This document shows positions 1 to 64,000 of a stretch of 64,000 bases of DNA, in pieces. A model generated the notes under the pieces. The model did not search any database and was not told the origin of the DNA. It worked only from the letters and a program-made list of their open reading frames with translations. The DNA comes from a virus: positions 1-64,000 of IMG/VR virus record IMGVR_UViG_3300050821_003843; one strand, 5' to 3'. Position numbers and translations under genes: made by a program. Within the stretch, counting starts at the first letter, position 1; the number at the start of each line of letters is the position of its first letter.

Positions 1-4
1 GAGG

Positions 5-1849
5 ATGTTGGGTGATGTGTCGGCAGGAGACCAGAACAAACTCAATGGACTGAGTTATGCATTTGCCCAAATGTCCGCTAGGGGGCGAGTAGCGGGTGAC
101 GACTTACGCCAGATGATTAACTGGGGTTTCAATCCCTTACAGGAGATGGCAAGAACCAGTGGTAAGAATATGTCTGAACTCACTGAACGAATGCACGATG
201 GCAAAATCAACATCGACATGTTGAAAGGTGCATTTCAAAGTGCAACGGCTGAAGGTGGTCGATTCTTCGGCATGATGGATAAACAGTCAAGAACTTTCAC
301 TGGTCTATGGTCAACAGTGAAAGATGAAATGGCTGTCCTATTAACTGAAATCGGTCAACAGTTAATCAAGCATCTTGATATCAAGAAGATCATGGCAGAT
401 ACGATTGTGTGGTTACAAGAAGCCACCAAGTACATGAAAGTCTATGGCGAGTACATCGTCATTGTCGTGATCGAGGGAACCAAGTTCCTAATTGGTATGG
501 TTGCACTGAAACTTGCCATTTATGCGGCCGGTGTAGCCATGAGTGTCTACACAGCAGCAACCAAGGGAGCAGCCATTTCTCAAGCCATACTTTTAGCTTT
601 ACAGGGACCAAAGGGTTGGGTCCAATTGGCAGCGGGGTTAGCTCTCGCAGCAACAGCCACCTACCAGATTTCACAAGGATTCGCCAAAGTTGCTGATGAT
701 GCTAAGAAGGCGGCAAATGGTATCAAGGAAGTGGCGAATGAAGTCAAGGGAATGGATAACCGTAAAGCTGGTGAAGTGATCGACGCGATTGATGTCAAGC
801 TAAAGGAATTAAATCGGTTTGCTCGGGAAATGAACTTTCGCGGTATGGGTTTCAATCGTGAGAAAAAGGCTGATGCGATTTTAGCAGATGAGGGAGTCAA
901 TCGAGCGTTAGGCATCAAGACGATGACGCCTGAACTCTCCGAAGTGGATAAACAGGTTAATGAACTGCGTAAGACACTTAGAAAACTCGAAGGAGATTGG
1001 GGGGCTGCACTCAGTGTCAAACGTGCTCGACAGTTGAAGGATGATGTCAATCGTGAACTGGCTGCGATTGGTAACGAGAAGTCAGGCGCGAACGAGATGT
1101 TTACATCGACTCGTGACCAGTTGCGCAAGCTGCAAGAAGAACTTGATCCATCATTGACTAAGGCTCGGATGATGGCGTCAGGCATGAGTAAGGCGAAGTG
1201 GGAAGAGATTCAGGAAAATAAGAAACTCATCAGTAGTTTGGAAAATGAACTGCGATTGAAAAAAGCCATTGCGGATATTCGTGGTAAACATTCTGACCAG
1301 CGAATTGAAGCGGATGCCCTCGCTGACTCGATGGATAGTGCTCGGGTCAAAATGGGTCAGGAGATGGATAAATGGCAGTCCATGTTCTCACAAGGGCTAT
1401 TGTCCAAAAACACACTCGACAAATTGAACAAACATGCTCAAGAGGATCTACTAGGTCCAGTACAGGGGATGCTTGATTCGATTCGTACCCCACGTGAAAA
1501 ACTACAGCGTGAAATCGCCGAGATTGATAAACAGTTTGAAGCAGGTCGATTAACTCAAGAGCAGCGGGATAAATTAGTCAACAAAGCAACTCGCCATGCG
1601 GAAGGCAGTCCAGTGGGTCTACTCGATAGCGCGATGGTTGGTACTCGTGAAGCAGCAGCACATGTCAGTGATTACTTGGCTGGAGCAGATAAATCAGCAA
1701 CACTGAACCCCGGTCTAGTTGCAGCGAATAAGACAAATGAGACATTGGATAAGATCCTTGAGGCACTTGGACCGATCAAGAGTATTAGTGAAACGATGGC
1801 CGGTGAACCACCACCAATCGAAATCAAGGCGGGCAGCTTGATTTCGTAA
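5..1849 (+). CDS. Tail tape measure protein (5'-truncated by the window)
   Basis: Tape-measure motifs (YAFAQMSARGRVAGDDLRQM, GFNPLQEMA, GGRFFGMMDKQSRTFTGLWST), a hydrophobic stretch, then long coiled coil. Confidence 0.92.
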   Translation: MLGDVSAGDQNKLNGLSYAFAQMSARGRVAGDDLRQMINWGFNPLQEMARTSGKNMSELTERMHDGKINIDMLKGAFQSATAEGGRFFGMMDKQSRTFTGLWSTVKDEMAVLLTEIGQQLIKHLDIKKIMADTIVWLQEATKYMKVYGEYIVIVVIEGTKFLIGMVALKLAIYAAGVAMSVYTAATKGAAISQAILLALQGPKGWVQLAAGLALAATATYQISQGFAKVADDAKKAANGIKEVANEVKGMDNRKAGEVIDAIDVKLKELNRFAREMNFRGMGFNREKKADAILADEGVNRALGIKTMTPELSEVDKQVNELRKTLRKLEGDWGAALSVKRARQLKDDVNRELAAIGNEKSGANEMFTSTRDQLRKLQEELDPSLTKARMMASGMSKAKWEEIQENKKLISSLENELRLKKAIADIRGKHSDQRIEADALADSMDSARVKMGQEMDKWQSMFSQGLLSKNTLDKLNKHAQEDLLGPVQGMLDSIRTPREKLQREIAEIDKQFEAGRLTQEQRDKLVNKATRHAEGSPVGLLDSAMVGTREAAAHVSDYLAGADKSATLNPGLVAANKTNETLDKILEALGPIKSISETMAGEPPPIEIKAGSLIS

Positions 1850-1859
1850 GCCCCAAATT

Positions 1860-1937
1860 TGCGTTTTAACGCCAAGTTGTCAAAAAACGATACTTAACCC
1901 CATATTTTCGCCCAAAACGCCTAAAAACCACCAAAAC
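1860..1937 (+). repeat. Left copy of ~78-bp imperfect inverted repeat with A/T tracts
   Basis: Manual alignment to the reverse complement of 11327-11403 gives about 60/78 identities, including 16-nt TAAAAACCACCAAAAC. Confidence 0.8.
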
Positions 1938-2015
1938 GGGACGCACACGACGTGTTACGCCTGCCAATTACCAAAAAGGTGACTAAATGACAATGACAAC
2001 CGGAGGTGGTCAGTC

Positions 2016-3275
2016 ATGACTGCAACAGCCTTAGATGGTAATGGCAATTTGATGCGTCGTATGTGGTCTGGTGAACGTGACGACGACGGTCATCGTACAT
2101 GGACCGTAGAGCATCAGGTCACAACGACAGATACACTTGACGGTCCATCGACTGTGATGGCTTGTTCTGACCTGCCTCAAATTGGCGATATGTGGGTCTT
2201 TGGTAATGACAACGATACGTGGGCGTTCTGTTGGCCTACGATGAAGGTGGATTATCTTTCACAAAAAGATGGTGAGAAACAAAAGTATTGGAAAGTACAA
2301 CAGAAGTTCTCAACTAAGCCGATGCATCGGTGTAACGTCACCCAAGTTGAAAACCCCCTATCTGAGCCGTTCATCATCTCGGGTAACTTTGTCAAGTATA
2401 CCAAGGAAGTGGCGTATGATCGTTACCAGAATCAGATACGATCCAGTTCATTAGAACAAGTACATGGGGCTGGTGTTGAATTTGATTTCAATCGGATGTC
2501 AGTCAAGATCTCATGGAACGTCAGTGCTCTAAACTTAGGTACAATCTCTACATTTGTAGATACGGTCAATGACAGTACGTTGTGGGGTATGGCTCGCCGG
2601 TGTGTGAAACTCAGTAACTATTCATTCGAGCGGATTCTCTATGGTGTCTGTACGTTCTATTATCGACAGAACCTTGAATTCGATATTGATTGGAACACCT
2701 TTGACCGCAGCTTGATGGATGAAGGATTCAAAGCGTTACACGGTGAGTGGAGATTACCGGGGGATACGAATGCGGATATGCTGACATGGCGCAACGGTGT
2801 CGCCCTACCGCCCGAAAGTGATTGGAAGTTGTTACCAATCATTACAGCCAGTGGAGCGAAAATTGCACCTGACCGCAACAATCCCCAACACTTTACCCGG
2901 TATAAAGATCGTAATGGGGAAATTGGTCGGGCAATCCTCGATGGTAACGGTGAGCCTGTCAGCGTTGGTAATGCTCCATTGTTGTGGGCACAGAGTACTC
3001 AATATCGACGCGGTACGATTGTTGTTAATCCATCTCTATGGTCGGGTAGTGACGGCAGTATCACGGGTAACGTCTATAAGTGTGTGTTTGATGGCACATC
3101 TAATTCAAGTGGGGCAGGACCAACAGGTACAGGTACAAACATCTCAGACGGCACGGTGAAATGGGACTTTATGTACACTGCAAACGCTGGCGGTCAGTAT
3201 GGTCCAGGTAATATCATCGTGAGTTATTATCCGCAGAGCAATTTTCTGTTACTTGGAATTCCCACAAGTCTATAA
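2016..3275 (+). CDS. Tail protein with C-terminal CBM5/12-like module
   Basis: Follows tape measure; GGAGG SD; WAQSTQYRRG..GNVYKC..PTGTG..DGTVKW motif typical of small carbohydrate-binding modules. Confidence 0.6.
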   Translation: MTATALDGNGNLMRRMWSGERDDDGHRTWTVEHQVTTTDTLDGPSTVMACSDLPQIGDMWVFGNDNDTWAFCWPTMKVDYLSQKDGEKQKYWKVQQKFSTKPMHRCNVTQVENPLSEPFIISGNFVKYTKEVAYDRYQNQIRSSSLEQVHGAGVEFDFNRMSVKISWNVSALNLGTISTFVDTVNDSTLWGMARRCVKLSNYSFERILYGVCTFYYRQNLEFDIDWNTFDRSLMDEGFKALHGEWRLPGDTNADMLTWRNGVALPPESDWKLLPIITASGAKIAPDRNNPQHFTRYKDRNGEIGRAILDGNGEPVSVGNAPLLWAQSTQYRRGTIVVNPSLWSGSDGSITGNVYKCVFDGTSNSSGAGPTGTGTNISDGTVKWDFMYTANAGGQYGPGNIIVSYYPQSNFLLLGIPTSL

Positions 3276-3297
3276 GCATTTAGAAAGTTGATACATA

Positions 3298-3720
3298 ATG
3301 GACGAAATACACGTACCTGATGAAGAAACACGAATTCGACCACAATCAACCGTGGTCCATCGACTGACCATTGTCTCCACCGTATACCATCAAGTTCACG
3401 GCGGTGAAGCACAGGACTTGCAAACTCGTTGTAGTCGTGTGTTGACGACTGATGAACAACTCTATCAACGTTTGATGAAATCGACTGAAAAACCCTCCCC
3501 CATTGACTTGGGTTGGTTGAAGGGCTTGCCGATTGGCTTGATCCATATTGACAACCGTGATAAACAAGCCGAACTACTTGTCTATTTTGGTGCAAGCGAG
3601 GCACTGATTAAGATACCACCACTGGAATCATTCTTCTTTACACCTGCTAAAGAATTCAGTGTGCAGGTGAGTAGTAATATCGGTGGATCAAAATTCATGG
3701 TCTCCATCATTCCGGGGTAA
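3298..3720 (+). CDS. Hypothetical tail-region protein
   Basis: 140-aa ORF in the tail operon, preceded by AGAAAGTTGATAC leader. Confidence 0.55.
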   Translation: MDEIHVPDEETRIRPQSTVVHRLTIVSTVYHQVHGGEAQDLQTRCSRVLTTDEQLYQRLMKSTEKPSPIDLGWLKGLPIGLIHIDNRDKQAELLVYFGASEALIKIPPLESFFFTPAKEFSVQVSSNIGGSKFMVSIIPG

Positions 3721-3755
3721 TCTGATACCTCGAAGAGTATTAGACAGGATGTAGA

Positions 3756-4589
3756 ATGCCTAGTCAAGGCGGTTTGAATCTACTGAGTGATGCCGATGTC
3801 GCGTTACTTCGAGAAATGGTCCGTGGGTACAAATCCCAACGTATCAGTAGTCCATACAGACAAGATGATTTAAGTACACATCAAGCCCCTGAAACCTACG
3901 TTGCGCTGCCAATACCATGTGAAGGTATTCCAGGTTTGATTCGTGAGGAAACGACAGGGACGGGGACATTTGGAGACGAGTCAGGTAGTACAGGTACAGA
4001 TTCGGATACAGGCACGGGGTCAGGTACAACAGGTTGTCCAGGTGATATTGCTGGTCCCGGTGATCGACCGGGTATGGCAATGTGTGACATCTATCGACTG
4101 AATCAATCGAATAACACGCTTCAAAAACTGGGGATTACCAAACCTGTCTATAACTTGTCAGCATCACCGTTACCAAAGGATTGGACGCTGGTGACTCGTG
4201 ACAAATCTGGCCGGTGGTATGCTGTCGTTAGTTCTCCGGGCGGTAGTGGTGCGCAAATCATTGAATTCACCTTGACGAGCGTCCTCTGTGCAAGCCATAC
4301 AGGTACGGGTACTGGAACTGGTACAGCGAACCAGATTTCTTACGTACTGGCACTTGCGGACCCAATTGGTACGATTTGCGGTGGAGTAATCCCACCCGGA
4401 CCAGTTAGAATTTACGACGATGAATGCTGTTATCTCGTGGGTAACGTTCAACTCTTGGTGAACTCTCGTGGTAAAGCAGTCAAGATGCAGTCTAGTAATC
4501 GTAATACGGGGTGTGATCAGCTTATCCGTCCATCTTGCTACTGGTCGATTATCTCGTTCTGTGGTCTTGGTATGAACTGTGGTGCTTAA
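3756..4589 (+). CDS. Putative tail protein with Gly-Thr repeats
   Basis: Operon position; TGTGT tracts; several Cys. Confidence 0.5.
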   Translation: MPSQGGLNLLSDADVALLREMVRGYKSQRISSPYRQDDLSTHQAPETYVALPIPCEGIPGLIREETTGTGTFGDESGSTGTDSDTGTGSGTTGCPGDIAGPGDRPGMAMCDIYRLNQSNNTLQKLGITKPVYNLSASPLPKDWTLVTRDKSGRWYAVVSSPGGSGAQIIEFTLTSVLCASHTGTGTGTGTANQISYVLALADPIGTICGGVIPPGPVRIYDDECCYLVGNVQLLVNSRGKAVKMQSSNRNTGCDQLIRPSCYWSIISFCGLGMNCGA

Positions 4590-4592
4590 CCC

Positions 4593-6017
4593 ATGATCAA
4601 ACCTTGTCAGAGTTGCGATATTCTAAATCTCGACTGTGCCTCATGCCAGCGATGTCTACCAAAATACTTGTGTTGTCAGGTCAACATTACTCCATCGTCT
4701 ACGGGGACAGGGAGTGATATTGATTGTTGTGGTTATGACATGCTGATGAAGTTCAGTTGTCCTGTCGGGGAAGCATTTGGAGGGGGTTGGGCAGGCAATG
4801 CAACTTGTTTGATCACGGGTAGACTGCCATTTTCCATTATCGCTGTACTTACTAAAGACGATAGTGGTTGCCACACTCAGGTCGGCATTTTTCTAAATGA
4901 CATCCTTCAGCCGTTACTCAAATTTGATGGAGTCCTGCCTGATGATATGACTTTCGATCTTACAGATAATCGAGGTAATCGGTATCAAGGGACGATTAGT
5001 CGCTATGGTCATATGGTCGCAAATCCACAAGCATGTGATATCTGTTCACCCTGTATTTGCGTGACTTGTATTCCGGGCATTCTCTCAGTAAATGTACAGG
5101 GCAATGCTCCTAACTACTTTCTACCCAATGGTGATCCTGAACCAGTCTTATGCCACTGTTCGAATACCGAGTTATTTCTGTTCGATTCCGTGTTACGGGA
5201 GTGGATTGGTCCACCAATACCATGTGCCAATGTCACGGTCTATACAACGATCAAACTTGCGCAAGCCCCTGACCAGTTTTGTGGATTTCATATCACGTTC
5301 CATACAAGCCCTACGGGAACCGGGACTGAACTCTACTCGTTTATCATCAGCTTTGAAGGAAGTACAAGTGATAGATGGCTTAGGGGGGTGCCGTGTGAGG
5401 GAGAATTTGGACTGACCAACGTTGGATTACCGAGCCTCAAACCATGCCCACCCAGTACGGGTACTGTCGGTGAAGACGGACAAGACGGTAATTGTCCTGA
5501 CCCCCCTCCAACATTATTCAATACGCAAGTTCAAGCGTCATTCTTTTTGCACCAAGGCACGCCCGAAGCTTGCAATGTTACCGTAGCAGCGTTTGCATGC
5601 GGGATGAGGAATATTGGTGAAACCCCACAAGTTGCCGTATGCAAGTGTTCTGACAATATTCCGACGACATTGAATTTGACCGTCTCATCAGACTGTCCGG
5701 GGATCAACGGTTATAACATACAACTTGTGTGGGATGGTTGTGGTTCATGGAGGGCAAAGGTTGTAACACCAGATCAGGGTATCGGGGGTGGTTCATCAAG
5801 AACAGTCTATTTCAACTTGAAGTTCAGTGAGGGAGTTGTTTCCTTTGAGTACCATGACGTGACAGGGATTGATCCAGTGTTTTTTGATCCTCCCACGATG
5901 TTCAGTTGTTCGCCGTTTATTCTCGTATTCAATGGTATCTCTACCATGAGAATCTTTGCCGATCCAGTGTGTAATCCTATCACGACCACATTTATCACGG
6001 TGACGATCACAGCATGA
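4593..6017 (+). CDS. Cys-rich putative tail fibre/receptor-binding protein
   Basis: Repeated CxxC..P..LxVxV units and STGTG motifs; beta-rich. Confidence 0.5.
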   Translation: MIKPCQSCDILNLDCASCQRCLPKYLCCQVNITPSSTGTGSDIDCCGYDMLMKFSCPVGEAFGGGWAGNATCLITGRLPFSIIAVLTKDDSGCHTQVGIFLNDILQPLLKFDGVLPDDMTFDLTDNRGNRYQGTISRYGHMVANPQACDICSPCICVTCIPGILSVNVQGNAPNYFLPNGDPEPVLCHCSNTELFLFDSVLREWIGPPIPCANVTVYTTIKLAQAPDQFCGFHITFHTSPTGTGTELYSFIISFEGSTSDRWLRGVPCEGEFGLTNVGLPSLKPCPPSTGTVGEDGQDGNCPDPPPTLFNTQVQASFFLHQGTPEACNVTVAAFACGMRNIGETPQVAVCKCSDNIPTTLNLTVSSDCPGINGYNIQLVWDGCGSWRAKVVTPDQGIGGGSSRTVYFNLKFSEGVVSFEYHDVTGIDPVFFDPPTMFSCSPFILVFNGISTMRIFADPVCNPITTTFITVTITA

Positions 6018-7129
6018 GTGATAATAACTTCCCAGAGTGTGAAAAATTCACTGGCCGTTTGAAGGCTATCTGTCGGTGTGAGACAGAATTACCGTTAGAC
6101 GGTCCACAATCTCATAACGCTTATCGACGACTATGGGGGCTTGATCCGATTATCAATGACTCGCCTAAGCCCGCGCCTCAACCCGCTAAGGCATCAGCCA
6201 GTGGAATTATGGCAATGAGAGGCTTAGGTGATTTACTGGCGAGTGGCATCAAGTTCGCCACATTTGGAATGGTCAAACCGTGTGGTGGTTGTGGTAAGAG
6301 ACAAGAAAAGTTGAATAATATGTTTCCTAATCCATTGCTGTCGAAAGACGTGGTTGAGACAACGGCAGTTCAATCCGGGAATTCAGAAATGAAATGGGCT
6401 TACGGTGTTACAACGGTAATTGAGAGACTACATAACGGTCTATTGCAAACAACATTAGAATCACTAAAACGAGGAGGCTTTGATAAACCTCGTTTGTTCA
6501 TCGACGGAGATAATCGCGGGTTCGAACGCTTTGGACTAGAGATGACTCATCGGGCGCAAGTGATTCGCAGTTATGGTAACTGGTTATTGGGTTTGTTAGA
6601 ACTCTATATTCGAGATCCATTCGCCGACCGTTACGCCATGTTCCAAGACGACTTCGTGACATACGTTGGTTTAAGAGGATACTTGGAACAGGTACAGTAT
6701 CCGGAAAAAGGCTATTGGAACTTGTACACATTCCCACACAATCAGCCTGATCAACTCGCTAATAGGGTGATGAATGGTACTAAGACACATCCCACACTCG
6801 ACCCAAACACAGTCGGGTTCTATCCAGCTTGTCAGAATGGTAAAGGGGCAGTTGCCTTGATTTTCGACAATACTGCCGTCAAGTTTCTGTTATCTCGCCC
6901 ACACATGATTGAACGTGTACAGAACTCACAACGTGGACACAAAGCCATAGACGGGGGTGTGGTGGAAGCCTTCAGACAGGAAGGATGGACTGAGTATGTG
7001 CATAATCCATCGCTTGTCCAACACATCGGTGAACAATCGAGTATGGGTAATCCACAACATTTGAAGTCGATTTCATTTCGAGGCGAGCAATTTGACGCAA
7101 GAACGTTACTATCTCAAACTGTGACCTGA
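6014..7129 (+). CDS. Glycosyltransferase-like protein with N-terminal GLGD/Cys motif
   Basis: RGLGD..CGGCGKRQEKLN N-terminal motif; GT-A-like FQDD and HNPSLVQHIG motifs. Confidence 0.6.
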   Translation: MSDNNFPECEKFTGRLKAICRCETELPLDGPQSHNAYRRLWGLDPIINDSPKPAPQPAKASASGIMAMRGLGDLLASGIKFATFGMVKPCGGCGKRQEKLNNMFPNPLLSKDVVETTAVQSGNSEMKWAYGVTTVIERLHNGLLQTTLESLKRGGFDKPRLFIDGDNRGFERFGLEMTHRAQVIRSYGNWLLGLLELYIRDPFADRYAMFQDDFVTYVGLRGYLEQVQYPEKGYWNLYTFPHNQPDQLANRVMNGTKTHPTLDPNTVGFYPACQNGKGAVALIFDNTAVKFLLSRPHMIERVQNSQRGHKAIDGGVVEAFRQEGWTEYVHNPSLVQHIGEQSSMGNPQHLKSISFRGEQFDARTLLSQTVT

Positions 7130-7390
7130 GACTTTTCCAGTTTCAACGTCAAAATAGATTGTATGAATTCTGTTTTGCTGATCACAATAGGAGTGGGCGT
7201 ACATTCTACCCTTCACATCATAATGCTTTGACTCATGCCAGACATTATCAATCGACCAGATAGTGGAATGACTGCCCGCAGGGTCACCAATTACAGTAAC
7301 CTGACTGTCGGCTGTTGACTGACTGGGTTTGACACCGCACGCCAGCAATAATCCGTAAGCCATAAGGATGATGCACACGAGTTCTTTCAT
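7109..7390 (-). CDS. Putative small lipoprotein
   Basis: Hydrophobic N-terminus ending in LLAC lipobox; oriented against the operon. Confidence 0.5.
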   Translation of the reverse strand: MKELVCIILMAYGLLLACGVKPSQSTADSQVTVIGDPAGSHSTIWSIDNVWHESKHYDVKGRMYAHSYCDQQNRIHTIYFDVETGKVSGHSLR

Positions 7391-7481
7391 GATGTCCCTT
7401 TAGTGTAAAGCACCTGACCACATCACGTATAACGTAAACTCGGCCGAAATGGGTTAAAATTTTTTGAAACACCATAAAAAC

Positions 7482-7685
7482 ATGTTGGGCGACACGGTTT
7501 CAACAGCCTTAGAGAGTGTGGGGATTACCGATCAGCGGGTATCACAATGGCTCGGTAAACAATGTCATTGTCCCGAACGAAAGGAACGATTAAATCAGCT
7601 AGATCGTTGGGCGAGGCAGGTGATTGCGGGCAAGTTAGTCGAAGCGAGAATGTATCTCAATCAACTTTTAGAAAGTGACAAATGA
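7482..7685 (+). CDS. Small LGD/CxC motif protein
   Basis: LGDTVSTALESVGIT..CHCPERKERLN, paralogous to the N-terminal motif of the 6014 ORF. Confidence 0.6.
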   Translation: MLGDTVSTALESVGITDQRVSQWLGKQCHCPERKERLNQLDRWARQVIAGKLVEARMYLNQLLESDK

Positions 7686-8641
7686 ACGAACAACAGGCGA
7701 TTGCGCAAATGGTCTCACCCGGTATGCGTCGACCGGGAATTTTTCGTGGTGGCATTCTACAAATCTTAGTTACGCGAGGATGCGATAAAAGTTGCTTCCA
7801 CTGTACACAAGGGAGTAACTTGGGCGGTAAACCCATGATGATTACCGTGGATCAATTTGCAGAAGCATGCGACTCTCTTCAAAGCTATTTTGGTGTAGTA
7901 GGTATGTTCGGGGGGAATCCCTGTATCCACCCCCAATTCGACAAACTCTGTCGTATCATGCGTGAAAAGATCCCATTTGAACAACGGGGCTTATGGTCTA
8001 ATAACCCATTAGGTAAGGGAGCTATCTGCGCCATCACGTTCAATCCCAAGGTGTCTAATCTAAACGTACATTTGGATCAAGCTGCACACGATGAATTCGC
8101 CACGGACTGGGTAGCAGCAAAACCCTATCTCAAAGGACTCGACAGTGACTCACGACATGGTCCCCCCTTTGTCGCTATGCAGGACGTTGGATTGAGTGAA
8201 GAGGAAATCTGGCAGAACACAGCAACATGTGATGTGAATCAACACTGGTCGGCATTGATCGGCGTTTTTCGAGGAGAACTACGCGCTTGGGTGTGTGAAC
8301 TCATGGGCGCTCAAGCGATGATCCATCAAAACGAACCTGACTACCCGGATACGGGAATGAAAGTGACTCCCGGCTGGTGGCGTAAGCCCATGACGGAATT
8401 TTCTGAACAGGTTAAGTACCATTGTCGTCGATGTGGCATTCCGTTAAAGGGATATGGTCAATTGGCGATTGGCGGGGAAACAGAACAGGTTAGTGAAACA
8501 CACAAGTCAATCTATAAACCCAAGGATAAGGATCGACTGGTACAACTCATCACAAACCGCGGGGAACTCAAGGAAGGTGCGTTAGCAGTTGCTACGAACT
8601 ACATCGAGAACTCTTCTGTCTTAGCAGGAGATGCAATATGA
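7682..8641 (+). CDS. Radical SAM enzyme
   Basis: CDKSCFHC (CxxxCxxC), GGNP motif, extra C-terminal Cys (CRRC). Confidence 0.88.
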   Translation: MNEQQAIAQMVSPGMRRPGIFRGGILQILVTRGCDKSCFHCTQGSNLGGKPMMITVDQFAEACDSLQSYFGVVGMFGGNPCIHPQFDKLCRIMREKIPFEQRGLWSNNPLGKGAICAITFNPKVSNLNVHLDQAAHDEFATDWVAAKPYLKGLDSDSRHGPPFVAMQDVGLSEEEIWQNTATCDVNQHWSALIGVFRGELRAWVCELMGAQAMIHQNEPDYPDTGMKVTPGWWRKPMTEFSEQVKYHCRRCGIPLKGYGQLAIGGETEQVSETHKSIYKPKDKDRLVQLITNRGELKEGALAVATNYIENSSVLAGDAI

Positions 8642-9840
8642 ATTGTGACTGTCAGCACACAACCTCACCCGAGACTGGGTTGATCGTCCGAGAAAAGATC
8701 TGCGAACGTCACAGACCATTTCGCACGTTGCCAGAAGAAATAGATAGTAGTTACTATCGACGATTGGGAACGCTAAGTGATGCCAACGAAATCAACCAGA
8801 CAAATCATGTACAGGAGCTACTGAGTCAGATTGTTGATTTTGATTTACCCAATGGAAAAAGACTACTGGAAATTGGTTGTGGTGTCAGTCCCTACGTGAG
8901 TCACTTGATTCAACTCGGGTTCGAATATACGGGGTTAGATGCTTCGAAGTGGGTGTGTAATTATCTCAATAAGAAGTTCAATGTCGAGGCGATTGCCGGT
9001 AGATTTGAAGATGTTGAATTCGAGTCACGTCAATTTGATTTGATACTGGCTGCGCACGTGTTGGAACATATTGTTGATCCAATCAGTGCTCTCGAAAAGA
9101 TGAAACGTCATTTGTCACCAACAGGACGAATCATACTGCTTGTGCCAGAAGGCACAGACCTGATTAACCCCGATCACGACTGCTTCTTCACAGTGGAAAC
9201 ATTGAGTAACTGCATTCATCAGGTAGGATTGTGTATTCAACTCATTACTACAGTTCAAATCGTGGAACATGAACGCTTTATTTATGCCGTTGTCAGTCCT
9301 ATTGAGTTCCCTCGATTTGCGCCGGGTGTTTCGGGAGCAATCTATACCACCTTATCAGAAGAGGGGATGCTCACTTACTTGCTACCCAAAAATGGGACGA
9401 TGTTGGAAATTGGTTCGGCTAACGGGGGTACTGCGCATCAAGTTGCAATTGCCCGACCCGAAGCGTCAATTGTGTGTATTGATGCCTTTTGTGATCCCAT
9501 AGCGACGTATGAGTACTGGCAACGGAACCAACGTGAGAACATGGTTCTTTTCAAAGGGTACTTTACCGACTACTTGAAGCATGACAGTAGCGCCAGTTTT
9601 GATGTTGTCTTCATCGATGGGGACCATCATTACGAAAGTTGTTTAATGGACATTTATGCGTCTGTTGAGTTACTTAAAGAGGGTGGATTCATTGCAGTCC
9701 ATGACTATGGTGATCCTAACCATCGTGACGTAACTAATGCGGTTCATGCCTTCTGTATCAAAACCCGCTGGCAGTTCTACACTGTTACAGGCTCACTTGC
9801 GGTATTAAGGAATCGTGACCATGCCACACCAAACAGCTAG
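8638..9840 (+). CDS. Tandem class I SAM-dependent methyltransferase (two domains)
   Basis: LLEIGCG..HVLEH first domain; LEIGS..FIDGDHHY..HDY second domain. Confidence 0.88.
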   Translation: MNCDCQHTTSPETGLIVREKICERHRPFRTLPEEIDSSYYRRLGTLSDANEINQTNHVQELLSQIVDFDLPNGKRLLEIGCGVSPYVSHLIQLGFEYTGLDASKWVCNYLNKKFNVEAIAGRFEDVEFESRQFDLILAAHVLEHIVDPISALEKMKRHLSPTGRIILLVPEGTDLINPDHDCFFTVETLSNCIHQVGLCIQLITTVQIVEHERFIYAVVSPIEFPRFAPGVSGAIYTTLSEEGMLTYLLPKNGTMLEIGSANGGTAHQVAIARPEASIVCIDAFCDPIATYEYWQRNQRENMVLFKGYFTDYLKHDSSASFDVVFIDGDHHYESCLMDIYASVELLKEGGFIAVHDYGDPNHRDVTNAVHAFCIKTRWQFYTVTGSLAVLRNRDHATPNS

Positions 9841-10633
9841 AGGAATTGTAGTTTGTGTTGGGTTTGATGATCTATTAGCAATCACACTACCAAGGAACAT
9901 GAGATTTCTATCTGAATGTGTTGTTGTGACCTCACCCGATGACATTAGAACTCAAGAGCTGGTAAAGAAAATACCAGATTGTCGATTACACATCACCGAT
10001 TCCTTCTATGCTAATGGAGCCAAGTTTAACAAGGGACTTGGAATGGAAGAAGGTTTTGATGTGTTAGGTCGTGATGGTTGGATTCAGATATGGGACGCTG
10101 ACATACTGTTCCCAGAGCATTTCAAACTACCCGACTTGAGTGTGGGTATGCTCTACGGGGCGCAACGGTTGGTACTCAATGACCCCAAACAATGGAAGCC
10201 AGAATTTAACTGGCTGAGTCTGAAACCCGCCAACGATGCGGAACGGGTGTCAGGTTACTTCCAGTTATTCAACGCCAGCGATTGGCACATCCTTCAAAAG
10301 CCGTGGTATGACGTATGCTTTACCCATGCTGGAGGTTGTGATGGTTATTTCGATTCACGCTGGCCACGTAACCGTACACAACGTCTGCCATTCAATGTAC
10401 TCCATTTGGGGCCAGTTGATGCGAATTGGTTCGGCAGAACACAAGCCAGAGTAGACGGACAGCCAATTGGAGGTAATCCAATGACATCACGTTTACTTAA
10501 TCAGCAGTATCGCGCTTATAAAGGTTGGAATACCTTACATCCACCAGTGAAGGAATTTCAAGAGGTGGTGGAAGTACCGGGTTATCAACCAAGTGGGTTT
10601 ATCCCACGTGCCTCGATCAGGAAAACACACTAA
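9821..10633 (+). CDS. GT-A fold glycosyltransferase
   Basis: VCVGFDDLL, FNKG, WDADI (DxD), GYFQLF, HLG..NWFGR. Confidence 0.75.
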   Translation: MPHQTARGIVVCVGFDDLLAITLPRNMRFLSECVVVTSPDDIRTQELVKKIPDCRLHITDSFYANGAKFNKGLGMEEGFDVLGRDGWIQIWDADILFPEHFKLPDLSVGMLYGAQRLVLNDPKQWKPEFNWLSLKPANDAERVSGYFQLFNASDWHILQKPWYDVCFTHAGGCDGYFDSRWPRNRTQRLPFNVLHLGPVDANWFGRTQARVDGQPIGGNPMTSRLLNQQYRAYKGWNTLHPPVKEFQEVVEVPGYQPSGFIPRASIRKTH

Positions 10634-11277
10634 TGGATGCTATTTTGGTGTCAGTGGATTATGGTGATTATCTAAGTATCTGCTTACCGTACAATCGTCG
10701 TCACTTTAACCGGGTCATGATCGTCACTACACCAGACGACGCGATAACTCAACAACTCGCCAAACAACACGATTGTCAACTCTATATTACCAAGTGCTTC
10801 TACGAAGATGGTGGACTTTTCAATAAGTATCGAGCATTGGAGGCAGGACTTGACGCATTCATGCCACAAGACTGGTTAGCAATTATGGACTCAGATGTGT
10901 TATGGCCAAAAGCGATTGACAACACTCAGTATCAGATCGGTAAACTCTACTCACCATTACGTAGGATGTGTAACAACACCAATCACGTATCACCAGAATC
11001 AGAATGGTCGAACTACCCTTATCATTCACTTCACAACAGCCCCACATGGAAAGATCATTGTAGTGGCTACACACAAATTCTACACGTGGGTGATATAGTG
11101 TTGAGATCAAAACCGTGGCATCGACTCGACCTACCCACGGCGCAAGGCGGTGATACCCACTTCCAAGACAAGTGGAAAGTAGAGAATCGAATTCGCCCCA
11201 ACTGGGAATGTCTACACCTTGGACCACCACGTCAGAACTGGTCAGGTCGAGTATCACCGCCCGTCAAGTTTGATTAG
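10633..11277 (+). CDS. GT-A fold glycosyltransferase (paralogue)
   Basis: ATG overlaps upstream TAA; VSVDYGDYL, FNKY, MDSDV, HLG..NWSGR. Confidence 0.75.
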   Translation: MDAILVSVDYGDYLSICLPYNRRHFNRVMIVTTPDDAITQQLAKQHDCQLYITKCFYEDGGLFNKYRALEAGLDAFMPQDWLAIMDSDVLWPKAIDNTQYQIGKLYSPLRRMCNNTNHVSPESEWSNYPYHSLHNSPTWKDHCSGYTQILHVGDIVLRSKPWHRLDLPTAQGGDTHFQDKWKVENRIRPNWECLHLGPPRQNWSGRVSPPVKFD

Positions 11278-11288
11278 TACCAACGAAA

Positions 11289-11319
11289 AACCCCTACCAG
11301 TTTTCAGGCTGGAGGGGTT
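11289..11319. terminator. Probable bidirectional intrinsic terminator
   Basis: AACCCCT-CCAG..CTGG-AGGGGTT hairpin between convergent operons, A-run on the left. Confidence 0.7.
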
Positions 11320-11326
11320 ATTGTGT

Positions 11327-11403
11327 GTTTTGGTGGTTTTTACGCCATTTCGAACAAAATACAGGGTTTCGTACCAGTTTTAACAACTTGGCGGCAAAAC
11401 GCA
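11327..11403 (-). repeat. Right copy of ~78-bp imperfect inverted repeat
   Basis: Reverse complement aligns with 1860-1937. Confidence 0.8.
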
Positions 11404-11414
11404 TTTAATCGCGT

Positions 11415-11684
11415 TTACGGTCGAGCGTACCAAGGTGTGTACTTCTGTTCAGTTTTCTTGCAATGTTTCATAGTTCGACCGTTCGTACCGTCTTCTGCGG
11501 TTTCATGCTCGCAATCGTCACACAACGGAGCGCCACAGACTAGACCCATTGTTTCATTACATCCATGTGTTGCAGGCTTGCCACATGAGTCACACTTAAG
11601 ATCAGCGTGTTCCAAACAAGTTATCTCGTCTGGGACATCACACTTTCCAATCCATGCTCGAATATATTGACACATACCGATCAA
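11415..11684 (-). CDS. Small Cys-rich (Zn-binding) protein
   Basis: Several CxxC/CxxH pairs. Confidence 0.55.
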   Translation of the reverse strand: MIGMCQYIRAWIGKCDVPDEITCLEHADLKCDSCGKPATHGCNETMGLVCGAPLCDDCEHETAEDGTNGRTMKHCKKTEQKYTPWYARP

Positions 11685-11688
11685 CTTT

Positions 11689-11991
11689 CTACTTCTGGTT
11701 GCGGGTGGGCAGGTACTTTGACCCTGTTTTCGGTCGTCGTGGTAAGGCTGGCTTGATTGCCTCGATCACTTCGACTTCATCGGGTGTGGGTTCGTCGACT
11801 GGTTGTACGGTCAACGCTTGGAACTGGGTGAGTCGATCAGCGAACACCTTTTGAGCGCCATTGATAAATCCATCACAGTAGGCTTCAGCAGCAGCAACCC
11901 CGTCTTGCTCGCCGTTCGATTGCACCTGATTCAATTCAGGCTTGGCGAGTCGTTTCGAGAAAATTCCAACAGCAAATCCAAATACGTTCAT
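11689..11991 (-). CDS. Hypothetical early protein
   Basis: ATG at 11991 with GAAGGA SD. Confidence 0.5.
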   Translation of the reverse strand: MNVFGFAVGIFSKRLAKPELNQVQSNGEQDGVAAAEAYCDGFINGAQKVFADRLTQFQALTVQPVDEPTPDEVEVIEAIKPALPRRPKTGSKYLPTRNQK

Positions 11992-12074
11992 TCTATGTTC
12001 CTTCGAAAATTGACCTAACGCGAAGTTGCGTCCTACTCGCCAGTCCGTAGGCAACTGGCGGTAAGGAAGAAACT

Positions 12075-12266
12075 TCATTCTTTACTAGGTGAGCGAAAAT
12101 CAAGTTCACCACCATTGGGACATTCCACCCTTGCCATAGTGGCTCCAGCCGCAACAGCGGCCTTAGCAGCCGCAACGGCGTGTGACTTGTATGTGTACTT
12201 ACGCGGAAAGAATCCACTTTTGTAGAGTTTGGGAGGGTTATTGACTTGTACAGTGTACGTTTTCAT
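12075..12266 (-). CDS. Hypothetical early protein
   Basis: AAGGA SD; basic 63-aa ORF. Confidence 0.55.
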   Translation of the reverse strand: MKTYTVQVNNPPKLYKSGFFPRKYTYKSHAVAAAKAAVAAGATMARVECPNGGELDFRSPSKE

Positions 12267-12371
12267 TTCATTGTTCCTTAGTTTAGTGATTGAAGCAGGA
12301 TTTGAACTTGGCAGTCAGGTGATCGAGTTCACGTTGGAGGAGTGTGAGGAGTAGTGTCATAACGTCATCCC

Positions 12372-12572
12372 CTACTTAATGAATTCGTCAACCAGATTTG
12401 CAATTTGATCGTTATCGCTAACACCGGCCAGCAGCAATTTACCAATGAGGAGTTTCACGGACTGTGTTTTCAATGCTGCACGAAACCGTTTTTCTTCAAC
12501 CTTGTTAGCGGCAGTTTTCTTGTAAACTCTTGGCGGCATGTTGGGGGAACCGAGTTCGATTGGATTGTTCAT
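12372..12572 (-). CDS. Hypothetical early protein
   Basis: GAAGGA SD downstream of a TATAAT promoter. Confidence 0.5.
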   Translation of the reverse strand: MNNPIELGSPNMPPRVYKKTAANKVEEKRFRAALKTQSVKLLIGKLLLAGVSDNDQIANLVDEFIK

Positions 12573-12613
12573 TTGTCTGTTCCTTCGTTTGAGTGATTGA
12601 CCTGACACATGAG

Positions 12614-12643
12614 ATTATACGCTCACTGGCCAATAAAGATCAA
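12614..12643 (-). promoter_or_regulatory. Sigma70-like early promoter
   Basis: Minus strand TTGATCTTTA...TATAAT followed by CTC(A/G)TGTGTCAG shared with the 13316 copy. Confidence 0.65.
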
Positions 12644-12660
12644 GTAATTCCGTGAAGTTT

Positions 12661-12888
12661 TCAACTTTTCTTCAAAGTTTTCTTAACTTGTTTAATTCCA
12701 CGGGGTTTGCCACGTTGAATCGGCTGGTAGTTTGCCTCAAAATGACGTAGGGCAGCTTCGGTGATGTCGTAATAACGTTTGCCCTGTACGACTTGATACG
12801 TGGCTTGCAACGTACCGCAGTCGATCAAGGCTCGCACACTACCGACTGAGCGATACCCTAGTCGTTTGGCAACTTGTGATGGAGTCAT
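12661..12888 (-). CDS. Excisionase/MerR-like HTH protein with AT-hook-like tail
   Basis: MTPSQVAKRLGY..VRALI..G.L.A; C-terminal QRGKPRG. Confidence 0.75.
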   Translation of the reverse strand: MTPSQVAKRLGYRSVGSVRALIDCGTLQATYQVVQGKRYYDITEAALRHFEANYQPIQRGKPRGIKQVKKTLKKS

Positions 12889-13274
12889 TTTCGTTTCAAT
12901 CCTTCAAAATCATTGCCATCGAACCATTCACACATAATCGACCGAACAAGGTTGGTTTCATCATCAGTAAAGCCAGCAGCCTTACAGACAATCACGTCGT
13001 CTTCATTACACGGTAAGGCGAGTGTGCGCCAAGCTTCTTGCACCTGCATATTTTGCTCGGTGAATTCTTCAGCCGACAACTTTGCACCAATTTCAGCAAT
13101 CGTCTTTTCACCGAGTTGGACAAGTAGCTTTTCACACTGTTCAAAACGAGCAACCCACTTGACTGGTACGGTCGCAGACACTTTAGGACTACCAGTGATC
13201 CCGTTCGGATAAGGTTGGTCACTATAGATTTCTTGAAACATTCGCAAGATGTTTGGAAAGGCTAAGAGTTTCAT
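12885..13274 (-). CDS. Hypothetical early protein
   Basis: AAGGA SD after promoter; coupled to HTH gene. Confidence 0.55.
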   Translation of the reverse strand: MKLLAFPNILRMFQEIYSDQPYPNGITGSPKVSATVPVKWVARFEQCEKLLVQLGEKTIAEIGAKLSAEEFTEQNMQVQEAWRTLALPCNEDDVIVCKAAGFTDDETNLVRSIMCEWFDGNDFEGLKRK

Positions 13275-13315
13275 CGTTTGTTCCTTTGGTTGAGTTGCGT
13301 TGACTGACACACGAG

Positions 13316-13343
13316 ATTATACACTGTAACGGCGTTAAAGCAA
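13316..13343 (-). promoter_or_regulatory. Sigma70-like promoter with palindrome TAACG-C-CGTTA in the spacer
   Basis: Minus strand TTGCTT-16-TATAAT; palindrome at 13327-13337. Confidence 0.65.
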
Positions 13344-13372
13344 CTGTGGATCACAGAATTCCGAAATAATTT

Positions 13373-13615
13373 TCAAGATTTCTTCAAATTACTCCTTTTC
13401 ATGGGTTTTCCGCGCGGTCGTCCCCGTTGGATTGGGTGGTAACTGGCGACGAATTCGGCGAGTTGTGATTCACTGACTGTGTATTCCTTGCGACCTGATG
13501 GCAATTCATGACACGTTGCAGGCATCACTCCAGCAACGATCATGGTGCGGACAAATCGTGAGGAGCGATAACCCAAACGTTTAGCAACTTGAGCGGGGGT
13601 GAGTTCAGGTGTCAT
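13373..13615 (-). CDS. Excisionase/MerR-like HTH protein with AT-hook (paralogue)
   Basis: LTPAQVAKRLGYRS; C-terminal PIQRGRPRG..LKKS. Confidence 0.75.
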   Translation of the reverse strand: MTPELTPAQVAKRLGYRSSRFVRTMIVAGVMPATCHELPSGRKEYTVSESQLAEFVASYHPIQRGRPRGKPMKRSNLKKS

Positions 13616-13663
13616 TATGGAGTTCTTTACTTAAAAATGGACCAATTATTCCGTGTCTTTATA

Positions 13664-14035
13664 TCACTTCCACTCGGTCCAGCAGTTCAAATCGTAGTCG
13701 TAGTCCCGTGTCAGTTTCGCCAAACGACAGAATTTGCTGACGAATGTTCCGTCCGCATCACTGTAACTAACATTGCACAAAAGATGTTCGAACGGGAAAT
13801 CGTAGTTGCTGAAGTCGATCCTGATCCATCCGGTTGACCCATCGAACTGATTGCAAACAGCGTCACGGATTTGGTCTTCGAACGGATGGCCAAACACTTC
13901 TTCGATTTTGCCACAAGGGATATATTCCACTAAATCTGTCGGATTCAGATTTCCGAGTTCGTGGCGAACAGCTTTGAGTTGTGATTCCAGTCGAGCCACT
14001 TTCAATTCCAAATCGCGTTTCGTTGACTTGACCAT
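13664..14035 (-). CDS. Hypothetical early protein
   Basis: GAAGGGGA SD; short N-terminal coiled coil. Confidence 0.55.
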   Translation of the reverse strand: MVKSTKRDLELKVARLESQLKAVRHELGNLNPTDLVEYIPCGKIEEVFGHPFEDQIRDAVCNQFDGSTGWIRIDFSNYDFPFEHLLCNVSYSDADGTFVSKFCRLAKLTRDYDYDLNCWTEWK

Positions 14036-14087
14036 GATTTCCCCTTCAATTTGATTGCAAAGTATGTTTAACCCACCCGACAACAAC

Positions 14088-14116
14088 ACTATACACCCTA
14101 ACGGCGTTAAAACAAG
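14088..14116 (-). promoter_or_regulatory. Sigma70-like promoter with the same palindrome
   Basis: Minus strand TTGTTT..TAACGCCGTTA..TATAGT; palindrome at 14099-14109. Confidence 0.6.
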
Positions 14117-14219
14117 TCTGGCTTAAAAGAAAATGACAAGTTTTTTCAAAATAAAAGAAAACCCCGCTCCAACGTCATGTCAGAACAGGGTTTAGGAAAA
14201 GTGAAAAAGTTTTGGAATT

Positions 14220-15743
14220 TTATGTTGGTTGGATCAATCTTAACTTGGCTACGGGTACAACCTGAATTTTCCCCGCACCGGCAAATCCATTGTCGACGGT
14301 CACTTTGGCGTTTTTACCGGCAAGGTCTTCAAGTGTGGCCGACCAACTGGCTTCAATTGGGTTTTCCACAATCCACACATGGTCCCCGGTCTTGATCGGT
14401 CGATGCAACTTGTCGCCACGAACTTTTTTCTGTAGTTGCTTTTGTTCGGGTGTGTCGTCAACAATTTCCTCTGTTTCTGTTGCTTCTGGGTCAGTCTTCT
14501 TCGGTGAGCCCTTGTCGATGGCAGAAATCAATGGCGTTTGTGACATGTCGAATGACTTCGTCCCTTCATCATCCATCGTGTAATCAGGCATGATCTTTTC
14601 GGAACTCAATGACTTACCGGCACTAAACAGGTTCCATGATTTGACGATGACCGCCAATCGCTCTGGGCCACTGATCGAGTTAGTGTCCTTGGCAATTTCC
14701 GAATAGGCTTCTTTAATTGGGAACATCGACTTTGCGCCGTTACCAATCGCCTCCCAGAACTTTTCCGCTAGATCTTTATGCCCCCACTTCAACATTCCAT
14801 CGTTGGGGGTGTCACAAGCATTGTACTTCTCTCCTGTATCACCTGACGAACCCATGAGAAACATCAAGGCAGCGGCTTTACCCAGCGGCAACACACTACT
14901 GATCGACCCTTCACTTTCGGCTTCATAGATAAACCTCACACACTCCAACAGTTTGGCATGACGATGGAGGAACTCGATTTGTTCCGAGTGAGTTCGGTTC
15001 GGCGCAAAAGCATCTGCAAACGCTGCTGTACGATGACCTAGCATTCGGATGGCATGTTCCGCGACTTTGGCAACCTTGACACGTTCGGTGGCGACGAGTC
15101 CATCAAAGTATTGATGATCGCGAAAGATCACATCGGCTAATGACCGGGGTTCTCCTGTATTGATGGTGTCGACGACTTTGGATGATTCACTGATCCCCGT
15201 GACCACTAAGCATTCAATTGCCGGTTCCTGATCTTTCCATTCTGGCCAGTTACCGGCATTCTCTTTCCATTCCTGCCATGCGAGTACCAACCCTACCAGA
15301 CGGTGCTGACAATCGAGACACAACCCGGTACGACCGATGATCATCGTTTCGCCGTTGGGACCGTTACCCAACCCACCATTCCAACGATTATTGAGTACCT
15401 CTGATTCCCATGTGCGAGCTAATGCAGCCCGAAATGGCCGATTCGTAATGTTATTGAGTAACCGAATCTTGGTTCCATAGTTGTCCTTCAAATCGAAATC
15501 GAGGGGCGCATTATCATCATCGGCGACTTCCGTCCAACCAAGTAGGAGTTTCGCTTTTTCTGCGATAAGTAATCCCAGTGGACCACCAAGCTCATAAAGC
15601 ATGATCCCGATCTTCTCATAAATCGTCTTGCGACCGTTACCATGATCGACTTCTGGCTTTGCTCCAGCCTTTTTCACTGCTGCTTTTTTGACCGGAGCCT
15701 TTGTGACAACTTCTTTTTTCGGTGCAACTTTCTTAACACTCAT
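14220..15743 (-). CDS. ParB-like (DGQHR-type) protein with Lys/Ala-rich N-terminus
   Basis: NRP..NGETMII..LDCQHRL motif; KKVAPKK..PVKKAAVKK N-terminus. Confidence 0.6.
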   Translation of the reverse strand: MSVKKVAPKKEVVTKAPVKKAAVKKAGAKPEVDHGNGRKTIYEKIGIMLYELGGPLGLLIAEKAKLLLGWTEVADDDNAPLDFDLKDNYGTKIRLLNNITNRPFRAALARTWESEVLNNRWNGGLGNGPNGETMIIGRTGLCLDCQHRLVGLVLAWQEWKENAGNWPEWKDQEPAIECLVVTGISESSKVVDTINTGEPRSLADVIFRDHQYFDGLVATERVKVAKVAEHAIRMLGHRTAAFADAFAPNRTHSEQIEFLHRHAKLLECVRFIYEAESEGSISSVLPLGKAAALMFLMGSSGDTGEKYNACDTPNDGMLKWGHKDLAEKFWEAIGNGAKSMFPIKEAYSEIAKDTNSISGPERLAVIVKSWNLFSAGKSLSSEKIMPDYTMDDEGTKSFDMSQTPLISAIDKGSPKKTDPEATETEEIVDDTPEQKQLQKKVRGDKLHRPIKTGDHVWIVENPIEASWSATLEDLAGKNAKVTVDNGFAGAGKIQVVPVAKLRLIQPT

Positions 15744-15959
15744 AATCTTGTTCCTATTGTAAAACGAATGAAACGGGTAAGGGGGTTACTTCGACAGGTT
15801 CTCGACTACGCAACTTTTTCTGTTTACGTTGCTTGGCTTCGCGCTCACTGGCACTTGCGCCTACGTCAACCCACGTAGGCCACCCTGACAACTCAGAGGC
15901 AGTAAAACTCGATTTCATCCATGACGGTACTCTAACGGTTCTCATGTGTAACTTCCTTG

Positions 15960-16532
15960 TTATTGTTGTGGTTCTTCAAATTCTACTGACACGTTTTCCG
16001 CACCACTGGGTAGCTCTAAATCACGATAGATCTGTTCCCTCATCTCATCAATTGTTTGTAGTCGACGTTCTTTTTTCGACTTAGGCATGATCCGTCGTTC
16101 TTCGACAACTGGCCCCAATGGCTGGTAGAGGGTTTCACCTGCATTGTTCTTACCTACGATGCGAAATGACTGACCACTGACGGCAATTCGTGGGTCGAGT
16201 AGGCGCTTGACAGGTTGCTTTTTCGAATGGCTCTGTTGACGCTTGTGGTTTGCGTGTTCGCGTCGTTCGGCTTGACGTGATCGGCGTAATGCCTCACGTT
16301 TTTGTTCCTTCATTTCACGCAACTTTTCCTGTTCCTTCTCACGTGCGTTTTTCGTGGCGACGACTTCAGCAGCATAGAGTTCCGCTCGTGTGGGTACTGA
16401 TTGCAACTTACCTTGATCCCTTGAATCGACAAATTGACGATTCACTTCATCAACACCTGTCTGGTCCACTGATGGTTGCTCAACCTGTTCCTTCTTACCA
16501 CGACTCGACCGTGATCCTCGACGAAATCCCAT
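15960..16532 (-). CDS. Hypothetical basic coiled-coil protein
   Basis: AAAGGA SD; 190-aa ORF. Confidence 0.5.
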   Translation of the reverse strand: MGFRRGSRSSRGKKEQVEQPSVDQTGVDEVNRQFVDSRDQGKLQSVPTRAELYAAEVVATKNAREKEQEKLREMKEQKREALRRSRQAERREHANHKRQQSHSKKQPVKRLLDPRIAVSGQSFRIVGKNNAGETLYQPLGPVVEERRIMPKSKKERRLQTIDEMREQIYRDLELPSGAENVSVEFEEPQQ

Positions 16533-16832
16533 TGGACGATCCTTTCAAACGAGACTAGAAATGGGGGCAGCACAACACCACCCCCTGAACTGACTTGGCT
16601 TGATGTTCCCTCTAAACTGTGATGTGAAACCCGCGTAACCATTCGGCGGGGCGTGAACCATAACCGAAACCGTTTGGCGATGCAACCCCACTGCAAAAGT
16701 ATTTTTGCTGGCTGCAATTTACACGATGTAAACACTGTGGTATGCTGAATGTATGGCCGTGTGTCGGCCGGAGGTGTGGACGCGTCGGCATGTCCCGCTC
16801 AGAAATGAGAACTGGCTGTTATCGCCACCGAC

Positions 16833-16929
16833 CAAAGGTAATATCCGTTACCTTTGAAAACTCGATTTTCCTTACCATTCAAATTCTGTATGGGAGGGGA
16901 GGTCGTTTTCAAAGGTAATATCTATACCT
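16833..16929. promoter_or_regulatory. Operator-like palindromes CAAAGGTAA-N6-TTACCTTTG in divergent intergenic region
   Basis: Perfect copy at 16833-16856 and degenerate copy at 16910-16929. Confidence 0.6.
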
Positions 16930-16959
16930 CTAAAATAATATAAATAAAGGAATACAAAC

Positions 16960-17739
16960 ATGCCTCTACAGTTCACCAATGAAAAGAAGAACAAACCCAC
17001 CTCTGCTGAAAAGCGATTATGGCAGTTAATCAAGGAAATGGGTTTATGTCCATATATCCATCCCCAACACACGATAGGATGGTTCATTGTTGACTACCTG
17101 TTCGCGAATAAGCAGGTAATTGTCGAGTTAGACGATGGTAATTCTGATCATGAACGACGTGATAGATGGTTGATTGACTGTGGGTACACCCTGTTAAGGT
17201 TTAGAAGTGAACTTGTCTTCAATTCACCTGATGTGATTTTCAAGACCGTAGAGAGTTGTGAGCCTCCAACACGTACACCACACCATTTATTGATTCGTGC
17301 GCAGTCCAAACGACGCATCGAAAAGGGATTGATGTTACTAGAAGAAGATAAAATCTTAATAGACGGTAGAATAGTATCGTTGGAATCACTCACAACTGCA
17401 CAACAAGAAAACGCACTGTCCGGGGTGGTGTATGATGTAAAGTATGTACGACATGACAAATCAGTAAAGTGCCCGAAATGTAGTACTAAACTCCATCGTT
17501 ACGATTGTCGCTGTGAGAACTGCTGTTCTCTAATTCGTTGGGGTTGGTTGGAAGATGCAGTCACATCAGCAAAGGAAGAACAAACTGTTTCTACAACCGT
17601 AAAAGTAGTGGAAGTGTCAAAGGGGCGGCAATTTACTGATGGCAAACGCTGTCGACCCAAATGTCCAAATTGTCAACGTGGCTTAGCTGGTACGTGGAAA
17701 TGTTGTCCCGGTTGTGCGGCAACCATTGTATGGAAGTAA
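16960..17739 (+). CDS. DUF559/Vsr-like endonuclease with C-terminal Zn ribbons
   Basis: TSAEKRLW..QHTIG.FIVDY..VELD..RDRWL..GY.LLRF; CPKC/CENC/CPNC/CPGC. Confidence 0.75.
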   Translation: MPLQFTNEKKNKPTSAEKRLWQLIKEMGLCPYIHPQHTIGWFIVDYLFANKQVIVELDDGNSDHERRDRWLIDCGYTLLRFRSELVFNSPDVIFKTVESCEPPTRTPHHLLIRAQSKRRIEKGLMLLEEDKILIDGRIVSLESLTTAQQENALSGVVYDVKYVRHDKSVKCPKCSTKLHRYDCRCENCCSLIRWGWLEDAVTSAKEEQTVSTTVKVVEVSKGRQFTDGKRCRPKCPNCQRGLAGTWKCCPGCAATIVWK

Positions 17740-17755
17740 CTTTCAGGAAAGGCGT

Positions 17756-18028
17756 ATGAAAAAAGCCAATAAGTATGGAGAAAAGGTAGAGCGTGTACGG
17801 ATCATCAAACGGGTTGTGATTGCGTATCCATTCACCAAGTGGTTCAGTAAGCCCCAGATGGTGCTAAAGAAAGGACAACACTTTGGAATTGACGCGAAGC
17901 GATTTGCGCAACAGTTGAGAAATGAGGCGGGTGAACGTGGGGTAAAAATCGCGTTAAAAGTGTATGGAAAGTATATTGCTCTAACGGTATGGGATCGAGT
18001 TACAGGTTACTCACAGGGGAACAAATGA
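17756..18028 (+). CDS. Hypothetical basic protein
   Basis: AGGAAAGG SD; YPFTKWF motif. Confidence 0.5.
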   Translation: MKKANKYGEKVERVRIIKRVVIAYPFTKWFSKPQMVLKKGQHFGIDAKRFAQQLRNEAGERGVKIALKVYGKYIALTVWDRVTGYSQGNK

Positions 18029-18333
18029 TGAAGAAAAAAGTAGTTCTAGCAATGTATGCCGGAGAAGAGCCAGTGGTGTTCTCATGTGGGGATCTAACAT
18101 TCGAGATTGGTTATACGGCAATACGTTTACTTGCAACTGAATTACAAATCATGGATACATCACAAATGTCTCAATCAACGAGGTTCCACGTTAAACGATT
18201 TGCGAAAGCGTTGGGCTTATTGAATGAAGAAACAATGAGGTTGACGCGATCAAAAACGACGCCTGAAGAAGATAAAGAGACGATGGAACGTTACCATCGA
18301 ACCGGATTCGGTTGTGTTGCAGATGAATTTTGA
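18025..18333 (+). CDS. Hypothetical protein
   Basis: Translationally coupled ORF. Confidence 0.45.
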   Translation: MMKKKVVLAMYAGEEPVVFSCGDLTFEIGYTAIRLLATELQIMDTSQMSQSTRFHVKRFAKALGLLNEETMRLTRSKTTPEEDKETMERYHRTGFGCVADEF

Positions 18334-18535
18334 AAGGAACAAATGATGAAAGAGATTTTAGTCGCCATCAATGAAGAGCTTATGCGGTTGACAAGTAAGT
18401 TGTCGATGGAGCGAAGATTTCCATCAAACAACCCCGACACGATGGATGAGAACATTCACGATTGTGAGGATCGTATCAAGGTTCTACGTGAAATTCGAAC
18501 GAAGATTGAAGACGCGTATATTTGAAAGGAAAATT

Positions 18536-19096
18536 ATGTTAAGTACAGTTGAACGTCGGAACCGAGTTGTATTTCCTGAATTTACTGGTGAGAGGATCTA
18601 CATGCGTGAATTCAGGCAGATAGATGGACTACCTAGGGGCTTGGAACGCTGGCAAGAAACAGTTGACCAGATGTTGCAGGGGCTGAGAACTGAAAAATCT
18701 ATCTTCATCATGGTGGATCAGTCAAAAGTGATCGAAGGGCAACCACAGCGTAGACCGGGCGTTCACATTGATGGAGTTTGGGTTGCAGGCCATTGGGACA
18801 ATGGTGGGTGGAAAACTGGTCAACACGATACCGGGGGCCACAGATTCATACCAGAAGACAACCAGTTGATCCTACTTGCATCTGATGTACAAGGTTGCGC
18901 CGCTTATGTCGGTGAATATGACGGTACGCCGGGTGAGGGAGGAGATTTTCAGCATCTTGACCTGTCACAACTTCAGAAAACTGAGTTGGAACCGATGTAC
19001 TGTTACGGAGGTAATGCGATGACGATGCTTCACGAGTCATTACCAATGAGGAAAACAGTAGATAGAACCTTAGTTCGTTTAAACGTGTCAGTCTAA
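18536..19096 (+). CDS. Putative 2OG-Fe(II) oxygenase-fold protein
   Basis: RRPGVHIDG (HxD) ... LHESLP ... RTLVRL. Confidence 0.55.
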   Translation: MLSTVERRNRVVFPEFTGERIYMREFRQIDGLPRGLERWQETVDQMLQGLRTEKSIFIMVDQSKVIEGQPQRRPGVHIDGVWVAGHWDNGGWKTGQHDTGGHRFIPEDNQLILLASDVQGCAAYVGEYDGTPGEGGDFQHLDLSQLQKTELEPMYCYGGNAMTMLHESLPMRKTVDRTLVRLNVSV

Positions 19097-19124
19097 TCCC
19101 ACAGGAAAATAAAGGAAACTCAAA

Positions 19125-19667
19125 ATTCCATTACCAACGAAAAAGAAACAACTGAGTGATACGATATTTTTGGGCATCGACCCCGGTACAGGTGGTGGAT
19201 TAGCAGCGATCATGCCAGAAGGTGAAATCATCTACACACCGATGCCAGAAACAGAAATGGATATTTGGAACTGGTTTGACGAGACTATGAATAGTCATGG
19301 AGGTAGTTCACTTCCAATCAAAGCCTTGCTAGAACGTGTATGGGCTGCGCCAATGGCTGGACGTAAGCAAGGTGGATCGAGTATGTTCACCTTTGGACAA
19401 AACTTTGGTTCGATGCGCATGGCTTTAACGGCAATCGGTGCAGAATGGGAAACACCAACGCCACAACAATGGATGAAGGGGTTAGGAATTCCAGTTGTCA
19501 AAGATGAATCACAACCACAACGAAAGGAACGATTGAGGGGAGTTGCTCAAAAACTCCTACCCAAACTTGAACTATGGAAAGAGCCTCGATCATTGGGTAA
19601 ACAACGCGCAGTCGCAGATGCACTGTTAATCGCGATTTATTGTCAACGAAAACACAACGGTCTGTAA
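19125..19667 (+). CDS. RuvC-like Holliday junction resolvase (probable AUU start)
   Basis: IFLGIDPGTGGG, LERV, FTFGQNFG, PQQW, ADALLIA; AAGGA 8 nt before ATT. Confidence 0.8.
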   Translation: MPLPTKKKQLSDTIFLGIDPGTGGGLAAIMPEGEIIYTPMPETEMDIWNWFDETMNSHGGSSLPIKALLERVWAAPMAGRKQGGSSMFTFGQNFGSMRMALTAIGAEWETPTPQQWMKGLGIPVVKDESQPQRKERLRGVAQKLLPKLELWKEPRSLGKQRAVADALLIAIYCQRKHNGL

Positions 19668-27694: not shown

Positions 27695-29794
27695 ATCTTA
27701 GGAATCGACACAGAGACTTCTGGCGTTGACAAATACCACGGAGCAGCCCCATTCTTTGTAACTGTGTGTGACGATAATGACAATCAAACTTATTGGGAGG
27801 CTGATGTCGATCCATTCACCCGCAAACCTTTATGGGACTCTTCTGACCTACGCAGTATAAGAAAGACCATACTTGTACCGGGTGAGATGAAGATAATCCA
27901 CAATGAGAAGTTTGATGTACCGATGTTGGACAACATCTTACCCGGACTAATGGATGAATGGCCTTGGGATTATACACATGACACGCTAATTAGTGGGCAC
28001 TTGATTAACTCTAACGAACCACACGATCTAACGAGTCAGGTTCTAATCCACTTAGGTCTGAACATCAAGCCAGTGGAAGACAAGCTGCACGAGGCAACAG
28101 CAGCAGCCCGTAGAATGTGTCGAACAAAAGCGTTTATTGCCCAGTTCGGTCAGTGGCGCATTGCTGAAAAGGGTGAAGAGGATTTACCATCGGCAAAGGA
28201 TGCGACTTGGCAGTTTGACACGTTTCTGCCTCGCATGGTAGCCAAATACCAATGGGAAGCGAGTGATGCATATACTGCCTTAGAAAACAGACAACCATTA
28301 TCCATAATAGAAAAAAGTAATGGTTGGGAATGGCGTCCTCCTTCAGAAGTCTATGAGGGGTATCATCCGTGGTGGACAGTATTGTCAGAATACGCTAACC
28401 CAGATAGCGGGGTGTTATGTTACTTGGCAAAGGCGCATCACAAGTGCCTACACGCAAATGATCTGTGGTCTATTTATCTTGAACGAATGAAACTTGTACC
28501 ACAACTGTGTGCGATGGAGTCACGTGGCGCAACGTTGCATCAAGGCAGAATGACAGAACTGGAGGAACGGTTTACTAAAGCGTCAGAAGCGGCTGGCCGA
28601 TTGTGTAAGAACATTGCATCAAGGTATGACAACTACAAACTTGAGTTGCCTAAGAACGGGATGAACAACTCATTAAGGGGTTTTCTCTTTGATACAATGA
28701 GACTGGAATCACCGATCAAAACGGATTCAGGTGCCCCATCGTTCGATAAAAATGTGATCGAGCATTTTATGCTGACGCTCCCCACTAAGAGCAAGGAATT
28801 GACCTTCGTGGAAAAATTAAGGGAAAAGCGTAGCGCAGACACAGCCCTTGGATATTTGACCAGTTATCGAAAGTACATGCTGCCCGATGAAGTGATGGAC
28901 TTTTACCTGATACATTCCAAGGTGAATCCAACAGGTACAGCCACATTGCGCAACTCATCACAAGACCCCAATTCCCAACAGGTGAGTAAGAAAGAAGGAT
29001 TCAACCTACGTTACGTGTTTGGTCCGTTACCCGGTCGCGAATGGTGGTCGATTGATTACGACAACTTGGAGTTGCGCATCCCAGCCTATGAGTCTGGCGA
29101 GCGGGTAATGATTGATATCTTCGAAAAGCCCAACGATGCGCCCTACTTTGGCAGTTATCACTTATTAAATGCCAGTATCGTTTATCCTGACTTGTTCTGG
29201 CCATTAGCCGAAAAGAAAGGTGCATTCAAGGAAAAATACGGTTCGACCTACTACCAGTGGATCAAGAATTTCGATTTCGCCGATCAGTATGGTGCAATGT
29301 TGGGATCAGGTACAGCAGACCTAGCAGCACATAAACCCGGTGCGCAAGCAATGGTCCAGGCTAGATTGAAAGAAAAGAACAAACTCAATAACAAGTACAT
29401 TGACTTGGCTAACAAGTGGGGGTTTGTTGAGACCATACCCGATATCGAGGTCAATCCACGACGGGGTTATCCGGTCTATTGTTCGCGTTCAAAGTGGGGG
29501 CGAGTATCGCCAACGATTCCTCTAAACTACCATGTACAGTCTACAGCGTGTTGGATAAAAATGCGTGCTATGTTTAAGGTAGAAGAATACTTGCGGGCAA
29601 ACAAACTCGATGCCTACATCATCCTCGAAATCCACGATGAATTGATCTTCGATTTCCCATTTGTAAAGGATAAAGGAAATTTACATCACTTGAATGCAAT
29701 TCGAAAGATCATGGCATCTCTAGGCGATTGTGTTGGCATTCCGTTGACGTGTGGACTTTCCTACCATCCTCACAACTGGGCACAAGCGTCATGA
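27695..29794 (+). CDS. Family A DNA polymerase with 3'-5' exonuclease (start uncertain)
   Basis: ExoI GIDTET lies upstream of the ORF-track start; HNEKFD; TGTATLRNSSQDPN; DYDNLELR; KNFDFADQYG; EIHDEL. Confidence 0.92.
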   Translation: MLGIDTETSGVDKYHGAAPFFVTVCDDNDNQTYWEADVDPFTRKPLWDSSDLRSIRKTILVPGEMKIIHNEKFDVPMLDNILPGLMDEWPWDYTHDTLISGHLINSNEPHDLTSQVLIHLGLNIKPVEDKLHEATAAARRMCRTKAFIAQFGQWRIAEKGEEDLPSAKDATWQFDTFLPRMVAKYQWEASDAYTALENRQPLSIIEKSNGWEWRPPSEVYEGYHPWWTVLSEYANPDSGVLCYLAKAHHKCLHANDLWSIYLERMKLVPQLCAMESRGATLHQGRMTELEERFTKASEAAGRLCKNIASRYDNYKLELPKNGMNNSLRGFLFDTMRLESPIKTDSGAPSFDKNVIEHFMLTLPTKSKELTFVEKLREKRSADTALGYLTSYRKYMLPDEVMDFYLIHSKVNPTGTATLRNSSQDPNSQQVSKKEGFNLRYVFGPLPGREWWSIDYDNLELRIPAYESGERVMIDIFEKPNDAPYFGSYHLLNASIVYPDLFWPLAEKKGAFKEKYGSTYYQWIKNFDFADQYGAMLGSGTADLAAHKPGAQAMVQARLKEKNKLNNKYIDLANKWGFVETIPDIEVNPRRGYPVYCSRSKWGRVSPTIPLNYHVQSTACWIKMRAMFKVEEYLRANKLDAYIILEIHDELIFDFPFVKDKGNLHHLNAIRKIMASLGDCVGIPLTCGLSYHPHNWAQAS

Positions 29795-29987
29795 ACCACA
29801 AGTTAGAAGTCGATGACGACGCAATAGTGAATAACTACTACAGGGTCACAATGAGAAATCCACTACTACCAACAGAGTCAGAACTGGCAACACTGCGCAG
29901 TAAGTTACCCCACGTCAACTATCAAATGTTGAGTCTTCACTGGTTGGCGAATCGAATTACAGAACTCAAAAAAGCAGGGAGGTTAAA

Positions 29988-30320
29988 TTGAGAGTGTTCA
30001 AACAGCATGAACTGCGAGAAGCATACGCCTATGCTGAAGCCGGTGAGATAGCTGTCCATGTCCATTTTATGGTATTCGCTAACTCGCCAGCATGTTTCAA
30101 ACGTGATATGAATCGTGGCTATCCTATCGCTCACGTATTAGGACAGGATAAGGAACACCTGATTGCGATAGCCCATGACTGTGGTGTTAAGAAAGTGGTA
30201 GTAGAATGCCAAGGAACTAGACGACAGCATATTGACCTATGTGGTAAGCCGTTGATCCATTGTCTAACACAAATGGATGTGGATATAGAAGATTACACTT
30301 TGGAGAAACAAGGCAAATGA
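29988..30320 (+). CDS. DUF4031-like hypothetical protein
   Basis: AHVL..D...L...A..G....HIDL motif; GGAGG SD. Confidence 0.45.
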   Translation: MRVFKQHELREAYAYAEAGEIAVHVHFMVFANSPACFKRDMNRGYPIAHVLGQDKEHLIAIAHDCGVKKVVVECQGTRRQHIDLCGKPLIHCLTQMDVDIEDYTLEKQGK

Positions 30321-30621
30321 AGATTAGATTGGTATGCCCCGAAGGGTGGAAACAGTGTGGGTTCCAACGTCTTGTGTGTGATGCGGTTGAATGTAGTTTG
30401 AACGATAAGGTACGAATTGCCGACACACTCAAACAATGGATCAATGATGGAGTGATGGAAGCTGAATCGAACCCGAGTACTGGCTTTGCGTTTGTGGATG
30501 GAAATAACTTGTTTGTGGAGTCAGGTGAAGGGACGACGTTACATGACTTCGCTGACTCGTTACAAGATGCTTCGAAATGTGTGGTAGAATACAAGGATGC
30601 AGATGATGAAGGGTGGCAAGT

Positions 30622-31482
30622 ATGTTAGTTGAAGAAGTTAAGAAGTTGACACCGTTACAAAGACTCTGTTTTTGGATAACCGAAAGGGAATCAATCAGGT
30701 TGAAAAAAGAAGCTGGTGATCCTAAACCGTGGAGCACGAACGAAGTATTACAGAATTTCCGCTTCTGCAATGTGATTAGGAGTGATGACAAGGTTTCACA
30801 GTGGCTCATGAACAACTGGTACACAAAGGAAAACATTGAGAAGGGGAATTTGGTAACGGCTTGTGTACTGGCACGACAGATCAACAATATCGAAACGATG
30901 ACGGATATTGGCTACCCTCATCCATGGAACCCGAAACGAGTCGAAGCGATTTGTAAAAAACGTGTAGCCGATGGGAAAAAGGTATTCAACGGCGCTTACA
31001 TCATCACGGGTGGGTTAGGTGGTGGTACGAAGGTGGAACAGGTGATTCACCTTGTGGTTGATCCAATCCATAAAGCGAAGGTAGCTCCAGTCTATGAGTC
31101 ACTTGAGGCAACACATACTCGATTGATGAATTATGTCGGTATGGGGTCATTTATTGCGGGGCAAGTGGTGGCAGACATTAAATTAGCTCTAAACCATGAA
31201 AACTATTGGCTTGATAGAAACACATGGGCTCCTATGGGTCCAGGTTCAAAACGTGGAATGAATCGACTTCACGAGCGCAACCCAGACGAGAAAAAGAATC
31301 AAGCCAAGTTCACAAAAGAACTTCAAGAACTTAGATCACAACTAAGGAAGTTGCTACCAGCAGATCTTTACTTGCGCATGGAAGCGATGGACCTTCAAAA
31401 CTGCCTATGTGAATTTTCGAAGATGGAGCGCACGTTGTTCGATAGCAAACGACCCAAACAACTCTATCCGGGGGTGAAATGA
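30622..31482 (+). CDS. 5-hmdU DNA kinase helical-domain family (aGPT-Pplase1)
   Basis: WITERESIR..PWS..LQNFRFCNVIRSDDKVS, GAYII, FIAGQVVAD, GPGSKRG, QNCLCEFSK. Confidence 0.85.
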   Translation: MLVEEVKKLTPLQRLCFWITERESIRLKKEAGDPKPWSTNEVLQNFRFCNVIRSDDKVSQWLMNNWYTKENIEKGNLVTACVLARQINNIETMTDIGYPHPWNPKRVEAICKKRVADGKKVFNGAYIITGGLGGGTKVEQVIHLVVDPIHKAKVAPVYESLEATHTRLMNYVGMGSFIAGQVVADIKLALNHENYWLDRNTWAPMGPGSKRGMNRLHERNPDEKKNQAKFTKELQELRSQLRKLLPADLYLRMEAMDLQNCLCEFSKMERTLFDSKRPKQLYPGVK

Positions 31483-32060
31483 TTATTTCACTCCGGGGGA
31501 CAAATGGATCAGGCAAGTCCACTGTCGTGCGTAAACTCATGGAACGCTACAACGCACAACCTGAGAGCCTTGATTCAAAGGGCAGACCGATGAACTATGT
31601 AATGACGTTGGGTAATGGATCATCACTGTACGTTGTAGGCTGCTATCAGAATGCTTGCGGTGGTTGCGACGGTATTCACCCCTTTACTGAAATTTGGCCA
31701 CGTGTAACGCGATTGGCAGCGTTGGGACACGTGTTATTCGAGGGGCTGGCGTTTACCAGTGGTTACGGCAACATCGGCAAGGATAGTGAAGTGTATGGTG
31801 ATGATTTTGTTTTTGCGTTTATGGATACCCCACCAGAAGTCTGTATCCAACGGGTACTTGCTCGACGTGAAGCAAAGGGAACTGAAAAACCGTACAGCCC
31901 AAAAAACCTGATGAGTAAGCTAAGTGCGGCGCGTAGCAGCGAACGTAAGATAAAAGAAGTGTACGGTAGGCGAGTTGTTTCAATCAATCACCGTGCAGCA
32001 GTTCAGCAGATTTTAGGGATCTACTATAATGCAAAACGAATTGAATGCATTGGAGTTTAG
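31479..32060 (+). CDS. P-loop kinase of hypermodification loci
   Basis: LRGTNGSGKST, GCY...CGGCD, VLFEG. Confidence 0.8.
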   Translation: MIISLRGTNGSGKSTVVRKLMERYNAQPESLDSKGRPMNYVMTLGNGSSLYVVGCYQNACGGCDGIHPFTEIWPRVTRLAALGHVLFEGLAFTSGYGNIGKDSEVYGDDFVFAFMDTPPEVCIQRVLARREAKGTEKPYSPKNLMSKLSAARSSERKIKEVYGRRVVSINHRAAVQQILGIYYNAKRIECIGV

Positions 32061-32823
32061 TCGACAACTAATTACATTGAATGACTTAGATCCAACGTAT
32101 GTTGTCTTGTGGTATGCGCAACTAGAGCCTGAACTAAAAGCAAAATTTCTCCTAGCTTACTTGTGCTTTTATCATTTTGGAACGGCATCATGGATCTGTT
32201 CACAAAATAACTATTGGCAAGGGATGATGGATGCGGCAGCAACGAAAGAGCGACCTAGAGCAAGTGAGCGTCGTCATTTTCGAGGGGGGCAAGCAACTCG
32301 GGCAATTCAGGACTTAATTGATTTAAAACTGACTCCATTACGCATCGTTCAACACTGGTCGAATGGTAAAATTAAACCAAGCGCTTTGGAGGTAATACAG
32401 CAAGTTAAAAACCATCGTGGGTTTGGTGATTGGGTGAGTTTCAAAGCGGCTGACTTATTAGAACGATTGGCAATAGTCCAAGTTCAATTCACACCGGATG
32501 ATGTATTCAACATGTACGAATCGCCACGACTAGGCGCAGAATTGATTGCTGCACAACATGACGTTCCAATGGAACAGGCTTGTCAATTTGCCTACAACCA
32601 TTTGACAGCAGGATTAAAGGATCTACTTGCTCCGCCACGTTGCGAACGACGATTGAACATCCAAGAGATTGAAACCTGCTTGTGCAAGTACCACAGTTAC
32701 CACAAAGGTCATTATAAATTAGGACAAGATGTTATCGAGGTGCGCCATGCAATTGAGTTGTATGGTAGCTTGCCGATGAGTAAACGTCTATTTAATGCTG
32801 GTAAGAGTGGAGGGCTGTGGTGA
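32029..32823 (+). CDS. Amino acid:DNA transferase (aGPT-Pplase2/AADT family)
   Basis: DLDPTY, AYLCFYH.G.AS, R.SERRHFRG, GFGDWVSFKAADL, QEIETCLCKY. Confidence 0.82.
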   Translation: MQNELNALEFSRQLITLNDLDPTYVVLWYAQLEPELKAKFLLAYLCFYHFGTASWICSQNNYWQGMMDAAATKERPRASERRHFRGGQATRAIQDLIDLKLTPLRIVQHWSNGKIKPSALEVIQQVKNHRGFGDWVSFKAADLLERLAIVQVQFTPDDVFNMYESPRLGAELIAAQHDVPMEQACQFAYNHLTAGLKDLLAPPRCERRLNIQEIETCLCKYHSYHKGHYKLGQDVIEVRHAIELYGSLPMSKRLFNAGKSGGLW

Positions 32824-33662
32824 AAGACGTAATTGTCATTGGAGCGGGTATTATTGGCGCTACGATTGCTAAGTCACTACAGACGCAGGGAAGAGACGTA
32901 TTGGTGATTGATAGTAATGAGTCACTGGCGGGGACAAAACCCTCTGGGGGCCATTTAAAGCCATCATGGTTTGGAGGGATGTCGAAAACTGAGTATGAAC
33001 CTGCAATGGAACTACTCAATGAGACTTGGGGATTGATTGAAGAACAGTTTACTATCAAGGCGTTGGGAATCAGTACGGGCGTCACTTCAACGGTTTATCG
33101 AGTTGACACGGATAAGGTAATTGAGTTTCCAAGGGTTGTAGGAAGAGTGTGTTCATTACAGTTTTTGGATAACTACCCAAATGTTGTATGGAACAATGGT
33201 GAAAGTCAGGAACGTTGCCGCTTGTTGATTGTCGCGGCTGGAGTGTGGTGTGGAACGTTACTTCCACAACTTGCTTTGAAAATACAGCGTAAGCAGGGAA
33301 TATCGTTCCGATATAAAGGTCAGTTGAAAGAACCATTTATCAATCCGTGGGCACCATACAAGCAGATTGTTGCGCATCAACAATCGTCGAATGAGATTTG
33401 GATAGGCGATGGGTCTACGATACTACAACCAAACTGGACAGCTAAAAGAGAACTTGAGTGTCGAACACGATGTGAGAATAACTTACAGAAGATGCAGTAC
33501 ATTCGTTCTATTACTGGGTTGCGACCCTACTGTGAAAGTGGGAAAGACCCTTGTCTATTAAAACAAGTTTTCAACCGTGTATGGGTCGCGACAGGTGCGG
33601 GTAAGTCTGGGACCATTGCAGCGGGTTGGGTTGCTAGAAAGATCATTGATGCCACGAGCTAA
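32817..33662 (+). CDS. FAD-dependent oxidoreductase (glycine oxidase/DAO-like)
   Basis: VIGAGIIG dinucleotide fold; GLRPY; TGAGKSG. Confidence 0.88.
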   Translation: MVKDVIVIGAGIIGATIAKSLQTQGRDVLVIDSNESLAGTKPSGGHLKPSWFGGMSKTEYEPAMELLNETWGLIEEQFTIKALGISTGVTSTVYRVDTDKVIEFPRVVGRVCSLQFLDNYPNVVWNNGESQERCRLLIVAAGVWCGTLLPQLALKIQRKQGISFRYKGQLKEPFINPWAPYKQIVAHQQSSNEIWIGDGSTILQPNWTAKRELECRTRCENNLQKMQYIRSITGLRPYCESGKDPCLLKQVFNRVWVATGAGKSGTIAAGWVARKIIDATS

Positions 33663-34524
33663 AATCACTTCAGTCAATTGGACCTATGGGTGTGAGTTAG
33701 AACTAGGTGACGTGAGCAGAGACATAGTAATTCCTCTACAATATGGTAAATGGGAGTATGCTGAGACGGATATTGTCAACATACTTCCTCCATACCGGCA
33801 TGTTGCTTGTGACCCATTGGGGTTGGAACCACCAATGGGGGGTGAGATCAACACTGTTCCAACAATTGGTTGGAAATCACAAATCAAATTGATTGAAGAA
33901 TTGTTGAAATGGTTAATCACTGAGGGACAATCACCAACAACAAATTGTATATCACACACACACGTACATATCCACATACCGAGACTAGTACGTGACATTG
34001 AACTACTCAAAAAATTGACTAGGTATATAATGGAGAATCAAGTTAAATCTGTTGATAGTTGCCTTCAATTTGATTCTAGGCAAATGTCTGCAAAATTAGG
34101 GGCGGGATATTTGAAACTCGATTGTGGAAGACTGATGCCTGATTGGATGGGTGAGAATATTATCAACATGGCAAACTCGTTTGATGATTTTATCCGTATC
34201 CAGTGCTGTGGTAAAGATGGTGTCAGTCGTGGTAGACCGTTTCGATATGCGATCAATACATACTGCCTAAAGCACACACAGACAATTGAATTCCGACTAT
34301 TTCGTAGCTCACTTGACTTACTAGAGCTCTCTGACTGCTTTCGATTCGTGGAACAATTCATGTTGGCGGCATTGAATGATGGACCTTCAGTGGATGAGTT
34401 ATTGAGGGTAGGTTATAAGTTTCCTCCGTTTCGCTACTCGCTACCAGAAGTCGAAGGCTGGCTAAAAACGAAGTGGGATAAAAGTAGGGGGGAGAAGAAA
34501 CGTGAATTCATTCCAGTTACGTGA
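33649..34524 (+). CDS. Amidoligase (glutamine-synthetase-fold COOH-NH2 ligase)
   Basis: YGCELE, GGEINT, HTHVHI, RYAIN, TIEFR. Confidence 0.82.
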   Translation: MPRAKITSVNWTYGCELELGDVSRDIVIPLQYGKWEYAETDIVNILPPYRHVACDPLGLEPPMGGEINTVPTIGWKSQIKLIEELLKWLITEGQSPTTNCISHTHVHIHIPRLVRDIELLKKLTRYIMENQVKSVDSCLQFDSRQMSAKLGAGYLKLDCGRLMPDWMGENIINMANSFDDFIRIQCCGKDGVSRGRPFRYAINTYCLKHTQTIEFRLFRSSLDLLELSDCFRFVEQFMLAALNDGPSVDELLRVGYKFPPFRYSLPEVEGWLKTKWDKSRGEKKREFIPVT

Positions 34525-35032
34525 AACAACTCGCGGAGAGTTTGTGACTGCTACGGGGTTGCATCCAGTTGCGGCTGACTCATTTGCTAAAACATTTCGC
34601 GCTAAAGCCGATGCATTTGACCTATGGCCGTGCCTAGGCGTATGGAATGACAGGCAGCAACTGATGGGGGCGATTATTTGGACGATTACACAACGGCAAC
34701 CGCATATCGCAAATTTACAACTACTTCACACGTTCGCCGAGTATCGTCGACAGGGAGTGGCGTCAAAACTGTGTGTGGAGTGTTTAAATCGCGTGAGAGG
34801 GCTTGGGGCTGAGTATTTGAGGGTGAGTAGTGAGCCTGAAAGCGTGGCGTTTTACAAGAGCCTAGGCATTCAATTTTTAGGTAGGCAAAAATCAGGTTGC
34901 TTACTGGCGATGGGTCGATTAACGGGTACTGATGGCGATTTCAGACAACTTAATTACTCATTAGAACACGAGCCGATAAGAAAAGCAGTGTTCCGAAAGG
35001 GTAAAGGAGGTTGTGTTGAAGTGTTTAAATAA
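34502..35032 (+). CDS. GNAT acetyltransferase
   Basis: LHTFAEYRRQGVASKL acetyl-CoA motif; SVAFYKSLG. Confidence 0.85.
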   Translation: MNSFQLRETTRGEFVTATGLHPVAADSFAKTFRAKADAFDLWPCLGVWNDRQQLMGAIIWTITQRQPHIANLQLLHTFAEYRRQGVASKLCVECLNRVRGLGAEYLRVSSEPESVAFYKSLGIQFLGRQKSGCLLAMGRLTGTDGDFRQLNYSLEHEPIRKAVFRKGKGGCVEVFK

Positions 35033-35035
35033 AAA

Positions 35036-35060
35036 TAGCCCACCGGGTTAGGGCGGGCTA
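35036..35060. terminator. Intrinsic terminator between convergent units
   Basis: TAGCCC..GGGCTA hairpin with an A-run on the left. Confidence 0.55.
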
Positions 35061-35088
35061 ATGAAGTCAACTTATCAGACCAATAATG

Positions 35089-35505
35089 TTATTGCTTGAC
35101 CCACACATTTCCCCGCTTACCTTCGGTTGATCCGTAAGCAACTCGACCGTCTTCCACCATCAATTTCAAATGATTGACGACAGGACCACCCTCTTTTCCA
35201 CCGGGTGTACGACCTAGTCCGACAACGATTTCACGTGAGGAGTAATCGTGACCCTTCTTCATGAACTTGAGGATTTGATTTTGGAGTTCGGTTGTGTCGG
35301 TTCGTGTTGCTCGTGGGGCTGATTCCTTTTTCACTAATTTCGCAGCAGCCTTTTTCGTAGCCACTTTTTTCACGGGGGCAGTTGACTTGGCGGCAACCTT
35401 TTTCACTGCCTCCTTTTTAACAGGGGCAGGTGATGCAGCAGCATTCACGGGAGCACCGGTGACCACGCCATCAATCACAGCGTTTCCAACAACTTTCTTA
35501 GCCAT
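35089..35505 (-). CDS. Histone H1-like Lys/Ala-rich protein with C-terminal winged helix
   Basis: PVKK..AVKKVAAK repeats; ILKFM..SSREIV..HLKLMVEDGRV. Confidence 0.7.
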   Translation of the reverse strand: MAKKVVGNAVIDGVVTGAPVNAAASPAPVKKEAVKKVAAKSTAPVKKVATKKAAAKLVKKESAPRATRTDTTELQNQILKFMKKGHDYSSREIVVGLGRTPGGKEGGPVVNHLKLMVEDGRVAYGSTEGKRGNVWVKQ

Positions 35506-35537
35506 AATTCGTCATCTTTCAAACTAGAACTTGAGGG

Positions 35538-35596
35538 TATCTGCCATCATCAGACCACGTAGATAAATTCGTGGTGACGCCCGGAGGCGTTTCGGC
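35538..35596 (-). ncRNA. Type II hammerhead ribozyme
   Basis: Minus strand GCC-GAAA-CGCC(UCCG)GGCG-UC-ACCACG(loop)CGUGGU-CUGAUGA-U-GGC; loop UAUCU can pair with 3' AGAUA. Confidence 0.88.
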
Positions 35597-35785
35597 TTAG
35601 ACACATACAGGGTAAGCAAGGGCAGAAGATTTGTGATGACCATTGATTAACGATTGGAGTTGTTCAACCGTCGCATCATCAACTTTTTCGTTCGAGATCA
35701 GGCGAGTTACCTGAACGATGTTTTCGCTGGCGTCAATTCGGACTTGGTAGACTCGACCATTCAATTGGATTTTGTAAGTTTTCAT
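35597..35785 (-). CDS. Small hypothetical early protein
   Basis: GAAGGA SD; downstream of promoter. Confidence 0.55.
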   Translation of the reverse strand: MKTYKIQLNGRVYQVRIDASENIVQVTRLISNEKVDDATVEQLQSLINGHHKSSALAYPVCV

Positions 35786-35840
35786 GATTTGTTCCTTCGT
35801 TTCGTGTGTGTCATTTCGTTTCGTTGAACCCGACAACAGA

Positions 35841-35869
35841 AGTATCGTCGAGGAGTGGAAGTTTGTAAA
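35841..35869 (-). promoter_or_regulatory. Sigma70-like promoter
   Basis: Minus strand TTTACA-17-GATACT; leader GTTGTCGGGT shared with the 14.08-kb cassette. Confidence 0.6.
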
Positions 35870-35939
35870 GGAAATTCTGTGAACTTTTCTACGGAATTTT
35901 CAAAATAGTTCTGAAATCCCTATTTTAGAGGAGTTTTCT

Positions 35940-36557
35940 ATGAGAGAAATTGTTCGGATTCTCGTTGACATGGACGGTCTGTTGACGAATTTTGATGACG
36001 CGGCGTGCCTCGCACATGGCTTTCCGATCCAAATGTTACACGATTACAGGCAGCCGGGTGAATGGTCGCTCATCCCTATTTTCGCTCGAATGCGGGGCGA
36101 AATCATGAGTGTGGAGGAATTTTGGAGGGTGATTGGCGAACATGGTGAACTATTTTGGACCTCGTTGGCGCAAACCGAATGGATGGACCCATTGCTCCAA
36201 TTGGTTAAAGAATTCAACGGTAGTGATTGGCATGTGGTAACAGCCCCAAGCCATTGCCCCACGTCGTATAGTGGAAAGGTGAAGTGGTTGAAGTCACGAC
36301 TTGGCAAGGAATTTGATCGGGTACTGGCAACCCCGCACAAGGAAATTTTAGCCATGCCGGGTGTTATACTGATTGATGACAACGAACAAAACATACAACG
36401 GTTTAAACTGGCCGGTGGTAGTGGGATCTTGTTCCCAATAATGGGGAACTGTCTACATCACTTGGCAAATAATCCAGTGGCTTACGTGCGTGAACAGATA
36501 GAAGAAAGGCTGTATAAGGATGAATCTGAAAGTAGGGCAGATAGTCACGTGGCTTGA
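35940..36557 (+). CDS. HAD-family 5'(3')-deoxyribonucleotidase
   Basis: LVDMDGLL, TAP, GKVKWL, LIDD. Confidence 0.85.
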   Translation: MREIVRILVDMDGLLTNFDDAACLAHGFPIQMLHDYRQPGEWSLIPIFARMRGEIMSVEEFWRVIGEHGELFWTSLAQTEWMDPLLQLVKEFNGSDWHVVTAPSHCPTSYSGKVKWLKSRLGKEFDRVLATPHKEILAMPGVILIDDNEQNIQRFKLAGGSGILFPIMGNCLHHLANNPVAYVREQIEERLYKDESESRADSHVA

Positions 36558-36725
36558 ACCAATTCGCACACAGATTGAAAACCGTGGGAATATGTTGGGA
36601 CCACGGATGATAGATCAGGAATTACACCACAGTGGTGAAGTGATTTCGATTGAGGGTGATTCGTGTACGGTACGCGATTCATGGGGTTTGATTTGGCAAC
36701 TGAAAATTGAAAAGGACAAGTTGAC

Positions 36726-37862
36726 ATGCATCTAAAGTATCCAAACGTAAATGACGCATTCCACGAATTGGTCTACGGAATTCATAATGGACACATTCCA
36801 ACCGTGTCATCACCTAGTAGAGTTGGTGACGTGTTACAAATCCAAGAACCTGTGATTGTCACATATGAAAAGCCGCTAGAGAGGGTGCTGTTCAACCCTG
36901 CACGCGATGTTAATCCATTCCTGAACTTGTATGAAACACTTTGGATGTTGGCTGGCCGTAATGACATTGCACCATTGGAATATTACTCTAAGAACTATGG
37001 TCAGTTCGTGGATGATGGTGATGGAATGCAGAATGCAGCATATGGATATAGGTGGAGACATGCATTACATAAAGAAATGGGAGATCCATGTAGTAAGTGT
37101 GGTGAGAGCGTTCCTTGTCACTGCGACGCACCATATTGTGTAGATCAACTCAAAGTTATTATCGACCATTTACGAAAGATACCAACGTCAAGACGTGTCG
37201 TGCTCCAAATGTGGAACGTAGAAGATGACTTACTCAAGATTGAAACAACAAAAGATGTTGCGTGCAATCTATGTGCGTTGTTCTCGTTGAGACAAGCTAG
37301 TCGAAAAGAAATAGAAGAAGAGGCACATAACGGCTACTATCTCGATATGACGGTCTACAATCGCTCGAATGACTTGACTCTTGGACTTTTGGGGGCGAAC
37401 GTTGTTCACTTCTCATTTCTACAAGAATACATGGCGAATTGCTTAGGCGTTCAGGTGGGGGTGTATAATCAAGTGAGTAACAATCTCCATTGTTACACAT
37501 CACGTTGGGAACCAGATAAGTGGTTAGCAGAAGGTGTGTGTGATGAGTACAGAAACCAACAGTGGAATCATGTACCGTTAGTTAAGGACCAACAGACGTT
37601 TGATAGTGAGTGTCGTAATTTTGTGGCTATGAACTTTTGCGGTGGTGTAATCCACGATAACCGTTGGGAAGAACCATTTTTGCGAACCGTGGCGCAACCG
37701 ATGATGAATGCCTTCCATTATCACAAACATCGCAAATACTGGGAAGCGTTGAATCACGGTGTTGCGAACATTGCTGACGGCGCTTGGCAATTGTGCGCAT
37801 ACAGATGGATTGAGAAACGACGACTGGCTTGGGAAGCGAAAAAGGAGACGAATGATGAGTAG
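36726..37862 (+). CDS. Thymidylate synthase homologue, probable dUMP hydroxymethylase
   Basis: AYGYRWR, SRRVVLQMW, DVACN, NRSND..GANVVHF (Asn at the dUMP-specificity position), NNLHCY; genomic context. Confidence 0.85.
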   Translation: MHLKYPNVNDAFHELVYGIHNGHIPTVSSPSRVGDVLQIQEPVIVTYEKPLERVLFNPARDVNPFLNLYETLWMLAGRNDIAPLEYYSKNYGQFVDDGDGMQNAAYGYRWRHALHKEMGDPCSKCGESVPCHCDAPYCVDQLKVIIDHLRKIPTSRRVVLQMWNVEDDLLKIETTKDVACNLCALFSLRQASRKEIEEEAHNGYYLDMTVYNRSNDLTLGLLGANVVHFSFLQEYMANCLGVQVGVYNQVSNNLHCYTSRWEPDKWLAEGVCDEYRNQQWNHVPLVKDQQTFDSECRNFVAMNFCGGVIHDNRWEEPFLRTVAQPMMNAFHYHKHRKYWEALNHGVANIADGAWQLCAYRWIEKRRLAWEAKKETNDE

Positions 37863-38097
37863 AGAAGTGTTACGCATGGCAACGATGGTGGCGAATCAAC
37901 GATTGAACTGTATCAAACGAGTCAAGGAGTTAAACAATCAACTCGGGTTGTTGCCATCAATGAAGCCAGAAGAGGTTGACAAGTCATTGAGGGAACTTGG
38001 ATTACAGATCCTGAACCTCGATAATCTCCAGTCAGAATACCAGTCAATGAAACTACAAGCGGAGAACAGTGGTGATCTACCAGCCAATACGCACTAA
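37852..38097 (+). CDS. Small coiled-coil protein
   Basis: AGGAG SD; coupled to the TS homologue. Confidence 0.5.
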   Translation: MMSREVLRMATMVANQRLNCIKRVKELNNQLGLLPSMKPEEVDKSLRELGLQILNLDNLQSEYQSMKLQAENSGDLPANTH

Positions 38098-38636
38098 GAC
38101 AGATTTTGTACGGAGGTATTCCTAGCGGAGAATTTGGCAATAGGTCTCCCACATGGAACGGCTGGCTTGATTGGAATAAAGATCATCTAGGTTCTGATAA
38201 GTTTGAATTGTTTCACATTCGAAATCGTGTTGCAGGTGCAATGACTTGGTATGACGTGCCCAAATTCAAAATGGCTGATACGTGGGATATCGCTTGTCAA
38301 CACTTTAGCGTGGAACAGTTGTACATATCTGCTATGTGCCCTACTGAGTTGACACAAATCCAAGGTGAGGTAATGAGAACAGCCAAAGGACTGTATCTCT
38401 ATTACTCAACCGTAAAGAAGCCGATGCGTCAATCATTGTTGGAAGGGGGTCAAGAAGCACTAGGACTATTTGCAGTTTCTTTACTACAATACTACATGGA
38501 TCAAAACAGTTGGGAATGGTTGAATCACTTACTCGATAGTTATGAAGATCATGTCGTAGAGTTTACAACGCTCTCCAAACGGTGGGGCGCAGTCGAAGGA
38601 TATAACACACTATTTTGGGAGGTTAGAAAGTTCTAA
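38072..38636 (+). CDS. Hypothetical protein, probably made via +1 frameshift at 38120-38125
   Basis: GGAG+GTG start, frame stops at TCC-TAG; +1 frame continues SGEFGNRSPTW..WEVRKF; the TTG at 38106 lacks an SD. Confidence 0.6.
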
Positions 38637-39358
38637 TGGATATTAAACAGTACGAAGAAGCCAGCATGCGCACGATGGCAGACCAGAATGTGATTCGTCT
38701 ACGTAATTTTGAAGGCGTAGATAAAAAAGGTAATCCACAATTTGGCGGAAAAAATAGTAGTACAGTTCTGACACAACTCGACAACGCTGCTAGAGGCATG
38801 GCTGGTGATGTGGGTGAGGTCAATACGTGTGTACAACAAGCATTGGAGTATGGTAAACTACTAGACTTGGTGAATTTGAAGGAAGAACTAGGTGATGTGT
38901 TATGGCGAATCGTACAAGCATGTAACGCCGTGGGGTTCACGTTGGAGGAAGTGATGCAAGCGAACATTTCAAAGCTGGCTATAAGATACCCCGACAAGTA
39001 CACGGACCACTTAGCAGATGAGGCAAATCGAAATCGTGAAGCAGAACGACAAGCAATCACGGTTCCACAACTAGGCGAACCTTATCCAGTTGGTCATACG
39101 AATGACGGTGGAGTGATTGTAGAACCAATGTCACCAACCAGAACAGTAATGTCTCAAACTGGACAAGGTTGGGCAGAACCAAAAGAACAACGTGATACGG
39201 GACCGGGTCGATTGGATCAAGAACTAGAATACCCAGTTTCCAATGCATTTGTGTCTGCTGCTGATGCCCCTGTTCGTAGATGTCGAAAGTGCGGGTTGAA
39301 GATCCATCGTAATCAACCAAGTGATATCTGTTCAAGTTGCTTCAAACCTACAACGTGA
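38636..39358 (+). CDS. MazG-like nucleotide pyrophosphohydrolase
   Basis: GMAGDVGEV, KEELGDVLW, ANISKLAIRYP; C-terminal CxxC..CxxC. Confidence 0.85.
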   Translation: MDIKQYEEASMRTMADQNVIRLRNFEGVDKKGNPQFGGKNSSTVLTQLDNAARGMAGDVGEVNTCVQQALEYGKLLDLVNLKEELGDVLWRIVQACNAVGFTLEEVMQANISKLAIRYPDKYTDHLADEANRNREAERQAITVPQLGEPYPVGHTNDGGVIVEPMSPTRTVMSQTGQGWAEPKEQRDTGPGRLDQELEYPVSNAFVSAADAPVRRCRKCGLKIHRNQPSDICSSCFKPTT

Positions 39359-39398
39359 GGATAGTTGATGACTTATCAAGTATTAGTTAGGATGAGTA

Positions 39399-41678
39399 AT
39401 GCCTAAAGCGATTGAACGTGACACACTTCCAGCGGGGTTGAAGCCCTTTCGGTTCCACGGTCTTGATTTGAGTTATAAGGATGGTGATAAAAATGCAACG
39501 TGTCTGTGCCCATTTTGTGGTAAGGAAGGGAAGTTCACAATCCTTGCTGAGACGAGTCAATGGAGGTGTTTCAGTTGTAATGAGGGATTTGAGAAGAAGG
39601 ACAACAATGGCCATGCGAAGTCGATCAAGGGTGGTAATGCTACGGAATTTCTACGTCTGTTGTGGAAATACTGTGATGCAGAACCTTGTGACTACACCGA
39701 ATTGGTAAAGGATCGCACATTACTCAGCCCAGTGATGTTGGTGCGTTGGGAGGTAGTCAAGTCATTTCTAACGGGTGAGTGGCTGATGCCCGCGTATAAC
39801 ATCAAGGGAGAACTGATCCAACTCTATCGTTACGTGAATTGTAAAAACCCCAAAACAGGTGAGTGGAAACGTAAGTTGATTCCCACACCCGAAGTGGGTG
39901 GTCATGGATTATTCGGGATGAGTGGATTCGACAGTAAGCGACCGATCATTGATGTGTTCGAATCATGGAACGGTGTGGTCTATGAGGAAGTGATTAGTCA
40001 GATTGGTATGAATGCTGAGACTGAGAAGTGGGAGGAGGTTGGTAAGTTCAAGGATTCGTTGGGGGCTGAACGAAATGTGATTGGCTTACCCGGTTGCGCT
40101 ACGTTCGATTCGAAGTGGATGCCATTGTTTAAAGATCGTGTGGTCAACTTTTGGTTCGATAACGATCATCCCCAAGTGAATGAGCGAAATGGGCAATCAA
40201 CAACGGGGGCGGGCTGGCTGTATTCGTGTCGTAATTCCAGCACACTTTTGAAGGTGGCGAAATCGGTACAGGTGTTAAAGTGGGGTGAGCAAGGTTTCGA
40301 CCCCGAATTGACTTCGGGTTACGACGTTAGGGACGCTCTGAAGGCCCATAAATCGCTTTTGGGGCGTTCGGCGGCATTATTTGACCTAAAGGTCAAGTTA
40401 CAAACCGTGGCCGCTAACGAGGTCGTATCGAGCGCAAATTCGGCAGCGGGGGATGTGAATACCAAGCTACGACCGAAAACGTGTACCGACTTCAAAACAC
40501 TGGTCAATTCGTGGAAGAAGCCGATGCGCTGGCGACAGGAGATGGAGGACGCTTTAGCGATCTGTCTAGCGGTGGGTTTGTCAACGGAACAGGTAGGGGA
40601 CCAGTTGTTTCTGATGCTGATCGCTGACGCCGGGAGTGGAAAAACTTGTTTCTGTGATGCGTTACTTGTGGCGGAAAATAGTTACCCGGTTGAGAACGTG
40701 ACAGGCTTGTATTCTGGCTGGCAGGGTGGTGGCTTCAGCCCATTGGAACGTATGAATCGTAAAATGTGGATTACAGCAGAGGGGGACACGGTTGTACAAC
40801 ATCCCGCATTTCCTCAATTCATGTCACAAATTCGACGCGCATTCGATGGAAAGGGCCATGCCACATTCAAGAACTCGAAAGAGGATCAGTTATTCGATGG
40901 TCTTAGATTTACGTGGTTGCTGGCTGGTACACCAACAATGATTGACCTGATGAACAATCAAGCCTCATTGGGAGACCGGTTCCTCAAATTCTTTATCGGA
41001 CAACCGGACGACGATGAGCGTCGACAGATACTCATGAGATCGGCTTACTCAGCAAAGCGGGCAGTACAAATCAAGTCGGGTGATGATGCAGAACATCAAC
41101 TCGATCCAGCGTTGTGCGAGGCGTACCAGTTGACGGGAGGTTATCTCAATTGGCTTAGATCAAATACTGATCTACTCGCCAAAGTTGAAATGGATGATGA
41201 GCGATTGATGCAATGCGCTGACTTGGGAGAGTTCACGGCTTGCTTACGCGCTCGACCGGGTAAGACGAAAACCGATGAAGCCCACGATGCGAAGGAAATG
41301 CCCACACGTCTAACAAAACAATTTGTACGGGTGGCGATGTGCCTTGCTGTGGTGTGCAATCGAGGGTCAGTCGATCAGCATATAATGGACCTAGTGCGAA
41401 AGTTGACACTCGATACGTCAATGGGGGTCACACTACAGATCGTGAAGCAACTCTATGCAAAAGGGAATGAGGGGTTGTCATACGGGGCACTGGCGCAACT
41501 GGTGAGTATGACGAATGACAAAGTCAAATCCATGTTACGGTTTTTACACAAACTGAAAATCGTGGCATGGTACGAACCGATTGATGAGGAAACACAAAAG
41601 AAGTTACCTCACAAATGGCGAGTGACGAAACACATGGCGGAACTTTACAAATCTGTGATTGTTGATTGGGGACAATAA
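39399..41678 (+). CDS. Primase-helicase (Zn finger, TOPRIM-like, P-loop)
   Basis: CPFC..CFSC; FESW..FDND..GYDVRD; ADAGSGKT; LGDRFL. Confidence 0.8.
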   Translation: MPKAIERDTLPAGLKPFRFHGLDLSYKDGDKNATCLCPFCGKEGKFTILAETSQWRCFSCNEGFEKKDNNGHAKSIKGGNATEFLRLLWKYCDAEPCDYTELVKDRTLLSPVMLVRWEVVKSFLTGEWLMPAYNIKGELIQLYRYVNCKNPKTGEWKRKLIPTPEVGGHGLFGMSGFDSKRPIIDVFESWNGVVYEEVISQIGMNAETEKWEEVGKFKDSLGAERNVIGLPGCATFDSKWMPLFKDRVVNFWFDNDHPQVNERNGQSTTGAGWLYSCRNSSTLLKVAKSVQVLKWGEQGFDPELTSGYDVRDALKAHKSLLGRSAALFDLKVKLQTVAANEVVSSANSAAGDVNTKLRPKTCTDFKTLVNSWKKPMRWRQEMEDALAICLAVGLSTEQVGDQLFLMLIADAGSGKTCFCDALLVAENSYPVENVTGLYSGWQGGGFSPLERMNRKMWITAEGDTVVQHPAFPQFMSQIRRAFDGKGHATFKNSKEDQLFDGLRFTWLLAGTPTMIDLMNNQASLGDRFLKFFIGQPDDDERRQILMRSAYSAKRAVQIKSGDDAEHQLDPALCEAYQLTGGYLNWLRSNTDLLAKVEMDDERLMQCADLGEFTACLRARPGKTKTDEAHDAKEMPTRLTKQFVRVAMCLAVVCNRGSVDQHIMDLVRKLTLDTSMGVTLQIVKQLYAKGNEGLSYGALAQLVSMTNDKVKSMLRFLHKLKIVAWYEPIDEETQKKLPHKWRVTKHMAELYKSVIVDWGQ

Positions 41679-41885
41679 TGCAATCTGTAGTAAACTCACT
41701 GAACGAAGAAGACGTAGTGGTGGACATTAGGCTCATCGCACAGTCGGAAGAGGAAGCTGATCTGTTGCATGAGTTCCATCGGCTGTTTAGCACGCTGGAT
41801 GAGAATAAGACGCTGTTGGTCAACGTATGTGATGGTGTGGTGTCATTTGTAGATTATGCGGATGTCGAGTTTGACAACGGAGGCG

Positions 41886-42095
41886 ATGATGCCTCTACCT
41901 GACCTGACACCGAAAGACAGTGACCCATTTCCATTTGGTCAGTACAAGAGCAAGCGTTACGATCAAGTACCAGCCCAGTATCTTGATTACCTGTTGGGTA
42001 TGGAATGGATTGATTCGTGGCCTAGGGTCAAGATGTATATCAAAAAGAACAAGTCAGTGATTGATACTGAACTGAAGGAACAAGAAGATGAGTGA
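41886..42095 (+). CDS. DUF3820-like small protein
   Basis: FPFGQYK...VPAQYLDYL. Confidence 0.65.
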   Translation: MMPLPDLTPKDSDPFPFGQYKSKRYDQVPAQYLDYLLGMEWIDSWPRVKMYIKKNKSVIDTELKEQEDE

Positions 42096-42270
42096 AGGCG
42101 GTAAGAACAATGACATTCCAGCAACTGAGATTGTTACGAATCCAAAAGAGGCAATTGATCTGTTGAGATGAATGCTCGAAAGTCGTAATGCAAGTCGACG
42201 CGCAGTCGAGCGGGCGATTGATGTATTGGATGACTACATCAAATCTGATAAAGTTGTTTGGAGAGAATAA
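42088..42270 (+). pseudogene. Small ORF split by an in-frame TGA
   Basis: AAGGA SD; MSEG..DLLR-TGA(42169)-MLES..WRE in one frame. Confidence 0.35.
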
Positions 42271-42491
42271 TGGTTGGAGCCAGACCGAAACTGTTGTGGG
42301 AAGTGGATCTACACAAACGAATCATAGCTGCGTTGAAGTTAGGACCGTTGAGTGTGATGCAACTGGTGAAGCGTGTAGGGATGACCTATTCAACGATTCA
42401 AAGGATATTGGCGAGTCATCCGGATCAGTTTGAAATCAAGGTCGAAAGAACGGCCGGTAGGGAAGGGGCGAAATGGGGATTAAAGAATTAG
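42270..42491 (+). CDS. Winged-helix protein
   Basis: IIAALKLGPLSVMQLVKRVGMTYSTIQRIL. Confidence 0.55.
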   Translation: MVGARPKLLWEVDLHKRIIAALKLGPLSVMQLVKRVGMTYSTIQRILASHPDQFEIKVERTAGREGAKWGLKN

Positions 42492-42631
42492 GATTCTCTA
42501 ATACAATACAAGATAACCCTATGGGTTATAGGGGGGTGGGATTATCGCGCCTTCTGTATAATGTATGTTTGCATCCCTGTATAGGATGGTTTCATTTTTA
42601 TTTTCACATTTTTTGAAAGTGACGTGTTTTT

Positions 42632-43947
42632 ATGGGTAAACCAATTGTGAAGAAAGTGGTGAAAAAGGCATCCACACCGAAAAAGGTGAAAGAACCTGTA
42701 ATGGAGGTTGGCTCACTCGTGCGGGTGGTGACGGTGTATCGAGTCAAGCGTATGCCATCTCACGCTAACGGAGAACACTTGGCAACACTGATCGCTGTTG
42801 AGGATCAAAGGTTGGATCGTGTGATCCACTTTCGTCGTGAAGAATTAGAACTTGTAAAGGTTGACGAATGACACCAGAACAGACAAAAACCTACTTGGAA
42901 TGGATTGATCGTAATCGTCATGTGATGGAAGGACATGTTGCGGGTAAAAAAGTAATACCGATACAGAAATCAAATGTAGGACTAAGATTTAATCCACATC
43001 CTGACTGCCCACAATGGAGTACATTGTGTGATTACAAAATAGAAGAATCACAACTACGGCCATTCGAGTATGATGAACTCCATAAATATGTTGGTTCATG
43101 TGTACTGAAGAATGATGGTACGCTGGAAAGGTATTTGATTCGTCATACGTTTACCACCGTATGTGACTCACCGGGAGGGTATGGGGTGGCATTAGAACGG
43201 AATGGTCTTACTTCCTCATTGGAATTACTTGCTGACTATTGTTTCGTGGATGGATCACCTTGTGGAGTAGTGGGATGAACTACAGAACTCGACGTATGTT
43301 AGATGATACACTGGAGGGAATTAAGATGGTTGGATTTGGTGTATTGATCGCTAACATGTCCTGTCTTGTGTTAGGGCTTCTGTTCTTAGAGGTGTGGGGT
43401 ATCTCTATCTTGTGGAATTGGTTTGTTGGGAGTAGTCAATGATGAAACTAAAATCAATCGAGGAAGAATGGAATGATTTTACGTCTAAGGTGTTTGATGG
43501 TACGCAGTCTGAGATTCAGGTTGTGGAAATGAAACGTGCATTCTTCGCTGGCGCAACAGCGTTGATGTGTAATGTGATAGATATTGGTGAAGATGATTCA
43601 ATGTCTGAAGAGGATAGTGTCAAGTATCTTGAGAGTGTGAATAATGAATTGGGAAAGTTTTGGAACGTTATTTCTGATGGAATTAGAGAGGGTGTGTGAT
43701 GCTGAAAAAAGAAGAGATTTCTGACCCGAATAGTTGTCTGAATCGGGCACTTGACGAAGAGGGTGTGTTTACATTATTAGAACGAGATAAGGCAGCACCT
43801 GATACGATCCGTTACTGGTGTCGTAAAAGGATTGAATTAGGAGAATCAACCTCTGAAAGTCCTGAGATTAAAAGCGCTCTACGTGATGCAGCACAAATGG
43901 AAAGTAGCCGTGACCTGATTCGACAGAAGTTAGGGAAGATGTCTTAG
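42632..43947 (+). other. Cluster of five small hypothetical ORFs
   Basis: Coupled ORFs starting near 42632, 42868, 43275, 43439 and 43696, after an AT-rich region with TATAAT at 42557. Confidence 0.55.
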
Positions 43948-44046
43948 AAAGGTTTTGAAACTTGAGAGGTATTTACAATGGGGTGATGTGGCGTTATGGT
44001 GTTCTGTTGTGTTGTTCCTATGATGATGTAAGAGAAGGCGTCTAAA

Positions 44047-44631
44047 GTGGGAAATAAAGAACTTGCTATTCGTCCATTAACTGCTAGACAGAAAGCATTT
44101 GTTAGAGAGTATGTGCTTCTGAATGATGGAACGAAAGCAGCGATTAAAGCAGGGTACTCTAAAGGTCGTGCAAGTGATGAGGCTAGAGAGCTCTTACAAC
44201 ACCCTGCAATCAAGCGTGAACTCGGTAAAGCACGAGCACATCTAGCTAAACAGTATAAGTCTCAATTGGACTTGGCAATTGGCAGACTTGTGAGTTGTAT
44301 CACTCGTGTGGGTAGTGATTATGTGGATGAACAAGGGCGTCCCATACCTCTCCATCAACTCTCACAACGCGCTAATGAAGCAGTCGATGGGATTGAGGTA
44401 ACTCAGTTTGAGGATAAGGCCGGTAACGTCCACACCAAGACCAAACTGAAGTTGATGCCTTTATCCTCAGGACTGGATATGGCATTCAAGATTCAAGGCA
44501 GTTATGCGCCTGACAAACATCAAGTCGTGACAGCGAATGTGGACTTGAGTGATTTGTACGACAGACCTGAGAATGTGTTGGATGAGGATGTGATTGAACT
44601 CGAACCTGAAAGTGACACACAAGATGAATGA
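44047..44631 (+). CDS. terS: Terminase small subunit
   Basis: LTARQKAFVREY..GTKAAIKAGYS..A.ELLQHPAI. Confidence 0.88.
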   Translation: MGNKELAIRPLTARQKAFVREYVLLNDGTKAAIKAGYSKGRASDEARELLQHPAIKRELGKARAHLAKQYKSQLDLAIGRLVSCITRVGSDYVDEQGRPIPLHQLSQRANEAVDGIEVTQFEDKAGNVHTKTKLKLMPLSSGLDMAFKIQGSYAPDKHQVVTANVDLSDLYDRPENVLDEDVIELEPESDTQDE

Positions 44632-46067
44632 CCTCATTGGGCTGCTACTATGTAGTATGCTGATTGTAGTCTCAATACTCGCGTTACAGGCTGCAAACAG
44701 GCGAGTCAGGTACTTTCGACTGTACACACAAGCAGACCCCGTACGCCTCATCGTGAACGCTGTAGGCGATGTGAGTTGTGAGGGTCTGCACTTTCACAAT
44801 ATGAAGCTACAGCAGATTGATTGGGATCGTGTGTTAGATGAGAGTAATCCATTTATGATCCAACCCGGAATGGAACTGACTGCGAAATGGGTGAGTTGTC
44901 AAACGTTGATGGCGGTCAGCGTGATTAGAAATCACAGTATTCCAATGGTATTGTCGTTAGAAGAGTTTTAAGAAAGTGACACAGATGAGTAAGCAGCCAC
45001 ATAAACAAGACTATCCGGGTGAAAACTGTTGTGGAGATTGTGGTTCTCCACTGAGTGAAGTAGATGAAAATCCAGTACTCGATTATCCAATGGGTCCGGG
45101 CTGGTACTGGTATCAACACCCTGACACAGTAGAGGATAATGATAAGGGTCCACAAAAGGTTGACCCCACGATGATGGAAATTGTATGTCGTGGTACGGAA
45201 TTCTTGGGTATGTGGCAAGGGAACCTAGTACCTCTAACGGCAATGACTGGTAAATGGCAGCGGGCTAAGTTGTCAGCGTTTCATGGGGGTGAGTGATGAA
45301 GATAATTAGAAAAGGGACACCACCTTCTGAGACTCTATGGGTCGGTACTTGTCAATCATGTAACTCTGAAGCAGAGGCTAATCAATCTGAGCTTAAGAAC
45401 ATAGAGCACGATCAGAGAGAGGGATATTCGTTTTGTTGGATGACATGCCCAGTGTGTGGCGCTGGAGGTATGTGTCAAGGAATGTTGTTTTACCCCAAAA
45501 AGTGTGATAATCCATGAGTTCTAAAATCCCACAAGCCCCTCCTTGTCGTCAATGTGGTAAAGTTCCTCATATGAGAATGGAACGTGGGTCATGGATGCCG
45601 TATGGTTGTAACTGTACAGGCACGAATAGACCCGATTGTGATACATCTTATGAAGAGTATCCACAAATTGACTTCACACACAGTATCAACGAAGACAATG
45701 AGATTGAGTACGATCCAAATAGGCGTTTGACATTTGTTGACGGTCTCATAGCTGGCTTCTTGATTGGGTTTGTCGTTGGACTATTGGTGGTGATGAAATG
45801 AGTAAACGGACTGACCACATTAACCATCTTGCCGACTTGCTCAGAGAAGACTTTAAGCGATGGGTAACAACACTACCACTTGAGTCAGTTAGGATTGTTC
45901 ATGAGCGTTTAGAACGAATGACAGATGAAGACACATTGGATGACGTGTACACAGAACTCCATCTGAAGATCACTGGCACGATTCCACAATTCATACAGAC
46001 AGTGGATGCTGCGATTGCACAGTCTGAAGCCGCACAAAGTAGAACTGTTAAGGAACGACTAAATTGA
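44624..46067 (+). other. Small hypothetical ORFs inserted between terS and terL
   Basis: Coupled ORFs at 44624, 44985, 45293, 45514 and 45798; some with CxxC pairs or hydrophobic segments. Confidence 0.55.
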
Positions 46068-47647
46068 TAACAGTCAAACGTGAGGGGATTATTGACCCCT
46101 TGAAGTTCCAACAAAAGTTCTGGCCTGATATCACATTCTATGATAAGCAGCGACAGATAATCTACTCGACAATTGAGAATGATGAAACGGTATCACCCGC
46201 GGCAAATGTTGCGGGGAAGGATTTTGTCTCTGCCTTCGTTGCTCTCTACTTTTTCTGTTCTCGTGACCCTGTTCGTGTGGTCACAACCTCTGTAAAGGAC
46301 GATCATCTTCGAGTGTTGTGGGGCGAGATCATGAATCTTGTCTCTAGTTCGAAGTACCCCATGAGGTCAAGTGAGGGAGGCAACCTTGTCTGTAATCATC
46401 ATGAAATAAAGAAGATAGTACGTGGTAAGTTGTCAGAAAAGTCGTACATGATCGGCATGGTGGCTGCTGAAGGCGCAGCGCTCCAAGGTCATCACTTACC
46501 GCGGGGGAAGAACTTTGCGCCTCACACGTTGTTCGTTGTGGATGAGGCGAGTGGCGTCCCTGACTTGTACTATGAGATGGCGTCGACATGGTTCCATCGT
46601 GCTCTCATCATTGGAAACCCTTGGGCTTGTAACAACTTTTTCTATAAAGCCGTGAAGGGTCGACCGGGCACAGAAGACCGCGGGGGAGACATTCCACGAC
46701 CAGACGGCAACGGGTACTATCGCAAGATCATTCAGATCAAAGGCACTGACAGCCCCAATGTGCGCTATGGTTTATTGGAACTTGCCGCGGGTAGAGTACC
46801 CACAAACAAGATCATTACTCCAGGAGTTCTACCGTACTCGGAGTATGTGAAACGGCGTATGTTGTGGGATAAGGTGAAACAAACGGTATCCATTGACGGT
46901 GAATTCTATGAAGGTGCTGAGACAATGATGTTTCCACCTGAATGGCTGGCAAGGGCTGAAAAGATTGCAGCAGAGTTTGTTCCTTATACAACTCGAACAG
47001 GTAGAGCTATTGGTTGTGACCCCGCAGAGGGTGGAGATAGTTCGTGCTGGTCAGTCGTGGATGGTCATGGATTGATTAAACTCATCTCATTGAAAACACC
47101 TGACACGAACCTGATCCCTTATGAGACAATTCGACTGATGAAACTCTATAAGGTGGACGCTAAAAATGTGTGGTTCGACCGCGGGGGTGGTGGTAAACAA
47201 CATGTCGATCGGCTGCGTTCAATGGGTCATGAGGTACGAACTGTGGCTTTTGGTGAACCGGCATCAGAGGCAGATTTGTTCAAACGCTATAAGAGGATGT
47301 CAGAGAAGCGTGAAGAAAAGGAAGATCGTACTGTTTACAAGAACCGTAGGGCCGAGATGTATGGTATTATACGTGAACTGATTGATCCATCGAATGAACC
47401 CGGCTTTGGGCTACCCGGCGAGTATCATGAATTGAGGCGACAACTAGCACCAATTCCATTACGTTATGGACGAGAGGGTCAAATGTATCTATTACCAAAA
47501 CACAAGGAAAAGAGCGATTCAACTGAAGAATGTCTGTATGACTTACTCGGTTGTTCACCAGACGAAGCAGATTCGTTAGCGTTGGCCGTGTTTGGTTTGA
47601 TGATGAGTGACCGACCACAAATCACAGTAGGAGCAGTTGATGTCTAG
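46064..47647 (+). CDS. terL: Terminase large subunit
   Basis: AANVAGKD Walker A variant, VVDEASG, IGNP, GCDPAEGGD, NRRAEMY, SPDEADS. Confidence 0.92.
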   Translation: MITVKREGIIDPLKFQQKFWPDITFYDKQRQIIYSTIENDETVSPAANVAGKDFVSAFVALYFFCSRDPVRVVTTSVKDDHLRVLWGEIMNLVSSSKYPMRSSEGGNLVCNHHEIKKIVRGKLSEKSYMIGMVAAEGAALQGHHLPRGKNFAPHTLFVVDEASGVPDLYYEMASTWFHRALIIGNPWACNNFFYKAVKGRPGTEDRGGDIPRPDGNGYYRKIIQIKGTDSPNVRYGLLELAAGRVPTNKIITPGVLPYSEYVKRRMLWDKVKQTVSIDGEFYEGAETMMFPPEWLARAEKIAAEFVPYTTRTGRAIGCDPAEGGDSSCWSVVDGHGLIKLISLKTPDTNLIPYETIRLMKLYKVDAKNVWFDRGGGGKQHVDRLRSMGHEVRTVAFGEPASEADLFKRYKRMSEKREEKEDRTVYKNRRAEMYGIIRELIDPSNEPGFGLPGEYHELRRQLAPIPLRYGREGQMYLLPKHKEKSDSTEECLYDLLGCSPDEADSLALAVFGLMMSDRPQITVGAVDV

Positions 47648-49107
47648 GTTTAAACTACCGCACTTTGATTGCCCCACATCTGAGTGCCTTTTGTATAGAA
47701 TAGCTTATCGTCACAGACTCCACAATCCTGTTGAAGAATACAAAAACCAACGAGACATTCTATCACGTCAAGAAGTGTACAGGACTAGACTCTCTGAAAG
47801 GCACGTTGGTAGAGTTGAACGGGCTGAGATTCAATACCACGGTGGTAGATTTCATAGTGGAGAATGGTGATGTCTAGGGTATTTTATTTTGGCTGTTCGT
47901 GGCCCCCACATGACTTCTTTACTCGAAAGAAACAAACGATGTCTGACAAAATAACAATTATGGTTGGTGGTAGGCCAGAAGAAGTTCCAATGACCGACAT
48001 TGAAAAGAACGAATGTCGTGACAGAACTGGTAAGTCTCTTATCTGTTGGGATACAGTCCGTTTTAGTGGCATGTCGTTTGACCATATTGACGTCATTCAG
48101 GATATTGCGTTTGATAACGGACGTGTGTTACTCCACAATCATAAAGGGTTAGTCGATCCTAAAAGACTACACCTACTCAGAAGGGGCGTAATGCCATGAA
48201 TGAAACGACACGTGAAGAAAAACTAGCTGGAATGACTGTATTGGAACAACGTGAATTCGAGTTCCAAGGTAGAAAAGTCACCGAACTGATTGTACAGAAT
48301 GGAGCGAATGACTATCGAGTTATGTGGGCGTTATCACCCTTCTTCGAAATGGTCATTGATGGTGTGCCGAATCCAATTGTGTCTTTTTCTTATCTCGCAG
48401 ATAAACATACTGGTTATGATTTTTACTCGTTCAAGTCTATTGCACGTCGTCGAGTACAAGAAATGTTCGAGGATACGTTGAAGAATCCACCAATGCATCT
48501 ACTACCAACGGAATGAACAAATGAAAGTTGACGAACTGAAAGACCAGACTAAGAGGGTTGAGCGTGGAAGTGCAATTCAACAGACATTACAGCAGATCGC
48601 ACAAGAGTATAAAGTAGTTTCTTCGGCGGTGTGGGTGTGTGTTGCTAGTAATGAAATTAGATACTCACCCTCAATAGATCCGCCAACTATAGGTTATGCG
48701 GTTGGTGGCATTCCATATGAAGCAACCAAGAAGATGAGAGATGAATTGAGGCAAATTCTACTCAATCACCTACAGTCAAGAATCGACGCATTAAAAGCAG
48801 AATTCGACGCACTATGAGAACAAATCCACCAGTATTCACAGATCGTTACTACGTTGACAAAATCCAATTTGAACATGATGAACCTATCTATATTGTTCGT
48901 GATTGTATCACAGAAGAAGCGTTCCATTGTTGGACAACTGTGATTGAAGATGATGCACAAGGCGAATCGGCTAAGTTCACTATTCCATTTTTCATGAAAA
49001 TTGACGACACAAATCAACATAGCATTAGAGGATGTGCGTTCTGTTGTGCAACACTAGGATCAGCGATCAGTCTACTCCACAAACTTCAAGATGAGGCGTC
49101 AGCCTAA
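47637..49107 (+). other. Small hypothetical ORFs between terL and portal
   Basis: ORFs near 47637, 47939, 48196, 48521 and 48814. Confidence 0.5.
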
Positions 49108-51608
49108 TGGAACAATCGAGTAACGGACATACAGACACGAATCAACAGCGTGCAGATGCGTTGAATAAATCTTTTCCATTCAGTGGTAGTCAACCAGTCA
49201 ACAATGAGGATTATTCTGCAACGTCAATGGCCGATCAGTTAGTCGCCAATCACATCATGTCACGATTCAACTGGATGGCACAAATGTTGTTACCTGGTCG
49301 TGACATCTATAAAGAATGTGGTTATCCTCCGTGTGGTGAGGCAATCCCCGCACAACTCTATCGTGACATGTACGACCGTGATGCCTTGAGCGCTCGTGTC
49401 GTGCAGGTATTACCAAAGGAATCATGGCAGGTACAGCCAGCGATCTATGAAGATGAAGACCCAGAAGTCGAAACAGCATTTGAAACAGCATGGCAGGAAC
49501 TGCATCGTACACTGAGGGGTAATAGTCTGTATCAAGATGAACAGTGTTCTCCTATTTGGGATTACTTGTTACGGGCTGATATTCTGTCTGGTATTGGTCA
49601 TTATGGCGTGTTGCTACTCGGTATCGACGACGGCCAGCCCCTTGACCACCCACTTGAGGCATTCAGGGGTTTCGACTCACAACAACCCGGTACAGAGGGT
49701 TTACACGGTCCTGAACCACTACGGGGCGATGCGCAAGGCTACGACACGTTCACCACGAAGCAACTTGATGAGCAGGGCGTGCCATCCTTTGCCACACCCG
49801 TTCCATTTAATGTGAAATCAGCAACTAAAGACAGTACAGAGGAATCTGTTGGCGGTAAGGGCACAAGTAAACTTATCTATCTAAAGGTATTCGATGAAAC
49901 GCTGGCACAAATCACTAGATATGAACGCGATCCACACAATCCAAGATTTGGCCTTCCCCAAATGTACCTACTCACGTTCAATGACCCGAGGAACGATCCT
50001 AGTGGTGGTGCTGGTCTGCCTGTTGCTTCTGCTCATTGTCACTGGTCACGTATCATTCACATTGCAGACAATACAGGCTCCAATGACGTCCTAGGCTACC
50101 CGAGAATGAAACAAGTGTTCAATCGCTTGTGGGACGCCTTTAAGACATATGGCGCATCAGGTGAGGGATTCTGGCAAATGGCTTTTGCCATGTTGTCATT
50201 GGAAACGAATCCCGCATTAGGCGCTGACTTCAAAATAGACCAGGATGCATTAAGGGAACAATTACAGAAGTTGAGAAGTGGATTTCAACGTCACTTGGTT
50301 ACCGCGGGGATGACAGCAAAAACACTGCCTCCCGCATTGAGTGACCCAACACCGTACATCAACATCTTCATTGAAGCAATTTGTATCTTTCTAGGCTGTC
50401 CTGTTCGTGTGTTTAAGGGGAGTGAGCGTGGTGAACTTGCTTCTACTCAGGATGACTCAAGTTGGAATGATAGGCTACGTCATCGACAGATATTCTATCT
50501 AACGCCGAAGATTTTAGTACCATTTATTGATCGTTTGATTACTGCTGGAGTGTTGCCTAAACCAAAAGGCTACTCGGTGGTGTGGCCAGACTTGGAAGCA
50601 TTGTCGGATAAGGATCGTGCGACCATTGCACTACAGAGCACACAAGCCCTAGCAGCCTACATTGCTGGTCAGTGTGAAAACGCCATGACACTGTTGGACT
50701 TCTATGTCAACATCATGAAAATTCCACATGAACTAGCCGTACAGATTGTTGACTCAGCCCAAGCGGCACAAGATGCAGAAGAACAGCAGACGATTGAAGC
50801 AGAACCCACAATCGAGGAACAACAGGCACAGACAGACGCGAGTGTACCAACACATGAAAAAGAAGCAGCATTGACTGATGCTGGTGACACGCAAAATACA
50901 GAATTAGCGTTTAACAACTGGGCTAAGTGGAATGCAGAACATCGTGGCAATGGCATTTCTGGTACGGCCATTCAACTCGGCGAGGTTGCCAAAGTTAAAA
51001 ACACCAAAAAATCTCATATGGAGGCTGCTGAAGCGCACGATAAAGCCTCAAGTCAATTTCATAAGAGTGGCGATGAGAAACTTGCTAGGATGCATCATTT
51101 AGAAAAATGGAGACATATAGATCACGTCAACAAAATGGACTCCATGCCAAAGAAAGATAAAATTAAAGGTGGCGTAGTCCATGTGACGGCTGAAAGGGCA
51201 ATATCTCACACATTACATGTAGGAAATGTAGAAGTTCCTAATGGTGAACTCAGTAAGATGGTTAAGTTACCATTAGAAGAGCATAAATTTGGCGGGGCGT
51301 CTATTGGTGAGCATGGTAATGGACACAATCATTTAAACTCGATGAAGACTCGTGCTACTTCTAAAGGTGTTCGAGACGCATTGATTGAACAGGGATGGCA
51401 ACACACACATACGCACAACCTACCTAGTGCCGCTGGTGGTAAGAACCATCAAGAGGGGTTTGTTAAAGGTGGTCATGTTCTAACAACTGTAGATGTCGGT
51501 TACGGAGACACAACCTTAAGAGTCAGTAAAAAACCAGCAGGGGTCCAAAATTATGACACAACACACGAGAAGGTATTAGCAGAACAAGATGGTGACACTC
51601 AAGAATAG
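49107..51608 (+). CDS. Portal protein (DUF1073-like) with C-terminal extension
   Basis: Position after terL; MYDRDALSARVV, ADILSGIGHYGVLLLG, HWSRIIH, PVRVFKGSERGELAS. Confidence 0.85.
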   Translation: MEQSSNGHTDTNQQRADALNKSFPFSGSQPVNNEDYSATSMADQLVANHIMSRFNWMAQMLLPGRDIYKECGYPPCGEAIPAQLYRDMYDRDALSARVVQVLPKESWQVQPAIYEDEDPEVETAFETAWQELHRTLRGNSLYQDEQCSPIWDYLLRADILSGIGHYGVLLLGIDDGQPLDHPLEAFRGFDSQQPGTEGLHGPEPLRGDAQGYDTFTTKQLDEQGVPSFATPVPFNVKSATKDSTEESVGGKGTSKLIYLKVFDETLAQITRYERDPHNPRFGLPQMYLLTFNDPRNDPSGGAGLPVASAHCHWSRIIHIADNTGSNDVLGYPRMKQVFNRLWDAFKTYGASGEGFWQMAFAMLSLETNPALGADFKIDQDALREQLQKLRSGFQRHLVTAGMTAKTLPPALSDPTPYINIFIEAICIFLGCPVRVFKGSERGELASTQDDSSWNDRLRHRQIFYLTPKILVPFIDRLITAGVLPKPKGYSVVWPDLEALSDKDRATIALQSTQALAAYIAGQCENAMTLLDFYVNIMKIPHELAVQIVDSAQAAQDAEEQQTIEAEPTIEEQQAQTDASVPTHEKEAALTDAGDTQNTELAFNNWAKWNAEHRGNGISGTAIQLGEVAKVKNTKKSHMEAAEAHDKASSQFHKSGDEKLARMHHLEKWRHIDHVNKMDSMPKKDKIKGGVVHVTAERAISHTLHVGNVEVPNGELSKMVKLPLEEHKFGGASIGEHGNGHNHLNSMKTRATSKGVRDALIEQGWQHTHTHNLPSAAGGKNHQEGFVKGGHVLTTVDVGYGDTTLRVSKKPAGVQNYDTTHEKVLAEQDGDTQE

Positions 51609-51616
51609 GATAGCTG

Positions 51617-51775
51617 ATGTCTGAATCTGATAAGGCAAACTTAGACCAACAGTTAGCACAATTGAGGGATGGATTACCTCGATTCTGGTTTGCAATCTAT
51701 CAGGGTTGTTTGGATGCTGGTTTCAGTGAAGCACAAGCAATGCTCATTGTGTTGGAGTTTGTTAGAAAGAATTGA
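51617..51775 (+). CDS. Small hypothetical protein
   Basis: AGGA SD; 52 aa with AGFSEAQAM; below the ORF-track cutoff. Confidence 0.5.
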   Translation: MSESDKANLDQQLAQLRDGLPRFWFAIYQGCLDAGFSEAQAMLIVLEFVRKN

Positions 51776-51778
51776 CTG

Positions 51779-53998
51779 ATGTCTCTACTGGTTGCCAAAA
51801 AACCTAAACGTACTACCTCGAATCCTCTCAAGTACGACCCAAGTGGTACAGGTCAGATCCGTCGTCAATTCATGCGACAGATAGAAGCCAAGTTCAAGGA
51901 ACTGAATCGTCGTGTCTACCAACGGTTAGTCAATGAACATCAGTATGGATTAACACAGAACTATGATCCAGCACAACCACGAGTACCAGCGGGTTCGCCA
52001 GAAGGTGGGGTTGTTTGGAGTGTCGTCATTAACAATGTGAAATCAGAGTTCTATGGTTGGAACTATGAGATCGTAGCAAATTCTCCATACGATTTCCCAC
52101 AGTCAGAAAACTACCTGTCTCAGTTCAAACAATGGTTACTGAAGCAGATGAGTGAGTTGTTCTATAATGAGGATGAGAATTCATGGTGGAGGGAATATAT
52201 TGCAAAGGGTTGGCAACTTGGCGCAGCGAAGGTGTATAACGCTTGGAAATCACCAAGTGAGTTTCTCAAGTCATCGTTTAACGTACCTGTCTCGGTCAAC
52301 AAGGTAAAACTCCTCGCAGCACGAGTATTCACAGAACTGGAAAACGTCACACAAGACATGGCAACTAAGATGAGTCGTGAACTTGTGGATGGATTGATTC
52401 AGGGCATGTCACCACGCGAAGTGGCTCGAAACATGTCGAAGTCGATCGAGGGGATCAGTAAAGCACGAGCGTTAGCGATTGCTCGCACGGAAGTTGTTAG
52501 ATCGCACGCTAATGGACAATTGGATACGTTAGAGCAACTGGGGATGCAGCATGTGGGCGTTGCAGTGGAGTGGTCAACATCCGGGTTAGGGATGACTAGA
52601 AAGAAGAACCCAAGTCCTTGCCCAATTTGCGCACCGATGCAAGGTGTGGTGTTCACGCTCGAAGAAGCTAGAGGTATGATCCCTAGACATCCAAATTGTC
52701 TTTGTTCCCTGATTCCGGCCAATGTAGGGGAGGACGGTAAGGGTCAAATTCGCTCGTTTAAAGGCGTGTCAGCGGCTTTAGGCAAAAGTGTCAGGGCTGA
52801 AATACCCAAGCGGTCAAAACGCACTGTAGCGACTCAGGCGAAGTTATCACGATGGGCAGGTGCAACGGCAAAGGTCAGTAAATCACGACCTGAATCAATT
52901 TTGAATATGGAACTGATTGATAACCTGAATCCATACCACGATGCACAAGGGAGATTCTGTTCTAAAGAGAATGCTGTCAACTGGCATGAGATTAAATATC
53001 AACGTACAGAACCTATCTACACTCGCCCACAAAGTAAGCACGTAGACGAAGTGACTCACAAAGCGTTGATAGATGCGGAACTTGCCCAACAGGGCGGTGG
53101 TATTGCTGACAAAGCAAATATGTTTCGAAGTGAGATGTCAAAGCACAATAAAGAACTCGAAGTGATTCGACAAAAACTTGTTAAGGACGTTGCTAGGCAT
53201 GAACGTGAAATTGCAAAGCATGGTGCTGAATTCAAACGAATCCTTGATGAACATTCCAAAGCATCTAACGTTGATGAGAAAAAAGCAAATAAGTTGAATC
53301 GTCAAGGTATCGCATCTCACAACCGACTATCAAAAGCACGTGAGAAACTGGAGTATGCTAAGGTAGAGGCACGTAACGCACTACTCGACCACATCGGTAC
53401 AAAAGATCCTGCCCCAGTCAAATTATGGGGATTGGCAGCGATGCCCGAATCGAGTGCCAAACGTGCATTAGAGGCTGCTGAGTGGTATGGGCAAATTTTA
53501 TCGAAGAAGGTAGTGAGTCGACCAGACAAGGGCTATCACAGTATCGACGCTTATCCAATTGAGGATGGTCGTTCCTTTGCACAAAACAAGTCTCAGAGTA
53601 AAGTTGATTTTGGTGTTGATCATGAAATCCATATGGCACACCATGCAGCAGTGGATATTCACATCCATGAGATTGGACATACAATCGAATTTGCTAATCC
53701 TAAAATCAATGACATGACATTAGGCTTTATTCACCATCGTGTTCAAGGCGAATTACCACAACCGTATCCATACGGTGATAAAGACGAAGTAGGATTTAAA
53801 GATGAGTTTGGTAAATCATTTTCAGGGCATGCTAACGCAATCTATGTTGGAAAACACTACGCATCAGGCGCAACTGAGATTCTAGCTATGGGGTTTCAGA
53901 AGTTGTACAACAATCCGGGTGAATTCGCCCATAAAGATCCAGAGTATTTCAAATTCCTAATTGGTGTATTAAGGGGGGATTTCAGTGAAAGGAAATAA
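51779..53998 (+). CDS. MuF/SPP1 gp7-like head morphogenesis protein with C-terminal HExxH domain
   Basis: RALAIARTEVVR, CPIC, IPRHPNCLC; HEIGH at 53666. Confidence 0.88.
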   Translation: MSLLVAKKPKRTTSNPLKYDPSGTGQIRRQFMRQIEAKFKELNRRVYQRLVNEHQYGLTQNYDPAQPRVPAGSPEGGVVWSVVINNVKSEFYGWNYEIVANSPYDFPQSENYLSQFKQWLLKQMSELFYNEDENSWWREYIAKGWQLGAAKVYNAWKSPSEFLKSSFNVPVSVNKVKLLAARVFTELENVTQDMATKMSRELVDGLIQGMSPREVARNMSKSIEGISKARALAIARTEVVRSHANGQLDTLEQLGMQHVGVAVEWSTSGLGMTRKKNPSPCPICAPMQGVVFTLEEARGMIPRHPNCLCSLIPANVGEDGKGQIRSFKGVSAALGKSVRAEIPKRSKRTVATQAKLSRWAGATAKVSKSRPESILNMELIDNLNPYHDAQGRFCSKENAVNWHEIKYQRTEPIYTRPQSKHVDEVTHKALIDAELAQQGGGIADKANMFRSEMSKHNKELEVIRQKLVKDVARHEREIAKHGAEFKRILDEHSKASNVDEKKANKLNRQGIASHNRLSKAREKLEYAKVEARNALLDHIGTKDPAPVKLWGLAAMPESSAKRALEAAEWYGQILSKKVVSRPDKGYHSIDAYPIEDGRSFAQNKSQSKVDFGVDHEIHMAHHAAVDIHIHEIGHTIEFANPKINDMTLGFIHHRVQGELPQPYPYGDKDEVGFKDEFGKSFSGHANAIYVGKHYASGATEILAMGFQKLYNNPGEFAHKDPEYFKFLIGVLRGDFSERK

Positions 53999-54242
53999 AG
54001 AACTCGGGGTGGTGAAAAAGGGTAGTAGTAAAATCGTATGGACTACGGATGGCTGGTATAGTGAGGAAGATAGGCAAGCCGCTGCTTTCTTAAACGCTGC
54101 TGGTATAGGAACAGAAGGTGTGAGTTCTATCTCACCAACGGCCTATTCTGATATTCTCATACAAGCAATGAACTTGATTCACGGTGATGGATTCAAGTGT
54201 TTTGTGAAATCCAGTTCTCAACCAGTTGGCACAGTGTACTAA
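53985..54242 (+). CDS. Small protein overlapping the MuF stop (candidate immunity protein)
   Basis: GGGGG SD; 14-nt overlap. Confidence 0.4.
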   Translation: MKGNKELGVVKKGSSKIVWTTDGWYSEEDRQAAAFLNAAGIGTEGVSSISPTAYSDILIQAMNLIHGDGFKCFVKSSSQPVGTVY

Positions 54243-54951
54243 CATGAAAGAAAGTTGACACATGTTTCGCTTCATTAGAAAACTATGGGATTTGTTTTGG
54301 CTGTGGTTTGATAGAACTATACTGACTGATGATAAAGACCATGCTCGGATTGCTGAAGGAATGGTTGGGTATCAAGGCACAACGAGATCAGAAGTAGAAA
54401 AACAAACGCGCCTGTCATTTTCACCAGAAGAACTAGCAACGGTTGAAACACAATCCTCGCAGCAGGATTTGATTGACGTTGAGGAAATGAAGCCAGTAAG
54501 GAACATGGGCTTCGGTGAACGTGTGATTTGCACAGCCCCCAACGGTGAAAGATACTGGGTCTACCCGAAACAGCCAGATGAAGAACAACGCTATTCACAC
54601 AAGACCTATGAAGAGTTTATTCTTCAAGAATACCGACGATTAGGCTTAGAAAAACGAGTTTGAAACGACACAAGTGGAGTATAGATATGTCAGTGACACA
54701 CATTGCCGGTCCAACAGTCACAGTAGGTCAAAGGAAGATACAGAGATGTTTAGTTTGTGGTGAAAAATTAGCAGACAACATCGACATTCTAAAAGGAATA
54801 GTCGCGTCACCAGATGTACCGCCAGAATACCTACAATGGCCTCCGGGTGACTTAGTCCAACAGGACGGTAATCGAACTTCTGTGATTCAACACGTTGATG
54901 GAACCGATTTGCCAGAAGATTGTTGTATTAACATGGTGGAGGAATAATCCA

Positions 54952-55212
54952 ATGGCAAGAGATGAGAATGGATTCACACCGACACAAGCAAGGATCGTGA
55001 ATGTACTCATAGATGGTACATGGCATCCTAAACGTGAGTTACTCTATGCAGTCGATGAACTGGCAGATGATGACAATCTACTACAGTACCATCTAAAGAA
55101 CATCAAACGTATCTTGAAGCCTCGAAACGAACACATTACGTTCCAAATTCATCCCACAATGGGCACGCTCTATATGCTGACTCGTGCCTTGTCTCCATCG
55201 AATATTGGTTAG
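54952..55212 (+). CDS. Winged-helix-like protein
   Basis: GGAGG SD; FTPTQARIVNVLIDG..ELL..LQYHLKNIKRIL. Confidence 0.5.
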   Translation: MARDENGFTPTQARIVNVLIDGTWHPKRELLYAVDELADDDNLLQYHLKNIKRILKPRNEHITFQIHPTMGTLYMLTRALSPSNIG

Positions 55213-55308
55213 CGGTTCGCCGTAGTTTTTACAGACAGCTATTTCAACCGCCCGAAGTTACCTGTATCACTGGACCCCTAGTAGCTATTTTGCTCTGGGG
55301 GTTTTTTC

Positions 55309-58173
55309 GTGCAGATACACAATTCAAATCCTGAAGGTCACAATCAGTATTCCAATGTGTCTAAAGTTGCCGCTAAAGACCATATCCATGATACTGGCAA
55401 AAATGGGGTGGTTAGTTATCTAGTAAACAAGCCAGATAGTTATTACCACAGAAAAACCGGCACGTTAGAGGCAGTTAGAGGGGGTCGACTGCGTTTATTG
55501 ATGCAGACTGAAGATAAGCACGGCAACAAAACTCAAACATCTTGGCACTTCTATCCACATGAATTGACACTTCACAAAGTCACTCCAATTACAAATCGAG
55601 AATTACCACAATTAGAATATCTTGTACAGAACCTGTCTAATGCCAAGTATAGACATGAGACGCTAAACGGTCGTAAACACATCGTTGTCCCCATGACGAT
55701 GATTGTTCCCGGAGTTCTCAACGGTTCTAAGGGTTCTTTATTTTACCCCGAAGAGGAAGTTGGTAAAGATCCAACACCTTGGAACGGGATGCCGATTACC
55801 GTCTATCACCCGATTCGTAACGGGAAGAACGTCAGCGCTAAGACTGACGGTATTCTCGATGAACAAGGGATAGGTGAAGTTCGCAAAGCCAAGACCGATG
55901 GTAAACTCCGTGCAGAAGCGTGGATTGACATCGACAAAGCGAATAAGGTTGACCCACGTGTGATTCAAAATATCCAACGTGGTTTACCAACCGAAATCTC
56001 GACTGGGCTCTATACCAAAAACTCGCCAGCGCCCAAGGGGTCACACCACAACGGCAAACCCTACGAATGGATTGCTCGTGAGTATAGACCTGACCACTTG
56101 GCGATTCTACCTGACCAAAAAGGAGCATGTAGTGTGAATGACGGTTGTGGATTGGGCGTGAATGCTGAAGTAGATGAAGAGCCAATTGACAACGATTGGG
56201 CTAAATCATTGTTCCCAACAGGGGAGAAGGAGTTTGTCTTGAAGCGGTTAGAAACTAATTCCAACCCAGAGGGGCATAATCAGTGGACGCATGGTGGTGT
56301 AACTGTCCATTTTTCTGGTGACACCTTCAAAGCTAAAGCATCTTTGAAAGACAAGGGCTTTAAATACGATGGTGACAATAAGAGATGGAGTAAAGATTTC
56401 GTAAAGGGACAGCATCCATTACATGTAAATTCACTCCATGATGCCAAAGGCAACTTTCAAGACACGCCAGAAGGTATGCATAAGACAATCAAGTATCTTG
56501 CCAAGTCAGATAAAGTTCACATGGAATTGGAGCATCATCCAGTGTCAAATCAAGAACTAGAAATTAACTCATTCTCAGATTACAAGTGTTCTGGCGCTGA
56601 ATGCAAGATGAAGTCTGAAACGGCTAACGCTCACTCAGAACTCGCAGATAAGACCGAACGTGAGAGTGACCATGCGAAAGCTGCGAGGATGCATCAAGAT
56701 GCCAGTGCAGCATACATGAGTCACGAATCAGGTGCGAAGGTTGATAAAGCAGCAGAGCACAGTACAAAAGCCGCAGAACATGCTGAAAAGGCTGGTACTA
56801 GCTTTGTGTCGTACAACGAAGAACACGAAGAAGTTGAGAATGGTGGTCCAGGTAGTGGCCCACATCCACATATTGCTCTAGCTGTAGCTCATGCAAGAAC
56901 TGCTTTGAACTACACTAGCGGACATCATACTGATAGTGACGTCTATGGTGCTCGTCTAAAAAATGCTAAATCAGGAGTCAGCCTTTCTGAAGTCGCTCAA
57001 ACAGCCTCTCATTCAGCCCTAAAAGATAAAACTAGCTTGGGACACGACAAAGCAGCTTATGCGCATAATGAGGCAATGCAGACACATTCAAAAGCAATGG
57101 TTTTGCATGCCGATTCTGGTGCAGGCCACAAAGAAGCCTATCTTGCTCATGAAAAAGCCAGAGATTCACATTCGATTATGAAAAAATTCCATAGAGGTGC
57201 TTCTGCTTCACTGTCACACAATTCACAGGAACCAGATATGGATTTTGCAAATAACGGTGGACCCGGATCAGGACCACATCCCGGACAGATACACTCAATC
57301 AGTCATTTAGCTAATGAGAAATCTACGGCGGCTGATAATGCAACAAACAAGTTCAGAGCTAATTCTTCTATTGCAAATAAGCAAACAGCAATAGAGCACC
57401 ACCAGACCGCGTTGTCTCTTCATAAGATGTCAAAAGAAGGACATAAGGAACTTGGTAATAAAGGATTGAGGGAACATCATTCTGCACAGGTTCTTCATCA
57501 CACAAAACAACTCGCATACTTGTCAAAAGCTCCAACAAACAATTCCGACGATCCTGAAGGTTCGTCATTTAACTCCAATGAAGAAGGAGAAACTATGGCG
57601 AAACTGACGGCCAATCAACGAAGTCAGATTATCAACAAACTCACGTCAGACAAGGGGTGTGGTTGCTATACGGCAAACGATGCTGATTATCTGCAATCAC
57701 AATCTGATGAACGACTGAACGAACTTGCTATCAATGCTGAAGAGCATTTGACACACAATGAAGAAAGGGAAGAGCCAGTGGCTAAGGTAATGACAGCACA
57801 AGAATACATGGACGCAGCCCCACCAGAAATCCAGCAGATCATTGCAAATGCGGCTGAGATCATGCGTACCGAAAAGGCTGGCATCATTGCCAAGCTGGTG
57901 GCAAACATCAGTGACGCAGCGAAGAAAGCATCAATGACCACGATGCTAGAATCGAAGACGTTACCAGAAGTTAAAACCTATGCCGAACTGGCTGAATTGG
58001 CTGCGCCTAAGCCTGTCGAAAATACGCGACGTACTGTCTATGGTCCATTGGGTAATACTCCAATCGTGACGGATAATGCTGGTAAGGATACCGATGCCGA
58101 AGAAATGACTCCATCACGATTCGATTGGAATGAAGTGGCACGGATTCCCGGCTTGGCAACCTCCAAGAACTGA
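55309..58173 (+). CDS. DUF2213-type prohead protease/scaffold polyprotein with inserted modules
   Basis: GVLNG, WNGMPITVYHP, EISTGL, PDHLAILPDQKGACS..GCG; lies before decoration and capsid genes. Confidence 0.8.
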   Translation: MQIHNSNPEGHNQYSNVSKVAAKDHIHDTGKNGVVSYLVNKPDSYYHRKTGTLEAVRGGRLRLLMQTEDKHGNKTQTSWHFYPHELTLHKVTPITNRELPQLEYLVQNLSNAKYRHETLNGRKHIVVPMTMIVPGVLNGSKGSLFYPEEEVGKDPTPWNGMPITVYHPIRNGKNVSAKTDGILDEQGIGEVRKAKTDGKLRAEAWIDIDKANKVDPRVIQNIQRGLPTEISTGLYTKNSPAPKGSHHNGKPYEWIAREYRPDHLAILPDQKGACSVNDGCGLGVNAEVDEEPIDNDWAKSLFPTGEKEFVLKRLETNSNPEGHNQWTHGGVTVHFSGDTFKAKASLKDKGFKYDGDNKRWSKDFVKGQHPLHVNSLHDAKGNFQDTPEGMHKTIKYLAKSDKVHMELEHHPVSNQELEINSFSDYKCSGAECKMKSETANAHSELADKTERESDHAKAARMHQDASAAYMSHESGAKVDKAAEHSTKAAEHAEKAGTSFVSYNEEHEEVENGGPGSGPHPHIALAVAHARTALNYTSGHHTDSDVYGARLKNAKSGVSLSEVAQTASHSALKDKTSLGHDKAAYAHNEAMQTHSKAMVLHADSGAGHKEAYLAHEKARDSHSIMKKFHRGASASLSHNSQEPDMDFANNGGPGSGPHPGQIHSISHLANEKSTAADNATNKFRANSSIANKQTAIEHHQTALSLHKMSKEGHKELGNKGLREHHSAQVLHHTKQLAYLSKAPTNNSDDPEGSSFNSNEEGETMAKLTANQRSQIINKLTSDKGCGCYTANDADYLQSQSDERLNELAINAEEHLTHNEEREEPVAKVMTAQEYMDAAPPEIQQIIANAAEIMRTEKAGIIAKLVANISDAAKKASMTTMLESKTLPEVKTYAELAELAAPKPVENTRRTVYGPLGNTPIVTDNAGKDTDAEEMTPSRFDWNEVARIPGLATSKN
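57595..58173 (+). CDS. Probable nested scaffolding protein (internal in-frame start)
   Basis: AAGGAG SD before in-frame ATG; helical C-terminus, as in lambda C/Nu3. Confidence 0.55.
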   Translation: MAKLTANQRSQIINKLTSDKGCGCYTANDADYLQSQSDERLNELAINAEEHLTHNEEREEPVAKVMTAQEYMDAAPPEIQQIIANAAEIMRTEKAGIIAKLVANISDAAKKASMTTMLESKTLPEVKTYAELAELAAPKPVENTRRTVYGPLGNTPIVTDNAGKDTDAEEMTPSRFDWNEVARIPGLATSKN

Positions 58174-58222
58174 TTTCACCCTTTGTGGTTTTCTGTTTAT
58201 TCAACTTTAGTAGGAGATAACG

Positions 58223-58717
58223 ATGAAGGGTGCTGAAATCCTTATCAATGGGAATCAACCTAATGGGCGATTTCTTGAAGGTACTGTGAGTGGTACGCCT
58301 GCGCCGGGTACGTGTATGGAGGTTCTGCCAGCCACGGAACCCGTCAATGGTCGATTTACTTATCGCGCGTGTACGTCTGGTAGTAACGGTGATTCACGAC
58401 CGACAACGGTGCTACTCGAAGACGCACTACAAGGCGTGACCCCGGATATCAATGGTGCAAATACCTACGTTAATGGAGCACGGTGCTTCCTCTATGTCCC
58501 TGTACCGGGGGATGAACTGAACATGCTGGTGGAAAACATTAGTGGTACTGGAGACAGTCACGCGATTGGTGACTTACTCATGATTGACCGTGCTACAGCC
58601 GGTAATCATGGAAAGTTGCTGGTCCAAGACTCGGCCGGTCATAGTGCCCCATTTACATGTATGGAAACGAGTACGGGACTGACTGTTGATACTTTGCTGG
58701 CTTGTCGATTCGGCTGA
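58223..58717 (+). CDS. Head decoration/cement protein
   Basis: Between scaffold and capsid genes; EDALQG, PGDELNML. Confidence 0.65.
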   Translation: MKGAEILINGNQPNGRFLEGTVSGTPAPGTCMEVLPATEPVNGRFTYRACTSGSNGDSRPTTVLLEDALQGVTPDINGANTYVNGARCFLYVPVPGDELNMLVENISGTGDSHAIGDLLMIDRATAGNHGKLLVQDSAGHSAPFTCMETSTGLTVDTLLACRFG

Positions 58718-58769
58718 TTCCTTTGCGGGTTGACCGCAGTAAATTTCTCAATCCCTTAGGAGGTGTATT

Positions 58770-64000: not shown

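What the first reader, a model, noticed from the sequence alone, without database searches (positions are those of the whole stretch)
30622..35032. Thymidine-hypermodification operon with an extra amidoligase: candidate new DNA base
Seen: six overlapping genes encoding a 5-hmdU DNA kinase-family protein, a P-loop kinase, an amino acid:DNA transferase, an FAD oxidoreductase, an amidoligase and a GNAT. Nearby are a dUMP-type TS homologue, a HAD nucleotidase and MazG. Established: Pseudomonas phage PaMx11 uses kinase, glycine transferase, flavin-dependent lyase and acetyltransferase to make 5-acetylaminomethyl-dU. Inference: the amidoligase sitting between flavoenzyme and GNAT could ligate an acid (e.g. 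Glu) onto 5-aminomethyl-dU before or alongside acetylation, giving an uncharacterised base.
Basis: partly seen in the sequence, partly recalled or inferred. Interest (0 to 1): 0.88.

Follow-up and report, generated by a model that had tools for sequence, protein, structure and literature searches.

The report
Phage thymine-modification operon with amidoligase-GNAT cassette
An uncultured phage has the known enzymes that turn thymine in its DNA into 5-aminomethyl-uracil, but it finishes with a mobile pair of genes, an ATP-dependent amide ligase and an acetyltransferase, that probably builds a DNA base nobody has yet identified.

Summary
Six overlapping + strand genes at 30613-35032 encode a helical 5-hmdU-kinase subunit, a P-loop kinase, an amino acid:DNA transferase (AADT), an FAD oxidase, an amidoligase and a GNAT. 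A thymidylate-synthase homologue, a HAD nucleotidase and MazG lie nearby. The amidoligase misses Pfam's cut-off, but its family and fold confirm it.

The interpretation needs one correction: the amidoligase is not an extra on a PaMx11 gene set. Five genes match PaMx11 gp46, gp47, gp49, gp50 and gp51 (31-38% identity), and the glycine-binding and catalytic residues are kept. The GNAT is unrelated to the gp48 acetyltransferase.

Amidoligase and GNAT form a two-gene cassette. They are adjacent in 79 of 80 related viral loci and fused in two proteins. Elsewhere the cassette sits in TET/JBP-GATase-AADT-kinase clusters that lack the FAD enzyme. GATase-AADT fusions suggest that those clusters make 5-aminomethyl-dU from ammonia. 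The window makes it from glycine plus the FAD oxidase. So 5-aminomethyl-dU is the likely shared substrate. The likely product is an acetyl-capped aminoacyl amide, which remains unproven.

The link between amidoligases and these clusters was published in 2021, and the product is unknown. This scan flagged similar clusters in at least 27 other genomes.

The parts
27764..29794 (+). Family-A DNA polymerase. It is upstream context and lies in the same + strand gene block.
   Evidence: Pfam DNA_pol_A 6.8e-29. 40-42% identical to the polymerase in the syntenic loci L085 and L090.
30613..31482 (+). Helical subunit of the 5-hmdU DNA kinase (HMUDK_hel), homologue of PaMx11 gp50. An alternative ATG start lies at 30622.
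   Evidence: PF18723 1.8e-41. PHROG 2396 6.7e-52. 31% identical to gp50, 1.2e-27. Start codons read.
31479..32060 (+). P-loop kinase, homologue of PaMx11 gp49 (5-hmdU DNA kinase).
   Evidence: 34% identical to gp49, 1e-26. P-loop Pfam hits fall below cut-offs; HMUDK_HMUD1 scores 1.1e-3. gp49 is listed as a 5-hmdU DNA kinase in Table 1 of PMC8989533.
32029..32823 (+). Amino acid:DNA transferase of the glycine type.
   Evidence: PF18724 1.8e-12. 32% identical to gp46, 1e-39. It keeps 11 of 12 gp46 active-site residues, including C247, E243, T244 and the glycine binders D24, W146 and K150.
32817..33662 (+). FAD-dependent N-alpha-glycinylthymidine oxidase (NGTO/gp47 type). It would make 5-aminomethyl-dU.
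   Evidence: PF01266 2.5e-22. 35% identical to gp47, 1e-57. It keeps 8 of 9 gp47 residues, including R242, W51, Y180, Q182, Y244 and K268.
33649..34524 (+). Glutamine-synthetase-like amidoligase, clade I. The ORF is open from GTG 33577; ATG 33649 fits the homologues.
   Evidence: Invariant residues in the family alignment are G14, E16, E66, H107, R199, E214 and R216.
34502..35032 (+). GNAT acyltransferase, the fixed partner of the clade I amidoligase.
   Evidence: Acetyltransf_10 6.8e-8, 33 bits against a cut-off of 23.6. Homologues at 40-55% identity lie directly downstream of the amidoligase in 79 of 80 loci. 43% and 39% identical to the GNAT domains of the fusion proteins P0010 and P0028.
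35036..35060 (.). GC-rich hairpin (9 pairs) just after the GNAT stop codon. It is a likely two-way terminator that closes the gene block.
   Evidence: Terminator-like site. This is a pattern match only; the region held 4 such sites against 6.1 expected in shuffles.
35940..36557 (+). HAD/NT5C-type 5' nucleotidase. The assignment is weak.
   Evidence: PF06941 9.7e-4, 19.5 bits against a cut-off of 24.8. A homologue sits at the same place in L085 and L086 (30% identity).
36726..37862 (+). Thymidylate-synthase homologue, presumed dUMP hydroxymethylase and the source of 5-hmdU.
   Evidence: PF00303 1.3e-21. 38% identical to PaMx11 gp51, 4e-69. Hydroxymethylase versus methylase chemistry was not tested.
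38636..39358 (+). MazG-type nucleotide pyrophosphohydrolase.
   Evidence: PF03819 1.8e-9.

Best explanation
The six genes are a post-replicative thymidine-hypermodification operon of a complete 72.9-kb phage genome. The proposed pathway has five steps.

1. The thymidylate-synthase homologue supplies 5-hydroxymethyl-dUMP, so 5-hmdU enters the DNA.
2. The two-part kinase (helical subunit plus P-loop subunit) phosphorylates 5-hmdU in DNA.
3. The glycine-type AADT replaces the phosphate with glycine, giving N-alpha-glycinylthymidine.
4. The FAD oxidase cuts off glyoxylate and leaves 5-aminomethyl-dU.
5. The amidoligase-GNAT cassette then tailors that primary amine. The glutamine-synthetase-like ligase activates a free carboxylic acid with ATP, most likely an amino acid, and joins it to the aminomethyl group as an amide. 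The GNAT caps the newly introduced amine with an acyl (acetyl) group.

The final base would be a 5-(N-acyl-aminoacyl-aminomethyl)-dU, not the 5-acetylaminomethyl-dU of PaMx11.

Basis of each step: steps 1-4 are inferred from homology and residue conservation with enzymes that others have characterised. That the cassette is one functional unit is shown by synteny and fusions. The substrate, the order and the product of step 5 are inference.
For: The genome is complete, with direct terminal repeats.

Core pathway. Five window proteins match PaMx11 gp50, gp49, gp46, gp47 and gp51 at 31-38% identity. The AADT keeps 11 of 12 gp46 active-site residues, including the glycine binders W146 and K150. 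The M6-like YuA gp10 also keeps these; the ViI-like and TET-type AADTs do not. The FAD enzyme keeps 8 of 9 gp47 residues, including R242, which is proposed to hold the glycine carboxylate.

Cassette. A GNAT homologue lies directly downstream of the amidoligase in 79 of 80 IMG/VR loci. The same two domains are fused in P0010 (with HMUDK) and in P0028 (with HMUD2). L085 is a syntenic relative with polymerase, kinase, FAD, AADT, HAD, TS and MazG genes but without the pair.

Common intermediate. The cassette's usual home has a GATase upstream in 75 of 75 eligible loci and an AADT in 63 of 63. DAO over the cut-off is found in 0 of 23 long records. The window genome has the FAD enzyme and no GATase or TET/JBP. 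Two GATase-AADT fusion proteins exist whose AADT part is 35-39% identical to the TET-type AADTs. No GATase-amidoligase fusion was found. In L098 the gene order is amidoligase-GNAT-GATase-AADT. So the GATase goes with the AADT, and both routes plausibly end at 5-aminomethyl-dU.

FAD-amidoligase adjacency. 6 of 8 JGI loci with relatives of the FAD enzyme have an amidoligase directly after the FAD gene.

GNAT. The GNAT profile's best PDB matches are N-alpha-acetyltransferases: Naa30 at 2.2e-5, then Naa50 and RimI. This is weak evidence.
Against: There is no biochemical evidence for any protein of this window.

The amidoligase scores below Pfam's cut-off, and its PDB fold matches are weak.

In the TET-type cassettes the GATase gene is immediately upstream of the amidoligase and overlaps it (75 of 75; L007 coordinates). 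That would also fit an asparagine-synthetase-like amidation of a DNA-borne carboxylate.

The GATase-AADT fusion evidence rests on two cluster representatives. That search warns that finding no other fusion is weak evidence.

The TET-type AADTs are nearest to the ViI-like serine transferases (26-29% identity). They could therefore install an amino acid rather than ammonia.

The nature of the acid and the acyl-CoA specificity of the GNAT are unknown. The window's GNAT could simply acetylate 5-aminomethyl-dU as gp48 does.
Confidence: 0.5

Rival explanations
1. Carboxylate-activation model. The amidoligase phosphorylates a carboxylate that is already on the DNA, here the glycine carboxylate of N-alpha-glycinylthymidine, and joins ammonia or a small amine to it. 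The product is a glycinamide-type base, and the GNAT acetylates the remaining amine. The FAD oxidase would then be a competing or salvage branch.
For: In the usual home of the cassette a class-II GATase gene lies immediately upstream of the amidoligase in 75 of 75 eligible loci. That is the layout of a split asparagine-synthetase-like amidating enzyme. The TET-type AADTs are nearest to the ViI-like serine transferases, which leave a free carboxylate and a free amine on the DNA. Glutamine-synthetase-superfamily ligases such as PafA can activate a carboxylate on a macromolecule (PafA/Dop are among the fold matches; the mechanism is recalled).
Against: The window genome has no GATase. Its FAD enzyme keeps R242, proposed to bind the glycine carboxylate, so the two enzymes would compete for one substrate. 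The only GATase fusions found are with the AADT, not with the amidoligase. In L098 the GATase sits next to the AADT. 6 of 8 FAD-type JGI loci place an amidoligase after the FAD gene without any GATase hit.
Confidence: 0.2
2. Parallel or branch model. The GNAT acetylates 5-aminomethyl-dU directly, as PaMx11 gp48 does. The amidoligase acylates another fraction of the same sites with a different acid. The phage DNA would then carry two amide-type bases and not one composite base.
For: Both enzymes acylate amines, and 5-aminomethyl-dU offers one amine. PaMx11 gp48 shows that a GNAT can acetylate this base (PMC8989533). In L087 the clade I amidoligase is followed by a second amidoligase and not by a GNAT, so the partner can be exchanged.
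Against: The pairing is near-obligate (79 of 80 loci), and there are covalent fusions in both domain orders. These point to sequential action on one substrate, not to two competing enzymes. The window GNAT is unrelated to gp48 at E<1e-2.
Confidence: 0.15
3. Reverse order with a dicarboxylic acyl-CoA. The GNAT first puts a succinyl- or malonyl-type group on 5-aminomethyl-dU. The amidoligase then amidates the free carboxylate.
For: It gives both enzymes a role with one DNA amine and uses the DNA-borne carboxylate logic. The GNAT's acyl-CoA specificity was not determined in any call.
Against: There is no direct evidence. The gene order is amidoligase then GNAT in 79 of 80 loci. The GNAT's nearest solved relatives are acetyl-CoA-using N-alpha-acetyltransferases (weak).
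Confidence: 0.07
4. Non-DNA substrate. The amidoligase-GNAT pair makes or modifies a small metabolite or a protein, for example the donor molecule that the AADT uses, and does not touch DNA.
For: Amidoligase_2 proteins are widespread in phages in other contexts (named BFVD hits; Atlas clusters). No DNA-binding feature was tested here.
Against: Family members are fused to 5-hmdU DNA kinase domains (HMUDK_HMUD1, HMUD2) and to TET-associated glycosyltransferase. The family co-occurs with an AADT in 63 of 63 eligible loci. The window AADT keeps the glycine-binding residues of gp46, so it needs no special donor.
Confidence: 0.05

Closest known systems
Pseudomonas phage PaMx11 5-acetylaminomethyl-dU pathway: gp46 glycine:DNA transferase, gp47 FAD oxidase, gp48 acetyltransferase, gp49 kinase, gp50, gp51 (Lee et al. 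2021, PMC8989533; Wen et al. 2024, PMC11472151)
   Same: Homologues of gp46, gp47, gp49, gp50 and gp51 are present at 31-38% identity. The active-site residues of gp46 (11 of 12) and gp47 (8 of 9) are kept. The route starts from a thymidylate-synthase homologue in both.
   Different: There is no gp48 orthologue. The window's GNAT is a different lineage (no BLASTP hit at E<1e-2) and comes with a glutamine-synthetase-like amidoligase that PaMx11 lacks. The gene order differs: kinase genes come first here and last in PaMx11.
ParB-dependent TET/JBP T-dioxygenase hypermodification clusters of uncultured phages (O'Toole et al., PNAS 2026, PMC13229309, and bioRxiv 10.1101/2025.08.14.668559; metavirome contigs noted by Lee et al. 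2021)
   Same: They carry the same amidoligase-GNAT pair, at 50-57% and 40-55% identity. They also carry an AADT and a P-loop kinase.
   Different: Those clusters start from TET/JBP oxidation of thymine in DNA. They have a class-II GATase and an AADT subfamily that lacks the glycine binders (Y146 with Y or F at position 150). They have no FAD oxidase. The window has none of TET/JBP, GATase or that AADT subfamily. The passages I read name the GATase, kinase and AADT, and list GNAT among domain annotations, but they do not name the amidoligase or the product.
FAD-type clusters with a clade II amidoligase and an LMW phosphatase (phage Simon PQ683277, JGI loci L088, L090, L093, L094)
   Same: They have an AADT, an FAD oxidase, an amidoligase directly after the FAD gene, and the kinase pair and TS homologue where the contig extends that far.
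   Different: Their amidoligase is only 26-31% identical and falls in the other main clade (99% SH-aLRT). Its partner is an LMWPc phosphatase, adjacent in Simon and fused in L094, not a GNAT.
Glutamine synthetase / carboxylate-amine ligase superfamily (GS, GmaS, YbdK, PafA/Dop) and Pfam Amidoligase_2 (PF12224)
   Same: The predicted fold matches only this superfamily in the PDB and phage 'Amidoligase enzyme' models in BFVD. Acidic, His and Arg columns are invariant in the family alignment. 40 of 79 family members hit PF12224.
   Different: The window protein itself is below the Pfam cut-off. TM-scores to solved structures are only 0.28-0.41. At 291 aa it is smaller than GS and lacks its N-terminal domain; that size comparison is from recall. 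No member of this phage clade has a known substrate.

Membership tests
PaMx11-type thymidine hypermodification pathway (5-AcNmdU) | 5-hmdU DNA kinase (gp49 P-loop, with gp50-like helical partner) | tested here: met
   ORF2 is 34% identical to gp49 (1e-26). ORF1 is 31% identical to gp50 (1.2e-27). PF18723 scores 1.8e-41.
PaMx11-type thymidine hypermodification pathway (5-AcNmdU) | Glycine:DNA transferase with catalytic Cys247, metal ligands E243 and T244, and glycine binders D24, W146 and K150 | tested here: met
   11 of 12 residues are kept; only K261 changes, to Q. PF18724 scores 1.8e-12.
PaMx11-type thymidine hypermodification pathway (5-AcNmdU) | FAD-dependent N-alpha-GlyT oxidase with W51, Y180, Q182, R242, Y244 and K268 | tested here: met
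   8 of 9 residues are kept; only K202 changes, to L. 35% identical to gp47, 1e-57.
PaMx11-type thymidine hypermodification pathway (5-AcNmdU) | gp48-type 5-NmdU N-acetyltransferase | tested here: not met
   No BLASTP hit between the window GNAT and gp48 at E<1e-2. The GNAT belongs to the amidoligase-linked lineage.
PaMx11-type thymidine hypermodification pathway (5-AcNmdU) | Final base is 5-acetylaminomethyl-dU | not testable with these tools
   This needs nucleoside LC-MS of virion DNA or of reconstituted reactions.
Amidoligase_2 / glutamine-synthetase-like carboxylate-amine ligases | Match to PF12224 above the gathering score | tested here: not met
   14.7 bits against a cut-off of 22, E=0.029. 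However, 40 of 79 aligned homologues hit it at E<=1e-3, and 3 of the 10 fused relatives scanned exceed the cut-off.
Amidoligase_2 / glutamine-synthetase-like carboxylate-amine ligases | GS-like fold | tested here: met
   AF2 model with pLDDT 97.5. BFVD: 30 matches at E<=1e-3, the named ones mostly 'Amidoligase enzyme', top TM 0.76-0.78. PDB top matches are all in the GS superfamily but weak. Atlas structure row 1 has TM 0.84 to a viral amidoligase cluster.
Amidoligase_2 / glutamine-synthetase-like carboxylate-amine ligases | Conserved acidic, His and Arg catalytic columns (E-x-E, E, H-x-H, R, E-x-R) | tested here: met
   G14, E16, E66, H107, R199, E214 and R216 are invariant. E18 and H105 are conserved in at least 90% of 79 sequences. 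Their mapping to GS metal and ATP ligands is recalled, not tested.
Amidoligase_2 / glutamine-synthetase-like carboxylate-amine ligases | ATP-dependent amide bond formation | not testable with these tools
   This needs an enzyme assay.
GNAT acyl-CoA N-acyltransferases | Pfam GNAT domain above the cut-off, and a CoA-binding R/Q-x-x-G-x-G/A motif | tested here: met
   Acetyltransf_10 scores 33 bits against 23.6, and Acetyltransf_1 scores 30 against 20.7. The sequence reads RRQGVA at residues 81-86; the motif definition is recalled.
ParB-dependent TET/JBP thymine hypermodification cassette | TET/JBP dioxygenase and class-II GATase in the same genome | tested here: not met
   There are no PF12851 or PF13522 matches at E<=0.1 in the complete 72.9-kb genome.
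ParB-dependent TET/JBP thymine hypermodification cassette | Amidoligase-GNAT pair of the same lineage | tested here: met
   50-57% and 40-55% identity to the pairs in 79 of 80 loci. In the tree the window, together with L087_a, lies outside the 61-row TET-type clade but inside clade I.

The most novel reading that the evidence does not exclude
The amidoligase-GNAT cassette carries out the first ATP-dependent amide (peptide-like) bond formation on a base within DNA. It builds an N-acetyl-aminoacyl side chain on 5-aminomethyl-dU. Phages reach that shared amine by two unrelated routes: glycine transfer followed by FAD cleavage (as in this window), or direct ammonia transfer by a GATase-coupled AADT. 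The window is the natural experiment that identifies the cassette's substrate.
Probability: 0.35. Interest if true: 0.8.

Novelty: new variant of a known kind. Interest (0 to 1): 0.6.

Why it matters
Thymidine hypermodifications protect phage DNA from restriction enzymes and other nucleases, and they supply enzymes for DNA chemistry.

The steps up to 5-aminomethyl-dU are solved, but the amidoligases that ride with these clusters have had no assigned substrate since they were noted in 2021.

This window pairs a well-understood, residue-conserved route to 5-aminomethyl-dU with the same amidoligase-GNAT module that sits in hundreds of TET/JBP-type viral loci. That gives a concrete, testable substrate for the module: PaMx11-type enzymes can make the DNA substrate in vitro.

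It also implies that the GATase in the other clusters feeds the transferase and not the ligase.

If confirmed, it would add an ATP-dependent amide ligase to the enzymes known to work on DNA bases, and at least one new DNA base.

Tried and rejected
Megablast of 30000-36000 against GenBank phages found nothing.

tblastn of the GNAT against phages found nothing. tblastn of the amidoligase found one record, phage Simon. So no cultured phage in that collection carries the clade I pair.

The single-sequence AF2 model was useless (pLDDT 35.5) and was replaced by the alignment-based model.

The profile of the amidoligase family against PDB sequences gave 0 hits at E<=10.

NCBIfam gave nothing informative for ORF1, ORF3 or ORF5.

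Complex prediction for amidoligase plus GNAT gave no verdict (score 0.00, mark 0.32). It counts neither for nor against binding.

A search with the single FAD protein in IMG/VR found no relative. With alignment A3 it found only 3 loci, none with an amidoligase.

The genome-contig scan found only two MAG contigs, so no cultured host source emerged.

I considered that the window's GNAT is simply gp48. I rejected this together.

I considered that the GATase feeds the amidoligase. I kept that as a rival, but weaken it.

The supplements of PMC8989533, PMC13229309 and PMC11472151 were not opened. Their contig tables may already list this arrangement.

No search for promoters or expression data was pursued beyond.

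Full report
OBSERVATION.

The window belongs to a complete 72,917-bp IMG/VR virus record with direct terminal repeats. Six + strand ORFs at 30613-35032 overlap each other by 4-32 nt.

Pfam gives:
- HMUDK_hel for ORF1 (1.8e-41)
- only sub-threshold P-loop hits for ORF2 (AAA_33 1.5e-5; HMUDK_HMUD1 1.1e-3)
- ADDT for ORF3 (1.8e-12)
- DAO for ORF4 (2.5e-22)
- nothing for ORF5
- GNAT for ORF6 (Acetyltransf_10 6.8e-8)

PHROGs agree and likewise have nothing for ORF5. From its likely ATG start at 33649, ORF5 scores only E=0.029 (14.7 bits, cut-off 22) for Amidoligase_2.

There is a family-A polymerase, a thymidylate-synthase homologue (1.3e-21) and MazG (1.8e-9). There is also a weak NT5C-type HAD, below cut-off. 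A GC-rich hairpin at 35036-35060 follows the GNAT stop codon (pattern match only).

IS ORF5 AN AMIDOLIGASE?

An exhaustive HMMER search of 1.84 billion representatives found 270 relatives at E<=1e-3 and 53 at E<=1e-30.

In an alignment of 79 of them, G14, E16, E66, H107, R199, E214 and R216 are invariant. E18 and H105 are nearly so. Of these 79 members, 40 hit PF12224 at E<=1e-3, best 3.7e-13.

AlphaFold2 with that alignment gave pLDDT 97.5; the single-sequence model had failed. Foldseek against BFVD gave 30 matches at E<=1e-3. The named ones are mostly 'Amidoligase enzyme' and the top TM-scores are 0.76-0.78. Against the PDB the matches are weak (best E 4.7e-3, TM 0.28-0.41). All of the top ones are glutamine synthetase, gamma-glutamylmethylamide synthetase, YbdK or PafA/Dop. 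A sequence profile against the PDB found nothing. The ESM Atlas places the protein in viral amidoligase clusters.

I accept the family assignment at the level of fold and superfamily. The protein itself fails Pfam's cut-off.

THE CORE IS PaMx11-LIKE, DOWN TO RESIDUES.

Against the PaMx11 proteins (locus), the window's proteins match as follows:
- ORF1 matches gp50 (31% identity)
- ORF2 matches gp49 (34%)
- ORF3 matches gp46 (32%)
- ORF4 matches gp47 (35%)
- the TS homologue matches gp51 (38%)

Lee et al. 2021 list gp46, gp47, gp48 and gp49 as glycine:DNA transferase, flavin-dependent lyase, acetyltransferase and 5-hmdU DNA kinase (PMC8989533; passages and Table 1 read).

Wen et al. 2024 (PMC11472151; sections 14, 20 and 22 read) name the active-site residues. 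Mapped by alignment, the window AADT keeps 11 of 12. These include the nucleophile C247, the metal ligands E243 and T244, and the glycine binders D24, W146 and K150. As a calibration, the M6-like YuA gp10 also has W and K at these two positions. A ViI-like transferase (Marshall_13) has L and N. The window FAD enzyme keeps 8 of 9 residues. These include R242, which is proposed to hold the glycine carboxylate.

Steps up to 5-aminomethyl-dU are therefore well supported by homology, though not by experiment on these proteins.

THE GNAT IS NOT gp48; AMIDOLIGASE AND GNAT ARE ONE CASSETTE.

The window GNAT has no BLASTP hit to gp48 at E<1e-2.

In 79 of those 80, a homologue of the window GNAT (40-55% identity) lies directly downstream of the amidoligase (50-57% identity). 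The one exception ends 92 nt after the amidoligase.

None of the 80 has a tblastn hit at 1e-5 to the window's kinase subunits, AADT, FAD enzyme or TS homologue.

The two domains are also fused. P0010 (942 aa) is amidoligase-GNAT-HMUDK, and P0028 (698 aa) is GNAT-amidoligase-HMUD2. Their GNAT parts are 43% and 39% identical to the window's.

A syntenic IMG/VR relative, L085, has polymerase, kinase subunits, FAD enzyme, AADT, HAD, TS homologue, the 176-aa ORF and MazG. It has no amidoligase or GNAT.

WHERE THE CASSETTE USUALLY LIVES.

In the 80 loci, counting only those with enough flank:
- a class-II GATase lies just upstream in 75 of 75
- a TET/JBP dioxygenase is present in 59 of 60
- an AADT is present in 63 of 63
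- a P-loop kinase is present in 56 of 56

Pfam confirms these families in L007 and L022. PF18724 is over the cut-off in 21 of 23 long records. The two misses are contigs that end soon after the amidoligase. DAO over the cut-off is found in 0 of 23.

These are the ParB-dependent T-dioxygenase clusters described by O'Toole et al. (PMC13229309 and the bioRxiv version). The passages I read name the GATase, kinase and AADT, and list GNAT among domain annotations. They do not name the amidoligase or the product.

The window genome has no GATase, TET/JBP or LMWPc match at E<=0.1.

WHAT THE TWO CONTEXTS SHARE.

The AADTs of the TET-type loci keep the catalytic residues but have Y at position 146 and Y or F at position 150, so they lack the glycine binders.

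A search for longer relatives of the GATase found two proteins. Both are GATase_6 plus ADDT fusions (P0273, P0274). Their AADT part is 35-39% identical to the TET-type AADTs. No GATase-amidoligase fusion was found, though that search warns that absence is weak evidence.

In the MAG contig L098 the order is TS homologue ... amidoligase-GNAT-GATase-AADT-HMUDK_hel, so the GATase lies next to the AADT.

I infer that in those clusters glutamine-derived ammonia is the AADT's nucleophile and gives 5-aminomethyl-dU directly. The window reaches the same amine by glycine transfer and FAD cleavage. The lead that the GATase goes with the transferase came from earlier notes of this scan. The fusion and residue tests are mine.

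The shared substrate of the cassette is then 5-aminomethyl-dU. With one DNA amine, the simplest linear order has two steps. First, the amidoligase adds an acid that itself carries an amine, that is, an amino acid. Then the GNAT caps that amine. The GNAT profile's best solved relatives are N-alpha-acetyltransferases (Naa30 at 2.2e-5, Naa50, RimI), which fits this order but is weak evidence.

OTHER AMIDOLIGASE CONTEXTS.

Relatives of the FAD enzyme are common: 187 proteins at E<=1e-10. Of 8 JGI loci with such a relative, 6 have an amidoligase right after the FAD gene. L090 and L091 are near-duplicates. L089 ends 134 nt after the gene, and L092 shows none in its 690 nt. Five of these six amidoligases are only 26-31% identical to the window's.

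In a quick IQ-TREE of 105 rows (LG+G4, SH-aLRT only, long branches flagged), these distant amidoligases fall in a separate clade II (99). Phage Simon and forms fused to TAGT, LMWPc or a P-loop kinase fall there too.

The window pairs with L087_a (97) inside clade I (99) and outside the 61-row TET-type clade (98).

Clade II travels with an LMW phosphatase, which is adjacent in Simon and fused in L094. L087 has a clade I amidoligase followed by a clade II one and no GNAT.

Among the FAD-type loci I examined, only the window has the GNAT.

NOVELTY.

The link between amidoligases and thymidine-hypermodification clusters is in print, with function unknown (PMC8989533). My searches found no paper that assigns a substrate. 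The terms used were: amidoligase, PF12224, 5-NmdU, AADT, glycinylthymidine and glutamylthymidine. Supplements were closed, so published contig tables may already include this arrangement.

This scan has flagged related clusters before. 33 notes in at least 27 genomes mention an amidoligase with an AADT. 14 notes in at least 12 genomes mention the TET cassette.

New here are the combination of a PaMx11-type core with the clade I amidoligase-GNAT cassette, and the argument from two routes to one intermediate. I rate it a new variant of a known kind.

LIMITS.

- There is no biochemistry on these proteins.
- The acid, the acyl-CoA and the order of steps are inferred.
- The GATase-AADT fusion evidence is two cluster representatives.
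- The tight GATase-amidoligase adjacency in TET-type loci still fits a carboxylate-amidation model, which I keep as the main rival.

Noticed in passing
P0273, P0274 (protein database; no locus): Two fusion proteins of about 555-560 aa join a class-II GATase domain to an AADT domain of the TET-type subfamily. This suggests that ammonia is a nucleophile for this transferase subfamily.
   Followed up: partly
L094:7524-8927; L082 (phage Simon) 6968-8381; P0114: Clade II amidoligases in FAD-type clusters are fused to, or directly followed by, a low-molecular-weight phosphatase (LMWPc). In P0114 a TET-associated glycosyltransferase is fused as well. The role of the phosphatase is unknown.
   Followed up: partly
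L087:3783-5703: Two amidoligase genes lie in tandem after the FAD gene: clade I (54% identity) and then clade II (27%). There is no GNAT. This may be a two-step acylation.
   Followed up: partly
L098:2265-10072: This is a third context for the cassette, on a MAG contig: TS homologue ... amidoligase-GNAT-GATase-AADT-HMUDK_hel, with no TET/JBP hit.
   Followed up: partly
L085:3266-12007: A 58-kb IMG/VR phage is syntenic with the window from the polymerase to MazG. It lacks the amidoligase-GNAT pair and has the FAD gene before the AADT gene. It probably stops at 5-aminomethyl-dU.
   Followed up: partly
window 26147-26923: A 258-aa ORF has a borderline family-2 glycosyltransferase match (23.6 bits against a cut-off of 23.3). 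It lies upstream of the polymerase, and a link to DNA modification was not examined.
   Followed up: no
window 20154-20747: A uracil-DNA glycosylase superfamily protein (PF03167 1.5e-23) is encoded in a phage that should replace thymine with 5-hmdU derivatives. Its specificity may be of interest.
   Followed up: no
window 35089-35505 (- strand): A 138-aa minus-strand ORF with no Pfam hit sits between the GNAT and the HAD gene. It converges on the hairpin at 35036-35060.
   Followed up: no
L022:9417-10712 and 32 of 56 related loci: A roughly 431-aa protein with no Pfam match is inserted between the GNAT and the AADT in about half of the TET-type cassettes.
   Followed up: no
ESM Atlas cluster (structure row 2): A 675-aa viral architecture combines GNAT-phage-like (PF22559), Amidoligase_2 and DAM-like-phage2 domains and is auto-named a putative antirestriction protein. 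It is another GNAT-amidoligase pairing in a DNA-modification setting.
   Followed up: no

Follow-up and report, generated by a model that had tools for sequence, protein, structure and literature searches.

The 64,000-nucleotide stretch of viral DNA analysed here (the window; positions 1 to 64,000 of IMG/VR virus record IMGVR_UViG_3300050821_003843) carries on its plus strand a thymidylate-synthase-family gene, a possible pyrimidine hydroxymethylase (36726-37862; PF00303, E 1.3e-21; phrog_5131, E 2e-86), and a gene for a MazG-like nucleotide pyrophosphohydrolase (38636-39358; PF03819, E 1.8e-9; phrog_229, E 3e-26), and between the two lies an ATP-grasp-like gene that is divided between two reading frames. 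The ATG of the MazG-like gene overlaps the stop codon of the downstream piece, ORF1, by one base. An 81-aa ORF of no known family on the same strand (37852-38097; no Pfam, PHROGs or NCBIfam match) overlaps both the stop of the thymidylate-synthase-like gene and the start of the upstream piece, ORF0, and has no counterpart in the same gap in the related loci L063 (ORFs of at least 60 aa) and L142 (at least 50 aa). The order thymidylate-synthase-like, ATP-grasp-like, MazG is also found in L063, and MazG is missing in L142. Because it adjoins the thymidylate-synthase-like and MazG genes, the divided gene is a candidate for an enzyme of phage nucleotide or DNA modification, and as such its product may have a role in modifying nucleotides or DNA bases. 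Upstream on the same strand, within 33577-35032 and 35940-36557, are three further genes, encoding a 315-aa product with no Pfam, PHROG or NCBIfam match, a GNAT acetyltransferase (34502-35032) and a 5'-deoxyribonucleotidase-like protein (35940-36557), and these together with the thymidylate-synthase-like, ATP-grasp-like and MazG genes look like a cluster for the modification of nucleotides or bases. Immediately before the operon, the window (35089-35505, minus strand) and L063 (6715-7101, minus strand) each have an oppositely oriented gene for a Lys/Ala-rich protein of about 130-138 aa with no Pfam or PHROG match. A scan for promoters and terminators gave counts at or below the shuffled level.

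The upstream piece of the divided gene, ORF0 (38072-38125, plus strand), has a GTG start, 16 sense codons translated as IYQPIRTKTDFVRRYS, and a TAG stop (38123-38125) followed by C (38126), and encodes the family's conserved N-terminal motif. It is served by a ribosome-binding site, GGAG, which we read from the sequence at 38061-38064 (plus strand), 4 nt ahead of a GTG at 38069-38071 and 7 nt ahead of the adjacent, in-frame GTG at 38072-38074. Shortly before its stop, ORF0 contains an internal Shine-Dalgarno-like element, GGAGGT (38112-38117, plus strand), whose GGAGG core (38112-38116) ends 6 nt before the TAG; the core is followed by the spacer TAT, a conserved Tyr codon (38117-38119), by the Ser codon TCC (38120-38122, plus strand), which forms a pyrimidine run with the T of the stop and is the proposed P-site shift codon as placed by homology, and by TAG and C (38123-38126, plus strand), so that the whole site reads GGAGGTATTCCTAGC. 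The downstream piece, ORF1 (38124-38636, plus strand), is in the +1 frame and begins with AGC, continues into GEFGN and encodes the remainder of the ATP-grasp-like protein up to its stop. The frame of ORF1 is open from 38076, and mechanical ORF calling had listed it from a TTG at 38106-38108 (plus strand) to 38636, as a 176-aa product (P0001). This TTG has no GGAG-like ribosome-binding site upstream, and a product begun there would be missing, from the N-terminal motif, its invariant Lys along with the further conserved residues P, V, D, F and R, which suggests on sequence grounds that it is probably not the true start. A preliminary description, made from the letters of the DNA, had reported a prfB-like cassette with GGAG, GTG and GGAGG-TAT-TCC-TAG-C, and a long ORF in the +1 frame whose TTG lacks a Shine-Dalgarno sequence; its coordinates and its reading of the site are correct.

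The GGAGGT element is spelled by CGG followed by AGG, the two rarest Arg codons of the window's genome, G000 (87 and 93, respectively, of 1036 Arg codons, a count that includes some spurious ORFs), and arithmetic from these counts puts the usage-based chance of an Arg pair spelling GGAGG at about 0.0075. A second GGAGG-N6-TAGC string occurs at 40544-40558, inside a 759-aa ORF (39399-41678) whose only match is a weak one to a DNA-primase PHROG (E 0.0079); the TAG of this string is out of frame, and it is thus a chance match.

The protein belongs to a family that is so far known only from metagenomes. Neither the 176-aa form nor a 187-aa form joined across the break matches any Pfam, PHROG or NCBIfam model, ATP-grasp models included; a PDB sequence search gave no match (best E 0.21), and nothing was found in 50,697 GenBank phage records using blastn of 36700-39400 and tblastn of the 176-aa protein. 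A word-indexed search yielded 110 relatives among 125 candidates, and a profile search of 1.84 billion representatives yielded 1471 with E of at most 0.001, 1269 of them with E of at most 1e-10, such that the family comprises 1471 representatives at 50% identity. Alignment of 42 of these 110 sequences shows PVLTKxDFVxRYxxGEFGN as an unbroken motif in a single frame, in which conservation reaches at least 90% at P, V, K, F, V, R and Y. The window splits this motif, having everything up to RYS in the short ORF and SGEFGN in the long one. Homologues, both in the alignment and among the family loci, have a contiguous TKxDFVRRYxxGEFGN and do not begin at YGG, so that a check proposed in the preliminary description comes out in favour of its reading. 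By this homology the shift must fall between the Tyr codon at 38117-38119 and the Gly codon at 38127-38129, and a one-base skip after TCC brings back precisely the two residues that separate RY from GEFGN in the family.

Translation with TAGC as one step gives a shifted product of 187 aa (P0111), for which AlphaFold, with 63 homologues, returned a model of pLDDT 95.9 and pTM 0.88. Foldseek placed ATP-grasp enzymes at the top of the matches in both PDB and BFVD, at TM of about 0.5: RimK 7qys (E 4.3e-4, TM 0.50 over 182 columns), followed by Ddl (D-Ala-D-Ala ligase), LysX/ArgX, biotin carboxylase, tubulin-tyrosine ligases, and phage and giant-virus ATP-grasp and TTL proteins. The invariant residues of the family include K9, R50, E163 and H160. 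This model supports a compact ATP-grasp fold, in agreement with what had been a loose ATP-grasp-like guess from the C-terminus. Compared with RimK, Ddl, LysX/ArgX and TTL, the predicted protein has the same fold by Foldseek, but at about 187 aa it is only roughly the ATP-binding core, and identity is 8-15%.

The addition of one or two bases by sequencing or assembly error has in its favour that all three records in which the break is found (see below) are metagenome assemblies, and that read-level data exist for the window only and at depth 2. Those data comprise a 151-nt contig from a separate, public Illumina RNA library that matches 38031-38181, the only part covered of the 2501 bases compared, with no differences and no gaps. 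The contig may come from the same sample as the assembly, and it may represent carried-over DNA; as its sequence is identical at the site, the extra base is not peculiar to one assembly, and the library molecule shows no correction at the RNA level. This contig speaks against the one-nucleotide assembly insertion that the preliminary description wished to exclude. The site also lacks a homopolymer. The break falls on one and the same codon in three separate assemblies, each time accompanied by GGAGG, which an indel cannot create and which no in-frame gene has at this position, and the three genomes showed no further frame break (54-59 ORFs shared by G000 and G002, and 13-20 shared with G001, in a comparison that used stop-to-stop ORFs and required both pieces to score on their own). 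Taken together, error is the least credible explanation of the break, and we consider it most unlikely.

Family loci were collected from IMG/VR via the alignment (58 loci) and via a DNA pattern for EFGNxxPTW (50 stretches); of the 49 stretches that were new, 36 are in-frame family genes, 11 are unrelated, one lies too near the end of its locus and one is broken. In this collection, two other phages have the gene broken at the same codon as the window. One is a 70.5-kb record, represented by L037, L063, L079 and L143, with 44-47% identity, in which the upstream frame reads ...KKDFVRRYS and then stops, at the site GGAGGTACTCTTAGCT. The other is a 47-kb fragment, represented by L108 and L142, with 49% identity, in which it reads ...KTDFVRRFL and then stops, at the site GGAGGTTTCTCTAGCT. 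GGAGG, three bases, an all-pyrimidine codon, TAG and C are common to all three breaks, with TCC, TCT and CTC as the shift codons, so that the check proposed in the preliminary description, whether relatives conserve the cassette, comes out in favour in two further phages. The zero-frame ORF of each of the three still has a start and a ribosome-binding site of its own, and the unshifted product is a peptide of 17-26 residues.

Among 37 distinct N-terminal DNA segments from the IMG/VR loci, 34 are in frame and three are broken; the gap between the RY and EFGN codons is 9 nt in 33 of the in-frame segments and 12 nt in one, and 10, 11 and 11 nt in the broken ones. In 3/3 broken segments a GGAGG stops 6 nt short of an in-frame TAG with C after it, and GGAGG occurs there in 0/34 in-frame segments, a split with an exact probability, by arithmetic, of 1 in 7770; a four-base Shine-Dalgarno-like word is at the site in 3/34 in-frame segments. 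All three breaks fall within the same two codons of a gene of about 187 codons, and no break elsewhere was seen in 16 more distant family loci, all of which are in one frame except L047, which is cut by the contig end. TAGC at the end of TAG-terminated ORFs of at least 120 aa occurs in 0/17 cases in G000, 7/28 in G002 and 3/15 in G001. In a tree of 129 family sequences, for which the part from GEFGN onwards was used, the three broken genes lie apart from one another and in-frame genes are their nearest relatives; few deep branches of this tree are supported, and an AU test on a 49-row subset did not reject a single clade of broken genes (lnL difference 28, p 0.167). In either case the cassette looks selected, whether it originated at that codon repeatedly or persisted while the genes diverged to 44-49% identity.

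An alternative is that the breaks are genuine mutations and go undecoded, the gene being dead or dying in three phages and the likeness to prfB coincidental. Only 3/37 distinct segments are broken, most relatives do well with an in-frame gene, and L142 has lost 6/51 conserved residues, one of them invariant in A2, which could reflect relaxed selection there. Against this, both pieces are open and conserved in every case: of the 51 columns that are at least 90% conserved, the two pieces together keep 49 in the window, 49 in L143 and 45 in L142. The three breaks moreover lie within the same two codons, all of them with a GGAGG, TAG and C, the first of which is missing from the in-frame genes at this place, and all of them with the start and ribosome-binding site of the zero-frame ORF kept. 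Such decay we regard as quite unlikely.

The two pieces might instead be made separately, the C-terminal domain starting at TTG 38106 or by re-initiation after the TAG, with the N-terminal peptide either cooperating with it or dispensable. The window does have that TTG in the downstream frame, gene callers gave the 176-aa form P0001, and GGAGG could in principle hold a terminating ribosome. In contrast, the first ATG, GTG or TTG in the downstream frame of the two relatives comes only 24 and 38 codons beyond the glycine of GEFGN, and as such their downstream piece cannot start alone without losing invariant residues. The TTG in the window is without a ribosome-binding site, none of the three has a start codon in the right frame 4-12 nt beyond GGAGG, and in the model one compact fold takes in the N-terminal helix (residues 9-17, pLDDT 87-92) together with the remainder of the protein. 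Separate synthesis of the pieces is on this evidence very unlikely.

As the same signal is found at the same codon in two other phages, the break is most likely read through by forward-slipping ribosomes, and since its geometry equals that of prfB we propose that the slip is driven by the Shine-Dalgarno-like element at the TAG-C. We consider it likely, from comparison of sequences, that this gene of the phage nucleotide-metabolism or modification operon encodes an ATP-grasp-like enzyme of about 187 aa and that its expression requires programmed ribosomal frameshifting, which supports the programmed-frameshift reading of the preliminary description. In the proposed mechanism, ribosomes would start at GTG 38072 (or 38069), translate the 16 sense codons and then stall, the P site holding TCC with its peptidyl-tRNA-Ser and the A site the poorly terminated TAG-C. 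GGAGGT, which lies two bases ahead of the P-site codon, would then pair with the 3' end of 16S rRNA, and this spacing, too short as in prfB, would loosen pairing in the P site and allow the mRNA to move forward by one base, whereupon AGC would be read next and translation would go on into the +1 frame. Ribosomes that do not shift would release the 17-residue peptide, so that the yield of enzyme would be set by competition between RF1 and the forward slip. What the sequences show is the split, the conservation of both pieces and the presence of the cassette at one codon in three phage genomes; that ribosomes slip there, how efficiently they do so and any role of RF1 are what we infer from the arrangement of the site. 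RF1 sensing is not supported in the form put forward in the preliminary description, and would be a possible property of this mechanism.

The step size is where the simple prfB picture is incomplete. From the Tyr or Phe codon to the Gly codon there are 7 nt in the window and 8 nt in both relatives; as such the window needs +1, and L143 and L142 need +2 or -1, of which +2 would give the two residues usual in the family and -1 would give three, as in 1/34 in-frame segments. The prfB-like +1 shift of the preliminary description thus has comparative support in the window but does not extend to the relatives, and one simple rule does not cover all three cassettes. On our reading, tRNA-Ser on UCC would re-pair with CCU at only 2/3 positions; for TCC, +1 is nevertheless predicted to give better re-pairing than +2, and for CTC (onto CTA) and TCT (onto TTA) +2 is predicted to be better than +1. 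A rule by which re-pairing sets the step size is post hoc. No stimulatory RNA structure shared by the three cassettes was found (z 0.93, 0.30 and -2.5). L143 has a 10-bp hairpin just upstream, at 1465-1490, that pairs part of the Shine-Dalgarno-like element and is present in neither of the other two cassettes; the 96-nt fold there has z -2.5, and 2/200 shuffles fold as well.

These difficulties leave some room for another kind of recoding at the same cassette, either a short forward bypass of the stop by one or two bases, or reading of TAGC or TAGCT out of frame or not in triplets. With the ribosome stalled at TAG-C, the new frame would be set by the tRNA that enters next, which is Ser on AGC for the window and Ala on GCT for the relatives. 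Such recoding would accommodate the differing distances between the Tyr/Phe and Gly codons, the poor P-site re-pairing of UCC to CCU, and the TAGC that is common to all three cassettes. In the portion of PMC5009743 available to us, one antizyme cassette yields +1 or -2 depending on the host, and step size is thus not fixed by a cassette alone. On the other side, there are no matched take-off and landing codons, no special tRNA borne by the phages is apparent, and the site matches the geometry of prfB exactly, going by the available part of PMC12421855. We therefore think recoding of this kind unlikely, and prefer a forward slip stimulated by the Shine-Dalgarno-like element.

Several other routes through the break were considered and rejected. 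Reading of TAG as an amino acid is countered by a frame that continues for five codons after the TAG and then stops, and TAG ends 17/76 of the long ORFs of G000. Transcriptional slippage would find no homopolymer, and the RNA-library contig equals the DNA. For codon-matched hopping there is no landing codon: no matched take-off and landing codons follow TCC, TCT or CTC within the gap of 1-2 nt. A phage suppressor or odd tRNA was not found in G000, G001 or G002, there being no tRNA genes in the window, the rest of G000 or G001, and a single tRNA-Met in G002.

Only three instances in the family were found; pattern scans recovered as family members only L063 and L108 (in one scan of 13 hits) or L063 alone, in the latter case with no other match, with one unrelated AT-rich match, or as the sole family member among 15 matches. 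A JGI metagenome scan with the spacer fixed as TAY gave three matches, namely L037's own scaffold and two unrelated sequences, and because this pattern demanded a TAY spacer, sites of the L108 type were undetectable in it. No cassette match was obtained from 185,579 species genomes, and a version of the cassette with TAA or TGA had 22 matches, none of them in the family. We note that the family proteins P0079, P0188, P0229, P0162, P0190, P0228 and P0230 begin at or just after the GEFGN/PTW motif, P0079 starting one residue before SEFGN. These may be further broken genes called from a downstream start, like P0001 and like P0207, a database protein that is exactly such a truncated call from L142. 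As gene callers split or truncate the gene in this way (P0001, P0207), the conserved N-terminus, including the invariant Lys, is lost from annotation. In the full-text literature searched, from which many subscription journals are missing, neither a programmed frameshift in a phage ATP-grasp gene nor a prfB-like UAG cassette in phages is described.

A wider interpretation, which we offer tentatively and regard as possible rather than probable, is that GGAGG-N3-YYY-TAG-C is a general forward-slip module in which the step is not fixed, one and the same Shine-Dalgarno-driven stall at an RF1 codon giving +1 in one phage and a natural +2 in two. What sets the step would in this case be either the place at which the P-site tRNA finds new pairing or the codon that is presented next. 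If this were true, the two relatives would provide natural programmed +2 frameshifts, and through the cassette the phages would tie the amount of a DNA-precursor or modification enzyme to the RF1 activity of the host. We know of no natural programmed +2 frameshifts; in the literature consulted, +2 is mentioned only in the title of Weiss et al. (1987).

In bacteria, stop-dependent frameshifts stimulated by a Shine-Dalgarno sequence are essentially a speciality of prfB, according to RECODE counts quoted in the part of PMC10274946 available to us. The architecture of prfB is now found in an unrelated phage enzyme gene, with an RF1 codon, in three diverged genomes. It may as such provide a second natural system for testing how the P site is destabilised by short Shine-Dalgarno spacing. 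The occurrence of +1 and +2/-1 versions of a single homologous site amounts to a natural experiment on what sets the step size. In the available part of PMC12421855, the prfB signal consists of a Shine-Dalgarno-like element six nt before an early stop, with the shift codon three nt after the element, the shift codon and the first base of the stop forming a pyrimidine run, C following the stop, and the element absent from in-frame genes; GG_AGG occurs as a variant of the RF2 element in the accessible text of PMC5009743. So far as these sources go, the window, L143 and L142 share with prfB the element 6 nt before an early in-frame stop and the 3-nt spacer, all three broken genes share the run of four pyrimidines and the C after the stop, in-frame relatives likewise lack the element, and the short ORF0 is likewise near the 5' end of the gene. 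In contrast to prfB, the stop is TAG in all three genes, and is read by RF1 only, rather than TGA or TAA; because of this the product of the gene would not autoregulate its synthesis. In place of CTT the shift codons are TCC, TCT and CTC, such that the slippery re-pairing of tRNA-Leu on CTT-T is absent, the gene is that of a phage ATP-grasp-like enzyme, and two of the three cassettes need +2 or -1.

Among other systems, the +1 frameshift of eukaryotic ornithine decarboxylase antizyme has UCC directly before the stop, as does the window with its TCC, and in the portion of PMC10274946 seen +1 re-pairing of tRNA-Ser on the antizyme UCC is poor. Antizyme differs in having UGA, polyamine sensing and a 3' pseudoknot, whereas the cassette has TAG, a 5' Shine-Dalgarno-like stimulator and no shared 3' structure, with TCT and CTC in the relatives. 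The bypass in T4 gene 60, as presented in the available part of PMC7026636, also involves a phage gene, a UAG after the take-off codon and forward movement over untranslated bases. Gene 60 skips 50 nt between matched GGA codons and uses a take-off stem-loop, in contrast to the one or two bases skipped here with no conserved stem-loop. The frameshifts of tail-assembly chaperones, in the accessible text of PMC5009743, are likewise conserved in phages and vary in step (-1, -2 or +1) at the same position in the gene. Unlike those frameshifts, which yield two useful products in a fixed ratio and use slippery runs, the cassette described here would leave unshifted ribosomes with only a short peptide, and its signal is a Shine-Dalgarno-like element together with a stop codon.

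Follow-up and report, generated by a model that had tools for sequence, protein, structure and literature searches.

Asparagine junctions and portable tags in the head proteins of an uncultured tailed phage point to a candidate prohead protease cut-site code

Comparison of head-protein sequences suggests that the DUF2213 prohead protease of an uncultured tailed phage probably cuts after [V/T/I/L]-x-Asn and frees tagged cargo, which would be kept as internal head proteins. Within the assembled prohead, cleavage after the Asn of this motif would have four effects: the capsid protein (MCP) would lose a 74-residue leader, the protease would be freed from its own chain, the scaffold would be chopped, and cargo would be released, namely modules M0-M3, the portal's C-terminal module of 230 residues and, from the C-terminal end of the MuF-like protein, a piece of 357 residues that carries the zincin. 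Released pieces would begin with a portable tag (SNPEGHNQY/W, GGPGSGPHP, LNPYHDAQGRF or NWAKWNAEH). Since the carriers, namely portal, MuF and scaffold, would place the modules inside the shell, the freed modules would remain in the capsid as internal proteins. We infer the cut and the precise bond it breaks, the retention of the modules in the capsid and their ejection, and the roles of the tags and of the His-rich modules; folded modules might exit the capsid or be degraded instead of being retained.

Head genes, modules and junction tags

The window, that is, the whole stretch of 64,000 nucleotides analysed, is the head module of a phage whose 73-kb genome (72,917 bases) carries direct terminal repeats, and all features given below lie on the + strand. 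The portal core (P0001 residues 1-603; 49107..50915), which ends in TELAFN603, matched Phage_portal_3 at 66.4 bits and the phrog_146 portal, and homology to the portals of relatives stops at query residue ~537-602. Behind AFN/NWAKWNAEH (residue 603/604; 50913-50918) follows a C-terminal cargo module (residues 604-833; 50916..51605) that starts with tag E (NWAKWNAEHRGNG) and contains 9.1% His. Most relatives' portals are without such a module, and no relative of it was found in Pfam, Atlas or database searches; its residues 755-808 share 57% identity with a segment within the DUF2213 proteins of loci L040 and L050.

The MuF-like head protein core (P0002 residues 1-376; 51779..52906) matched Phage_Mu_F at 39.5 bits and phrog_758 and ends in RPESILN376, a position after RPxSIL at which just 6/22 pattern-matched relatives have Asn. 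The remainder (52907..53995) consists of a linker, MELIDN382, then tag C (IDN/LNPYHDAQGRF, 52925) and a 357-residue cargo made up of a coiled coil and a zincin-like domain, the HEIGH motif of which (residues 630-634; 53666-53680) is the only catalytic candidate among the cargo of the window. An Atlas structure search grouped residues 560-739 with MuF C-terminal parts and metallopeptidase clusters, and homology reaches query residue ~733 in seven relatives' ORFs among the matches listed.

P0003, a chain of 954 residues with a GTG start and GGGGG 8 bases upstream of it, is ordered as a 5-residue leader, M0, protease core, linker, M1, M2, M3 and scaffold. The leader (residues 1-5, VQIHN) and M0 (residues 6-96) occupy 55309..55596. 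M0 runs from tag A (IHN/SNPEGHNQY, Ser6 codon at 55324) to PITN96, its model has a beta sheet at residues 50-81 and low confidence at 85-108, and P0013 shares the layout of leader and module (MPQSTLN/ANPEGHNQYT). The protease core (residues 97-285; 55597..56163) ends in DGCGLGVN285 and is followed by an acidic linker (residues 286-317; 56164..56259) ending in RLETN317. M1 (residues 318-511; 56260..56841), which belongs to no Pfam family, extends from tag A (ETN/SNPEGHNQW, 56260) to EEVEN511. Tag B opens both M2 (residues 512-649; 56842..57255; VEN/GGPGSGPHP, 56842) and M3 (residues 650-760; 57256..57588; FAN/NGGPGSGPHP, 57253). M2 is helical with 10.9% His, its helices 559-636 being modelled confidently and its junction lying in a low-pLDDT stretch, while M3 is modelled as a three-helix bundle (helices 658-740) for which structural matches were generic helical bundles only. 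Junction Asn 96, 285, 295, 511, 648/649 and 745 all fall in low-pLDDT linkers between confident folds of the P0003 model. The cargo modules of the window showed no recognisable effector family and nothing significant in Pfam.

All seven junction motifs quoted in the earlier note are present in the translations where it had placed them, and a six-frame scan of the entire 72,917-base genome confined the tag motifs to the three head genes. Modules do begin after hydrophobic-x-Asn (h-x-Asn) at the quoted sites, as that note had claimed, except at TQN/YDPAQPRVPAGSPEGG (51962) in MuF. This candidate cargo boundary was rejected: what follows TQN61 (YDPAQPRVPAG) lies in a loop within MuF that varies among relatives, and the MuF core comes next.

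Pre-tag Asn was counted over distinct sites in the clade, drawn from 63 homologues plus 80 loci. Asn precedes tag A (NPxGxNQY) at 39/40 sites, tag C at 2/2, tag E ([DN]WAKWN) at 8/8 and tag F at 6/6; GGxGSG has it at 47/53, the six exceptions being loose GGKGSG-type matches, and tag D at 15/23, with Asn one residue further upstream at five others. P3 is V/T/I/L/A/F at most of these Asn sites. Module homology begins exactly at the junction, and the proposed agreement of module boundaries in relatives with Asn sites is borne out by the homologues of M1 and M3, which begin precisely at ATN/ANPEGHNQY in P0007 and at VDN/GGPGSGPHK in P0035. BLAST sorted the 79 tagged modules into 41 clusters, five of which combine tags A and B. 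These comparisons support a reading of the modules as swappable units that begin at Asn sites, with tags that appear portable.

Protease, capsid protein and scaffold

P0003 residues 1-330 matched PF09979 (DUF2213) at 24.5 bits (cut-off 22). The model of the protease core has pLDDT of at least 95 over residues 110-286 and resembles T4 gp21 (5jbl_C) with Z 10.7 and rmsd 3.4 over 138 aligned residues (Foldseek E 1.2e-3). His167 (55807-55809), Ser231 (55999-56001) and His263 (56095-56097) are unchanged throughout 63 sequences. On its model, the P0003 prohead protease, a divergent member of DUF2213, has a predicted fold like that of T4 gp21 and herpesvirus assemblin, the three residues being a candidate catalytic triad only. 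At the end of the core, Asn stands 3-5 residues past DGCG in 105/109 distinct tails. The acidic linker behind it has low pLDDT at residues 287-296 and contains PIDN295/DWAKS, a degenerate tag E; in relatives N/DWAKWNAEH lies directly behind the protease core.

In the MCP, the leader (P0004 residues 1-74; 58791..59012) ends in SPVFN74 and the predicted mature protein (residues 75-404; 59013..60002) has an encapsulin-like HK97 fold. The VFN/DTTLRK site, noted earlier as preceding the capsid core, is present at residue 74/75, and its Asn74 is unchanged in 58/58 distinct relatives, all of which have Val/Thr/Leu/Ile at P3. The MCP matched DUF6260 at 35.5 bits (cut-off 26.6); its residues 66-214 matched residues 6-148 of the type 1 encapsulin 9zvv_A (phmmer, E 4.6e-4), and encapsulin chains begin opposite MCP residue ~61-66. 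A structural role could account for the invariance shown by Asn74 and the post-DGCG Asn.

The scaffold domain (P0003 residues 761-954; 57589..58170) was detected in 64 subjects by BLAST. Among the six Asn sites listed for it in the earlier note, LTHN817 (Asn in 66/76 relatives) and LVAN866 (103/123) are conserved and TAN769, AIN809, IAN847 and VEN905 are poorly so; VTDN923, absent from that list, has Asn in 107/121.

Enrichment of [VILTAF]xN was assessed with 300 shuffles for each protein. P0003 had 35 occurrences against 20.3 expected (z 4.3), MuF 18 against 13.0 (z 1.6), the portal 14 against 12.6, the MCP 10 against 7.4 and the remaining 103 ORFs combined 340 against 323. Thus the expected enrichment of head over other proteins is clear only in P0003 and does not extend to portal and MCP. 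Over 80 related loci, where z values are inflated since relatives are not independent, [VTIL]xN reached 2.23 times its expected number in a set of 74 distinct protease-scaffold proteins, 1.39 times in portals, ~1.2 times in MCP and MuF, and 1.10 times in other + strand ORFs.

The residue before the tag and competing explanations

The comparison across lineages provided the strongest test. A sample of 167 sites of the widespread GGPGSGxxGH tag in 86 contigs gave K 46, D 42, R 27, L 20, E 14, A 5, N 3 and others 10 as the residue before the tag. Pairs of sites within a contig shared this residue in 162/185 cases (2000 shuffles averaged 35.2 and never exceeded 61), a sharing that may partly stem from duplication, though positions -6 to -2 differ. 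Twelve contigs besides this genome (G002, G004 and G006-G015) were typed for protease. G006, with Peptidase_S78, has K before the tag at 8/8 sites. The T4-like G008 (Peptidase_S77, Gp23, Portal_T4) has L-x-Glu, as LFE or LLE, immediately before the same GGPGSG tag at 4/4 sites, and L/I-x-Glu is the T4 prohead cleavage rule. Canonical DUF2213 in G010, G011 and G002 goes with Asp, and in G002 A-M-D recurs twice in the MCP leader and x-M-D five times in the scaffold. G014 (Mu-like_Pro) has Leu, and G015, a member of this phage's clade, has Asn. The DUF2213 lineage of G004 has Ala/Thr/Ser and fits only with a one-residue shift; typing yielded no protease family for G009, G012 and G013, and an HK97-family capsid only for G007.

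These data support the view that the pre-tag residue tracks protease family: Lys goes with HK97-type proteases, L-x-Glu with T4-type ones, Asp with canonical DUF2213 and Asn with this clade. Given this lineage-specific match, Asn most likely occupies P1, the position immediately ahead of the cut, in the sites of this phage's prohead protease. The Asn-specific prohead protease of the earlier note appears upheld in its P1 by the comparison with relatives and lineages, and is left without TQN/YDP and four of its scaffold sites.

Conservation of the tags extends ~10-20 residues on the prime side, beyond the usual need of a protease site, so part of the tag role must lie elsewhere than in the cut site. 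The same excess would fit junction peptides that are uncut hinges or docking motifs of intact multi-domain head proteins, with Asn as the first tag residue, and so would the predicted flexibility of the junctions and the polyvalent-protein cases travelling as full-length polypeptides that are cited in the accessible text of PMC5512222. We consider this unlikely, as the residue before the same tag varies by lineage and tracks protease family, different tags have the same h-x-Asn in front, and h-x-Asn also stands untagged in the scaffold and where the MCP leader ends.

Somewhat less likely again is a cutter other than the DUF2213 protease, be it the C-terminal HEIGH zincin of MuF or a host protease. 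MuF does carry an HExxH zincin-like domain, and self-processing by metallopeptidase domains of polyvalent proteins is proposed in the accessible text of Iyer et al. 2017 (PMC5512222). By a crude pattern, however, HExxH beyond residue 350 occurs in only 14/59 distinct MuF relatives, MCP Asn74 is invariant (58/58) despite this scarcity, and it is the prohead protease family that the pre-tag residue tracks, the known HK97 and T4 rules included.

The asparagine peptide lyases include the nodavirus coat protein and the C-terminal Asn of inteins, and chemical lability is established for the pairs Asn-Gly and Asn-Ser. Both pairs occur here (N/GGPGSG, N/SNPEG), as would suit bonds that self-cleave after Asn via succinimide. 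Such chemistry is very improbable: in other lineages identical tags come after Lys, Asp, Arg, Leu or Glu and thus do not constitute an Asn-lyase module, the sites fall within disordered linkers that offer no fold to strain the bond, and the hydrophobic P3 preference indicates enzyme recognition. That chance and an Asn-rich composition produced the pattern is scarcely credible, for while [VILTAF]xN is expected ~20 times per 954 residues and portal and MCP are unenriched, this reading is already contradicted by the near-invariant Asn before tags in relatives, the invariant MCP Asn74 and the within-contig agreement (162 of 185 against ~35), in addition to the z of P0003.

Relation to known systems

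In HK97 (gp4/gp5) the prohead protease removes the MCP leader, the delta domain, as proposed here. Lys103 directly precedes Ser104, at which we take mature gp5 to begin, and Lys103/Ser104 agrees with the Lys before the tag in S78-bearing G006; HK97 differs in its S78 protease family, its other P1 and its lack of cargo. In T4, whose gp21 matches the fold of the P0003 protease, one short motif ends the leaders of the capsid protein, the scaffold and packaged internal proteins. The logic of one short motif at leader ends is shared with the predicted Asn sites. In contrast, cleavage in T4 is after Glu, with a short N-terminal leader bringing the cargo in, whereas in this phage P1 would be Asn, the portal, MuF or protease-scaffold chain carries the cargo as a fusion, and the conserved tag stands behind the predicted cut, not in front of it. 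Encapsulins, related in sequence to the MCP as given above, mark their cargo with short peptides; here, in contrast, the capsid is that of a tailed phage with portal, terminase and protease, and to our knowledge the tags, judged by sequence, are unlike encapsulin loading peptides.

The only measured cut in the DUF2213 family is that of gp36 of the T1-like coliphage TLS. TLS gp33 matched DUF2213 (PF09979) at 82.5 bits and, like P0003, is a protease-scaffold fusion encoded between MuF and MCP; their His, Ser and His motifs align, BLASTP between gp33 and the P0003 protease was not significant, and gp33 differs in having 369 residues without cargo modules or tags. According to the accessible text of PMC11447400, the MCP of TLS sheds a leader at its N-terminus, as proposed here, and the Edman N-terminus of gp36 is ASDMGIW. 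This sequence maps after Asp27 (K-N-D/A), a placement with which the 45-residue removal surmised by the TLS authors in that text conflicts; P1 is Asp27 in TLS and would be Asn in this phage's clade.

For the giant phage SPN3US, with its gp245 protease, and for phiKZ-type phages, the accessible text of PMC10052503 describes many head proteins, the portal and the ejected proteins among them, that lose propeptides at one motif, and a protease that also cuts itself; P1 there is Glu, the propeptides removed are N-terminal, and that text describes no downstream tag. In 2017 Iyer, Burroughs, Anand, de Souza and Aravind (PMC5512222) proposed proteolytic release, and delivery along with the DNA, for polyvalent proteins, which, in the accessible text, resemble this phage in extra modules on MuF and portal and in a zincin-like domain on MuF. 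The cargo here is without any effector domain named in that text. Neither a junction tag nor a tie to prohead protease specificity is described there; 'glycine', 'linker', 'low-complexity', 'disordered' and 'boundar' are absent from the text, and 'junction' appears twice, both times for Holliday junctions. Neither the junction tag nor the Asn code was found in the literature searched. If the Asn-tag code is true, sequence alone may reveal proteins that are carried inside the capsid.

Head genes and the protease-scaffold chain

On the + strand of the window phage, the genes for the small terminase (44047-44631), large terminase (46064-47647), portal (P0001, 49107-51608) and MuF-like protein (P0002, 51779-53998) are followed, after four small ORFs, by those for the protease-scaffold chain (P0003, 55309-58173), a 164-residue protein (P0005, 58223-58717) and the capsid protein (MCP, P0004, 58791-60005). 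The whole record comprises 72,917 bases with direct terminal repeats, the window covering 1-64000, and megablast of 49107-60005 against cultured phages gave no match at the DNA level. P0005, which lies between the protease-scaffold and capsid genes and belongs to no family, was matched by 70 ORFs among the 80 related IMG/VR loci and may be a decoration or head accessory protein. Just 3' of the capsid gene, long ORFs on opposite strands overlap (60487-61158 on the - strand and 60553-61047 on the + strand). Elsewhere, the window has a hypermodified-thymidine DNA gene set (7682-9840, 30613-32823 and 36726-39358) made up of a 5-hmdU DNA kinase (HMUDK_hel, 142.8 bits), an amino acid:DNA transferase (ADDT), a thymidylate-synthase-like protein and MazG and, away from this set, a radical SAM protein and a double methyltransferase.

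Residues 1-330 of P0003 matched PF09979 (DUF2213) with 24.5 bits against a gathering cut-off of 22; the whole 954-residue chain gave no DUF2213 match against Pfam at E ≤0.01. A precomputed PF09979 match was present in 8 of the 63 proteins of the homologue set, which comprised the chain of the record itself and 62 relatives (535-1563 residues). Among these, the core (about 110-285) and the last ~190 residues are kept and the middle is variable. The gene sits between those of MuF and MCP, and its product is fused to a C-terminal scaffold domain, found by BLAST in 64 subjects. As a lone query P0003 recovered no related loci, and an alignment query found the 80 in IMG/VR. The AlphaFold model of P0003 has a mean pLDDT of 66.6, with the core (110-286) at ≥95, confidently modelled helical units at 559-636 and 658-740, and values below 50 at 1-49, 85-108, 287-296, 305-453, 470-557, 639-656 and 746-761. 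Structural alignment of the core with T4 gp21 (5jbl_C) using VIA-align gave a Z of 10.7 and an rmsd of 3.4 over 138 aligned residues, and Foldseek found T4 gp21 at an E of 1.2e-3, with herpesvirus proteases ranking next. His167, Ser231 and His263 are invariant in the 63 homologues, all align with gp33, the protease of coliphage TLS, and form a candidate catalytic triad. As modelled, the fold of the core is of the gp21/assemblin type, and protease activity, with MCP and scaffold as substrates, is predicted for it. Sequence searches of the PDB with P0003 and with TLS gp33 gave no match, the same search with MuF gave chance-level matches only, and BLASTP between P0003 and TLS gp33 was not significant.

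Asparagine at module junctions and within head proteins

The earlier note proposed that non-core segments of the portal, MuF and protease begin right after a hydrophobic residue, any residue and Asn (h-x-Asn), where an Asn-specific prohead protease would release them. All the junction motifs that it quoted are present in the translations (a slash marks the presumed cut): tag A (SNPEGHNQY/W) after IHN (55324) and ETN (56260), tag B (GGPGSGPHP) after VEN (56842) and at FAN/N (57253), tag C (LNPYHDAQGRF) after IDN (52925), tag E (NWAKWNAEH) after AFN at the start of the portal cargo, and TQN/YDP (51962). A six-frame scan of the whole 72,917-base genome found the tag motifs confined to these places. 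The cores of the portal, MuF and the protease are each followed by cargo modules. TQN/YDP was rejected as a cargo boundary, since it sits in a variable loop inside MuF, with the MuF core coming after it.

The 63 homologues hold 37 NPxGxNQ[YWHF] sites, 36 of which have Asn two positions upstream, and 42 GGxGSG sites, every one with Asn immediately upstream; 40 of the 63 have at least one of the two motifs. When distinct sites were counted over the homologues and the ORFs of the 80 IMG/VR loci, Asn stood upstream of tag A at 39/40 sites, of GGxGSG at 47/53 (the exceptions being loose matches), of tag C at 2/2, of tag D at 15/23 with five more shifted by one residue, of the portal's tag E ([DN]WAKWN) at 8/8 and of tag F ([AV]W[ST]DxAR) at 6/6. 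Because of these counts across tags A-F, the unrelated tags can be said to have one prefix in common, namely Asn two positions after a hydrophobic or beta-branched residue. The exact NPEGHNQYT form is rare in IMG/VR, as its pattern was found at five loci only. On the IMG/VR contig L085, a 1008-residue ORF carries a tag C form, NPHHDERGHF, with Asn two residues upstream, and the module behind it resembles, by eye, a FAD-dependent pyridine nucleotide-disulfide oxidoreductase.

Two of the proposed module boundaries recur in relatives, where the homologues of the P0003 cargo modules M1 (P0007) and M3 (P0035) begin exactly at the junction. By BLAST, the 79 tagged modules of the homologues make up 41 clusters; 34 contain a single module, and in five tags A and B occur together. 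Most portals of the relatives end no more than about 100 residues past the end of homology, and about a quarter have 150-1000 extra residues. Portal cargo residues 755-808 share 57% identity with a stretch that separates core from scaffold in the DUF2213 proteins of loci L040 and L050. Small ORFs with leaders of 17-65 residues before a tag exist in relatives; in L052, a stand-alone 220-residue ORF has a 65-residue leader ending in T-N-N, then tag E. A search of 5.8 billion proteins with the portal cargo (604-833) returned the query alone, and an Atlas structure search gave no usable match. Pfam searches with six cargo segments and with P0005 stayed below the cut-offs throughout; Colicin_Pyocin (E 0.014) and ATLF (E 0.44) came nearest, and neither was used. 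A zincin-like HEIGH domain at the end of MuF is the only enzyme-type domain found in the cargo of the window. Histidine makes up 8.8-10.9% of the cargo modules at 50916-51605, 55324-55596 and 56260-57588, whereas the cores of portal, protease, scaffold and capsid protein contain 1-3%; the high content hints at metal- or pH-dependent behaviour.

The expected enrichment of [VILTAF]xN in head proteins, a loose pattern for which many matches arise by chance, was found in P0003 (35 observed vs 20.3 expected, z 4.3) but was not clear in MuF (18 vs 13.0), the portal (14 vs 12.6) or MCP (10 vs 7.4), with all other ORFs at 340 vs 323. Asn817 (66/76), Asn866 (103/123) and Asn923 (107/121) are among the few conserved columns of the variable scaffold; of the scaffold sites suggested beforehand, Asn817 and Asn866 are conserved in relatives, whereas Asn769, Asn809, Asn847 and Asn905 are not. 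The protease core ends in DGCG-h-x-h-N, the Asn lying three to five residues past CG in 105 of 109 distinct tails. An Asn at the end of every MuF core was considered and rejected, since only 6 of 22 pattern-matched relatives have it.

MCP matched PF19774 (DUF6260) with 35.5 bits (cut-off 26.6) and encapsulin 9zvv_A at an E of 4.6e-4 over residues 66-214 and, judged by sequence, is an encapsulin-like HK97-fold capsid protein. In sequence (58791-60005), it stands closer to the shell proteins of type 1 encapsulins than to any phage capsid of solved structure. Solved encapsulins start opposite MCP residue 61-66, so that an added leader makes up the first 60-74 residues. The Asn that had been noticed before the capsid core, Asn74, is invariant in 58/58 distinct relatives, within P-V-F-N/A-T-S-L-R-K. 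In the nearest cultured relatives, the Brevundimonas phages vB_BpoS-MaInes and vB_BpoS-StAshley (host B. pondensis LVF1), MCP reads DALRTN41/ATLLIDEW where Asn74 would stand. One motif, h-x-Asn, is common to MCP residue 74, the core end, the scaffold and all tagged junctions.

Self-cleavage by an Asn peptide lyase was judged very unlikely, as the Asn residues at the junctions are placed in low-pLDDT linkers and not in a folded domain, and the same tags are preceded by other residues in other lineages. We take Asn to be, most likely, the P1 residue (that just before the cut) of the DUF2213 protease of the window phage's lineage (the clade), and the tags to be, again most likely, the N-termini of pieces released after it. 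These pieces would start out inside the shell, because their carriers all lie inside the prohead.

The residue before the tag in other lineages

Outside the clade, contig G002 carries T-E-D/SNPEGHNQYT on ADP-ribosyltransferase-like proteins, A-M-D/GFNGNQHTGG on the portal and A-M-D/EFEEDLHPRDDHGRF on MuF, with x-M-D twice in the MCP leader and five times in the scaffold, and its protease is a canonical DUF2213 (153 bits). Alignment of Asn-type with Asp-type DUF2213 cores gave no obvious pocket residue accounting for the Asn-Asp switch. The portal-MuF-protease-MCP gene order of TLS is like that of the window phage, and the capsid protein of TLS, gp36, has the Edman N-terminus ASDMGIW in the accessible text of the TLS paper (PMC11447400). 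In the translation (L002, 15087-16061), ASDMGIW starts at residue 28, after K-N-D27. This position is at odds with the 45 residues that the same text surmises to be removed (PMC11447400), and we relied on the Edman sequence, the only measurement of a DUF2213 cut site found in the literature searched. The match of the MCP profile to gp36 by hhalign was weak (E 0.04) and locates the TLS cut relative to Asn74 only to about two residues; it was not used as evidence.

A scan of IMG/VR for GGPGSGxxGH gave at least 189 stretches and, after removal of duplicates, 167 sites on 86 contigs among the matches listed. The residue before the pattern at these 167 listed sites was K in 46, D in 42, R in 27, L in 20, E in 14 and A in 5 and, more rarely, N, M or F (3 each), H (2), I (1) or Q (1). 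Pairs of sites within a contig had the same residue in 162 of 185 cases among the matches listed, compared with 35.2 ± 5.4 (maximum 61) in 2000 shuffles. Ten of the contigs were typed for protease. Lys preceded the tag alongside Peptidase_S78 and an HK97-family capsid (G006) or an HK97-family capsid only (G007), L-F-E and L-L-E alongside Peptidase_S77, Gp23 and Portal_T4 (G008), Asp alongside DUF2213 at ~165 bits (G010, G011), Leu alongside Mu-like_Pro (G014) and Asn alongside the portal and MuF of the window clade (G015); no protease family was found in G009 (Glu), G012 (Arg) or G013 (Arg).

Lys103 of HK97 gp5 stands directly before Ser104, at which we take the mature protein to begin, and the T4 prohead cut rule is L/I-x-Glu. 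The pre-tag residue was read as P1 mainly because these two known specificities, of HK97 and T4, were recovered from it. An LPE motif is described as needed for gp21 action in the accessible part of a preprint (PMC12991175), and SPN3US cleavage sites have Glu at P1 in that of a further paper (PMC10052503).

Zeta_toxin, ADP-ribosyltransferase, Gln_amidase (glutamine deamidase) and GNAT modules stand behind the same tag in other lineages, and these family assignments fit an effector role for the tagged modules there. The long tag GGPGSGxxGHxGRPGxxGGS occurs on contigs with giant head-region ORFs (L294, which is G013, 6601-15318; L289, which is G010, 5419-16750), which include Zeta_toxin, 2H phosphoesterase, glutamine deamidase and CdiA_C-like modules. 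In a 1933-residue DUF2213 polyprotein (G004, L091, 5804-11605), the GGPGSG tag occurs at least nine times and NPEGxNQYT several times, preceded by small residues after Arg (h-R-x-A/T/S), and the capsid protein of this contig has S-L-R-A/L where Asn74 would stand. Intein and homing-endonuclease domains lie inside MuF-like or other head-region genes of L282 (G006; 5886-7916) and L285 (G008; 171-3389 and 7861-11637).

Known cargo systems and the meaning of the tags

In the T4-type cargo system one protease motif is common to capsid protein, scaffold and cargo, and h-x-Asn is shared likewise in the window phage; such one-motif processing of head and internal proteins is textbook for T4 and giant phages. 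T4-type cargo has a short removable N-terminal targeting leader, whereas the cargo of the window phage is fused to the portal, MuF or protease-scaffold chain. It is like the polyvalent proteins (Iyer et al. 2017) in that several unrelated modules per polypeptide are linked to MuF or portal. The accessible text of Iyer et al. (PMC5512222) describes MuF and portal fusions and has no wording on glycine, linkers, low complexity, disorder or boundaries, 'junction' occurring twice, for Holliday junctions. No phage paper containing the tag strings, the long tag included, was found in the main texts of the literature searched. By title and abstract, no report of a prohead protease cutting after Asn was found in a search thin in subscription journals, nor was any paper on DUF2213 specificity.

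New here are four types of tag spread over three carriers of a single phage, and a pre-tag residue linked to protease family. A wider reading, which we regard as possible but rather unlikely, is that the tags would serve tailed phages at large as a shared, protease-family-independent handle at the newly formed N-terminus of capsid cargo. The residue in front would then be the P1 of any prohead protease, the clade would have the first Asn-specific protease of gp21/assemblin fold, and the tag would have its own job after the cut, for example tethering cargo to the packaged genome or the inside of the shell, or directing ejection.

To our knowledge, prohead protease specificity is known experimentally for a handful of phages only. 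An Asn-specific serine protease of gp21/assemblin fold would, if the pre-tag residue is P1, be new to enzymology and possibly a useful tool, and the conserved tags have a function open to experiment. On the same condition, protease specificity would become readable from sequence in thousands of uncultured phages, and capsid cargo, in the sense of proteins injected along with the DNA, could be catalogued with no need for proteomics.
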